From positions 52,514,001 through 52,578,000 of the forward strand of contig NC_092345.1 of NCBI RefSeq assembly GCF_963676685.1: a DNA stretch of 64,000 bases, written 5' to 3'. Shown here piece by piece: positions 1 through 64,000 of this stretch. A program made the position numbers and the translations under genes. Under the pieces are notes generated by a model that saw only the letters and a program-made list of their open reading frames with translations, searched no databases and had not been told where the DNA came from. Each line of letters starts with the position of its first letter. The stretch's first letter is position 1. The stretch comes from Mytilus edulis (Eukaryota).

Positions 1-702
1 TCACGTGATATGCCACTTTCTCAAGACGTTATACGGGATAGCCGAGTTGTTTATAAACATTTCTGCACGATATGTCAATAATTTTCCTGTCTTTCTTTGA
101 CAGTTCTTTTCTCCATTTTACTGCTGTCGCATACCCATCTGATCGGAAAGCGGAATTCCATATTTTATCCTCCTTTTCACTTCTATTTCCCATCTTAGAA
201 ATAAAATTTTGATATTCTTTTGATACGTTGACATCTAAAAATTTGAATAAATGTCTTGCGCTTTTCAGTGGATATTTGGCTACAGCTTCGTATGCTACAG
301 TGAATATTCTTTCAGGGTATTTTTCCTTTAAATCAAATATGTTTTTCGAATCAATATCCATTTTTTTACAAACGGCAAAAGCTATATCTTCAGTTGTATT
401 AAAATCTTTCCACGCCCCCGCAGATGCGTGAACAGGGACTTTTATTCTTGAATTAATAATGCCCCTTGGATCCCTGTATAAATATATCACTTTAAGCTTT
501 GAGTTCTTAACTAATAAATGTTCCACTAAGTCTCCTGCAATACGCAAAACTTTGGCTAATCGAAGTTGCGACCGGAGACAATGCATTTGACGAGTCTCTT
601 TCCGGTTCCATTTCTTACCTCCGAAAATTCGCTGCCACTGCCTGGTTCCATTCAATACACTATCTGCACACTGATACACTAATGTTATTTGATCTAAATA
701 TT

Positions 703-2725
703 CAGGGGCGTAGCTAGGCAATTTTGATGTGTACGCAATGCCGGAGAAGGAAGTCTTGCGACAGGGGGTCTGGGGGCCACTCAAGAAGCTCTGGGGGTAA
801 ATGGTGCAAAATCCTGCATTCTCGCAATTTCCGAGGACTTAAAATGACCTCATAGAAATCTTACTTTTAGGAGAAACAAGTCAAACTTTGAAATAAATAA
901 TCAGAGAAAAACAAAGAAACCCGTACTGTTGGCTTAACAATTTGTTTTTTTCCCTTATGTGTAGTGGGTTAAAATGGCTTGATTAGGTATATTTTATTTG
1001 TTACCTAATCATGCTGAACCCACTTTACATTAGAAAACAAACTAATTTCTAAGCCAACACTGTGCAACTTAAATGGTATTTTTTTTTATTGAGAAAATAC
1101 ATAAATAACAAGAATGTGTCCCCAGTACACGAATGCCCCACTCGCTCTATCATTTTCTATGTTCAGTGGACCGTTAAATTGGGGTAAACCCTCTAATTTG
1201 GCATTAAAATTAAAAAGATCATATCATAGGGAACATGTATACTAAGTTTGAAGTCGATTGGACTTCAACTTCATCAAAAACTACCTTGACCAAAAACTTT
1301 AACCTGAAGCGGGACAGACGGACGAACGAACGGACGGACGAACGAACGGACGGACGAACGAATGGACGGACGAACGAACGGACGCACAGACCAGAAAACA
1401 TAATGCCCCTCTACTATCGTAGGTGGGGCATAAAAATTCGAATCACATATATCTTTATGTTTTATTTTATGAGTGAACAAGCAGTGTTTTTCAGCTTTTG
1501 TTTTTCTCTCAAAGTTAATTCTGAAAAATCAATGCCCATTTCCTTTCTTTTTTTCTACTAAAGATGTCCAAAACCGTGCCTGCTTTAAAAAAAATTCTCG
1601 GTATATGTTCAAAAGACCGAGTTCAGATAAACGATTCGTTTTCATTGTATTTCTCAAGTAGGTCTTCACTCTTCTCATGGTACTAAAAGACCGTTCTGCC
1701 GTTGCAATCGAGACCGGCATACGACGGACGGACAGACGGATGCACAGACCAGAAAGCACAATGCCAATCTATTGTCGTAGGTAGGGCATAACAAAATCAA
1801 ATCATTTTTTTTTGTCTGCCTACTTCCCGAAAAAAAAGTGTTTTTTTATTCAAATTAGGATTACGGAAAACCAAAACTTTAATACTGAAAGCATGGAAAT
1901 ACGCACATTTATTTAAATTTATTATCGTAGGTAGGGCATAACAAAATCAAATCATTTTTTTTTTGTTCAACAATATTAAATAAAATTTAAGATAAAATTC
2001 AAAAAATTTGCTAGTTAGTAAAGGTTAAAAAGGGTAGTAAAGGGTGGGGTTGGGATGGTGGATCAGCCTACTTCGCGATTTCTTTTATTCAAATTAGGAT
2101 TACGGAAAACCAAAACTTTAAAACTGAAAGCATGGAAAATACGCACTTTTATTTAAATTTGGGAACATGTAACTTGTTGAACGAAAAAGGCACCCGTCTT
2201 GCACTAAAATTAAAAAAAGTGAAAACACGTTGAACGTCAAATGAAAAAAAAGGTGAATACAGTTGCACGAAAATTACCCTTTACCACCCCCGTTAAACTT
2301 AAGTTGGACTAGACTGTTTAAGACTTATACATACCTCATAGGAAATTCATAAGAATGAATTGATGTCCATGGTCTCTTAAGAATGTCATATTTTATTTCA
2401 TCAGTTATTTTGGAATCTTCAGAAAAGATGTCAGGGTAAGGAGGCATAGAAGACGTAACAATTGTGTTTTGACACACGGAGGACTTAGCCATTTTAATTT
2501 TTTTGCATCAGCAACATAATTACGATGCTGGTTTCGTAAATGAAAAGGGAAGACTAGTTTTCGGAACGGAATATAGCTACAAAGTGATCATTAACATATT
2601 TGTGTATTTTTTTATTAACTTCATCACTTTAGTTTTGTTCTTACTAGATTTACCATATTTTTATTTTTGTGAAATTTTCGATGTGTACGCAACTGCGTTT
2701 TTGCGTACGGGTTGCTACGCGCCTG
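703..2725 (-). mobile_element. Non-autonomous hAT-derived DNA transposon (5-bp TSD, hAT5-like) with a transposase dimerisation-domain remnant
   Basis: TIRs are CAGGGGCGTAGCTA (703) and the reverse complement of CAGGCGCGTAGCAA (ending 2725). TSD ATATT at 698-702 and 2726-2730. An internal minus-strand remnant at about 1590-1720 (MPVSIATAERSFSTMRRVKTYLRNTMKTNRLSELGLLNIYRE) matches the hAT C-terminal dimerisation motif. Confidence 0.85.
1107..1436 (+). mobile_element. Helentron/HINE (DINE-1-like) non-autonomous element nested in the hAT element
   Basis: Begins AACAAGAATGTGTCC, carries an internal (GACG/GAAC) tetranucleotide microsatellite at 1311-1385, and ends in the hairpin ATGCCCC...GGGGCAT followed by an A-run. 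The same family occurs inverted at about 5610-5933 and 28077-28369, with a partial 3' end at about 1722-1792. Confidence 0.7.
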
Positions 2726-5609
2726 ATATTTATTCATAATATTCGTGTTAACCGGCCTGAAAAAAATATAGAAAACGTGTTTATGACATTCGAAAAAAAA
2801 GGGAAATTATAAAAGCACAAGCTTTGCCCGAAATTAAATTGATTTCAACAGGAAGATATTAATCTCAAATTACACAGTTAAAGTTAAATTGTTTTGAGCG
2901 AATTTTTCGCTAACGCTCAGGATAAAATTCGAATATCACGGCCCAGGCCATGTGTAAATTTCCAACAATATATGGCTTCCATGAATTATTTCTTAATTTA
3001 TAATATTTACCACACCACATTCTTTTGACAAGATAAAAGTGTTTGTATTTTTCTTAGCAATCTCTACCTTTGTTTTTTTTTGTAACTGAAAGCGTTAATA
3101 ACCAACACTGTTATTAACTTAAAAAATACCACAAATAGGTCTAACAGTGTAACTTTGTCTTTCCTACCTGCAAGAGGGGGTATTGAATTCACACACCGAT
3201 CCATTTCTGCAGTATTGGTGACGTGTTTCTTCGTCGAACAGAGGTTCGTAGAAATAAAACGAATTCTTATGATGTCCAAGCATGTGACCTACGTACGTTG
3301 ATCCTCCTCGTGCATATGCTAATAACATCACGTCACTTTTCTCATCTAAATTCTTTTCTATGAAAGGTGTTTCGTATATTCTTTTTTCTGGCATTCCAAC
3401 TTTCTGGAAATTCTTGAATGCTATAACGCTTTTTGTCCTTGATGAATTGTATGAAATGACGTCTACATATAAATTGAAAATATTATCTGAAATATAACAG
3501 CTTGACACTTAGTATGAGGAATATAGAACTTACTACATATACATGTCAATCTAATTAAAAACCGATCTCTCATCGCTCCCGTTTTCTGATAAATTAAATC
3601 ACAAAAATTAGTTGGGAACGTGCTACGAAAAAAATGCTACTATCGATAAGACTTCGAGGTTCAACATTGAATGCAGATAATATGTAGCTACGATGTCTTA
3701 TATCATACATTATTTATAATAGCTAGGGTTTATTACATTCATTATTAAAACAAAGTAAAGAAGTGTGAATAAAACAATCAAAGTACTGAAGTACTGAACA
3801 TCGAATGATCTCAAGCTCTGGTGGATGTCGCAAGTACTCGTTTAAGAAAATAAACATAATATCTCTATACCTGGTAGTAAGGTTGAAGTACATAGACATA
3901 TGTTTTATGAGACTAATTCCTGCGTGGATGATGTTAAATGAGAGGAAAGTATACCTCACCGTATAACTATAACTTTAATATTGTAGTGGTATAATCATTT
4001 GTTATTTATCCTTATTTATTTAGTAAATTACTACACAACATACGACAAGGAAAGATATTTTGCACTCGATTATATCCGCGAAATTATACAAAATACGTTA
4101 TATGTAATCAGACAAAAGCTCAAGGGACCTGCGCTGAATTTTCTGTGGCAACATAAAACCAATATGACCTCTCAAGGCCACATCTGATGAAAAAAGGATA
4201 AACGCTATGTGTCCAACAGATATTATTTAAAAACAATTGTGGAAACATTAAAATTTTGTGCATGTACAAAGGGATCTTAGTGACAGTTTGATTTACAAAA
4301 CATATAGCAAATGAATACCGGATGCCACTTACATGACAGTGAATTCATCTATATACAGTCTAGGAATAATATTTAGATTGAAAGAAGAAATATTTACAAG
4401 GTGTACCGTAGTAGCATTGATACTAACCAGATTCCATGAGTATAAACAGTAAAATGAAAAAAATCCTAAAAATATACTTGTGCCGCATCCATGGCGTCAT
4501 TTCTGAAAGGAAATAAATTTGTATTAAAAAATTAAGTATAATTTACAAGCCGGTCTGTTTTTTAATATTTTTATGGTCCGCTGAACTAAAATAAACTAAC
4601 ACATGTTCATTTGATGATGCAGGTCACAGATGTGACACTTTATGTTTCAAAATCAATCATAAAAATATACATCTATAACTATAATTAAATGTACATACAT
4701 TACATTATAAGTACCATAGATGATACATATAAGAAATGAATTTTGTTTAAGTTATGCGTTTTTAGGATCCACCAGAAAAGCTTGTCGTCAAGTACTTTTA
4801 TTAAACATGATTTGTATTCGAACACACCTACTCTGTTGTTATGACTCATTAGAACGGTATTTCACTTGACCCAATTAATCTTTTAGTGTTATTTTTTTTT
4901 TTAATGTTATTGCTTCAACCAGCAGTCTGAATATATATATATATATAAACAAAAATATAATCTTAAGAGTGATGATGTAGCAAATAGTTTTCTTTTATAC
5001 GTTTTCACATCAAAATAGTCTGCTCAAACACGCCTGAATCTAGAAATATAAAAGTGTACTCGACTTTCTCTTTTCGGTTAATTTATTGACATTTTGCCGG
5101 AGGCAGAGTGCAAAAGATAATTCTGTTATCACGGGTAGTAAGGTCGTCATATCGAGGAGCGTTTAGTACAGTGATTTTGTCATAATTTGGTTAAGTTGGT
5201 CATGGATAAGTTATGTTATTTCCCAAAACAATTGCCTCAGTTCTTCTCAAATGAGCAAATAAAAAGCAAATTAAATGTTTGAATCTATATTGTAAGTCAA
5301 ACTATCTGAATTGAAATTGTTGTTTTTAAGAACTTAACGCAGGATAAGCAAAATATCTAAATTGGTATTGTTTGGTTAAGCGATTGACATGGTTCAGTTA
5401 TGGTTCTAGAAATTCGTCATGGTTTTGGTTACATTTGTCATGGTTTGGATCCAAATGAATACATATGTGTGGCACCTTAATTTTGAAAGATTGTTTGAAG
5501 GCGATTATTAAAAATTAAAGTAACACAATTAACTAATTAACTAAAGAGGAAAAAAAGTCTTTTGACCAAATTTGGTGGGCATAAACGGTAAATCGTACAT
5601 TTATATATT

Positions 5610-5933
5610 TGTGTACCCCGCGTAACGCATTGCGGGGTTAAGTAAAATATCAGGCGGGCGTCCGTTCTTCCGTCTGTCCGTCTGTGCGTCCGTTCGTCCA
5701 TCCATCTGTCCGTCCGTCTGTCCACCTTCTGGTTAAAGTTTTTGGTCGAGGTAGTTTTTGATGAAGTTGAAGTCCAACCAACTTAAAACTTAGTACACAT
5801 GTTCCCTATGAAAATTAATGATCTTTTCAATTCTAATGCCAAATTTGAGATTTTACCCCATTTTCACGGTCCACTGAATATAGAAAATGATACTGCGGAT
5901 GGAGCATCTGTGTACTATGGACACATTCTTGTT
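5610..5933 (-). mobile_element. Helentron/HINE-like element, same family as 1107..1436
   Basis: Inverted copy with a (CGTC/TGTC) microsatellite at 5658-5722, the shared body GGTCGAGGTAGTTTTTGATGAAGTTGAAGTCC, and the terminus ACACATTCTTGTT. Confidence 0.7.
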
Positions 5934-6279
5934 TAGTTATAGTTTTGGCTAGTTCGACACTAAGGGAGATAACAACGTTTTACTGATGTTGAGGCCGTGT
6001 CCAGAGCATTTTGTCCATACCATATCGTAGTAGCTGCACATGTAACCTGCATATCATACATGTGTAACAGCGTAGAACCAAATTTTATGAAAATTAAATC
6101 ATATGTTGATATTATCAATGTTTTGGACTGATTTGAAAATTAGTACCGAAAGATTATTTTTTACTATCTAACGAATATGCAAGTTTTCAGCAATACACTA
6201 ATATTGATACTTAATAAAATAAATGAATCCACAGTATTCTGTATGACATTGTATAAAGTCTGTGATGCACTGGCTGTCG

Positions 6280-7640
6280 TTTTTATACGACCGCCAAAAA
6301 AATTTGGGATCGTATAATGGTTTGATGTTGTCTGCATCGTCGTCCGAAGACATACTTGGTTTCCGGACTATAACTTTAGTTTACGTGAATGGATTTCTTT
6401 GAAATTTAATAAGAAGGTTCACTCACGAAAGGAAGGTTGGGATTGATTTTGGGGATGATGGTTCCAATTGTTTAGGAATTAGGGGCTCAAAACAAGCATT
6501 TTTTTACTTTCAGGATACGAACTTGTGTATATTAAGTATTCCAATTGATCTGAAATTGTACAACAATCTCAAATACCAAAAGTATAAGGTTTTTTATTCA
6601 TTTAAGGGGTTATGGTGCAAACAGTTTTGGTATTAAGGGCCAGAAAACAAGCATTTTTGTAGTTTCTGGACAATTACTTGTGTTTAAATGTATGGATCTC
6701 TCTGACATTGTCCACAAGGTTCCATATTACAAAAGGAAGGCTGTGATTGATATCATCAGATTATTACATGGCATTTTTCATATCGCATGTATTATCAGCC
6801 CTAGGTTCAATATCAGCCCAAGAGCCGCATGGTTCGAGTGCTGATATTGACCGAGGGCTGATATAACATGCGATATGAAAAATGGCATGTTATGATCTTT
6901 TTATCATATATGCTTCAACAGTAGAGAAAAAGAAGTTCAAAGAGTAAAAAAGATCACGGACGTCAGACCCAAAATTTGATACATTCAATATGAAATCGTT
7001 CTATCATATGCCTCAACAGAGAAAAAAAAACATTTTAATACGGACGAATCGACAAAACAATAATTCAACAATATACACAATGAACATTGTTTGGAAAAGT
7101 CAACTTCTGTTAAAGTAACTTTCTAAATTATGTTTCAGAAAAACTTAAAAAATGCATTTATTTAATAATTTGTTTGTTTTTTTTTTTAATTTTTTTAAAT
7201 TTTATTATTTTACACAATATACTTTCCAGTATTTAATAACTGTTGTGTACACTACTTTGTAATGTTTTTCACTTAAAACGTAGCTTTGAGGTGTATTTTC
7301 CGGAATTTGCCGAGTATCACCGAAATGCCATGTGATAACGTTACGGAAAGACATGTGATAACAATCGAAGCATGTGATAAACTTTTCATATCAGCCCGCT
7401 AAGCACCAATTCGAAAAATACCTTTAATAATGTAATGATATTATCATACGGTAAAAATCATATGTTATTTAGTCTAAGTATATGATAATGGGAGTTATTG
7501 CCCCATTCATGCGGGAATAAGTGGCCAAAAAAGGGCCAAAACAACCATTTTTAAGTTAAGTGTATGGATCTCTTTGAAATTGTACTACAAGGTTCCATAC
7601 TCAAAGGAAAGGCTGGGAATTAGTGTGGGGGTAATTGATC
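6280..7640. mobile_element. Second HINE-like element with diverged internal tandem units, interrupted by a hairpin element at 6751..7487
   Basis: Starts TTTTATACGACCG...GGGATCGTATAATGG. Repeated units contain TATGGATCTCT...ACAAGGTTCCATA...AAAGGAAGGCTG.GATT at about 6390, 6545, 6690 and 7565. The third unit is split by the 6751..7487 insertion. Confidence 0.55.
6751..7487. mobile_element. Long-hairpin (palindromic) non-autonomous element, possibly Crypton-derived
   Basis: About 135-nt imperfect palindrome at 6760-6895 (CATGGCATTTTTCATATCGCATG...CATGCGATATGAAAAATGGCATG). The tail is bracketed by TTATCATATA / TATATGATAA and contains three CATGTGATAA motifs at 7329-7380. Confidence 0.6.
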
Positions 7641-10600
7641 CAAGGGTTTTTGGAATTTGCTATATTTGTAATTCATTAATATATTACTCAAGTCATTTCT
7701 TTATACGTGCTTGTTTTATAATAATGATAATTAAAACGATAATATCTGAGCTTAACTGTAGTCGACTCATTTTTTCGAGCGGTGCATTTTTTCGAATAGA
7801 AGATTATTGTTAATATGTTAAAACTCAGTTCTACTCATCTGGGAACAAAACAACAACTAAGAATATAGCGACACTATATTGACTCAAAATAGGATAGAAT
7901 GGGCTTAACGCAAAAAAAAAATGTTTAACAGTATTTTAATAGTTGTACGCCTGTTTATTTTGATCGTAACACTTCCATCATTCACGACAGGAATCACATT
8001 ACTGAACCATGCCGAACATGAACTAAACCATGACACTAATGAACCAAACCATGACATTCTGTAATCTTTAATTGTGTGCAAATGTAGGTTTCTTGAGGAA
8101 TAATTGACGGCTGATTTATACCATAACGAAATATCGATGTAATAGACAGTAAAGAAATAACTGTACTTTATGCATTATAAACGAACAACAACTTATAATT
8201 TTTGACATACGCAAGCATTATTCTGTGTCAAATTATAACTATATGATGAAAAATTCAATATACCAACATATTAGCAATAAACAAACTTTTAAGATACTTA
8301 CCAGCTGGAATTTATGTTCAAAGGTTCCTTTAGCGAAAAATCCGAATGTTTATATTGTGTCATTGATTGTCATTAAAACTCTTAACACAACCATGTCTAC
8401 ATTGTAACTTAACCAAACTATGACAAAATCACTGTACAGCCTTCGATATGACGACCTTACTACCCGTGGTTATCCTTCTTTGGAAATATTTTTCGGCGGA
8501 ATTTATGCTTAATATGCACAAAAAGATCCACGTGAATTTGCACCTTCCACAATTGACTCTTTTTGTGAAAATGTGTCCATAATTAAGAACTGTACAAATA
8601 TCTCGAAACTTTATTCAAATTTGTTCTGTTGTTTGTGTCATCCGAGAGACTCCGAAATTCGAAAAAATAACAAGTTCTAACTTAGATGGAAAGTTTGATG
8701 AACTCAAGTTATAGTACATGAAGTTTCTGCTTCAAAATTTAGTAACTAACATGCTACATGTAAATATGAACCAATCAAATACTAAAACTAAGGATATATG
8801 CATCCGAACACTTTCCTTACAATGGTGGAGCTCCGATTAAATCACAAAAAAACATTGAAAAAAAAAAAAACAAATTAATCGTTGCAGTTGCTACCACAAT
8901 TTACAGTCATGTTTCTTTTCTGATGTATAGTCCTACCTGTCTGAAAGTTTTGAATCCGTTATCCTAGTAGACATTCAGATAAATTCATAATATCAATGTC
9001 TGATATTTTATTGACTGTATATCGCTAGTTTACTGTAGAATCATTTAAGTTCAAACACGCCTAAACCTAAAAAGGTGTACTCGACTTTCTCTTTTCTATT
9101 AGATTATTGACAATTTTGGGGATTTAAAAAAAAAACTGTAACGGGGCAGAAATGCTAATGTATGCTTTAAAAAGGCAAATTTATGCACAAAAAAGATCCA
9201 CGTGAATTTGCATCAACCACAATCGACTGTTTTGTAAAACTTTGTCTATAAATTTGAATTAAATAAATATTTCGAAGCTCAATTCAATAATTTGAGTAAA
9301 AACACACATATAAGATGCATAAAATCCTAAATAAGGCACACTCATTCAACTTTTAAAGCCCATTGAAACAGATGGTAACACTTAAAATTTACCAACTTCG
9401 CCTATTTACCTTCTCTGACATAGAGTTCAGTGGTTGTCGTTTGTTGATGTGTTACATATTTGATTCACTCATAGGGTGTTTGCATCGGAAGTAAAACATT
9501 TATTCTAAAAAACAGTTGTTAGCATGATACGGGTTATGTTCTTCTCATATATTTTATGATGGTAGGATGCTAAACATCAAACGGGTGGAATTGCGCTTGA
9601 TTTTCATATGATGAAGACATAATCTTTCAATCAGTTTTCTTTTGTTATCTTTTCTGACATCAGACTGGAACTTCTTTTAAACTAAGTTTTACTGTGCGTT
9701 ATGTTGTGTTACTAAATATTCCACATTGGCTAGAGGTATAAGGGGAGTGCTGATCGAGATCTCACAAATTATGTTTAACCACACCGCATGTTGGCGCTTG
9801 TCCGAAGTCAGGAGCCTCTGACCTCTTCTTCAACTAGTCAGGAATAGATAGAGAATACTACTAGAATCATTTTCATAATAGCGTGAACAACCGCAATACT
9901 AAGTCGGTAATTATACATGTACTGAATCAGTTACCTTGAACTTGTTTGTCATCGGCTATCGATAATATTAATTGTACGGTCACTCAGTCTGTCAGGGGCC
10001 TTCTAATGGCGATTTAAATAGGAGAAAAGAGTAAAGTACATGCAGGTGCACGAAAAGAAAAAAAAGAAAATTCAAGTATTAAAGATTTAAATCAACACAC
10101 TAGGTTTATTCCTCTGCTAGTAATTCGTATTGATTGATTCAGACATTTAGAACCTTGGACGCCACACAGTTAGCATGTCTTTAACACGCACAATATGACA
10201 AATAGGTGTTACAGACGAACTAATCTGACCCAGTCAATTATTGATAACCTGAGCACGCCCAGAAATGGTCTTGTCCACGCTGTAATGAAAATGAAATCTG
10301 TCTGGTACCAGAAGAAGAGGCACCAATAACTTCAGATATTTTAGATCAAGAAATGTACCTAATTTAATTCTTATAATGAAAGAATATGTTTTCTTATATT
10401 TTCAAATATTATAATTATATTATAACTTTGAATACACAAGATCATAGTGTAGCTGACGAGGTTATGAACGAATCTGTTAATTACAAGTAGTTATTTCATT
10501 TATTAAAACGATTTCACATTTGGCTACATAATATAGGATTGTTTCCTATTGTAAAAATGATAATAACAAAAACCATAACATGTAAGTACATTTTACATAA

Positions 10601-10683
10601 AAATTTTGATTTTAAAAATTTTCTCGGAAGTTCTTATGACAAATGCTGATAAACGCTGCATCTTTCTACTATTAAGATTCCAA

Positions 10684-13600
10684 TTAATTAAACATTGATT
10701 TGGAGTATAGCATATTTCCAAGTGAATTATAGTACGGGTCATTTCCAAGTGAATTATAGAACTGAGTATTTCCAAAGGAATTATAGTAAGGGTCATAAGC
10801 GTCAGGATGGACAACATTTCTATCAAAATAATGCTTGATGACAGGCGACTTTTGTGGTGCTATTCCAGCTGTCATTTGTGGTGCTATACCAGCGGCCATT
10901 TGTCGTGCTATACCAGCTGCCATTTGTTGTGCTTCACTAGCTGTCATTTGTGGTGCTATTCCAGCTGTCATTTGGGGTGATATTCCAGCTGTCATTTGTG
11001 GTGCTATACCAACTCCCATTTGTGGTGCTATACCAACTCCCATTTGTGGTGCTATTCCAGCTGTCATTTGTGGTGCTATACCAACTCCCATTTGTGGTGC
11101 TATACCAACTCCCATTTGTGGTGCTATTCCAGCTGTCATGTGTGGTGCTATTCCAGCTGTCATTTGTCGTGCTATTCCAGCTGTCATTTGGGGTGCTATA
11201 CGAGCGTCCACTTTGGAGTTATTAGCCCGGATCATGTTTCCTGCGATCATGTGTCCTGTGCCTGCATTGCTCCCGCTGAATTGTTGCGGTGCAATATTTG
11301 CCATTTGTGTTCCTTGATTCATATTATTTGTTGCCATATACTGTTGTGCCATATCATACATGTTTTGTAAACTATACAGTGGATGACTGGGAAGAAGAAT
11401 ACTTTTCCCCGTGAAACAATCCCGCGTTTCATCGGCTTTTAAAACCATGATGTCTTCGCAGCCATCACGGATAGTTTTGCAATGCTTTGGTGGTGTCGGA
11501 CCTACACCTGCTAACGCACCAACTCTGAAAGAAATTACAGCATAACTTTCTTTATGTTAAAAATAAAAATAAAAAATAACTGTTACATTTTATCCCAAAA
11601 CAAAAAAAAAAACACTCATGATATTTAAGAACAGTAAATCAGATTTATTCCCTATAGATTCTTACAAGTTATAACATAAACGGTACCAATTTTTCTGCAC
11701 CAGATATCGTTTCGATAAACAATGTCTTTTCGGTGGTGCTCAAGGCCAAAATATTTAAAAATCCAAAGCTTAGTAAAAAGATGAAGAGCTATAAATGAAT
11801 ACGTAAACTTGTCGCTCCTTTAAAAAACTTATTCTAAAAGGTTACCTATTCAACACCGTAATAAGATCATTGAATATTGTTTTTATTGGAATAAATATTG
11901 ATTTTGTTATCAGTAGATTAAAAGCTAACTAAATTTTACTAGTATATTATATATATAGATATTCATGGATCTACAATCTGTCGATACCTGTAATTTGGCA
12001 TTGCACAAGGTCATGTTTTTCTATGGCTGTTTATGATGTCTTTACACTAAATCCATTGGATGTTGGATGTGTACGGATTGATAGTTTAGTCTTAGATGCA
12101 TGATTTTTTTATTAGTTGTTAGTGGCTTTGAACTAGCTGTCAGATAACTGCGAGTACTCTCAGATCTGTTCATTGTGTCTTTTTGTGTCGGGATGTATAA
12201 GTACCCGGCCACGTCCACTTATATTTTTGTCCATCTGATGAGTTAAGCCTTTTTTCAACTGATTTTTATAGTTCGTTCTTATGTTGTACTGTCCCAGGTT
12301 AGGGGGAGGGTTGGGATCCCGCTAACATGTCTAACCCCGCCACATTATTTATGTATGTGCCTGTACCAAGTCAGGAGCCTGTATATTCAGTGGTTGTCGT
12401 TTGTTTATGTGTTACATATTTGTTTTTCGTTCATTTTTTTTTTACATAAATAAGGCCGTTAGTTTTCTCGTTTGAATTGTTTTACATTGTCTTATCGGGG
12501 TCTTTTATAGCTGACTATGCGGTATGGGCTTTGCTCATTGTTGAAGGCCGTACGGTGAACTATAGTTGTTAATGTCTGTGTCATTTTAGTCTTTTGTGGA
12601 TAGTTGTCTCATTGGCAATCATACCACATCTTCTTTTTTATATAAGGACTAAAATATAGCAGAAGCCGTGCAAGGAATCAGAGCTTTGCATGTTAGAAGA
12701 TTCCATGGCCGGATAATGATCTTTAAACACTGCGCAAAAATCGGACTGCAACCGTTTATAAAGTTTAAATGAAAAAAAGCATGAGGATGTTGTAAAGAAA
12801 AAAAATAATCACGTTAACAATTTTTTATATATTGTCATGATGTACTTTCTTAGAAATAATGGTAACAAAGGTGTCAGTATATGTACATGTAAAAAAACTT
12901 CTAATGACAAAGAATAACTACCCGCAACATGAAAGTTCCTTCTCTCCGCATGAACATGTTTCACAACTGGCTAGATTAACAGTAGACCCGTTTAAGATTT
13001 CCAGTCCATTTGAAAGCGTACAAACAGTAATATTACGTCCAGATGCTGAAAACATACAAGTAACATGTACTGAATTTTAGGATATTTTCTAAAAATAAAA
13101 AAAAAAACATATTTATGTATTAGGTTGTTTTTAGAAAGAAGAGGTAGTGTCTTCAAATGATCTACATGTAAACTCTTTGTTGATTTTTGGGTGTAAAGGT
13201 TCCTGGAAGAAGAAAAAATCAAGAAAAGTGCTACTAGTAAAAGGACTTTCTAGCATTTGAGCGATACAGCTGTTGAGTGCCTGTTCAGCCCAGTCAGTAG
13301 TCGGTTCCTCTGTCCTGACAGGGTTTGTTTCTGACATTCATTTGAAAGTTTATAAACTATAATGAATAAAAGGTTCCAACTGCCTCAGTCAAATTTGGCT
13401 GTAGACGCGGACTTTGTTATAAAAATCCCTTTCGATCATATAGCTTCTTATATCTTCAAGTATTTGTCCTTCCCGTGTTTAAGCATTCCTGAGGAAGGTG
13501 AATGCAGAGAAGTACGACGAACGCACCAAACTTAAAAGTGTCTTACTTATTTGATTTCATTAGGCCTACACCATATACATTTGTATTTCATATCTATTAA

Positions 13601-16600
13601 ACGGAAATCCTCATGGTGCTCTATTATTGTGTACTGAAAACATATTTGATAGAATGTTTTTCAACAGAGCGTCCATGCTTTCGTGAAACGAACACATTCT
13701 GTTCTTGCTTTGTTCCATTTCACCACTGACGCAGGTTGTAAGGGATGGTTAGCGCCTCCAAACTAGCATATTAAACTCGCCAGATTATGTATGTGGATTT
13801 CCTAAGTCAGGAACTTGTTATTCAGTGGTGTCGTTCGTTGCTATATATCATATTTGTTTTTCGTTCATTGTTTTGTACATAACTCATGACGGGGATAATC
13901 TTATTTGAATTGTTATAATAACTGACTATGAGATATGGGTTTTGTTCATTGTTGAAGGTTATACGGTGACCAATAGTAGTTAACAACTATGCCATCAGGC
14001 CTTGAAGACATAAAACTTTGCTCAGTTCTCGGAGCACGAAATCATGCTCGAAACATGAAATCCAGCAATTTGATTGGTTGATTTTCGAGTCTGAGTACAA
14101 AAATCATGCTCGAAAGTTTTATGACCGTGAGGCCTGGTGTCTTTGGGAGAGTAGTCCCATTGACAGTCATTCCACATCTTAATACTTGTATATCATGTGT
14201 ACGCAAATGGTCACAATATTATCAGAAAACTGTTAATGTCGACTAGACCATCTGCAGAGTATTATAGGGTTATTGCATGAATATTGGGGAATATTGTCCC
14301 GAGTAGAATTTTATATTGCACGAGCTTGCGAGTGCAATATATGTTCTACGAGGGACAATATTCCCCAATATTCATGCAATAACCCTTTTATTGTATAGCA
14401 ATATAATATTTAAAAGTAAAAATTGGTTTAAACTAAGATTTTGTCGTTGATGACGTCATGAATTTTGAAGATTTATTGCACTAGTGCAATATTAGAATTT
14501 ATTGCACGCTAACTTTTGGTTACGTTCTGTGGGAAATATTATATTGCTATACAATAATATAAGATTACTGCATAAGAAGAGTAAATTTGTAACATAATTA
14601 TGTATAATACATTTATTATATTGATATTGTAAAAAAGAGAGATAATTATCCACGAATTTTGTTTTGCCGCAAAATTTTAAAGGTTTAACAAGGATTTGCT
14701 TTCATCGTATGATACCAGCCCATCCATATCAAAATCAAAAACATTGTTCATCGACACAGAGAAGTTATATTTGTATTCACTAGATTTAAATTTAGTTTTT
14801 GATGAATCCCCGTTAGTTACAACAACGTACAGCTAAATGAACATTTGGAAAAGTTGATACAAAAATTAACAATTATTATAAACATTTTTTTTTTTAAATA
14901 TTACTTTTACATATTCCATTAAAAATAATCCGTCCATTAGATATAAGGAGATGTGGCATTAGTGCCAATGAGACAATTATTCTCCATCCAAGTCACAACT
15001 TGTAAAAGTAAAACATTATAGGTCAAGGTATGGTCTTCAACACGGAACCTTAGCTCACAACGAATAGCATGTTATAAAAGACTTAATGCCAATTTCATCA
15101 GATTTTTTTTCCCAAAAATGCATTTATATATCTCAACTTGTACGATTCGCTCGTGTATGTAACAATATTTTAGATTTTAACGATTGAAATTTATGTATTA
15201 TTTAGTGAAAAATTATTACACCAGGGTTTTCGATATCATAAGCTAGTCAAAACATTTACTAAATTTTATCATCGGTATAAGGACATTATTCGTAAATATA
15301 GCTCAACATGCAGACTTCTTATACGTTCAGTTATTTCACATCCTATATTTTATGGAAATATTTTTTTAAAAGCACAAAAATGGCAGTTTTCGACTCAGAA
15401 GCTAACACAACCTTGAAACTCCTACGTCGTTCGGGTTATTGGGTCATCTCGTGTTGTGCAGATTAAATGGCATATACCGACTTGTTTGGTCAATAACTAT
15501 AACTTATTAAGAAGGGATATAGTTACGATACTGTTGTCAGGTCATTAAAGATTGCATATTTTGGCGTTAATATTGAATCACTTATAGGGTCTTTGCATCG
15601 GAACTAATTCATTTCAAAACCAGTTGTTGGCATGACACGGGTTATGTTCTTCTCATACATGTTATGATGGTATGATACTAAACCCCTAACGGGAAGGATT
15701 GTGCCTGATATTCATATGATGAAGACATAATCTTTCAATTAGTTTAATTGAAGTCTGGAGCTGGCATGTCAGTTAACTGCTAGTAGTCTGTTGTTATTTA
15801 TGTATTATTGTCATTTTGTTATTTTCTTTAGTTACATCTTCTGACATATTTAGACTCGGACTTCTCTTGAACTGAATTTTTATGTGCGTATTGTTATGCG
15901 TTTACTTTTCCACATTGGCTAGAGGTTTAGGGGGAGAGTTGAGATCTCATAAACATGTTTAATCCCGCCGCATTTTTGCGCCTGTCCCAAGTCAGGAGCC
16001 TTTGGCCTTTGTTAGTCTTGTATTATTTTTAATTTTAGTTTCTTGTGTACAATTTGTAGTTTAGTATGGCGTTCATTATCACTGAACTAGTATATATATT
16101 TGTTTAGGGGCCAGCTGAAGGACGCCTCCGGGTGCGGGAATTTCTCTCTGCATTGAAGACCTGTTGGTGACCCTCTTAATCTGCTGTTGTCTATTCTATG
16201 GTCGGGTTGCTGTCTCTTTGACACATTCCTTATTTTAATTCTCAATTTTACATTCAGTTTATCAGACTTAGGACGGTTTTATGAATAATACTAAACTAAT
16301 GATAAGAAGGGCAGAAAAAAATGATCAAATTCAACAAAATGAGTTTAAGGTAAACCGAGCAGGCGTTTTTTTTTTTTTACATTTTTAAGTTCTTGTTATA
16401 GAAAAATAAAATTTGTTATAAAACGTGATCCTTCATTATATTGACTGGTATTGAACAAATCCAAACAATTATATGCCCATAAAATACAATGTAAAATTAA
16501 AACGTTAACATAAGCTATTAGTCATTATATACCAGTATATTGTTTTATTTTGTACAATTTCAATGTTGAGTCCAAATTTCGTCAATTAAAAAAAAACTAA

Positions 16601-16718
16601 TATCGTGAATACTGAAATATTAATATACTTTACCTAATTGTCGAGTTTTCACTTTAGCTGAGTGGCAAGATCCTTCAACAAGAGGAAGAAAAACAACCAA
16701 ACAGAATATCAGTAACAT
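10684..16718 (-). CDS. Secreted beta-microseminoprotein (PSP94)-like protein with a long Met/Gln/Ala/Gly repeat tail (3 exons, about 349 aa)
   Basis: Exons are 16718..16634 (signal peptide MLLIFCLVVFLPLVEG-SCH...), 13045..12922 and 11524..10684, all GT-AG, with phases 1 and 2 joining in frame. The mature domain SCHSAKVKTRQLASGRNITVCTLSNGLEILNGSTVNLASCETCSCGEKELSCCGVGALAGVGPTPPKHCKTIRDGCEDIMVLKADETRDC has the 10-Cys pattern C..C..CxxCxC..CC..C..C..C of beta-microseminoprotein. Confidence 0.85.
10850..11200 (-). repeat. Coding 24-bp minisatellite encoding (AGIAPQMT / VGIAPQMG)n
   Basis: About 14 tandem units of TGTGGTGCTATTCCAGCTGTCATT and the variant TGTGGTGCTATACCAACTCCCATT (+ strand reading) inside exon 3. 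Confidence 0.95.
11990..12645 (-). repeat. Interspersed repeat family (begins AAGAAGATGTGGTATGATTGCCAATGAGACAAC); near-identical inverted copy at 25868..26445
   Basis: Direct comparison with 25868-26445 shows long exact runs, for example GGGATCCC(G/A)...CCTGGGACAGTACAACATAAGAACGAACTATAAAAATCAGTTG. Diverged partial copies lie at about 13740-14190, 14945-15075, 27985-28555, 33595-33685 and 34510-34600. Confidence 0.85.
13996..14136. mobile_element. Small MITE with CAGGCCT...AGGCCTG termini
   Basis: Terminal inverted repeats CAGGCCT..A.GACATAAAACTTT / AAAGTTTTATGACCGTGAGGCCTG, inserted into a diverged copy of the interspersed repeat family. Confidence 0.6.
14262..14556. mobile_element. Long-hairpin element, possibly Crypton-derived
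   Basis: Near-perfect palindrome AGGGTTATTGCATGAATATTGGGGAATATTGTCCC...GGGACAATATTCCCCAATATTCATGCAATAACCCT at 14266-14386. It is followed by a tail bracketed by TTATTGTATAGCAATATAATATTT and its inverse. Confidence 0.65.
15120..16250 (+). mobile_element. Penelope-like retroelement 3' fragment (degenerate copy of 26785..27875)
   Basis: Same YISQLVRFARVCNN...KLLHQGFRYHKLVKTF coding remnant, with stops and frameshifts, and the same ~600-nt downstream region. Interrupted at about 15416-15501 by half of the hairpin element seen intact at 37650-37802. Confidence 0.75.
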
Positions 16719-18119
16719 TTTCGAAGAACTGTATAAAACGTTACAACCGTCGAAATGTCAAGGAAAGTCCACAATCGTTAATTTAAGCATGTCTAATTAA
16801 TTGATAAAAATTTAGTTAAACTGTAGAAAACCCTCATAGCAGTTTATGTGGTAATTTATCTTTTATCTTTTATGTGGACTCATTTGATTTATTTGAAGTA
16901 TTACAGTACAAGCCTACTAGTTGTTGATAATCATTCTTTTTCTATATGACCATAGCTCACGTTATTAGCTGTAAGCATGATTGTGTTTATTTAATGCGTA
17001 TTTTTTCTGTGTAGATGTAAAATAAAAGGGGGAGTTATGTAAGGTACTTTAAGTAAGAAGTTTTATGAATGTACAAAGGCTTGGATCTTAACTAGAGGCA
17101 CAGCGAACAAAGCTAAATAAAATGATACCACCGACTTGCAAAGTTCAAAAGTTCACGACATAATATTTAGGACCAAAAACAAAATAGGAAGCGCACAATT
17201 GCATTATATGGCCAAGATTCTAAAAAGGTCACATCATACGAGTAAAAAAAGGTGGTTTGAAGTATTCGAAAACTTAGGAATTTCTACCCCATGTATCGAT
17301 TACCTCATGGATTTGGCAAAACATTAATAAAGAATTTGAGTTATCGATGCTCTTTAGTTTTGTATTTCCCACCAAATGTGTTTCAGTTCGAGGACATATA
17401 ATTTATTTGTTTTCACAAGACGAACTTGTTTTTTTTTTTCTAAATAATTCTTTCGGTCATCAAAAAGCTATGTCGTCCAAGATAAAGCATTTCTTTGTAT
17501 CAAAAAAGTTTTTGGAATTAAAAGACTATTTCGCTTCTTCGAAATATTTTCAGTTATTGCCTTTTCAGTCTATAGTTTGTAATCTGTTGTTCAAAGTAAG
17601 GAACGTCGTCATTGCTGTCTTGTCATATCTTAATATAAGAATAAGAATAAGAATAAGAATACTTTATTAATCCAATTATGGACCCTTGCGGGTTTTAAAT
17701 TTCATACAATGATTACAATGATTTGTTATAACAATGAAATAATAAAATGAAATACATGACAATAGAACTCTGAACAGTTATTGCATGCACATGGAATAGA
17801 AAGTAATATGGGAGACAATCAATCAATTTCTGTAAGGATTATTCCCCTTTAAACAGATATGGTGTTTTGAGTTGCATACAAATGATATGCAGCCTCAACT
17901 GATTAGATATAAGGGTATTTTTCTCCCATGTACACACAGCAACCAATTACTAGATATTTATGTATATAATTATATTTTTTGACAATTGCAGGAATATGAT
18001 AAGCACCTTAGAGTTTTACTGCAGTTTGTTTATAAGCATTTACATAATAATAGAAGAAATATGCATACACATAGAGAAATGTGCACTTAAATTAAATTTT
18101 TGAATTTAAAATATATATA

Positions 18120-19268
18120 CAGTGAAACCTGTCCAAACCGAACACCCACGGGACTTTGCGTTTTGTTCGGTTTTCACAGGTGTTCGGATTGTAGAGGTAA
18201 ACGGAAGTTGACACCAAATAATTTTGGCATATACTGACAAGGGATAATAGGTGAAACAACAGACGACAGTTTATTTTTGTGTTGATTTAGATGTAAATGT
18301 AAAAATAAAAGAAGATGAAGATAGACGTTTTGCTACATTTTTGTTTATAAATCAAACGCCTCTCCGTCAATCACGCTCGTCGTTGGGAGATGTCCGACGT
18401 GGAGCGATTTAGCTTTTTATAATTATTTTCTCATCCGTTAATTCACTGACCAATTCAGATTCACAGTCAATGTCAAATGACGTTTCCGTAGTTGAATCGG
18501 GAACATCATTGTACACACGAGTTCTCGAACTTAACTGGTCACCCGCTGATTGATACCTCGGTACACGATAACAGTGAAACAACAGCAGGGGTCCAGTTTA
18601 TTCTCGGACTTTATCGTTGCCAAATAGCTTACGGAAGTCTTCGGGGGCATTCGAATCAAATATATAGGGCCTATAAAGGGAATCCAGCAATCGAAATCCA
18701 TTGACCTTGTTGTGTTGCACGACTTCTTAATCCGGTGAAAGGCTTTAAAACTATTATTTAATTAAACAGTTTAGCTACAGAATGGTAGTTTCGATTTTGT
18801 GGCCGTAATTATTTGAGTAAGGTGCATTTAATTGATCTGAGGGAAAGTTCTTTTCTCGTCATTATCGGCGATGGGGGTAGCTGACCAGTTTAACGTTTCT
18901 GTACAAAAAATCACTTTATACATGGACACAGACATGCTAATTAGTTTGTAATAACAACTCACAAGTTCATTTAACCTCAAATACCTTCGGGGATATTCTG
19001 CCGTCCCGTGTTTGTTTAATTAAATCATGCAAATAATTAATAATATTTTATTGTTTTGATTGGTATTGATCGATTTTGACAGGTAATTTTTAGATAATAA
19101 TTTACTAACGAGCCTTCAAAAAGCGTTCGGAATTCGGTGTCGACAGGGTTCTGATTTTTCAGGTTAGATTAACGTTAATTGATAGGGAAATTTTGTGGGA
19201 CTTTGAAAATTGTTCGGTTTAAACTGAAATTCGGTTTTATCAGGGTTCGGTTTACCCAGGTTTCACTG
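18120..19268. mobile_element. Tc1/mariner-pogo-type MITE inserted in the LINE 3' UTR
   Basis: TIRs CAGTGAAACCTGTCCAAACCGAAC and CAGTGAAACCTGGGTAAACCGAAC (reverse complement), flanked by TA on both sides (18118-18119 and 19269-19270). No transposase ORF. Confidence 0.85.
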
Positions 19269-19291
19269 TATATAGATAAACTAAAAGAGAT

Positions 19292-22200
19292 TTAGCCATT
19301 AACAGAATTTGTGGATCTCAATTGAAAACTCTGGATAAGAAAAATGCATAACTTTTTCAGTATATGTTGATCTTCAGTGGTCATTAACCATAAAAATTTT
19401 GATTTGCAGTCCAAGTTATTGAAATTTTGACAGTGTTCATGAGCTTGTGCAAACAGTGATTCTCTACATTGATTATACAATGGACAGTTAATTAAAAAAT
19501 GAAACTCATCTTCAATATCATTATGAGAACAAAAATTACAAGTCCTCTGTGACCTTTCTATAGGTTTGTTCTTATGTCGCTCTTTTTCTACTCTTAATTG
19601 GTGAGCACTTATGCGAAATTTACATAAAATTTGTCTTGATTGAAAACTTTGAATATCAAGATATTTTTCCATTTGGAAATTACTTTTATGAGAAAAATAT
19701 GTATCTAGCTTTCCATTAACATTATCTTTATCATTGAACCATGCTTTTAAAAATAATGTCTTTAACTTTTTCATAATAAGTTGTTTTAATCTATTAATTG
19801 AAAAATCAATACAATATGTTTCTTTCAATTCAAGCTTTTGTAAAATAAATTTAACAGAGGAATACCATGTTATAGTGTTATTTTCATGCATATCTTTGTT
19901 ACATAAAAACGCTTCTTTCAATAAATTTGAGTTACAATGATGTAATCTATGCAGATAGCTTATCATAGATATAACAATATTAAAATATATAGGAAATCTA
20001 CCTAATTCTGATTGTACAGCAACATTTGTACTTTTATTATTTAAGCCTAGAATATGCTTACAGAACTTTAAGTTCATTTTATCAGCAACATTATTCTGGT
20101 ATATTTTTTCAAGCACATTTGTAGCATCTTTTTTACAGGAAGCAGAGTTGGTTTTAAACATTCCCCATATCTCTGAGCCATACAAAATAATAGGTTTAAT
20201 GGTATGGTCAAACAGATGTAAATTTGTTTTAATACTAGCATCTGAGCCAGATAAACATCTATTAAGTTTATATGAAGCTTTTAAAGATTTATTAAATAAG
20301 TCTTCTTTTGCATAATTAAATAGGCCACTTGACTGGAATATAACTCCAAGGTATTTATATTTGAAAACAGTTTCAATTAATTCACTTTTAAAATAAAATG
20401 GTTCTTTTATGTGGCGTCCACTTTTATTAAAGATTAATACTTTAGTTTTTTTTAAGTTTACATTAAGGCACCAGGTATCACAGTATGATTCCAATGCCTT
20501 CAAGCGCTTTTGAAGTCCATCTGCAGAATCAGAAAATACAATGACATCATCTGCATACATAAGACAGTCTATGCGACTAGTGCTGAGTTTTACACTATCA
20601 GGACAATTTAGTAAACAGTTAGGTAGATCATTTATGAATAGATTAAAAAGGGCAGGGCTTAAAACATCCCCTTGTCTAACCCCAATATAAGAGTTAAAAC
20701 ATGGACCTAGTTTGTTATCAACTTTTACTCTTAAATTATTAAGTGTATACATGTGTTTAATTAACTGGTAAAATTTTCCCCCAATGTCTGACTTGAGCAT
20801 TTTGATAAGAATACCTGGGTGTATCACAGTATCAAAAGCTCTTTTAAAGTCAATAAAACAAGCATAAAATTTACTTCCCTTACAGTTAGTATATTTATCA
20901 ATTAAGCATTTGAGGATAAACATGTGATCTGTTGTCCTTGATTTATTTCTGAAGCCAGCTTGGCAATCAGTCAAAATATTTCTCTCATCTAAATGTTTAG
21001 AAAGTCTTGTATTTAACACAACATTAAATAACTTTCCAATACAAGAATTTATAGCTATACCTCTGTAATTTTCAGGGTTATTTATATCTCCTGATTTATG
21101 TATAGGTATACAGTATCCTTCACACCATAGCTTTGGATATGTACTATGAGCAAATATTAAATTAAAAAGTTTATTAATGCAGCCTATAAGGGCTGTTTGT
21201 CCAGCTTTAAGCATGTCGTTTAGTATCAGGTCCAGACCACATGCCTTTCCAGGTTTTAAGTTGGTAATTGCTTTAAATATTTCTTGATTAGTCACTTTAT
21301 AGTCTAATACATTTGACATGTTCTCTTTTTCTAAATCAACAAGCATGTTATTTAATAGGTTTATTTTTGATTTATTGGTATCAGATAGAGAATTTAAATC
21401 TTGGAAGTATTTTGTCCATGTGGAGTTATTTATAGAAGTTTCTGGGGTGTCCCTAGTTTCTTCTGTTTCCCCCTTTAGTTTATTTACAAGGTTCCAGTAT
21501 TCCTTTGGATTCTTAGTTAGTAGATTATCAAGCTGTTTAACAATTTTTGATTTAAACTCCTTTCTTTTATATTTTTTTAACTTTTTGAATTCTCTATAAT
21601 GTTTAAAATAGTTATTTCTAATATTAATATTATATGGATTTTCAGACATATGCTTAGCCTTAATGTTTAATTCTCTCCTTTTATTGTAAAGATCTTGATC
21701 ATACCATTTTTTCTTATTAATAGTTTTCTTTTTATATTTATTAGATTTGAATTTGAGTGACATTTTTGCTGCTTTAATAATAATATTCTGCAGGTCAGTA
21801 GCAGCAGAGTTTATGTTTGATTTATCTTGATAATTGTTAGTTAGAAAAGCATTAATATCAAGTTTACAAGATGGGTGACATAGAGCATCCTGAAATTTTT
21901 CCTTTGAGCAGTCGGTCCATTTAAATTTACCTGGAAAATTTTGAGTACTTTCATTCTTATTTATAAAAACAGGACAATATGAGGCAAGCAGCATACATGA
22001 TACCTTACAATGGCAATCTGAAAAACAGGGCATAAAATTTGATACTTTACAATTCAAAGTATGTTGAATCAAATCTTCCGACATAATAATATAATCTACC
22101 ACACTTGTGCCATTAGGTTTAAAACAAGTAAAATTACCATTTGAATCACCCAACATACGGCCATTCAGTATTCTGAGTTTTAAAGTAATACATAGTTGAA

Positions 22201-22882
22201 GTAATTGCTTGCCTCTAGCATCAACTTTATTATCACAACTATTCCTTTTCTGTAACCCAATATCATATTCATATTCTTCATCGTCCATTGCAAATGGATC
22301 ATATGTATCATTTTCTATAAAATCTAATTCTGACCCAGTCCTTGCATTTAAGTCTCCACATAGAACTATGTGACCCCTCTCAGCATAATAATTTGTTATA
22401 TCTTTTTCTATAGTTTCTAATGGGTCATCATCTGACTGAAATATATAACTAGATGATGCTGGGATAATGTATGCCAAACACAAGAAAATATTTTTGGCGA
22501 AATTAAAGAATTTTTTATCCAATTTGACCCATTGATAGTCTAAGCTTGTATTTTTCAATATCTCAACACCAGGTAAAATGGTATTTTTAACAAAAATGCC
22601 AAGACCACCAAAAAATCTATTGTTTGCTGATTTTGGTCTGCAAACAGGAAAATACTTATATCCTGGAAGGACTATATTTACACCTTTGCCAATATGTGTC
22701 TCAGTTAACAGTACTATATCATAAGCTGTTATATCATTTAAGAAATTAGAATCTGTTAATTTATTCAGATTTGCTGAGATGAGGCCACCGATATTCCATG
22801 TACAAAATGTTATGTTAGATATAAATGTTCTATTTGTAATACCTTTAATAAGGTTAGTACTTTTATTCTGTACTTTAGTCAT
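19292..22882 (-). CDS. LINE ORF2: apurinic-type endonuclease + reverse transcriptase + C-terminal Cys/His knuckle (1196 aa)
   Basis: Endonuclease motifs TWNIGGL, LTETH, GDLNAR, SVVDY and SDCH. RT motifs NYRGIAI, QAGFR, FIDFKRAFDTV, GVRQGDVLSPALFNLFINDL, LMYADD and YKYLG. C-terminal RTCNFC...EDEFHFLINCPLY. The reading frame is uninterrupted. Confidence 0.95.
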   Translation of the reverse strand: MTKVQNKSTNLIKGITNRTFISNITFCTWNIGGLISANLNKLTDSNFLNDITAYDIVLLTETHIGKGVNIVLPGYKYFPVCRPKSANNRFFGGLGIFVKNTILPGVEILKNTSLDYQWVKLDKKFFNFAKNIFLCLAYIIPASSSYIFQSDDDPLETIEKDITNYYAERGHIVLCGDLNARTGSELDFIENDTYDPFAMDDEEYEYDIGLQKRNSCDNKVDARGKQLLQLCITLKLRILNGRMLGDSNGNFTCFKPNGTSVVDYIIMSEDLIQHTLNCKVSNFMPCFSDCHCKVSCMLLASYCPVFINKNESTQNFPGKFKWTDCSKEKFQDALCHPSCKLDINAFLTNNYQDKSNINSAATDLQNIIIKAAKMSLKFKSNKYKKKTINKKKWYDQDLYNKRRELNIKAKHMSENPYNINIRNNYFKHYREFKKLKKYKRKEFKSKIVKQLDNLLTKNPKEYWNLVNKLKGETEETRDTPETSINNSTWTKYFQDLNSLSDTNKSKINLLNNMLVDLEKENMSNVLDYKVTNQEIFKAITNLKPGKACGLDLILNDMLKAGQTALIGCINKLFNLIFAHSTYPKLWCEGYCIPIHKSGDINNPENYRGIAINSCIGKLFNVVLNTRLSKHLDERNILTDCQAGFRNKSRTTDHMFILKCLIDKYTNCKGSKFYACFIDFKRAFDTVIHPGILIKMLKSDIGGKFYQLIKHMYTLNNLRVKVDNKLGPCFNSYIGVRQGDVLSPALFNLFINDLPNCLLNCPDSVKLSTSRIDCLMYADDVIVFSDSADGLQKRLKALESYCDTWCLNVNLKKTKVLIFNKSGRHIKEPFYFKSELIETVFKYKYLGVIFQSSGLFNYAKEDLFNKSLKASYKLNRCLSGSDASIKTNLHLFDHTIKPIILYGSEIWGMFKTNSASCKKDATNVLEKIYQNNVADKMNLKFCKHILGLNNKSTNVAVQSELGRFPIYFNIVISMISYLHRLHHCNSNLLKEAFLCNKDMHENNTITWYSSVKFILQKLELKETYCIDFSINRLKQLIMKKLKTLFLKAWFNDKDNVNGKLDTYFSHKSNFQMEKYLDIQSFQSRQILCKFRISAHQLRVEKERHKNKPIERSQRTCNFCSHNDIEDEFHFLINCPLYNQCRESLFAQAHEHCQNFNNLDCKSKFLWLMTTEDQHILKKLCIFLIQSFQLRSTNSVNG

Positions 22883-23040
22883 TGGAACATATAGAAATGT
22901 TACTATTATTTTTTTATTCTAATATTTAAATGGAAAAAAAAAAAAAAAATAATAAACTAGCAAACAAATACAGTCAAGTGGATAACTACAAGAATTTACA
23001 AAATAACAATATGTCAATAAATGTTATTCAGTAAATATGT

Positions 23041-24405
23041 TTATTTTCTTGGTCGTCTGTAGGGTGGACGGTCTCTATGGTTGGAATTGCCTTGTTCTCT
23101 TCCATTATCATGTTTATAAAAACTACTACGCCTTGATTGCTTAATGTCCAATAACGAGTCAATGGTCCATCTAAGATTACTGGCTAGGACAGCAATGCCA
23201 TCTTTAGATAAGTGATACTGATCCCTTGCTAAGAACTTGGGAACTGGTTTCCCTAAACGTGACAAGTTACCATTATCACAGAGGGTAACAGTATCATCCT
23301 CCATATATTCACATTTTAGCATTGCATTGACAAGTTCAACATTAGTTTGGTATTTTTTGTTATCTGCCCTTGGAGTAGCTAATGAAACTACAACTGAAGT
23401 GCTGGGCATTGACTCATGAATATGAGAAATTAAGTTTTTCATATGGCTTACACATACTGGTGCAGATTCCTTTAGGTCATTGGTTAGTGAATGCAGCACC
23501 AGCACATTTGGTGGATCTTTAATCTGGCTTATTGTTTTTTCAGTATCAGCCAATGTCATAGCCTCTCTTTTTTGCAGAGTGTAAGAGCTGGAGAATTTTT
23601 CCGGCTGGATACCTTTTGTGTTAGAGGTGCCTATAAGTAGGACTTGAGGTTTGTTCTGAGAAGCCTTTGTTTCAGTAGTGGAGTTGGAATTTTTAGGTTG
23701 AACTTGTGTCCAATTTTCATCTTTGTTATTGTGGATTTCATGATTGTTGTGTTGTTTAAATGAATATATAATTTCATCTTTCTTATCAAGATCAGTTTTG
23801 TGTTTTCGTACATCAGCCTCGAGTGCTTCAATTTGTTGATCTCTCGCTTGTATTCTACTGACCATACTCTCATTGGATTTACGTAAGCTTTCCACTACAA
23901 TAGAGCTTGAATTTTCAATATCAATCATGCTACCTTTTAAAACGTTGATAACAGATTTTAAACTTTCAATTTCAGTCATACTTTCATATCTAAGTTGCTG
24001 TAATGTGAATTTCAATTCTGCATTTTCTTTTTCTGTTATACTTAATTTACCACTTAAATCCTGGCTTTTGGAAAAAACTTGTTGAGTTGATGAGGCATCA
24101 GATTTCAAAAGAAGGTCTTTAATCTGTACATATGTATCATTTTGAGTTCTCATTGTGTCATTAACTGCTGTTAAATGTTCATTCAAAGAATGAGCGTGCT
24201 GTATATATAACTTTTCTATTGCAATAGTTACTTGATTTTCGAGATCATTAGTTGCGGTCTTCAACATGGATTCAAAGCTTTCACAAGAGTATTCATGTGA
24301 TTCTTTTACATTTTTTCCCTGTGGGTAGGATGTTTTAGAATTTGAGTCAAGTTTTGCCACATTCATCATGTTCGTATCATTTGTATTAATTGCTGACTGA
24401 ACCAC
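23041..24405 (-). CDS. LINE ORF1: coiled-coil + SGNH/GDSL esterase-like domain + basic tail
   Basis: A heptad-rich region is followed by SGNH blocks VLLIGTSN, HSLTNDL and DQYHL and an Arg-rich C-terminus. The tracked start is a GTG and the first ATG is at about 24370, so the N-terminus may be damaged. Confidence 0.85.
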   Translation of the reverse strand: MVQSAINTNDTNMMNVAKLDSNSKTSYPQGKNVKESHEYSCESFESMLKTATNDLENQVTIAIEKLYIQHAHSLNEHLTAVNDTMRTQNDTYVQIKDLLLKSDASSTQQVFSKSQDLSGKLSITEKENAELKFTLQQLRYESMTEIESLKSVINVLKGSMIDIENSSSIVVESLRKSNESMVSRIQARDQQIEALEADVRKHKTDLDKKDEIIYSFKQHNNHEIHNNKDENWTQVQPKNSNSTTETKASQNKPQVLLIGTSNTKGIQPEKFSSSYTLQKREAMTLADTEKTISQIKDPPNVLVLHSLTNDLKESAPVCVSHMKNLISHIHESMPSTSVVVSLATPRADNKKYQTNVELVNAMLKCEYMEDDTVTLCDNGNLSRLGKPVPKFLARDQYHLSKDGIAVLASNLRWTIDSLLDIKQSRRSSFYKHDNGREQGNSNHRDRPPYRRPRK

Positions 24406-25867
24406 AAATATATATATTTGGGGTATTTGGAGAATTTGGTGGTTTTGATTGAACCGTGGTTTCTCTGTTGGTTTGTTTGCCTTGTTTTTACTCGATGTGA
24501 ATTAGAGAAGGATTTTTACCTTAATAATATGACAATACTTTCCACTTTTGAAAAGTTTAATGATCCATCACTGCTGGTAAGTGTAGCTACAGTTTAATTT
24601 TCGCTATTTTCGCGGTAAGAATAGAAAAGCGAAAATAAAACGACCGCGAAAGAATCGGGGAAACTCTTTTATTACATTTACTTTTACAAGTTGTGAATTG
24701 GATGGAGAAGTATCTCTTTGACACTCATACCACATCTTCATATATCTACGCATATGAATAAAACATATATAGGACTACTGTGTAACACTGATTTTATAGA
24801 CGACACATATATAACTGAAATCATAACTGTATCTCTTAATGAAAAGCAGTGTTAGAAGTTATGAATTTAATTTGAATCTACTACACATATTAATCAGATC
24901 GATTAATTATCATTAATCCTGGGAGCATTTTATCTAATTCAATCCTAATTAGGTCTACTTTTCTGTATTGTGTATGTGTTTTTACTAGCAAACATGACAA
25001 ACTTGTAATCTACTTTAACATTAATGAACCGAAAACAAGAGATTTCTGATTGATTTTATCACTTGATTTAAGATATCACTTTCCAAATCATTTATGAAAA
25101 TATATATATGGGCCAGGGAAATCGCGAATTGAAAACGGCGCGAAATTGGATTGTGTTAGTAAATCGCGAAATAAAGACGACGCGAAAATTTCCCGGTTTA
25201 CAGTATCAAATCGGCAATTGTTAATTACCTCTTCATTCAAAACTATTCATTCTTACCACGAGAACAACTAAGCTTATGCACTGAAAATGTTGTAAAAATG
25301 TATGACAATGCTAAAGAACCGGCTGCTTGGCGAACGGTAACATAAAGCTATGGTGAAAGTCTACAAGAAGTGGCACCCCTCGATTGATGGTTGTGCTTAG
25401 ATGTGTTATTCTAAGCAAATTGATGAACGACTTGATATAAATTATCCTGTTGATCAACAATACTAGCCATTTTTTTAACACCTGAACTTTTACTTTTGTT
25501 TATGACCATGTGAAAGACCAGTGAAACAGGAGTGTAATTATAACCTCAAGGCAATATAAATGAATTAGTATGACTTTAGATATAGAATTGAAAAGTTTTT
25601 ATAGTGGGTATCAAGACTTTTTTATCACAATATCCATATGATAAATTAGTGTACAAATTATAAGTGAAATTATGCTTTATTTTGTACAAATTGTAATTTG
25701 TACAAGGCTTAGCACTTTTTGTACAAATTATAATTTGTACAAAGTCAAAATACAAAATTTAATTTGTACAATTTTTTTTAACTGATATGATAATGATAAC
25801 ATGTACACAACATATACATCCCTAGCTTAAACCAAAGGAGACACAAAATGCAGATTTGAGATATAAA

Positions 25868-26445
25868 TTATAAAAAAAGAAGATGTGGTATGATTGCCAA
25901 TGAGACAACTATCCACAAAAGACCAACATGACACAGACATTAACAACTACAGTTCACCGTACGGCCTTCAACAATGAGCAAAGCCCATACCGCATAGTCG
26001 GTAATAAAAGGCCCCGATAAGACAATGTAAAACAATTCAAACGAGAAAACTAACGACCTTATTTATGTAAAACAAATGAACGAAAAAAACAAATATGTAA
26101 CACATAAACAAACGACAACCACTGAATTACAGGATCCTGACTTGGGACAGGCTCATACATAAATGTTGTGGCGGGGTTAAACATGTTAGCGGGATCCCAA
26201 CCCTCCCCCTAACCTGGGACAGTACAACATAAGAACGAACTATAAAAATCAGTTGAAAAAGGCTTAACTCATCAGATGGACAAAAATACAAGTGGACGTG
26301 GCCCGGTACTTATACATCCCGACACCAAAAGACACAATGAACAGATCTGAGAGTACTCACAGTTATCTGACAGCTAGTTCAAAGCCACTAACAACTAATA
26401 AAAAATCATGCAACTAAGACTAAACTATCAATCCGTACACATCCA
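25868..26445 (+). repeat. Interspersed repeat, inverted near-identical copy of 11990..12645
   Basis: Direct sequence identity with the reverse complement of about 12055-12645. Confidence 0.85.
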
Positions 26446-26784
26446 GTATTCGCAGTTACTGTCAGATTTTTCAAAGTCAATACCAACTAATAAAAACATA
26501 TACCGGGGTATCTAAGACTAAAATATCATACATGTACCATGTCATTTCAAAGTAAATACCCCCCTCCCCCCAAATAAACATTCAGTTGGTTATAGACATA
26601 GGAAGTGTACACGTACATCACGTGAATAAGGTTCTGCTAGAGTTGCATTCAGTTCTGACAAAACAACCGTGGCACAGAAGAAAGAACGGACAAACAAACA
26701 GAGGGACGGATGAATGAACGTCTTTTTTAAAAATCAGGTGGTATTTCATGTATAATGTACAGTATACATACCATACATGTATGT

Positions 26785-27875
26785 CATGTTCTTTCCGTTT
26801 TTAGATGGTGACGTTCCCTTGTCACCATCTTACGGTGTTTATATATCTCAACTTGTACGATTCGCTCGTGTATGTAACAATGTTTTAGATTTTAACGAGA
26901 GAAATTTATGTATTACTGAAAAATTATTACACCAGGGTTTTCGATATCACAAACTAGTCAAAACATTTACTAAATTTTATCATAGGTATAAAGACATCAT
27001 TCGTAAATATAGCTCAACATGCATACTTCTAATACGTTCAGATATTTCACATCCAATTTTTTATGGTAATATTCTTTATAAAGCACAAAGGTGTCAGTAT
27101 TCACCTCAGAAACTTACAAAACCTTTGAATAGACTTATTAAGAAGGGATATAATTACGATACTGTTGTCAAGTCATTAAAGATTGCATATTTTGGCGTTA
27201 ATATTGAGTCACTGATAAGGTCTTTGCATCGGAACTAAACACATTATTTTTTAAAAACAGTTGTTGGCATGACACGGGTTATGTTCTACTCATATATGTT
27301 ATGATGGTATGATACTAAACCCCTAACGGGAAGGATTGTGCCTGATGTTCATATGATGAAATCATAATCTTTCAGTCAGTTTAATTGAAGTCTGGAGCTG
27401 GCATGTCAGTTAACTGCTAGTAGTCTGTTGTTATTTATGTATTGTTGTCATTTTGTTTATTTTCTTTGGTTACATCTTCTAACATCAGACTCGGATTTCT
27501 CTTGAACTGAATTTTAATGTGCGTATTGTTATGCGTTTACTTTACTACATTGGTTAGAGGTATAGGGGGAGGGTTGAGATCTCACAAACATGTTTAACCC
27601 CGCCGCATTTTTGCGCCTGTCCCAAGTCAGGAGCCTCTGGTGTTTGTTAGTCTTGTATTATTTTAATTTTAGTTTCTTGTGTACAATTTGGAAATTAGTA
27701 TGGCGTTCATTATCACTGGACTAGTATATATTTGTTTAGGGGCCAGCTGAAGGACGCCTCCGGGTGCGGCAATTTCTCGCTACATTGAAGACCTGTTGGT
27801 GACCCTCTGCTGTTGTTTTTTATTTGGTCGGATTGTTGTCTCTTTGACACATTCCCCATTTCCATTCTCAATTTC
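26785..27875 (+). mobile_element. Penelope-like retroelement 3' part (RT C-terminal remnant ORF 26777..27238 plus 3' region)
   Basis: FPFLDGDVPLSPSYGVYISQLVRFARVC...EKLLHQGFRYHKLVKTFTKFYHRY resembles the C-terminal region of Penelope-like RTs. It is highly similar to 15120..16250 and to an older fragment at about 9465-9825. Confidence 0.75.
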
Positions 27876-28076
27876 ATGTTCTTTTGTGAAGAAAAATTGT
27901 GAATGAATTGAATAGTGACAACGATTCAATACCAAATTACTTAATTGACATATAATAGTAAGATAGAGGCATTCTTGCCCTCTGATATGTTTAAACCCGC
28001 CACATTCTGTATGTATGTTCCTGTCCCAAGTCAGGAGCCCTGTTATTCAGTGGTATGTTGCTGTGTTACATATTTT

Positions 28077-28369
28077 TTATGCCACATTTATGCCACATTT
28101 ATGCCACATTTATGTTGTCTGGTATGTGCGTCTGTTCGTCCGTTTTCCGTCTGTCCCTTTTTAGGTTAAAATTTTGATTAAAGTTTTTGGTCGAGGTAAT
28201 TTTTGATGAAATCCGACCAACTTGAAACTTAGTAAACATGTTACCTATGATGTGATCTTTCTAATTTTAATGCCAAATTAGAGATTTTATCCCATTTTTA
28301 CGGTCCACTGACCATATAGAAAATGATAGTGCAGATGGGGCATCTGTGTACTTGGGACACATTCTTGTT
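28077..28369 (-). mobile_element. Helentron/HINE-like element, third copy of the 1107..1436 family
   Basis: Shared body GTTTTTGGTCGAGGTAA...CACGGTCCACTG...GGGACACATTCTTGTT, inserted within a copy of the interspersed repeat family. Confidence 0.7.
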
Positions 28370-29464
28370 TGTACATAAATTAGGCCGCTAGTTTTCTCGT
28401 TTGTATTGTTTTATATTTATCATTTCGGAAACTTTTATAGCTATGCGATATGAGTTTTGTTCTTTGTTGAAGGTCGTAAAGGGATCTATAGTAGTTGATT
28501 TCTGTGGTCTCTTGTGAAGTGTTGTCCCATTGGGAATCACACCACATCTTCTTGATATGCTTCAGGCACTTTTTTGTGATTCCACTGTTTATTCATTTGT
28601 GAGCACATACGAGAATTTATTCAGTGTTATTTTGAGTGGGTGTGGATCTTTAATCTAACAAGCCAATATATGCTTTCAGTTAAAGTATAGTTCTTTGCTT
28701 GTTTGATTTATTTGCAAAAAGGTACTTGACAAATGCCTTTAACCGGCACCTTCAAATAAAAAAAAACCCATTACAATCTTGCTAGATTCGTTCTAGAAAA
28801 ATCCTTAGTTTTAACTATATCTTGCGAGTTATTCATTGTACTATGCTTTCGAATTTTCACTCTGCATGATTGATCATAAATGAAAGCAATTGGGTAATAA
28901 CAAATTAAATAGTTGAAGAACAGAAATTATAGTGATTGAAAGATAAGAAAACAAAAACGGAATTACAAATTAAATAAATCAACGGCTTACAACAGAACAT
29001 ACACATCTAGAGATTTTCCAGATTGGTGAACAAGCAGCTGCTGCTCGGTATTTGGACAGTGTATTTTGCTCCGGACACGTAAAACTGTTGACGAGACGTA
29101 TTTTTTATATGTACATGTAGTGAACTACAACCGGAAAGCTGGAAAGGGACCACGACCAATTGAACATATCAGTAGTTGTATGTGACATTGGTGCGCCTTA
29201 TATTATAACAGGTTTATGAGCCGTTCATAATCATTTCAATGTTGTGGTCCACATCGACACGGTATATCGACACGGTATATTTGCAATATGTCATCAAAAC
29301 ATATACTTAGTATATGAATGTCTAGAAGACGAAAAAAGAAGACTACTGAGCAATGTAAAGAAATACTTTTATTACAATTTAAAAAAGATAATGATAGTTA
29401 TATAGCTTTTCTTAAACAATTTCTTTCATAAATGTTGTTATAAATACGTTCAGTTTAGTTTTTA

Positions 29465-30747
29465 TTAGACAAAGAGGCCATTATTAAACATAAAATCTCT
29501 TAATGAATTTCCAGTGGTATCTTCACCAACAAACGGGTTAACATTTTTACTACTATGATAGTTGTACTGATAATTCATTCCCTTTCTCAGCATGTCCCTT
29601 AAATCTGGCAGCCTCGTGTTTGGAAACATATTACTAGGATACATTCCGGGAAAAGATGGTTGAATTATTTCTGGCTTCAAAGTCAAATCTATCTTTTTAC
29701 CAGTTTTACAGTCACGTGTTTCGTCCGACTGTAGGACAAAAATTGGATCGCAACCGTCAGCAATTACTTTGCAGCCGACAGGTGCTAGATAAACTCCTGA
29801 GTTGATGCCGTATCTGCAAAATATAAAAATTGTCGTTAGAACTAATAGGTGTTGGATGTGTTTGAGGGATTGATAAGCACCCTGCCACGTCCGGTCCGTG
29901 TTTTTGGTAGACGTTTTTCTGCTTTGAATCGATCTGTGTTCTTATGTCGTGCAGTTTCATCACTTACTAAACGGTTCAATGGCAAAGATTGTTAACACAA
30001 GCAAATCCCCCCTTTTTTGCTCCCTTATAAAAAGCAAATAATTAGTCTACGTGTGTCATTTTGAGATAAGAAATGTCAATTCAAAAGCAATACAACTGTT
30101 TACGAAAAATACTTACCACTTAATGATTTTATATTGTATATGTGATTTCGGAATGGCACTTGGATGGACATTGAAAGCACTATTTTTTATGTAAATTTTA
30201 ATGTCGTCATTATACTGGTGTTATTACATGTAATTGCCATGCCTTTGACCCTCTTATGGGTGTAATTCGTGCTTTAATAAAGAACTATTTGCCCCGACCA
30301 CTGGCACTGGATGACTTGGGTATAAAATGTCCAGATAAAAGTAAAAAGTAATTAAACTTGCCCACAACAAGATAGTTGTCCGCTGTTTCTACATTTACAG
30401 TCCATACAATCTGCTGTTCTAAAACTGGATCCATCCAATATATCAAGTCCTTTGTATGAACATACCGGTATCAATCGTCCAGTCACTGGAAAAATAATAG
30501 TAACTCTTATTGAAATATGAAACAAAAATCTGAATAAACAATGCAGTTCTAAAGGAAATTTATCTTGTACTTTTTAAACAATAATTTTAAACATTCGTTG
30601 ATAGTTGCGGTATTTTTAAGAAGAGTTTAAAAAGCAGAAAAAAAATCTAAATTGAACTCTACCTGTTTTATCAACTCGACCAGAACTCTGATGGCAGAAA
30701 CCATTGACCAGTGGTAAAATCACGACCAGGAATATGAACGACTGCAT
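29465..30747 (-). CDS. Second secreted beta-microseminoprotein-like paralogue (3 exons, about 185 aa)
   Basis: Exons are 30747..30663 (MQSFIFLVVILPLVNG-FCH...), 30485..30362 and 29813..29465. Exon 1 and exon 2 lengths (85 and 124 nt) and phases match the first paralogue. The 10-Cys domain reads FCH...VCSYKGLDILDGSSFRTADCMDCKCRNSGQLSCCGYGINSGVYLAPVGCKVIADGCDPIFVLQSDETRDC. The intron 2 donor is GC (GG|GCAAGT). Confidence 0.85.
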
Positions 30748-30821
30748 GTTTACACTATTTTCCTATGTATGAAAGCTACACACAATATGACAGTTTATCA
30801 TATATCTCGGATAGAGTGTAA

Positions 30822-30829
30822 TATTTATA
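30822..30829 (-). promoter_or_regulatory. Candidate TATA box of the second beta-MSP-like gene
   Basis: TATAAATA on the minus strand about 75-80 nt upstream of the ATG at 30747. The AT-rich background lowers specificity. Confidence 0.35.
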
Positions 30830-32804
30830 GCTTTGTCGTGTTCTTTATGAAGATCATCATTTGTATGTTACTGAAATTGATTTGAAATAAACATAATTAA
30901 TCTTAAGTGTTCATAACAACAACATGCTGTTGGGTATACAAAATGTTTATTTTGATGATGACACAGCGAAGAAATGACGTTGCCTCTGGTCAGATAAACG
31001 CCTTAGTTGGAAGATATAACTACTGAACAAAAATATGACGAATGTTTTTGTCCAATAATTTAATAACACTATTTCACATATGCATTTGTCGCAATATACA
31101 AGAGAGGACAAAGGACATGAATAGATTCGTCAATTTCAACAAAGAAAAGTGATGAAAAATGCTTGTTTTCCATTTTCTCAAAAGTATATATAATTTCTTC
31201 TAGGCCTACACAAAAATGTTTTAAAAATTCTAAATAATTATATTATCTGGTATTCATGATGAGTTTAATATCATTCTCTTAAAAACATGAATAAATGTTT
31301 GCAACTTGGTAATCACACTTTGAATTACAAAATTGAAGAACTATCCAATGGTACAAGTTTTCAAGGTAAAACTACTTCAACTTAAATAAACTCGGAGTAT
31401 CCTTAACATTAATGAAGACAAAATTTGGACTCCTTACTCTATACCCACATCATATCTAATAAAGGTCCCATGTCTTAAGATATCAGTAAACCGATTTTAG
31501 CAATCATGGAATATTCAATCCCTCTTAATTTCCATTGTACAGTAAAGAAGGTATGGAACAATCATATTTCTTGCTATTGACAAAAACTCACGAAACAACA
31601 TATTGTTAGAAATGTTTGAAAAATTGAATATTCTATCAAACATTATGCCTACAGAAAAATGTATAACTGAAAAAAATGTGAATGAATTCAGTATCTTAAC
31701 AGTCTGAGGATTTTTGAAAATGCAAGAACTATAAAAAAAAAAGTTAAAATTAAAATTGATAAAATAAACCAACGCAAAGTTTGCTGCAAGGGCTATTAGA
31801 AGAAGGAAAAAACATGAAAATAATTTGGTTACAAAAGCAAAAATGATACAAATGTTGCATCAATGGTAATGTCAACATAAATTTAATGTATAACATGTAA
31901 TTTGATATTTTTTTAACAGGAATTACATTGCTCATGTAGCTATTACAAAATACAATGATTACCTATTATATATAATAGATGATTTGATATATAATTTCTC
32001 GTTTTTTGGTAAGTTCAACCAATCATGAATTGATTTTTTTTGCTCTAAATCCAAAGGCAAATGTGTAATCCATATTCAGGACGAGAACAAATGAACAATA
32101 GATTATATATATATCATGAAGGGTTTCTTCAAAGTGGTAGAGCTTAATAGGACAGCCATTTAGACTGACAATCAAAAATAATGTTGAAACGGGTAGATAT
32201 TTTACCTTCCATAACGCAACCTACAAAAATCTCATAGGGTCTTGGCAATGTTCCTTATCGTGCAGAGATAGGAACACTCTCCTTTCGCGTGATATCGGAT
32301 TTGTGGTCCCGATCCCGACCATGCGTGGCTAAATATGTTGCATCCGACACAGCTTAACAGTAACCCTCTTCAGCATGCTGCCATTGCATGTCTTATAAAA
32401 CTTCATATCATCTAAATAAAAAGAACCAGCTTTTCAATTAAAAGAACACAGCAATTACAACGGGTTTTTTTTTAGTATTTACAATTATCTAGATGCAATT
32501 CCATATATCCAATTTAATGGGTAAATCCTCAGTGTAAAATTATCCGTACCTAGTAGATGGAAGATTGAGTTATTTCCCTTAAAACGTATAATTGCAATGA
32601 AAGTTAGGTGTAGCTATCAATACTCAATATAAAAAGAGCCCCCTCCGACTCCCCTACAACCCCAAATCAAAAATATGGAGCTTCATACATGTATATTGTC
32701 AGTAGTAAGGCATAGAATTTTCATAAGCCTCACCTTTAACTTTGGTTGGTGCCCCCTCCCCTCCAAAATAAATAAATAAAATAGAATGGAATGGAATGGA
32801 ATGG

Positions 32805-33495
32805 AATGGTATATAGACAATATACTTACTTTAAATTGAGAAATCTTACCAAAAAAATATTTTTGATAATTGTGGTATGTCCAATATATGGAATGCACAG
32901 TTTTCTGATAAATGGGTGTCAAAATGTATTGAGCAAAAATTCAAAGATCAGTTTCAACAAGAATGCTTTGCATTTGTTGCAGAATCACCTAAAACTTTAT
33001 GCTATCGTATTTTTAAAAATAATTTTCAATTGGAAAAATATTTTTCTGTTTTACCTTACAAATTCATTTATACATTATGCAAATATAGATGTGGTAGTCA
33101 CCACTTGCCGATTGAGTCTGAAAGGTGGCAGGGTTTACAGAGAGAAGACAGAATCTGCCGTCTCTGTGACTCAAACGACATTGGTGACGAGTACCATTAT
33201 ATTATGAATTGTGGATCTTTTATGTTTGAAAGAAAGAAATTTTTACCTACATACTGCTGGTCTAACCCTAATATCTATAAGTTTGATCAACTGTTTAATT
33301 CATGTAATATTGTAATATTAGAAAAACTATGTAAATTTATCAAAGTTATAAATGTGAAAGTCAGTCCTCCAAGTTAATTTTATTGTATTGTTCACACATG
33401 CTTGTAAAAATTGTACCTTATCGTTATATTTATGTATGTTCTCTATAACTATGTAATTGTAGTTTTATAAGAAATAAAGTATATGTATATATATG
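32805..33495 (+). mobile_element. 5'-truncated LINE 3' end (ORF2 C-terminus), same broad group as the full-length LINE
   Basis: ORF 32877..33377 contains FQLEKY...CKYRCGSHHLPIESERW...RICRLCDSNDIGDEYHYIMNC, homologous to the C-terminus of ORF2 at 19292. It ends with AATAAA and a TA-rich tail, and a (GGAAT)n tract lies at the 5' junction. Confidence 0.85.
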
Positions 33496-34250
33496 CATGT
33501 ACAATACTAATTTGTCATGTAAAAAAAATTTACATAATTCTATAATATTAACATACATTTCACTTGGAAAATGATTGATTTAATATAATAGAAAAAGAAG
33601 ATTTGGTATGAATGCCAACGTGAAAATTCTTCATCAGAAACCAGATGACGTAGAAATTGCAACTATAAGTAAACGTACGGCCTTATATTGATGCATACTC
33701 GAAAACAATCAACAACAAAAATTGGAATACACATTAAATGAACTTTGTCTATTATTCGGAAGTGTATTTGCTTTTGAAAATTGAGGAATTGTAAAGTTTG
33801 GTATACTTAAATAGAAATGATCAGCTCGATTGTGTTCATTTGGAACAGATAGGTGAAAATAATTTGGCATTAAGTATTGTAACAGAAATCATTAAAACTA
33901 GACTAAATGTTTCACTTACTGATTTGCATTGTGAATAAACATGACATACGTGACCAATTCTTTTTTGAAGAATCATATCAAATTTCATATTTGTCTTTGG
34001 CAAATCACATTTAGTCATTTCATGTCTTAGTGCACACAGATATTTAATTGTTTTAACAACGATATAATAAATAAAAAAAAAATCTTTCCGCTAACTAATT
34101 TCCATTGTTTTCTGCTCTTGCAATATTTCAAATAATATGAGATATAATTAACACTAAGCATAAAAAGGGAATATCATTTTATTATTGGTTTATGGAATAA
34201 AGTCTAATATGCGATGTTTTCTATATAACATATAGCAGGAAAGGAGAAAT

Positions 34251-37200
34251 ATGGGAATATATTTTTACATTCTAATTTATGTTGGATGTTTATCTATTCT
34301 TCCTAATAGGATAGGTAAGTATAAATATACAAATTGCATATGTTAGATACCACAGTCCAAATGAATAAGGAATATGACACATCAAATCTCTTAATTTTTT
34401 ATTTTTTTTTTATTTATATGAATGGTGTGTATCATTCAAGGTTAATTAACAAATGGTGTATGAAAAAAGATAATATATATTTGTCTCGAGCATGTAAAAA
34501 AATATAAAGATAAGATGATGCGGTATAATTGCCATGAGACAACTCTCCAAGAGAGACCGAATGACGTATTAGTTTAATATAACAACTATAGGTTATCAGA
34601 CTGTTTTAGAAATAGTACTGAATCCCTTTACTATTCTTTAGGTTTTTTGACATACTAAGCCCAACAAAAAAGCAAAACACTTTGATGAAAAGGTGGTTAT
34701 ATAGTATGTGATAGACAAGATGACGAAAGTGGGCAACACAAAGGTTCCTAGTATGTTTCTCATTCTAAAAATAAAAAAGAAATAGTGAGAGGCGTTCCTT
34801 AGCTTGGTACGAAACATGTTTAGGGTAGCGTTTTAAGTGCCAGCAAAACACAGTTAAGACAAGACAGATACTGAGTGTGTTTAAGTCGCACCCATTTTTA
34901 CAAAAAAATAAAATAAACATCATACTAAAAGTATGAGTTACATCAAGAGCCATTTGAAGATAGTTATGAGAAACAATGAGAAACCAAAGTCAGTTATTAC
35001 CCCTGATAAGAATTCCAGGTGGCAGCACACTATAATACGGTCCTAGAGATTCTCTACTGATAAACAAATTATAAGAAAATTAAATATAGATATAAACAAT
35101 GCCATCAACTTGCTGTTGTGTTCCAAATTGTTCCAATAGAGGAGGTCATGTTTTTCCAAAAAATGAAAAAATAAAGAAGAAATGGATCAAAAAGTTCTTC
35201 TACTGACTTGTTTTGCTTTATACTTCAGAAGAATCATGTTATAAATAATACGTTTATTACGACAAAACATTCTACGTGTATTACAAATATCACACCGAAG
35301 CAGAGTTATTTCAAACGATGATTTAAAAAAATTTCTATAACTTATGCACTACTATATGTTACAAAACTTCTCTAAAATGAATCGTCAAAATAATTAGATT
35401 GAAGCTTTTTAATCATGAATTTAATTATATATGTAGATGGAGATTGTACGTTCCCATCATATATGACAGGAACTTGGTATGACAACAAGTTTTTAGAGGT
35501 GGAATTTTCCAGTTCTTTGGTAATGTATTTCAACCAATATTCCATTACTCGATCAGGATCAACATCAAACTTTACATGTTATTTGAATAGCGGAGACAGA
35601 TATATTGTCAAGTAAGAAAGTATTCAGTGTAATTTCGTAGTGATTTGGACTTACAATATAAGTTTTCTGTAGTTCTTTGGAAAAATCTGTTTGTTAACAT
35701 ATTCAGAAGCAACATATATGTGACTGTTAATTCAAAGTCAATTCAAATTTAAAACTGCATTGTCACTTAAATCATTAGGTATATATGACAAAATAAATAA
35801 TACATAGCATACCAAACAAGAAAGAATGCAATGTATAATGAAACGAACTTTAAATACAGTGATATAGTCCATATTTAAATTACTAAACTAGACCCTAACC
35901 TTTGATCTCAGCGGTCAGATTTGAGAATTTCATGATAAAATTCTATAAAATTTAAATGTTAATGCTAATCTTATCTAAGTATTTTTACAATCAAAATAGA
36001 ATTATATGGCAATTTTGTCATTCCACATATATGGGGGGGGGGGGGGGAGGCAATATATCATATTATAATATGTTACTATTATATGATAAATATGTGCAAC
36101 AGCACTACATAAGAACAAACTTAATATCAACACAAACGGCTTAAGTCACCAGATCCAATACAAAGCACACACAAAAAAAACCAATAAACTACAGCATTAG
36201 TTCTGCGTTCAATGAAATGCGTTGGTGTCAAAGCCGTGTATGCGAGATATTTAGAATTTGATGAAATTTGTTTTAATACTCTGTGAGGTTTTTTTCAACA
36301 GGAGCCTTCACATCTTTCAACGAATACAAATAATGTTGGAGAATTGGATACATTTATCTCAGTGTACTGTAGAATCGGACACATCATTACACAAACAAAT
36401 ATTAAGCTTATGCTCTCAATCTGAACATTAAAAGCACGTCGTATTCATAATTTCGGGGGTTAGAACCAATAAAAGTTTTTAACACATGACATGGGCAAAA
36501 TCTCTTTGTTCTTACTGTACTATAATCTGGATAATGCACAGCAAAGGTGTGCATTAACTACCTCAGATATACTGCACAGTTCAAATCTATTTTTACCTTT
36601 AGGGGCGGTTCCTAGATGTTGACAGGGGCGTTATTCTATCAAATTAAAAAAATATATCACCGAGTGTAGCGAGACTAAAACAATATTGACGATTTTAAGG
36701 CAAAACACGATACTTTGTTCAATCCTAGGGTGAACGACATGTTCGTCCCCACCCCCGAATCCGACTTCTGCCTTGAAATTGCGACAAAATTTAACTTTGT
36801 ACAAACATCGTAGTTTCAAAATAGGAAAAAAGAAAGGTTTCTCATTCCTTTTTTTTCATCTTAGCTTGAACATAAAATTTTTATTATATTTTGCGTACAA
36901 CATAAATCTTAAATCAGTGTTTTAAAGTCAGAAAGAGAGTTAAAACAATGTTTGGTCATTTCCGCCAAAAAAGAAATGTATCTAAGAATATCCGAATAAA
37001 AGAAATCTGATTCGGATTAGTTTTAGACTCAATGGAATTTAATATAACGACTTTTTCAATATCTATTCCCCATATTTTTGGATCGAATTTAAAGGGGTCA
37101 TATTTAAGTTTGTTTTAAAACAAGGAGATTAGCTGGAGATCAATCAGACTTCATTTAGATGGACGTGTCTTAAAAATTAATACAGTAGATACAAAGAAAT

Positions 37201-40200
37201 TTGGGGGAGGGGGAGGAAAAGATTGGAAAGAGAAACGTATTTTCTGTTTATTCAACATTTAAAATTTAGGTAATATAACATCTTCCTCGGTTTATCTTTC
37301 TCTATAAAGCACATCATTGATGGAAAGATATTCAAAAGCAATTAATCTAAACTCAATAACCCTTTCATTTATGATTTTTTTTCATACAACGATTTGAAGG
37401 TACTCAAATTGTCAAAGTCTTAATCGTCACTTATTAAATAAAAAAAATGGGAATAGATTAAACAGAAACATTAAGAAAAAATCTACCATTAAATCGCAAT
37501 TTTACAAAAAGTCTAAACCCCAAAAAAGTTGTCAATTTAAAACTCACCAATGAAAGTCGTATTTCCCCCTTTCTTAGGATCCGTGGATTGCGGAAAATCG
37601 TCCACATCTAAAACGTTCACGTAAATTAATGACGTCATGTGTTAAAACAGTTATTGGCCAATCAAATCGGTATATAGAATTTAATCTGCACGCGCTCAGG
37701 ATGACCCTTTAACCCGAACTCCTACGTCGTTCGGGTTAATAAGGGTCACCTGAGCTGTGCAGATTAAATTCTATATACCGACTTGCTTGGTCAATAACTA
37801 TAACATATGCAAGGCGATAAATATTATAACTATTATGAACATATTTCATTTTGCATTGATATATTAAAAAGCCTGTTTTGCATCCATAAATACAAGTATA
37901 CCACTTTGTTTAAAATCACAACTCCTTCTTACTTAAAAATTAAAAACATGTTAAAGGGTAGATAATAGTCGTTCGATTAGGTTATTATATTGATATGTTG
38001 ATTCCTATTTGCTTTGTCCACAGAACAACTGAAACAGTAGTGGCAAGCCTATCAGGAGGTACAGGGAACTACTACTATTACTTATGTATGGCAATAACCC
38101 AGATAACATCACATTCATTTTATTACTACATCCAAGCAGGTATGTATGTATAAACGCCCTTCATTTCCCAATACCACTGAATTGTTTTGATGATTTTTAA
38201 ATATTTTTTAAGAAAATTTAGTATGATTATCAATATATGGTTGAAATAATTGTGTCTAAACCATGCAAATTTTAATATATTTGTCAACAATTTTATCGAC
38301 TGTATCCTGCATTTAAACACTTCTCATGCTCTACTTACAATTAAAATATTTTTGAGTCATTGGCGATTTTTGTTTGTAGCACATTTCCATCGTATTAAGT
38401 AGGTTCTTGCAAGGATTTTGATAAACAAACTGAGTCTGTCTTTCAAAACAAAACTATGTTTGAAAGCAGAACACGATGACTCTCCTTCATATCTCCACTG
38501 AGCAAAAAAGCAGATATAAAACCATCTTACTATTTAATATGTATAGGCATTAAGAACCAAATTGCAGGAAAATAATGCACACTAGTTAGATAAAATTATC
38601 TTTTACAGATGTAGATACTAATGGAGAAAGGACGATAGCCAAGCTAAGTTCGGAAACACCAGGTGTAAACGACATATGTACAACAACTACAGTGCCAACA
38701 GAAATTTTTCAAGTTATGGTTCATAAAGGTATAAAGTATTCATCTTTTCGATTTTCATATTTTCAGCCATCTTTGAGTATGACTTTTGTGCTCAAAATAT
38801 TCCTTCATTAGATATGATTTAAATCGTGATATTTTACCTCAATTAATTTGTGTAATGCTGATTTTTTTGTTTGACAAGATTTATTTTTATTTTTGACTTA
38901 TTACTAGTCACTAAATTGATAACACTTAGTGAATTTTGTGCATCAAAAGTTTAAATTGAAAATCCAAATGGGGAATGAATCAAAGAGACAAAAACCCGAT
39001 CAAAGAGCAATCAACAGCCGAAAACGGGCATCAGCTGGCTCTTAAACAAATGTTTGTAATAGTTTATACGCCATACTTACCGGTATGCCTTGTTTTAAGT
39101 ATTATATCTCTAAACTAGTTTATATTAACTATATACAACACTAACGATATTCATACAGAAATCTACACTAATTCGTAATTCTAACTTGGAAATCATCCAT
39201 AATAAACTTCTTTTAGATTATACAAGTAGTGCGGTGCAACAGTGTGCCACTCCTTTCCTTGGTAATTTCAAGTTCACGTTCGAAGATACGTTAGGCGATA
39301 CAAGTACAGGAAACATTACGGCATGTGATACTCTCAATACAGCCAACATATCATATGCAACAGGAGCATCAAACGAGCTTAAAGTAGCTTTTTCTGGTAA
39401 GTATGATTATTCAAATCACTAAAGACATTACCTGTTTCAGCGATTAAACCAAACATGTATTGCTGAATAGCTTTATCAAGTTCTGATATGTTTTTATATT
39501 GCTTATTTTTTTAACAAATAAGCCTTTGTTATGAGATCTTTGGTGGATCCTTTCGTTTCTCATTGTTCTTAAAATAAATTGAAAGGCAGTTTAACCGCAC
39601 GTCAGTTCTTTCCGTTGTACGACCAGCCTCTATTATTTTGACCTCTAGCTAGTTCATACACAAACAAAGCCGATACAATGAACACTATTTCTGTAGGTTC
39701 AGCGATATTACTAGTATTTCGGTTTGATAGAACGATCAAATATTAACAAAGTGTTGACAAATAATGGCCAATCTTCAGCTACAAACTCATATTTATGAAA
39801 TATTATGATGTAAACAATATCACACCTTTAGCGAATCACAATTTAACAAAAAGACTAAGTAAATATTTTTTGGATTCGTTGATGTTACATTGTCTCACAA
39901 TTGAATCCATTTGACGGAAGTATTTGGTCTTTTCAAGATAGAAATTTAATTTTCAAATTAAAAGAGGAAAGAGGGCGGTCAATTCAACCGTTTTTAACAA
40001 AACAGATACATGTATATTTATATTCATACGCTAAAGGTACAGTGAAACAGACAATAAATGAAGTACCTTTTAAAAATATAACTAACGCCAATTCCACAGA
40101 CATAAGTTTTTATTATATACTTAGTAGTAAATACAGATAAATTGTATGTGTAATACAATCATTGGCAAGCGTGCTGTATCAGCCACCCGTGATGATATCA

Positions 40201-43038
40201 ATATCAGCACGGTTGCAAAAGCTTTATCACACCTTTAATATGTATGACGTCACGTCATCGATTGCAGTCACTGTTGCAAAGGCTTTATCAAATACCTAAT
40301 CTGTATGACGTCATGTCAAACCTATAATATGTATGACGTCATTTCAAACCTCCTTATCTGTATGACGTCATGTTACATAAAAAAACATCTACATGAGGTA
40401 TACGTATATAATAAAGTGTATATGATATGGCTTTTTCAATATCACACACCATATCAACCCTCAACCAATATAATCCCTCGAGCAGAGTTCTTGGGATTAT
40501 ATTGGTGTCTCGGATTGATACGGATGCGATATTGAAAAAGCCATATGATATTCTCTATATATCATTTTCTACGTAATTGTAAGTCTAACCTGTCGCCGTG
40601 CATGAACGTCAGCAATATCACACTGCCGCAGTTTAAATTTGATTGAGCACTCGTTTAGTCGTTCGGCCACAGGTTGTCATATTTGGGCGTTTTTCAATAA
40701 AAACGTATTTTCTTGTCCCAGCCACTTTAAAAAAAATGTGTTTGATCTTTGCAAGTAATTTTTTTGTGCAGTCAGTACATTGAATTAGATTTAACATTTT
40801 TAAGCAAAGAAACAGTTTATTTTTAGAGGGATTGATAGATATTGACTCCTGAATGGTCCAAAAACAACCAAAATGGCATGTCCCTAGACCACCTGTTCAA
40901 CATTCATACTCTAAAATATCGTAAAAAAATGAAGAAATAAATCTTATTTTTACTTTACATAAGTTCTTTAATAATTCAAAAGTATGTTCAGAGACAAAAT
41001 ATTTTAATAAACAGCTTTCAATATAGGATTTTTAATTTCAGAAGGTGTGTCCCTCACAAAATGTCCACTACGAAACGAAGTCATTAAAATTTGCCAATAA
41101 ACAGTTTTATAAAATCAATGTAATTTTTGTTTGCAAGATATATACACATTAGGGTCTTACAAAAGAAGTGATGCTTTTATAACGGCAATTAAATTGTTGA
41201 TAAAAAATATTGAGCACATCAAATGGACCAGAGTGATACCGTATTTTTGTTAATGTCCACTACGAAACGGGTCAAATCTCCTTCAGTATCTGGTTTTAAA
41301 ATTATGAAAAAAATATCAGTGTACAGCTTAATAAATGCTTTGATGAATACAATCAGTCTTGTTACTATTGCAATATAGGGATTGTGGGGGAAAAAAATAA
41401 AACATGCGAATATGTCCCCTACGAAACGGTCCCCTACGAAACAAGTACGGGAGAAAAACGTTTCGTAGTGGACACTACCACTACCATGCAGTCTTTTTTA
41501 ATCTTTTTTTTCAATTATATTCGTGCTAAACAAATAACAAGGGTTAGTTTCATGCAATTTTTATTATGTTTTTATTAACATATAATAGGGTTGATGTCAA
41601 CTACGAAACTTTTTGTCCACTACGAAACGGTTTTGTCCACTACGAAACGCATCAAAATGTCCACTACGTAACATGAGTTGTACCTTCATATGTGAAGTAC
41701 TGTCTAATCTTTATTGATAAAAATGATTTTCCAATTCAGAAAAAAATGAGATTTTTCTAGTATTTAAAGTAAACAAACTGGAATGTCTAAAAGAAACATT
41801 TAAAATTGCAAAAAATATGTGTGTTTAGAAGAAACTTGTAAATTATGAAAATAATATCATTTTAAAGAATATTTAAGATTGCACTTTTTGTTTACAAACA
41901 GGTCTATAATAGAGGTATTCAAAATAACTCTTGAAATTAAATTTTAGACATGTTGATATTCCATTTTATTTAGGTCTGAAAGTTACGCTTTTATTGAAGT
42001 TCGCCCATTTATGATTTTCAAATATGTCGATTAGTTTTACTATTGTTATTACATGTATATATAAAACATGCAAATTCAAAAGAATCACGTAATTTATTTT
42101 TATTTAATCATTTTCTCCAACATTCAGACAGTAATTATTTTGGATGTGTTGTGAATATAGAATCTGGTTCTACATACTATTCAGCATGGTATAACTTTGA
42201 TTCAAACCCATCCAATGATTTCCACCCTCGATTTGCATGCGTGGTAAGGTTAAAACAGTTATAAAAATACATAGTCTCTTCATTACACTTCTATGCAATA
42301 CTTCAACCATCATAACCAGATAGGAAAGTAAAGTTTAACTTTGTTACATTAAAACAATAGAATGAACAGTTGAATTTACACATTGCGCTTAATTATATAT
42401 CGAAATAATTACATATTCATGATTGAAATCCAATTTTGCGTTAACTTGTGATATCGAGAATTTTGAGGATTTTATTTTCCAGTTTTGTATGATTTATCTC
42501 TCATGACGAGATCATCTTAGCGTGTTTCAAATATATGATTTTAAGCAATAAAGGTATTCCAGATTTTGATAAGCTTACGGGTGTTTTGTAATGTACCAAT
42601 GTTACTCTGCATTAAAAATGAAAAACCACAAAAATTAGCCTGACCTATTTTGCAATGCATTAAAGCAAAAGATACTATGTATGTATGTTAGCCTTGTAAT
42701 GTTTTTTTTTTATTTTTCATATTTACTCAGGTTTAGTTGTAGTAACGACACGTCAATACTAGCAATTTCGAATAAAAAAACTTCCATCAAGAGTCCGCAG
42801 GTTTTTTTTATTTCTTCATTTCAGTGTTGCGATTATCCAAAGAATCAATCTTATAATGAAAATTATTCCATTAGTTTATATAACAAATTAATTCTCGTAG
42901 ACGTAATTTATGGAAAAAAAAAACTTTAATATTCTTTCTTGCGAAACAAACAAAAAAATCACATTCAACTGATTTTGTTAATTGTATATCATTCTAACAT
43001 CAATATTCCAGTTACTGTATTCTATTTAATTTTTCTGT

Positions 43039-43082
<44 letters not shown>

Positions 43083-43404
43083 TAGCACAATATGACAGTA
43101 CAAACGTAACAGCGTCACAGAGAATTCGTATGTGCCATGAAGGTCAGACAGCTACCTCAAAACCATCAGACTCTACCAAATTGTATCCTGAATCAGCAAT
43201 TACATCAGGCGGACTTCTCCATCTAACGCCTTATCGTAAGTAATAAGTAATAGATTTTCTTTTATGATTCATATGTGTTTATAGCAATCCATTGACACAA
43301 CAAAAATACCCACATAAAAATGCTATGTCGGATAATCAGATCAAAACACTGTCTTTGATAATGGTGTAAAATTGTGCTTCAACGATCATGCCAAGGTAAA
43401 TTTA

Positions 43405-43444
<40 letters not shown>

Positions 43445-46400
43445 GTGCTGTATATAATTTCTTGTTGTGTGTTTACAAGTTGTAAAAACTATTTCTAATT
43501 GATTTGATTGATCAGCATCCAATGCAAAATATGTAATCCTTATTCTGGACGATAACAGTAACGAATCAATTCACATGAAAAATTCATAGATATGTACCAA
43601 ACTTCAGTGTTGCCAAACATTTTCTGAATTTCTGAGAAAACTGTCTTTGTGTTTGACTTTAACAGTTACTTTGTCTTGAACCTAACAAGCATATGGCAGT
43701 TTGTTATTCTGCCTTTCCATTATGTAGTTTGTACTATCTGAGGAACAGTCTGTAAAAAAAATTGATTTCAAAATGCCATTTTTGTCATTCGATTCGGACT
43801 TGTGTTAATACTTCAATTTCTCATGTAGAGAGACTGCATAATGCAATAGTTCTTACATTTTCTGAATTTCAATCATTTTTAAATGGAAAAAATAGACCGA
43901 TGAGGATATCACTGCCATGCTGGACTTTTTAATTGACAACATATTTGTTGAATTTGGAGGTTTGGTCTTCCAACAGACTATTGGAATCCAAATGGGTACC
44001 AATTGCGCTCCTCTACTTGCAGATTTGTTTTTTTATTCATATAAAGCAGAATTTATCCAAGGGCTAGTACAGAAAGGAGAAAAGAAATTAGCCCAGTCTT
44101 TTAATTTCTCCTTTCGGTATATTGATCATGTACTGTCTCTAAATAATAATTGATTCAGTGATAACTTACATTTAAAATATCCAAGTGAACTTGAAATTAA
44201 AGATACTACCGACACAGATAAATCTGCTTCATATTTAGTCTTTTTTTCTCGAAATGACTACTGATGGTAGGTGGAATACCAAAATTTATGACAAACGCGC
44301 TGATTTTAATTTTCCTATAGTCAACTTTCCATTTCTGTGTAACAACATCCCAGCGGCACCAGCATATGAGATATATGTGTCTCAATTAATACGTTACTCT
44401 AGAGCTAGCTCAAAGAACGTTGATTTTGTTGAACGAGAAATACTACTTTCTCAAAAGTTGCTAAGACAGGGCTATAAATCAGTAAAAAAAACTCAAGTAA
44501 TTTTACGGTCGCCATCCTGAGCTGATTGGCCATTATGTCAAAAGTGTGTCAGAAATCATATCTGATATTCTTCCTCAGTCATAATTACGTTCCATCATTA
44601 CCGAACTGAACAAAGAAATAACACGATGGGTGCCGTATACGGTGCAGGAAATGCTTACCCTTCCGGGGCACCTGATTTCACTACCGGTTATTAGTGGAGT
44701 TCGTGTTGTTTCTTAATTATTATATATAACTGTTGACGTAAATGTCCTTTGGTTTTGTCAGTCTTTGTTTACTCCTTGGTTTTGATTGTTATTGTCTTTA
44801 AGATCAAGACAAGAAAGTTTGATTGGATTATTTTAATAATGAAAATTAAAGTCAAATGGTGACATGAATAAAGGCAACATTAGTATACTGCTGTTCGAAA
44901 TTCATAAATCGATTGAGAAAAAAAACAAATCAGGGTTACAAACTAAAACTGAGGGAAACACATAAATATAAGAGGAGAAATACGACACAACAGAAACACA
45001 ACATTAAAATGTACATCTTTATAATGTATTTTCTTATAGTATTTATAGCAACGACAATTTTTAATCAAATACAAAAAAAAATCTTTTTAAAAAAAACTAT
45101 TAAATCCATTTCATTCATATTTTGTAACCATAAATCTAACTACTGTTTTTCATATATTGAAATGTAGCCTGGACCTAAAATCAAAGCGATTTTACGTGCT
45201 TTATATTCAGTTATTGACTTGATAAACGTCATGATCTTGTGTGGTTTTGTACAAAGGTTTTCCCTTTTTTTAAATCATGTAGTTATATTTCAGAAAAAAT
45301 TAATTATTTTTCCGATTTACAGTTACTTTTCAATGAGTCAGAGTTTTTACCAAAATCTGTGACATATAAAAATAAGAGGTTGATTACCTTGACACAGCTC
45401 TTGAACAAAGACCAAATGAGACTTGAGACAGGTGCATACAGACTGTGGTGGTGTTAACATTTATAGCGGGTGGAAAACCCTCCTTTAACTAGGACAATGG
45501 TGAAGTTCACTTACTGAACCATGACCTGAGCCACCCATCAATTGAACATTCAAAAGTATTTTTTTTCTTCATATTTCATACTTAATATATAATATATATA
45601 TAATACATAAAATATATGTAGGCACTCAATACATACCATATTTGTATAAAATATATCCAAGGTCAACAAATGTGTCTTTACCTATTACCCTTAGATCTTG
45701 AAGTTTAGTTTTGCTGATACTATATAAGCTATATTTATGCTCATATGTATTTTTAAAATATTGCAAGTAATAATCATAATTCTTTTTTCTCTCTCTTTTG
45801 CAGTGACATGTGGTAAGTAATCTATAGAAGAAAACTATTATGAAGTAGCCATCTGACATGAACTACGTGTACTAGTAGTTGATGTCGAGCAGCGACGGTG
45901 TGTTTAGTAGAAGTCGGTGCGTGTAAACATGGTACGCTAGGCTTTACATCTGCAAATCGGAAGATCTCCGTTCGAGAGTGGTCTTTTTGTAGCCAACTCA
46001 AATAAAAAAACAAAATGGAACACTCCTAGTTTTGATATAGAGCTAGCTTGAAATTAAATTCCTAGCAAAGAAATAGGCTTGTATTGGTATTATAATTTCA
46101 TTGAAAAAGTATAATATTCTCATTCAAATGAAGAAAAACACAAATTCTAGATTTTGTGTAACAACTTCAGGTACTAGTAACTAGATAACAAATATGCAAA
46201 CAACAAATGTCAATCGTTTATACAAATATGATTCAGAACGATAATAACCGTTTAAAACGCTACATGCAGATGGAGTGTTGCATAGCTATGTGTGACACGG
46301 GTTTAATGGTTGGTTGGGTCGAAGCATAGAAAAATACGATGAAGTCAAGCAGGGAAATGGTTTTAATATTACGTTCTTATGGAATTCTAAATTGCATAGA

Positions 46401-49400
46401 TAGTACCACTAACTTTTCAATCAAGCTAGACGTAACTAGTTGCCCTTTTTCGCAAACATTTCTCCACAGTTTTCAAGTCAAAGATTTAAGACTTGGATGC
46501 AACTTTCTGGATAAATTTCATTCCGTGGACCAGATTTCGAATATATTTTATAGAAATTATCTCATGAGATCTCTGTCCGCAATGGTGTCATGTTACGGTA
46601 GAATATTTCTCTGTATGCATTTCTAAAATTAAAAATTCTTCGTAACCTGGAATATGAAAATCAAATGGTAAAGGAATCCAAAAAAAGAATGTATACGTAT
46701 GCTGTATGAGTAATACAAGAACGTCCCAATACAAATTTACAACTGATACGAATACATTTGCCATCTAATAAATGTTGTTGCCTTAAAATGTTAACTATAT
46801 TACAATCTAGAAACAGAAGCAGAAGATAACAAGGAGACAGTCTTAACTGCAACTCGAAGAAACATACTAAATACCATGGCAAGAAATATAACAACAAAAA
46901 TAAAATATTACTCTACAAATATTACACACCAAAATTTAAAGTGGATATTGGGTTCTCCAAGAGAATAATAAGATCCTGCATATCTATCTATATCCGTTGA
47001 CACTTTCGAAGTAATGACCAACTTGCCTTTCTGAACCCCCTGCTCTATAACAGCCTTGTAAGCAGCAAGTATTTTTCGTGAAAATCGCGATAAAATATAG
47101 AAGCTCTGATGGAGATATGTACTCCATTTGAAAGAGCTGCAAGAATGTTGCAAAACAGAAATTGAAATTTCGTGATTAATCGTGATTAAAGGCTGAAACA
47201 TATATGCTGTCCAAGTTAATACCCCGAATAGTCGGTTTTAGTCAAATATGAAGATGAAATAACTGTGGATGCAATATCCTTTAGAAGCAATCAACATACA
47301 GTAGTTAATAAAGGAATAAATATTTAGTGAAATGAAATTGCCCCTATAGTGGTACGTGAAGGTACAAAATAATCCTAGCTACTTTTAATTCTTCTTGAGA
47401 AAATACTGTATATGGACACTAGACACTTTAAAGAGATACATATAGAAAAGTGAGCACAGTGAAAACAGGGTAAAATATGTATTCGAACTGTTTATTATTA
47501 TACTATCACATTTTTCTTTGTTTTTCAAGTTCCCACTACTGATTCTAGTGACTCATCTAATACTGGAGTCATCATTGCTATTGTGGTTATACTGTTACTG
47601 CTTATAATTGCTGTTGTAGCAGGAATCTTGTTCTATAAGTTTTATTATAAACCAAAACAAGATGAAAAGAAGAGACTCATTGAAGGTAAATTAATTAAAC
47701 TAAGATTATGAAATGAAAATTTTCCTCTTTTCATGTTTTCTTTTTCCGAATCCGTCCGCCAGTTATATAGTTCTGTAAAATTAGTACCTTTTAACGTTTT
47801 TTGATAGCATATCTCATGTGGAAATCAAATGGGGAAATCAAAGAAACAAACTTACATTTCGAACGAAAATTATCAAGAAGATTATCGGTTTTTAACGTAC
47901 AAATATAATAATAAATTAAAAACCAATTCTTCAGAGAACAATTGAAGGTCTTTCCACCTCGATAATAAGAATGAAATTTAAAAAAACGATGTTAGAAAAT
48001 GTCACTCCTTGTTGATGTAATTTGATGCTTCAAATTGATATAAAAAAATAAGATTAATAGGTATATGCAGAAGACTTAATTGTTTTATTATGAACAGAAA
48101 ATAATTTTTAGCAGAGGTCAAAATCTAGAACGTCAAATTGACCTTTGACTTTGACCTCAATTTCAAGGTCATAGGTCAGTGATCTCAAATCAAAAGACCC
48201 CAAGTCATTCATCTGTATAGTTGTGGAGTAATACTGATTTCAAATACATAAGGGGAGAAAACCCCCATAAGGGTTAACCAAAACACTTCCACTGAAATAG
48301 GTTGAAGTTGCGCCTTTTTGTAAACAGTAATTTGACAAACAAATCATATCATTAACTGTAACAGTTTCTTTTGAATAACGATAACAAGCAAAATTCAAAA
48401 ATTTATAACATGACATTGACCTTCGACTTTGATCTTAATGTCAGGGTCATAGGTCAGTGAACTCAAAACGGAAGACCGGAGGTCAATCACTTGTGTGGTT
48501 GTGGAGAAATACTGATTTGAAATACATAAGGGGAGAAAACTCCAATAAGGGTTAACAAAAACACTTTGACTGAAATAGGTTGAAGTGCCTTATTGTAAAC
48601 AGTTATTTGGCAAACACATCATATCATTTACTGTCACAGTTTCTGTAGAATAACGATAACAAGCAAAATTTAAAATTTAGAACATGACCTTGACCTTTGA
48701 GCTTGACCTCAATTTCCTTCAAATTGACCAAGGACTTCATATCAAAGGACTGTAGGCCTCTACGACTTATAACGTATGAATTTATCCAACAAATCGCCTA
48801 TCTTAAATTTTCAAAGGGAAATAACCCCCACAAGATGTCTTCTGATTACTCAAGTCAAAATAAACCAAATCATTCTCAAGAGTAGACGAACAATTTGGTA
48901 AAAACAGTTTGCTAAAATCTTTTAGAGATATAGCGATAACAAGAAAAAGGGGACGCCGGGAGATAACTCCTGTAAGAAAAAGTGTTCGGTCACACAGGGT
49001 GAGTTTTGTAACCCCCATTACTGTACAACATCATTAGCCTAAAAATCCATTCGATATGTTGTAAGACAAAAAAGCATCTCAGACGGCAGAAGAAGAAGAA
49101 AAAAATAATCAGAAGAAAAACAAAAGGTCTTTCCACGAAAAGTGGAAAGACCTAAATGTTACCGCCGACACTATGTAAAGCGTTTTTGCTCATCGTACAT
49201 CTTTCGTAGTTTGATATCTATTATTCTTGCCTATCTCTGTAATCAAATTTGATATTTATATAAATTTAAAATTTCTTTCAGAGCAAAAAAAACCTAGGAG
49301 CCATATTGGAATGATGAGGAAAGCAGTGGATTCTGGCATTGGTGGAGGAATTCATAAAGAGAAAGAGAAGATCGATATGATAAATATGGTAGACATAGAT

Positions 49401-50276
49401 GATGATGATGGGATAGAGGGTAGCATAACTGGTATAAATCCCGATAAATTCCGGGAACATAACAATAATATGAAGCTTAGTGCAAGTTTTATTGGCACTT
49501 CCACCCCTGCAACGCCCAGTGGTGTCGATGCAGATTTTTCAGATCCTAATTCCGTACCAGAAAATGGTAACTCGAAAGAAAAACCAAAGCTAACTTCTGG
49601 ATTCTCGGCAAATATGCAAGGAACAACTTCGAATGAAACGCCAAGAACAGCTGCGGATTTGAACGGTCATATCCCAAATGGGCATTTATCAGGAGAAATG
49701 GCGAAACAACCAGTTAACAAAGGGAATGAGCAAAACGGACAAATTCCAAATGGAAATACACCAGGAGATAAGACAAATCAAGCCGTCAATGCTGGACAGC
49801 CAACAGCAGTGACGAATGCAGTCGTGCATAATAGTACAAGTGGAATCCGGAGAGAAAAATCTATCATGAAGCCTGCGACTAAAGACGGTGAAGCGTTGAA
49901 TGACAAGCCTGTTTTTAATGTACCTACGGAGAAAAAGACGACAATTGCTACAATTAACCCATACACAGAGGAAAAGCCCACAATTCCTCAACCAACAGAG
50001 GACGATAAGCGGGAAGATAAATTAAGAAAATCTGTATCTTTTGCGCCTGATAAACCCGCCATAACTTCAAATTCGTCCTCAAATTCAAACAATGCTCCAC
50101 CTGGCATTTTAAACATATCAAAGGAAAAAACAAGTTTACCTGGTGCCATTCAAGACGTTCCTGATACCCTTATTACGCTTCCACGTGAACGGTCTAACCT
50201 TCTTGGTCCTAGGGATACAACATTACCGGAAATAGACTTAAAGAAAAACACAGCACCAGATATGTCAAACTTTTAA
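34251..50276 (+). CDS. Uncharacterised single-pass type I membrane protein: signal peptide, Cys-containing two-module ectodomain, TM helix and long disordered cytoplasmic tail (10 exons, about 694 aa)
   Basis: Exons 34251-34314, 35437-35611, 38024-38139, 38609-38728, 39217-39396, 42128-42243, 43082-43235, 45804-45812, 47530-47685 and 49282-50276 are all GT-AG and phase-compatible (total 2085 nt). Signal peptide MGIYFYILIYVGCLSILPNRIDG. Modules begin CTFPSYMTGTW and CATPFLGNFKFTF. The TM segment GVIIAIVVILLLLIIAVVAGILFY is followed by basic KFYYKPK. Confidence 0.85.
37600..37802. mobile_element. Long-hairpin element (third family)
   Basis: Palindrome GTTATTGGCCAA...TCGGTATATAGAATTTAATCTGCAC...AACCCGAAC-loop-GTTCGGGTT...GTGCAGATTAAATTCTATATACCGA...TTGGTCAATAAC at 37650-37798. 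The right half recurs at 15416-15501. Confidence 0.65.
40140..40560. mobile_element. Long-hairpin element (fourth family) with a TGACGTCA-rich tail
   Basis: Palindrome ATATGGCTTTTTCAATATC...GATATTGAAAAAGCCATAT at about 40424-40546, preceded by four TGTATGACGTCA motifs at about 40240-40370. Confidence 0.55.
41060..41672. repeat. Cluster of dispersed GTCCACTACGAAACG motifs, likely subterminal repeats of a decayed DNA transposon
   Basis: The motif or close variants occur at about 41063, 41255, 41414, 41429, 41596, 41615, 41635 and 41659, with one inverted copy at about 41459. Confidence 0.6.
43042..43080. repeat. (TA)n microsatellite directly abutting the exon 7 splice acceptor
   Basis: About 19 TA units end in the acceptor AG at 43080-43081. 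A second (TA)n lies at about 43408-43440. Confidence 0.95.
43890..44740 (+). mobile_element. Degenerate Penelope-like retroelement RT fragment (second family)
   Basis: MLDFLIDNIFVEFGGLVFQQTIGIQMGTNCAPLLADLF...FRYIDHVLSLNN (YIDD-type motif mutated) and TKIYDKRADFNFPIVNFPFLCNNIPAAPAYEIYVSQLIRYSRAS, broken by stops and frameshifts. Confidence 0.85.
46990..47260 (-). mobile_element. Highly decayed Penelope-like RT C-terminal fragment
   Basis: An alternative minus frame reads AALSNGVHISIRASIFYRDFHEKYLLLTRLL*SRGF, resembling the PAYGVYISQL...DF.ER..LLTQKLL.QGY segment of the 43890 element. Confidence 0.45.
48110..49155 (+). mobile_element. HINE/Helentron-like element with about 276-bp internal tandem units
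   Basis: Units anchored on GACCTTTGACTTTGACCTCAATTTC at about 48140, 48418 and 48692, followed by an AAG-rich tract and the 3' hairpin AGGTCTTTCCAC-GAAAA-GTGGAAAGACCT at 49125-49153. Confidence 0.7.
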
Positions 50277-50399
50277 AAGTGTATAAATGATCATGAGGAT
50301 ACAATACATTTACATTTAATTTATGTTTGTATGATTATAACCATGTCTCTTGTCATTTGACGTATAAATCAGCTTGGATTTTAAATATTTTGGCCGCGA

Positions 50400-50443
50400 G
50401 CATCACTGAAGAGACATGTATTGTCGAAATGCGCATCTGATGC
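50400..50443 (+). ncRNA. Minimal type I hammerhead ribozyme (Penelope-associated type)
   Basis: GCATCA (stem I) - CTGAAGA (CUGANGA core) - GACA tgtat TGTC (stem II) - GAAA - TGCGCA (palindromic stem III) - TC (AUC cleavage triplet) - TGATGC (stem I'). All core nucleotides are intact. Confidence 0.85.
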
Positions 50444-52729
50444 AGGAAAATTGGTACCGTTAATGGTATTATACAATATTTATAATTTCCAGACTTTTTT
50501 AATTATTCAAATTTGTCAAGTAGAAAACTTTTTTTTTGTAATATAAGGTAAAAAATATTGTTAAGGCATCAAGTCTTAGTTGTGAATTTTTTTTTTAACA
50601 AAAAGTGAACTTCTGATACCAACCTACTCTTTCTTGTTACGAAAAGATGAAATTAAATTCAAAAACGTCCTAGTTTTGGTAAAAACAAATAAAACGGAAA
50701 GCAATACTGTGTCAATAAATCTCATATTCAAGCTTTTTGAATACACTGCTTTAAAAAAGTGTAACTATGCCTTTTAACAACCAAGTACAGCATACTTGCC
50801 AATTGAGTTTGAAACGATCAACAACATGCGAAGATCAATGGCAGAAGATAAAACAATATCACTTCAATTATTTAGATATATTAAATTTTAATGGCAAGAC
50901 ATATGATTCCTTTCGATTTTATTCAAACATGTTGCTGTATAAGTTTATTTTTATATGTACCAATGATTAAAATGCGAAAAGATAAAAGGATTCGTGAATC
51001 TTAAAATCACAATTATGTGTTTTGCAATAGTTCACGATTTCCGACAATAAGACGGAAACACTTCATTCTGAACCCTCTCATAGACCGGATAAGCATACAC
51101 ATACATCAAGAGTGGTTCGAAAGGAACTGTGGCCAACAAAACCTTAAAATAAAAACGTATCATTCTAATCAATAATTTTTATATTCACAGACTTGAACAA
51201 GAAAAGGGAATTGTTAATAATAGTATGCATACTGTATTTTGAAACTTGTTAAATCTTACTAAATACTGCAGAGCATATTATTTATGTGTATAATTTTCTA
51301 ATGTAATTTTTAAAAAACTATGTTCGTGGTTTTGAATTTTCTAAAAAATATATTCGATATAAATTAATCATGACTTATTTTTTCAATCTATGAGTGTGAC
51401 TGTCCTTCTGGTATCTTTCGTCCCTCTTTTATAAATTTCTTTAAAGTATTATGGTGTGTTATGCTTTCTATGTCTCTAAAATACTGAACATGTAATGCAT
51501 ATAAGTCAAACTGTGTACCTTTTTACCGAGGATAACCTAGAGTCAACATGCTACAGGAACTCTCAAATGAATATTGCGACATGATAACTCGAACATAAAA
51601 TTTATTTTATTACAAAATAGAACATACAAAAACAGATTAGTTTGAAAGAAGATATTTGTCTCACATGATAATTATGAACGTAAACTGGAATATAAAAAAA
51701 TGAAATGAAAAAAGACAACAACAAAAGAATAAATGCGTTTGAAAAGGTGAATAAAAAGTGGTCTTACAACAAAAAGTAAATTAACAAAACCACCAAACTC
51801 CAAGGTAAATTTAAAACGGTAAGTCCTCAATGAAATTGCAAAATCAAAAATTCAAACACATCAAATAAATGGAAAAGTACTGTCAGATTCATAACTTGGT
51901 GAAAGCATTTTCTAATGTAGAAAACACCAATTACAAAATTCATATTGAAAAGTTTGAACTTTTACAGTTATGCAGCTGAGAAATTAAAAAAAAAACTTTT
52001 CTAAATGTCGCTTTTTGAAAGATTTTCTTTGTAATGTATTGTAATATTCATCATCGATAAACCGAGTTATCAGACTTTGACTACATAAACGATATGATAC
52101 ATTTTGCAGGGCCATATTATACTGTGTCAGTATTAAAAAAATATAAAAAGAAAAATTTAGAAAACGTTGATACCATCTCTGTTATATATATTTTGCTAAT
52201 TTCTGATATGAATTTGCCCAGTATTATATATTATTGTGTGAATAAAAGTTCTATAAAATAGTTTTCTTAAAATTAAATTGACCAAACACTACAATTTGCT
52301 TTCATTATTTGTAACATGCAAAACTTGATTTATTTTTCTGTTCATAGGCAAAAAGTAAAATAACAAAAAACACGAATTCTGAGCAATATTCTAAACGGAA
52401 AGTACCTAAGCAAATGTAAAATCACAAGCTCAAACGCATCAAACAAATGAATAACAGATGTCATATTCCTGACTTGGTACAGACATTTTCTTATGTAAAA
52501 ATGGGGGATTAAACCTGGTTTTAAATCTAGCTAAACCTCTCACGTGTATAACAGACGCCTAAAATTCCATTATATTCACAATGATGTGTGAAAAAAACAA
52601 ACAGACATAGTAGGTAAAAATGTCAAAAATAGGGGTACAGCAGTCAACATTGAGTTATAACTCTTCTCTTTACGTTATATCTTTCAAATTTATTAACACA
52701 AGTCTATTCACCTGGAATCATCATATGTT

Positions 52730-55700
52730 TCAACCACTTATCATTTTAATATTGTTTCTTGGAATCTTGTCAAATAATAAAAATCCTGCTGCCCTTTCGA
52801 TCGATTCTAGAGGTACTAGGTATTTCTTCAATTTAACATCTTTTGGTAGCGGTTGATTCGGCAATACAAAAGGCATAAGTTCATACTGTCCTTGGTTATT
52901 TTCTATCAACATAACCTTGAAGAAATGTGTTGGAACGGCTACGTTATTTTTACCAATTACTTCATACTTTACATACACTTTGCCATCGTTTTCACGTCTG
53001 CAAAAATAAAATAACATACATGTATTTAAGTGATCTACTTCATCTGAATAACTATCCAATTCCATGTAAACATACTACCAAACGACATAATTGTAACCCA
53101 TGAAGCGACACCGTCAGATGTCTTTTGTTTTGGGGGTGTTTTTTTCGGTGGCAGAGTTGTTTATGTAGTTAACGTACTAGCCTGTCAACACTAAGGTTGT
53201 GAGTTCGAATCCGGCAAGTGGCAGGATAGTTCGACTCCAATCTTAGTTGACTTGGATTGTCAGTTTTCCTATCGAAAGTCTGTGGTTCTTTCTGAGAACT
53301 CTAGCTTCCTTCATCATAAAGACTGACCCCCATGAAATAGCACAATAATGCTGAATGTGGCGTAAACATCAATCTGGGGTTTTTATGTTGCTGGGTTGCT
53401 GTCTCTTGTTTGTACTAAATGTCTTTTTTTTTGTTATTTCAATAAGCTTTCAGAAAAAAATATATAGTGTATGGTTATGTTTATGTTCTGCTCTATTGAC
53501 TTTGTGAATTTAACAAATGAAGATCTCAGACGGAAAAGTAGCAGATATCTACTGGGTTTTTTTTTTAAGTCTATCTTTGTCAACTTCGTGAAAAAAGAAA
53601 CATTTTGAGCAGATTTCAAAAGTTTACACCAAAATTCCTCTCCATTATGCTCAATTCGTGCGAATGAAGATCTCAGTGACAGAAAAGCACCAAGTTCTCT
53701 ACTGGTTTTTACTTGGTTTAATAGTTTTATCATCTTCGTAAACACATTCAAAAAATTGAGTAGTCAAACCAAAGATGAAACAAATTTATAACAAAAACTC
53801 CACTCTGTACATATATGGTAAATGTCATTATTATGTACTATGAAAAACTAAACCAAAATCATTTGAACGAAGAAACACATGTTTTTCCACATATCACCGA
53901 AATCAAAGACAAAAAGATACCCATCCTTTTATTTTTTATTTATTTATGCATCATTTAAAAAATTGTAAATTCAATACATTTTTCACTTTACCAGTTTTAT
54001 GTAGGCATACATGTACGAAAACACATGTGCTTCAAAGAAACGAGAAAAACACATTTCATTATTGTAATTCAAACGAAACAATTATGTTGCAAAAACGGGT
54101 CTATTGACTATTGTTCTGATTTTTTTTTATAGTTTACGGAAAATGTATGAGTTTTCAGTATAGATATGATGGTGTTCATATGTACTCAATATTCCTTACA
54201 GACTGCTTGTAGAGGCGGATTTAGGGGGAGCAGGGGGCATCGGCCCCTTTCTTCTGGGAGAAAATGGTTGATTATAAAGGGAATCATTGAAGCATCACTG
54301 GAGCGGGCCCCCTCTAAGCAGTCAGTGGGTCCCCACTTAAAAAAATCTGGATCCGCCACTGGCTTGCTGCTTCTTTTTGTGCATGATAATTTAACTTCTA
54401 CAGCTATCTATAATAGACATTCTTGGAAAATTACAACGGCAATGATCGACCACTTGCCATCTAAATTTTATAACTGGACACATATAAAGAGTTGACAAAA
54501 GGCAACCGAAACTCTTTTCATACAATTTCTAAAAGGTTAAAAGATATAGCATAGACAAAGGAAGGATTAAATTACCAATACTTGTTTTCTTTCTTCCTAT
54601 ATCCATTTAGTATTTCGAAAACATGAATTTAACTAATATAAAACTCTTCATTAATAGAAATTCAAAAATAAAGTATTGCATGTTACCTTGGGAGATAGAG
54701 AGGCCCTGTACAACAGTACACATTTCTGCTTTGTCTGGCTTTCGCCCGGACATACTTTTCCAAATCATTCCAGGCATCTCTATTGAACCCCTCTCCGACC
54801 TATTCGAAAAAAGTTGACAAAATTAATGAAAATAAATTAGAATGAAAATTCATGTCCAACAACATGCTAGACGTATTTGACAAAGCAAATAGACATTTGC
54901 AACTCATATTTACTAAAAAAAAATTGTATGATTTTAGCATTTAGTACTTTAATACCTGTAGCTACGTTTCAGTGTATGACCTGGCTTCAACTGAAAATAC
55001 CTATTTCTATATTGATGATATTACACACTTTGTATATATGGATAAAAAATGGTGTGCGGGGTAAACATTCATGAGAAGGCAACAGTCGATTTACACTATA
55101 CCGTCATGCATATATAGTTCCTTAACTTTAATTTTATAACTCTGGCAAAAGTTAGTCAGATATGAATTATATTAAAACTATACTGTAAACCTGGAATAAT
55201 TTATTTTCAGTTGCATTTCGAGAGCAAATAGCGTGTCCTTGTAGTTTTATAGCCATTGGCCATACCTATCACCCATCAGTTTTCATTTGCCAAAAATTAT
55301 CAAAAACTTTATCAAAATATCTTGAAATTATAGCTTTTTGTTTAATTCTTATATATAGATTAGATGTTAGCTTACATTTGTGTGTACTTGTATATCTTGT
55401 AAATTAACAGCTTCCAATCTGTATTTATTGGGTAGTACAGGCAATAATATTAGAGTGTAGGACCGCATGATTGTATATTAGCAGGATGAATATTTTAGTT
55501 ACTGTTAGGATCATTTTTAATTATTAAAGATAATTAATCTTTTCATTAAAATTTGGATGAAATGCAAAATTATTGTAAGTAAAACAAACACGAAATATTA
55601 TTGTCATATTTAAATGTTTTAGTTTCATAATATAAATGATATAGCTTATGTTGGAGATGATAGGTCGTTTAGGCTGGTTTTTTTTTTTTTTTTTTTTTTT

Positions 55701-56865
55701 TTCTTGATAAACAAAATGTTTTAGAACAAAGCGAATTTACAAAATATCTGTTTACATGGTTTAATTCCATTAAAAATTTGGGGGAAATATATACAATATT
55801 GGGTTTTCTAATAAAATCCTCCCTGTATATCATTGAAAAATAAGTTGACATATATGTTATAATTCGGTTAAGTTTCACCTCTAATATCTTATCTATTTGT
55901 CAGTGTTCTTTTCATGTATTTATATCTTTTTATTCTTCATTCTTCAAGTCAGATTTTTTTTTAATAAAGATTGTTTTATCTTTTCGGCAAAAATCCCTGT
56001 TAACTTTAAATATACAGACTTGTAAAACATAGTTATACATGTAATATATGCAGAAATGTACGTGTATGCTTTTATCTAAAATACATCAAGCTATGATAAA
56101 TTTAGAAAGAATTTTGCTTGATGACCTCTATACATTTTGAACATGCATGTAATTACATGGAAGATACTTTTTTAGTCTACCGAAATAGCTTGTCAAGATT
56201 ATTTCTTTTATTGTATATTACAACAGAACCCTGTAGGGACTTCCAAAAACCTGCATATATGTGTACGCAAAATACTAAAGAACCAAAACTAATAAAACTA
56301 CCTGAGGTGATACATTGCTGAGAGTAAAAGTCTGGTCCATAGCTTTCTGTGTGTGGCGATGGTTAGCTGCCGCTGCAAGATGTCCTTTGTCATAGCCACT
56401 GTTTTTGAAGTCATTTTTTGTAGCCCGGAAGAAATTGTGGATGATGTTGTCTTCCAGAAATTCTGATTTACCTCTCTTGATGTTTTCATTCTTCATAACA
56501 TGCTCTGGTTTAATGTGTTCAAATACCCATTGGGCATTCCTATTTCTTCTGTCATAGGACAGTACAAAATTGTCAAATGATCGAACTTGATCCAGACTAG
56601 GAAAGCCAAACTTCATGATTTCTGAAACGCGATTTACTGGTTGTGGAAAAGCTGCAGGCATACTTGTACTTGTAGTGGCAGGAATAGACGACGAGGCAAA
56701 AACTGACGGAACGAATAATGCTTTGGTGTCAGTCAAGGGTAACAAATGAGTTAGAGGGTCTTTATTTTCCTTCTTCAGTTTTTCATATTTGGTACCAAAG
56801 AATAAACCAATTCCCATAGATGCTCCACAAAGGCTGGCAGTTGTGATAAAACGAACTCTTGACAT
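52730..56865 (-). CDS. ENDOG: Endonuclease G, mitochondrial (3 exons, about 314 aa)
   Basis: Exons 56865..56302, 54799..54687 and 52997..52730 are GT-AG and in frame. Motifs are IMKFGFP, FVLSYDRRNRNAQWVFEH, SGYDKGHLAAAANH, TFTLSNVSPQ|VGEGFNRDAWNDLEKYVR, CTGPLYLP, YVKYEVIGKNNVAVPTHFFKV and VPLESIERAAGFLLF. Confidence 0.95.
53147..53373 (+). mobile_element. tRNA-derived SINE (Meta/MESC-like 3' part) in EndoG intron 2
   Basis: A-box-like GGTGGCAGAGTTG, B-box GAGTTCGAATCC at 53201-53212, and a 3' region CATGAAATAGCACAATAATGCTGAATGTGGCGTAAACATCAATC. Confidence 0.6.
54210..54361. mobile_element. Short hAT-type MITE with 5-bp TSD
   Basis: Termini TAGAGGCGGAT...ATCCGCCACTG, with TSD GCTTG at 54205-54209 and 54362-54366. 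Confidence 0.7.
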
Positions 56866-57300
56866 GTTCGTGAATAATCCAATGTCAACACTGACAACGT
56901 GCTAGATAATGAACCGGATGTTCAATAAAATCCAAAGTAAATAATGATGATTAACATACGGAATATTTATTTCATTAGTTAAATCTGTTTGTACATTTAT
57001 CTTTAATGGACGTTCTTAATTCTTTCTTATTTAACAGTTTTTGCATGGATTTTTTTTCTCGTAATTTTTTTTTATATAAAGAGGACTTCAGCTTAACAAA
57101 GCTTTTAAAAAGTATATTTAGACCTATTAAACTGTGGAAGTAAAAAAAGAACATGACAAAAAACAACAAAATCCAACTTGCAATTACAAGCTAACGGTCA
57201 GTCTTTTTTTAAGATGTTTGGTTTCGGTTGCGTGAATTGTTTATTCATCGGTAGTTGTTTATTATATTTAGCATAAATTTTGCAAGATTGATTAGCATTA

Positions 57301-58043
57301 TCTATAATACTAAAATTACGAGGTCCAATTTGTCAGCCGTCATCACGTAAAAACGATGAATCAAAGAATTCAACTTTATATACAACTAATATAGTACAAA
57401 GGTGTAGATTAAAAATTACACCACTCCAGTCCCTTTTGTTTTCCACGTAATTAATATTGCCAATAATTAGGAAGTTCCGGGTCGAGTCCAATACCGATAC
57501 CAATAGTATAATCACCTGTTACCTATTACCTTATCTGTACGTTCCGCATCTGACAGGCGCACCACCAAACGGTGTATTGAGGATTAATATGCTAAATACA
57601 CGGGTCATAATCACAGGGTTGACACTACTAAATTGTCAAATTGTTACCTATTGTAGTATTTTAATCCGTAAGACTTTCTAAGATAACAATACGAATACTA
57701 AAAATCTGGACTAAAAATATTAAAGTTTCAATTTGTTAGCGGGCATGACGTAAAACAGCGAATCAAAGAATTCAACTTTATTTATAACTAATATAGGACA
57801 ATGCTGTTGATTAAAAAATACTCCATTCCAGGACCTTTTGTTTTCCAAATAATTAATATTACCAATAATTGATAAGTTCCAGTTCGACGGGTTCAAACAG
57901 AAAGATTTGAAAGCAGAGAAAATTGTGTATCTTATAATCGGCATGACTTTATCAGATGACAGTACTAATACTAAAATAAGGCTTGCGCATAGTTATATAC
58001 TTTAATTCAGTCACGGACCCGCGATATCACGGGTGTGTTCTAG
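57301..58043 (+). mobile_element. Non-autonomous Helitron
   Basis: 5' TC(TATAATACTAAAAT), 3' hairpin ACCCGCGATATCACGGGT followed by CTAG, inserted between A (57300) and T (58044) with no TSD. An internal direct duplication spans about 57310-57490 and 57695-57890. Confidence 0.85.
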
Positions 58044-59910
58044 TATATAAAAAAAATACTTTTGACGGTTGCTTGCTTAATGTCTAGTGGCAAGTATTTC
58101 ATGCATATTTACAGCGAACAAATTAAAAGTACTGAAGTGCTGAACATCGTATGACTGCAAGTTCTTGTGGATGGTCACGTACTTTTTCAAGAAAAAAAAT
58201 CACATCTCTATGCCTGAAAGTCACATTACGTCCAGTGGCAAACAAAACATATGCGTTATCAGGACAACCATACATTAACAATTAATACTATAAATAAGTT
58301 CTATAATAAGAGGCGAAAAAAATCCGGAACTTTGGAATTGTACTTTTATTTTTTCCTGAACTGTGGAATTGTACCTTTATTATTTCGGGAATTTGGGATT
58401 GTGCCTTATTTTGTACGGTTATTAGGAATTAACACTTATCAGGGCTAGAAATTCAAAAAAATATTCTTGGAAAGCGGGCAAAGACTTTTTTTTTCATTTT
58501 TTCGGGACTTCAGTATGGCATTGTTCATTCCCTTTACATAATAGAGCCCGTTTGAAATTAAAATCTGATGAAATCCAACTGCCACAAGATGATAAGAGAA
58601 CATGTACAGGGACAAGTGTGTTGCCTTTCAGCATTCCACCGACGGCGCACTGAAAGAGTTGTTACAAGGATTTTAATGTGCCGAGGAGGTATTTGATTTT
58701 ATATCCACATTATAACATACATAACACTGCTGCGTACTTTTACATCCCGCACAGCCGAACGGAGCCCCAACTTTGGAAAGGGTGATACTCTTATTCTTAT
58801 AAAGACCTAAAAGACTATATATTTCAATTTGCAATTAAATAGTAAAAGGAGTTTACGTCAATGAAAGAGCAATAGCCAAATAACGGGGGAAAATTTGACG
58901 TTTTTATAAAAATGAACCCGATTGGGTGTTTATAAAAATGACACGCTTTAGTTGCCTTCTACAACTTTACATATTTTGGAGTTTATGCAGTGACGTTATA
59001 TGGACACGTTTAGCGGAATCGGACACTGTGGGGGATGGACACATTTCTGGGTGCTTCACGGTTTGATAATTTCTCTCCATATATTCATTGTAATGTCGTT
59101 AATGAAACTATAAAACCGGACAAATATCGTTCTGGAGTTATAATGTACATTTCTTTATTTTGGAGAACAGGATGGAAAGTAAAGGGTACGACAGAGTAAA
59201 TGTGTGACCCCTGATGTTGGGTAATGCAAAAGTAATTCTATCAAATAACAGTCTTACGAATCTTATTTTGTTTTCTTTCATTTAATACAAAAATATATAA
59301 ACTTGGTCGGCTGAATCATGGCCATAAATGTTAAGAAATCTCTGGGATTTCTTTTTTCTGTTGGATTTTTTTATAGTAAACATTTTAACCCCGAAAACTG
59401 CAATAATAGTAGATTAAAATTTACGTGTTGTTTACTTTGACAACACATGCACCTGTCTCAGAATTTTTTTTCTTATATACCTTAATTTAACACAAGGTAC
59501 TTAACTTGCATTTTAGAAAAAATGTCAGGCGGTGACGAAATTCCGTTATATGCCCCTTTCTAGGCTGTCAACCATACTAAAACTTGTTATATCGTTAATC
59601 TAAATTGATTTATCTTTACAATGGTGTATAACACGCCTACATTTGTTGTCGGAATTATTCGTAGCAATCCTACCCAAGTATGTCAATCGTAATAATTTTG
59701 CCAACCGCTGAAAATTTGGAAAGAAACGTCTCGCAATATATTAAGGTATATGAGACGTTTTTTTTCTGAGACAAGTGTCTGTAAATTATAAAAATATGAG
59801 AACATAAAAACTTGAGAATAATTGCTATCTTATCTATTCACTTGCAGAACAAGGATTGTGAAAGAAGATACACGATCAATTTGTCTACGTTTCGTGCAGG
59901 CTGTACCAAA

Positions 59911-62900
59911 ATGCACTTATTTATTTTGATTATTTTGCTCATTGCAGATTTTGTATATGTTAACAGGTCAGTACATGTATGTAATATATATTCACTTTGA
60001 CTCACCCAAAAAGAAAAAAAGACAAAATGAATTTGGTATGCACCAATAGGGAGGTAATAAAGTTAGCATTGATATAATATTAATAGGGTTGCAGGAGCGG
60101 TTTTATGTTTCAATTTAAAACATTAAAATGCATCAAAACAAAATCTGGCAATAAAACTAGCCTTTATACAAACAAGTATCTGGTAATCGATCCATCTTGA
60201 TAAAATTGGAAAAGATTGACTTTTCTCCGAAAGAAGGAATATCTGATTCATGGAAGAGACGCATTAAAAAAAGTAAATATGGAGGTTTGAACAATATTTA
60301 AGCGGTTTTCACGTATTCATGAATTGCCAAGAAATTTGAAATCAGAATATGGAAAAGTTTATATTGTCTTAAGCAAAAGATAAAAGCGTGCCTTTTTAGT
60401 GTTCTCGGTGTCTTAGGTGGCTGAGGTTATATTTGATAGATTTGTTTTTTTTTAAACCAGAATCAGAGATTATAGACTCCATGCTGAAGCATATGTCGCC
60501 TGCCAAAAGTTGAAATGTTCGAAAATTAAGATGTATAGAAGATCTGTTGCTTAGAATTATCACCAAACACAATTTTTATTTTAAAAAATACATTAATTTC
60601 AGTCAGGTATAAGAAGTGCAATATTTAATTTTAGTCAAACGACACCAGGGTATAATTTGAAAGCTTTGGGAGTCAAGGAATTTTTACGTTTTGATGCCAA
60701 CCATGATGGAACCATTACTTTAAGCGAATGGGAAACTGTTCTTCGAGGAGATGATGATGATGGTAAGTCCAATAAATGTTCAATGAAAACAGCGATGTTG
60801 GAAGGTACGGTATGTGCTCAAAGGAACCGGCGATGTTGGAAGGCACGTTATGTGCTTAAAGGAACCGGCGATAATGGAAGGCACGGTATGTGCTCAAAGG
60901 AACCGGTGATGTTGGAAGGTACGTTATGTGCTCAAAGAAACCGGCGATGTTGGAAGGTACGGTATTTGCTCAAAGGAACCGGCGATGTTGGAAGGCACGT
61001 TATGTGCTTAAAGGAACCGGCGATGTTGGAAGGCACGGTATATGCTCAAAGAAACCGGCGATTTTGGAAGGTACGTTATGTGCTCAAAGAAACAGGCGAT
61101 GTTGGAAGGTACGTTATGTGCTCAAAGGAACCGGTGATGTTGGAAGGTACTTTATGTGCTTAAATGAACCGGCGATGTTGGAAGGCACGGTATGTGCTCA
61201 AAGGAACCGGCGATGTTGGAAGGTACGTTATGTGCTCAAAGAAACCGGCGATGTTGGAAGGTACGTTATGTGCTCAAAGGAACCGTCGATGTTGGAAGGC
61301 ACGGTATGTGCTCAAAGGAACCGGCGATGTTGGAAGGTACGGTATGTGCTCAAGGGAATCGGCGATGTTGGAAGGCACGGTGTGTGCTCAAAAGAACCAG
61401 TGATGATGGAAGGTACGTTATGTGCTCAAAGGAACCGGTGATGTTGGAAGGTACGTTATGTGCTCAAAGGAACCGACGATGTTGGAAGGTACGGTATGTG
61501 CTCAAAGGAACCGGCAATGTTGGAAAGCACGGTATGTGTTCAAAGGAACCGGCGATGTTGGAAGGCATGGTACGTGCTCAAAGGAACCGGCGATATTGGA
61601 AGGCACGGGATGTGCTCAAAGGAACAGGCGATATTGGAAGGCACGGGATGTGCTCAAAGGAACAGGCGATATTGGAAGGCACGGGATGTGCTCAAAGAAG
61701 ACGATGATGATGGTAGGTACAATGTATGCCTAATGAAAACGACGACATCGGAAGGTACAACAAATGCTCAGAGAAGACGACGAGGTCTGAAGGTACAGTA
61801 TGTACTCGGAGGAGACGACGAGGTCTGAAGGTACAGTATGTACTCGGAGGAGACGACGAGGTCTGAAGGTACAGTATGTACTCAGAGGAGACGAGGTGTG
61901 AAGGTACAGTCTGTACTCAGAGGAGACAACGAGGTCTGAAGGTACAGTATGTACTCGGAGGAGACGACGAGGTCTGAAGGTACAGTTTTTACTCAGAGGA
62001 GACGAGGTCTGAAGGTACAGTATGTACTCAGAGGAGACGGCTAGGTCTGAAGGTACAGTATGTACTCGGAGGAGACGAGGTCTGAAGGTACAGTATTTGG
62101 TAAGAGGAGATGATGATGACGGTAGGTACAGTATTTGCTCAGAGGAGACGATGATGACGGTAGGTACAGAGTTTGCTCAGTAAAGATGATGACAATAGGA
62201 ACGATGTACATGCATGCTCAGAAGAGACGACGAAATTTGACAATGATGACGGTAGGTGCACATTTTGCAAAGTAAAGTTGACGTTGACAGTAATTTTTAG
62301 GGACGATGAGAAGGTGAGATTGACACGATTAGCGAAACATGATCTTTATAGCTCAAAAATATTGGATTACAAGAAAAATCATTGTCAATGTTTATGTCAT
62401 TTCCAATTTAATTTATCCATCTGCTAGTTGCTAGTATAAATCTTTGTCACTGTCTAAGTAAATTTTAATGTTTTTAGTTTTGATATTGACGACTTAATTT
62501 CTGTGATAGGTTATATTTTTGATACACACTGTACATCATTTTATTAATTACTCATTAATTTTGTTATTCTAGAGAGATTAAATCTTAAAAATATTCCCAA
62601 ATAGTAAAATAATTTGAATATGTACTTGTCTATATTACTTATTTTCTGGTTTTGTAAAAAAATGCCCTGAAAGACATCATTTTGGTAAGATGTTTGATTT
62701 TATCGCCAGCAAAATTGTATTTTTTTCCAATAGGTGACGGAATCATAACTTGTGACGAGTATGTTCGTCATTCGTCATCACCACATGACATTGCTTTAGG
62801 AGTACTGAACCAATTCAATGGCGGCGATTGTAAGTTAACGCACGATGAAGGAATGGTTCCATATCACCACATGGACGGAAACGGTAAATGTTTACTTATA

Positions 62901-63905
62901 TTATTTGTGATAGCCAAGTAGTGAAATATAAGTATCTATTTAACCTTTTTTCGTTAGAGTACACTTACCTTTTATTTCAGTTCGTATAAAATTTACAAAT
63001 GTATTATGAAAAAAGAAGAAAAGTGAGGATAATTAATGTAAAATAACTCTTTAATACTTCTCTGCGCTCGAAGCGCTTTTATTGGTTACCATTCATCAGG
63101 AACTCCCAGAGTAAAATATTTAAAAGCCAAAAAAGTACAGAAACAAGAGATGAGTTCCATGGCCCAACACAATTCTAAGGGTGACATCCAAATAACATAA
63201 GTTGAAGGAAAACACGCCATGGGGAAAACAGATATACGAAAATTCCACAAAATACCACATAGGATATATACTATTACAAAATATAGGCAATTCGAGTCCA
63301 ACATAATACCGGTGACAGATACTTGACTGGTCCATAAGCTCCTGCTCTACTAATGACACCCATTGTGTTGTTCATGGCCGGTAAAAATACTATGATAAAT
63401 TATCTTCTGTGATGTCGCAATCAGTGAACAGCACAGAATAAATGCTACGCCAAATTAAAAAACATATGTATGGTACTCTGTGAAATTCATTAACCATCAA
63501 CCAAGTCGTACATTTTTGTAATTACTGTAACTTACTATTAAGAGCCTCTGGTGCAAACGTTTCCTTGTAGTAAATGGAAACTATTGGAAACACAAGTCTT
63601 GTATAATGTTTCTACTTAGGAAATGAATGTTGACTTCATTTGTTTGTTAGAACTAGTGTGTTGATGCAAAGACATTAAAAATTCATAATAGAATAATTAA
63701 AATCGTCTTTCTTGACTGAAAGTTATGTAAAGTCATTACCACAGCTGGGATTATCCGTTGCTATAAATTAAGAAAACATATTTCTTTTTTTTTCATTGTT
63801 TTAATTGTTTAAAGAGCCTTTAAGAATAGATTTAATAACTGTTCGTTATTTATTTCAGGTGATGGAATTCTTCAAGAGATTGAGTTTATAAATTTCTACA
63901 TTCAG
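59911..63905 (+). CDS. Secreted EF-hand calcium-binding protein (shell-matrix EF-hand protein-like); 3' end lies beyond the window
   Basis: Exons 59911-59966 (signal peptide MHLFILIILLIADFVYVNS), 60635-60762, 62734-62883 and 63859-63905 are GT-AG and in frame. EF loops are DANHDGTITLSE, DDDG|DGIITCDE, a degenerate NGGDCKLTHDE, and DGNG|DGILQEIE. No stop codon occurs before the last donor. Confidence 0.85.
60775..62260 (+). repeat. 38-bp minisatellite with three sequence subfamilies in intron 2 of the EF-hand gene
   Basis: Subfamily A GCTCAAAGGAACCGGCGATGTTGGAAGGTACGGTATGT (about 60790-61695, about 24 units). Subfamily B GTACTCGGAGGAGACGACGAGGTCTGAAGGTACAGTAT (about 61765-62100). Subfamily C GAGGAGA(T/C)GATGATGA(T/C)GGTAGGTAC (about 61695 and 62100-62260). 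Confidence 0.95.
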
Positions 63906-64000
63906 GTAAATGTCCTTGAGAACTTGCATGACTTTTGTTCATAATTTTATTGCACATACGGCATATGAATTAATGTGTTTCTATTTCATTCTTTTTATAA

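Follow-up and report, generated by a model that had tools for sequence, protein, structure and literature searches.

A type I hammerhead motif in a retrozyme fragment within the likely 3' UTR of a Mytilus edulis membrane-protein gene

The host gene and its hammerhead motif

The stretch of Mytilus edulis DNA analysed here (64 kb, called the window; all positions refer to it) carries on its plus strand a single-copy, uncharacterised Mytilus membrane-protein gene. Its last coding exon lies at 49282-50276 and terminates with a TAA stop codon at 50274-50276; among database proteins it matches P0001 of Mytilus galloprovincialis (98%) and P0002 of M. trossulus (91%), both uncharacterised. A hydrophobic stretch, predicted to form a transmembrane helix, is encoded by the exon at 47530-47685 (plus strand) and has the same sequence in P0001 and P0002. 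In Pfam, no family scored above the cut-off for the host protein, with weak matches to DUF7043/DUF7044 (E 0.0025) in one exon. The gene end and the downstream UTR gave one genomic match each, and the genome search revealed no second copy or haplotig of either. The likely 3' UTR occupies about 930 nt of the plus strand (50277-51209), its end being approximate (contigs of the runs X1, X4 and X5, described below, reach 51199-51269). The nearest canonical signal before these contig ends, AATAAA at 51148-51153 (plus strand), is the likely poly(A) signal used. An endonuclease G-like gene (52730-56901, minus strand) converges on the host gene, and a sulfotransferase gene is located at the window start (29-3508, minus strand).

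A type I hammerhead was found at 50400-50443 (plus strand) by a descriptor search of the window and by the Rfam model Hammerhead_1. The core elements CUGANGA, GAAA and NUH occur there in type I order together with helices I-III, and this was the sole descriptor match on both strands of the 64 kb. Stem I consists of six Watson-Crick pairs (50400-50405/50438-50443) and stem II of 4 bp (50413-50416/50422-50425) with a 5-nt loop; the core strands are CUGAAGA (50406-50412), GAAA (50426-50429) and AUC (50435-50437). Thus, the complete type I hammerhead of the original prediction is present at its place, with stems, core and AUC all recovered by the descriptor. The palindrome of stem III, previously given as 6 nt, turned out to be longer: it comprises 8 nt (50429-50436, plus strand), which would form 2 bp with a GCGC loop in the monomer and 8 bp in a dimer. 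Cleavage is predicted between 50437 and 50438 on the plus strand (C17 by hammerhead numbering), 161 nt past the stop codon. The motif starts 124 nt downstream of the TAA stop, the distance claimed before, and, again as claimed, it precedes the first canonical poly(A) signals (ATTAAA at 50652 and AATAAA at 50688), with just TATAAA, at 50282 and 50363, upstream of it.

When a 191-nt stretch was compared with RF00163 (Hammerhead_1), the model was fully matched (positions 1-45); the score, 32 bits with an E value of 1.5e-06, lies slightly below the gathering score of 34. The Rfam scan of the whole window gave nine matches and no hammerhead among them; it was the narrow 191-nt scan that detected the motif. 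The minimum-energy fold of 50370-50460 does not include the hammerhead, and 195 of 200 shuffled sequences fold at least as well.

A mussel retrozyme family and its fragments in the window

The motif lies within a 5'-truncated, single fragment of 107 bp (50365-50471, plus strand) of a mussel non-LTR retrozyme unit of about 350 bp. Identity to the family units amounts to 93.5%, and the match is confined to 50365-50471; the flanks, unique in the genome, are the host exon and unique UTR. A 40-nt motif of the fragment occurs in 2,969 exact copies in the 1.37-Gb genome (2.2 per Mb), with no occurrence of the reversed control. Many of these copies lie 350 bp apart, which is the measured length of the unit, and a second core was found within 840 bp in 17 of 40 family copies taken in genome order. 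The units have no ORF and a low GC content. The proposal that the cassette originates from a mobile element was therefore well founded, the element being a high-copy retrozyme.

The 3' end of the fragment falls at +34 from the cut site, the usual end point of the family: four close copies in an even 1-Mb genome sample end at +33, +33, +34 and +36, and the 30 of the 40 genome-order copies without an adjoining next unit share this end point, as judged by eye. The clipped 5' end is common to many family copies as well. A search for target-site duplication, also by eye, gave only an imperfect A/T-rich match (50363-50369/50470-50477). The window copy is not a whole unit between two hammerheads, and it represents a derived fragment, not a working element; having a single hammerhead, it could not release a circle.

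A sister family, set apart by another palindrome and by stems that co-vary, accounted for seven intact motifs in the 1-Mb sample, vs three of the window copy's family, which gives about 10 intact motifs per Mb; one further descriptor match (L072) fits neither family and was excluded from this number. Stem III is palindromic in both families, with a sequence that differs between them. Both families likewise have U-G as the third pair of stem I (loci L050, L063, L095, L098 and L108 together with the family A copies).

These features fit a fragment of the published mussel non-LTR retrozyme kind, an assignment made by architecture, copy number and host genus. In M. galloprovincialis, about 5,000 type I hammerheads were described, in two families of non-LTR retrozymes with repeats of 350-390 bp, expressed as circles (PMC7229834, Cervera and de la Pena 2020). 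The repeats found here resemble them in residing in a Mytilus genome, in the thousands of type I hammerheads, in the two related families and in the tandem units of about 350 bp, whereas the window copy differs from them as a lone 107-bp 3' fragment, located in a 3' UTR and incapable of forming a circle.

The hammerhead had previously been ascribed to the minimal class known from Penelope-like elements, and this part of the prediction failed. Minimal Penelope hammerheads lack helix III, combine a helix II of 7-8 bp with a helix I of 4-5 bp, carry an additional base ahead of helix II and sit in pseudo-LTRs beside a reverse transcriptase ORF (PMC4209133). The window motif shares with them the type I topology, the palindromic stem III region and the possibility of dimerisation. 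Its helices of 6, 4 and 2 bp with a palindromic loop and its full core are those of canonical metazoan type I motifs (RF00163; PMC4209133), and its element is a retrozyme fragment. The minimal Penelope class was rejected on the helix lengths (6/4/2 bp) and the lack of an extra base before helix II, and a Penelope pseudo-LTR beside an RT/GIY-YIG ORF was rejected because the flanks are a host exon and unique UTR.

Three other decayed cassettes had been noticed in the window, and two of them proved to be hammerhead-like with a broken core. One is a decayed copy of the same retrozyme family (11667-11794, minus strand, 83% identity); the other, at about 63060-63139 (minus strand), belongs to another repeat type, with four similar pieces in the 1-Mb sample. 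The third was not recovered; instead, there are two retrozyme-family fragments without the ribozyme part (12651-12692 and 17256-17367). The cassette at 63060-63139, together with L078, L099, L124 and L125, represents a third type of hammerhead-like repeat, which has a distinct palindrome and a stem II that is weak.

Intactness of the UTR copy had been taken as a possible sign of selection. This interpretation is not supported, as thousands of copies are intact, and relative to the nearest relatives one change falls within the 44 positions of the ribozyme core and six within the 64 positions of the flank, a core/flank contrast that is not significant as a test for selection at the locus (Fisher p 0.24). 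Across the family, the core is far more uniform than the flank (2,969 exact cores vs 221 exact occurrences of the 3' flank in its nearest variant). In the 1-Mb sample, 11 pieces cover the motif: the four close copies are all intact, and the remaining seven are 69-79% alike and are older or belong to the sister family. With 2.2 (exact) to about 10 (intact) motifs per Mb, half of them sense, and 3' UTRs assumed to total 20-35 Mb, about 20-175 genes would be expected to carry an intact sense motif by chance, so that an intact copy in a UTR needs no special cause.

Presence in RNA and predicted folding

Contigs covering the locus were examined in four of 24 runs, belonging to four studies (X1, X4, X5 and X13); these runs are RNA by guess, as are 14 candidate runs in all, none being recorded as RNA. 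The contigs behave as expected of spliced RNA: in X4, one begins at a splice acceptor and is preceded by 98 foreign letters, and two intronic/intergenic bins of unique sequence have zero cover in all four runs. Contigs that begin in the coding exon reach the motif in three of the four (X1, 50019-50426; X5, 50010-50412; X13, 50095-50426), and in three the downstream UTR is covered (X1, 50410-51209; X4, 50410-51199; X5, 50599-51269). Cover extending past the first poly(A) signals points to AATAAA at 51148 as the signal in use. The proposed location of the motif inside the 3' UTR in sense orientation is thus made likely by likely-RNA contigs on both sides of it, which are themselves strandless. 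Contigs show neither the ends nor the strand of RNA, and the cut fraction is beyond what their depth can measure.

Passage of RNA across the cut site could be followed by a rare letter. The A50440 variant is found at 12 places in the genome, and the UTR contigs of X1 and X4 are the only ones in their runs bearing it. Both run from 50410 to about 51200 and thereby cross the cut site, with 28 letters on its 5' side, below the 31-letter rule applied. Their presence in two of the four runs argues that uncut RNA exists; we regard it as a hint of such RNA and not as a measure of its share. No single contig in the four runs links the coding exon with the downstream UTR, and the X13 contigs end at the hammerhead, beyond which this run has no cover.

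The cassette was found under two organism labels (X1, X5 and X13, the last carrying the second label) and hence is no private new insertion. In X4, a contig at about half the exon depth (record 19) departs from the reference at 50288, 12 nt past the stop codon, and diverges from it for 266 letters; it perhaps represents a second UTR allele that lacks the cassette here. Another transcribed locus of the fragment is apparent in X5, where a 1,017-nt contig (record 30) contains the cassette at its positions 876-972. The summed depth of cassette-bearing contigs reached 1,600-7,200 at 50440, vs 5-65 over the coding exon. Partners for the pairing in trans that had been proposed are therefore probably plentiful, although similar depths are attained by other repeats of the stretch.

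In the isolated 44 nt, stem I is predicted to form with a probability of 0.93, and adopting the hammerhead fold in context would cost 2.4-5.0 kcal/mol in seven windows. Stem III as a lone hairpin is predicted to be unstable (+4.7 kcal/mol) and the palindrome duplex to be stable (-10.5 kcal/mol); hence, a dimer is possible, and the capacity to dimerise through the palindrome, claimed earlier, agrees with this prediction. The accompanying claim that dimerisation is needed for efficient cleavage is not supported by the published work. A cloned mussel repeat, which may or may not belong to the window copy's family, underwent co-transcriptional cleavage at about 0.1/min (PMC7229834), and a review by the same group states that cleavage in the monomeric form is the rule for most invertebrate type I motifs (PMC7761336). 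The motif published for mussels is described as slow and as devoid of most bases for the tertiary contact between loops 1 and 2 (PMC7229834).

The window copy appears to fold more easily than its relatives. Its predicted fold cost was 3.2 kcal/mol, whereas for 40 genome-order copies, none of which was as low, the median was 6.8 and the lowest value 3.9, in a test that was chosen after seeing the data, relies on a nearest-neighbour model and compares the fragment mostly with younger copies. The genome-order copies had been added because, in 29 loci picked by likeness to the window, the majority reflects the nearest subvariant and not the family consensus. Among near relatives, zero to five of 37 were as low, depending on the window. 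Three of the six substitutions, T50382, A50440 and G50466, each lower the predicted cost and account for most of the effect; A50440 turns the U-G pair of stem I into U-A. Introducing family letters at all six changed sites raised the mean cost from 3.3 to 8.5 kcal/mol. The easier predicted folding would thus come from three changes that weaken competing folds. In a null model that placed seven changes at random, 150 of 1,767 simulated copies kept a strictly intact motif; six of these 150 folded as easily as the window copy and 144 less easily. Any ageing copy tends to lose the competing folds of the element. Moreover, the U-G pair is kept in both families, so its loss need not help catalysis. 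The modelled folding raises the odds that the window copy is active, without showing selection.

Origin and significance of the UTR copy

In the light of the anatomy, family, truncation and shared 3' end point of the cassette, and of the likely-RNA contigs on both sides of it in the UTR, the probable explanation is that a 107-bp retrozyme piece landed in the UTR by retrotransposition and persists as a near-neutral passenger which cuts, at most, a part of the transcripts. A Penelope-type reverse transcriptase may have copied part of a retrozyme RNA into the UTR, a route proposed in PMC7229834. The lone hammerhead would fold, alone or paired through its palindrome, and then cut after C50437, giving a tail-less 5' piece with a 2',3'-cyclic phosphate and a 3' piece with a 5'-OH, both of which would decay. 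Since cleavage would be slow, most messages could survive. The easy predicted fold, the small number of simulated copies that remain intact, the occurrence under two organism labels and the stop of the X13 contigs at the hammerhead count against the passenger interpretation.

Alternatively, the motif may be active and unselected, with a sizeable part of the transcripts cleaved and the output of the gene lowered, as a tolerated regulatory allele. We consider this rather unlikely. An intact core, a predicted fold easier than in all 40 sampled copies, the U-A pair replacing U-G in stem I, and the changes at 50382 and 50466 that weaken competing folds are what such activity would lead one to expect, and the mussel monomer construct is reported to cleave in vitro (PMC7229834). 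The missing cover downstream of the motif in X13 is also consistent with such activity, but it may reflect a different allele or a filtered record. Against this explanation, contigs of X1 and X4 cross the site, the downstream UTR is covered in three of the four runs, and the U-G pair retained in both genomic families implies that its loss may bring no catalytic gain.

Co-option of the copy as a regulator, kept and unlocked by selection and tuning the mRNA, possibly via palindrome pairing with retrozyme RNA, appears improbable. The three of six substitutions that lower the fold cost, its increase from 3.3 to 8.5 kcal/mol with the six family letters, and the six of 150 simulations folding as easily could be read as traces of selection, and the depth of cassette contigs (1,600-7,200 vs 5-65 for the coding exon) could be read as a supply of pairing partners. 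A precedent exists in the UTRs of Clec2 genes (PMC6155905). There is, however, no excess conservation of the core, the copy was noticed for its intactness out of thousands, and the folding test was post hoc and built on a nearest-neighbour model. The possible cassette-less allele in X4 also speaks against co-option, and in the mussel circles described so far the motif is predicted to be masked by the circle itself (PMC7229834), which would limit pairing in trans. A domestication still under way, in which a fragment freed from its element is unlocked by three substitutions that abolish the folds silencing the family copies, the poly(A) tail is trimmed off the mRNA and abundant retrozyme RNA acts as a switch via stem III in trans, would be similarly hard to credit.

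That the motif lies outside most of the mature mRNA, owing to upstream polyadenylation at TATAAA (50282/50363) or to downstream cover derived from another transcript, would be in line with runs that are RNA by guess only and with the lack of a contig spanning the whole UTR, but it is scarcely credible given that, in three of the four runs, contigs connect the coding exon with the motif, and given the exon depth of only 2-4 in the convergent endonuclease gene and the uncovered interval at 52094-52245.

If the passenger interpretation holds, the locus merely adds a fragment to a published repeat and is of little consequence; tens of 3' UTRs in mussel genomes should contain an intact hammerhead on the sense strand. 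The window copy is nevertheless a good test case, because it has a rare letter by the cut site, an unusually good predicted fold and possibly a cassette-less allele. Should regulation of the gene prove true, it would be an invertebrate parallel to Clec2 and a link of retrozyme RNA to host gene control. As in mammalian Clec2 (PMC6155905, PMC7761336), a hammerhead in a 3' UTR would be able to detach the poly(A) tail from the coding part of the message. The Clec2 motif is described as a discontinuous type III ribozyme kept across mammals, whereas the window motif is a compact type I ribozyme inside a high-copy repeat fragment. The literature searched yielded no account of a retrozyme hammerhead at work in a mussel UTR, nor of such copies cutting host mRNA in vivo.

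Several other features of the window deserve mention. On the minus strand, two related last exons, apparently of paralogous genes, lie at 10684-11556 and 29465-30573, the former with a tandem coding repeat of 72-bp period. SECIS_1-like Rfam matches on the plus strand were obtained at 27291-27355, 15654-15718 and 12023-12093 (32.3, 30.2 and 26.1 bits, respectively; gathering score 35). They sit in copies of a dispersed repeat, one of them 53 nt past the stop of an ORF at 26756-27238, which we take to resemble the end of a Penelope-type reverse transcriptase. A Pfam search of this ORF gave no reverse transcriptase match. SECIS-bearing Naiad elements were reported in clams and spiders (PMC8557442). 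An apparently intact LINE-like element occupies 19292-24501 (minus strand), with a 486-aa ORF followed by a 1,208-aa ORF with endonuclease and reverse transcriptase domains. Five long imperfect palindromes (6758-6898, 14266-14386, 25650-25770, 37649-37799 and 40411-40560) are presumably MITE-like, and a 1.5-kb minisatellite is present at 60746-62233.
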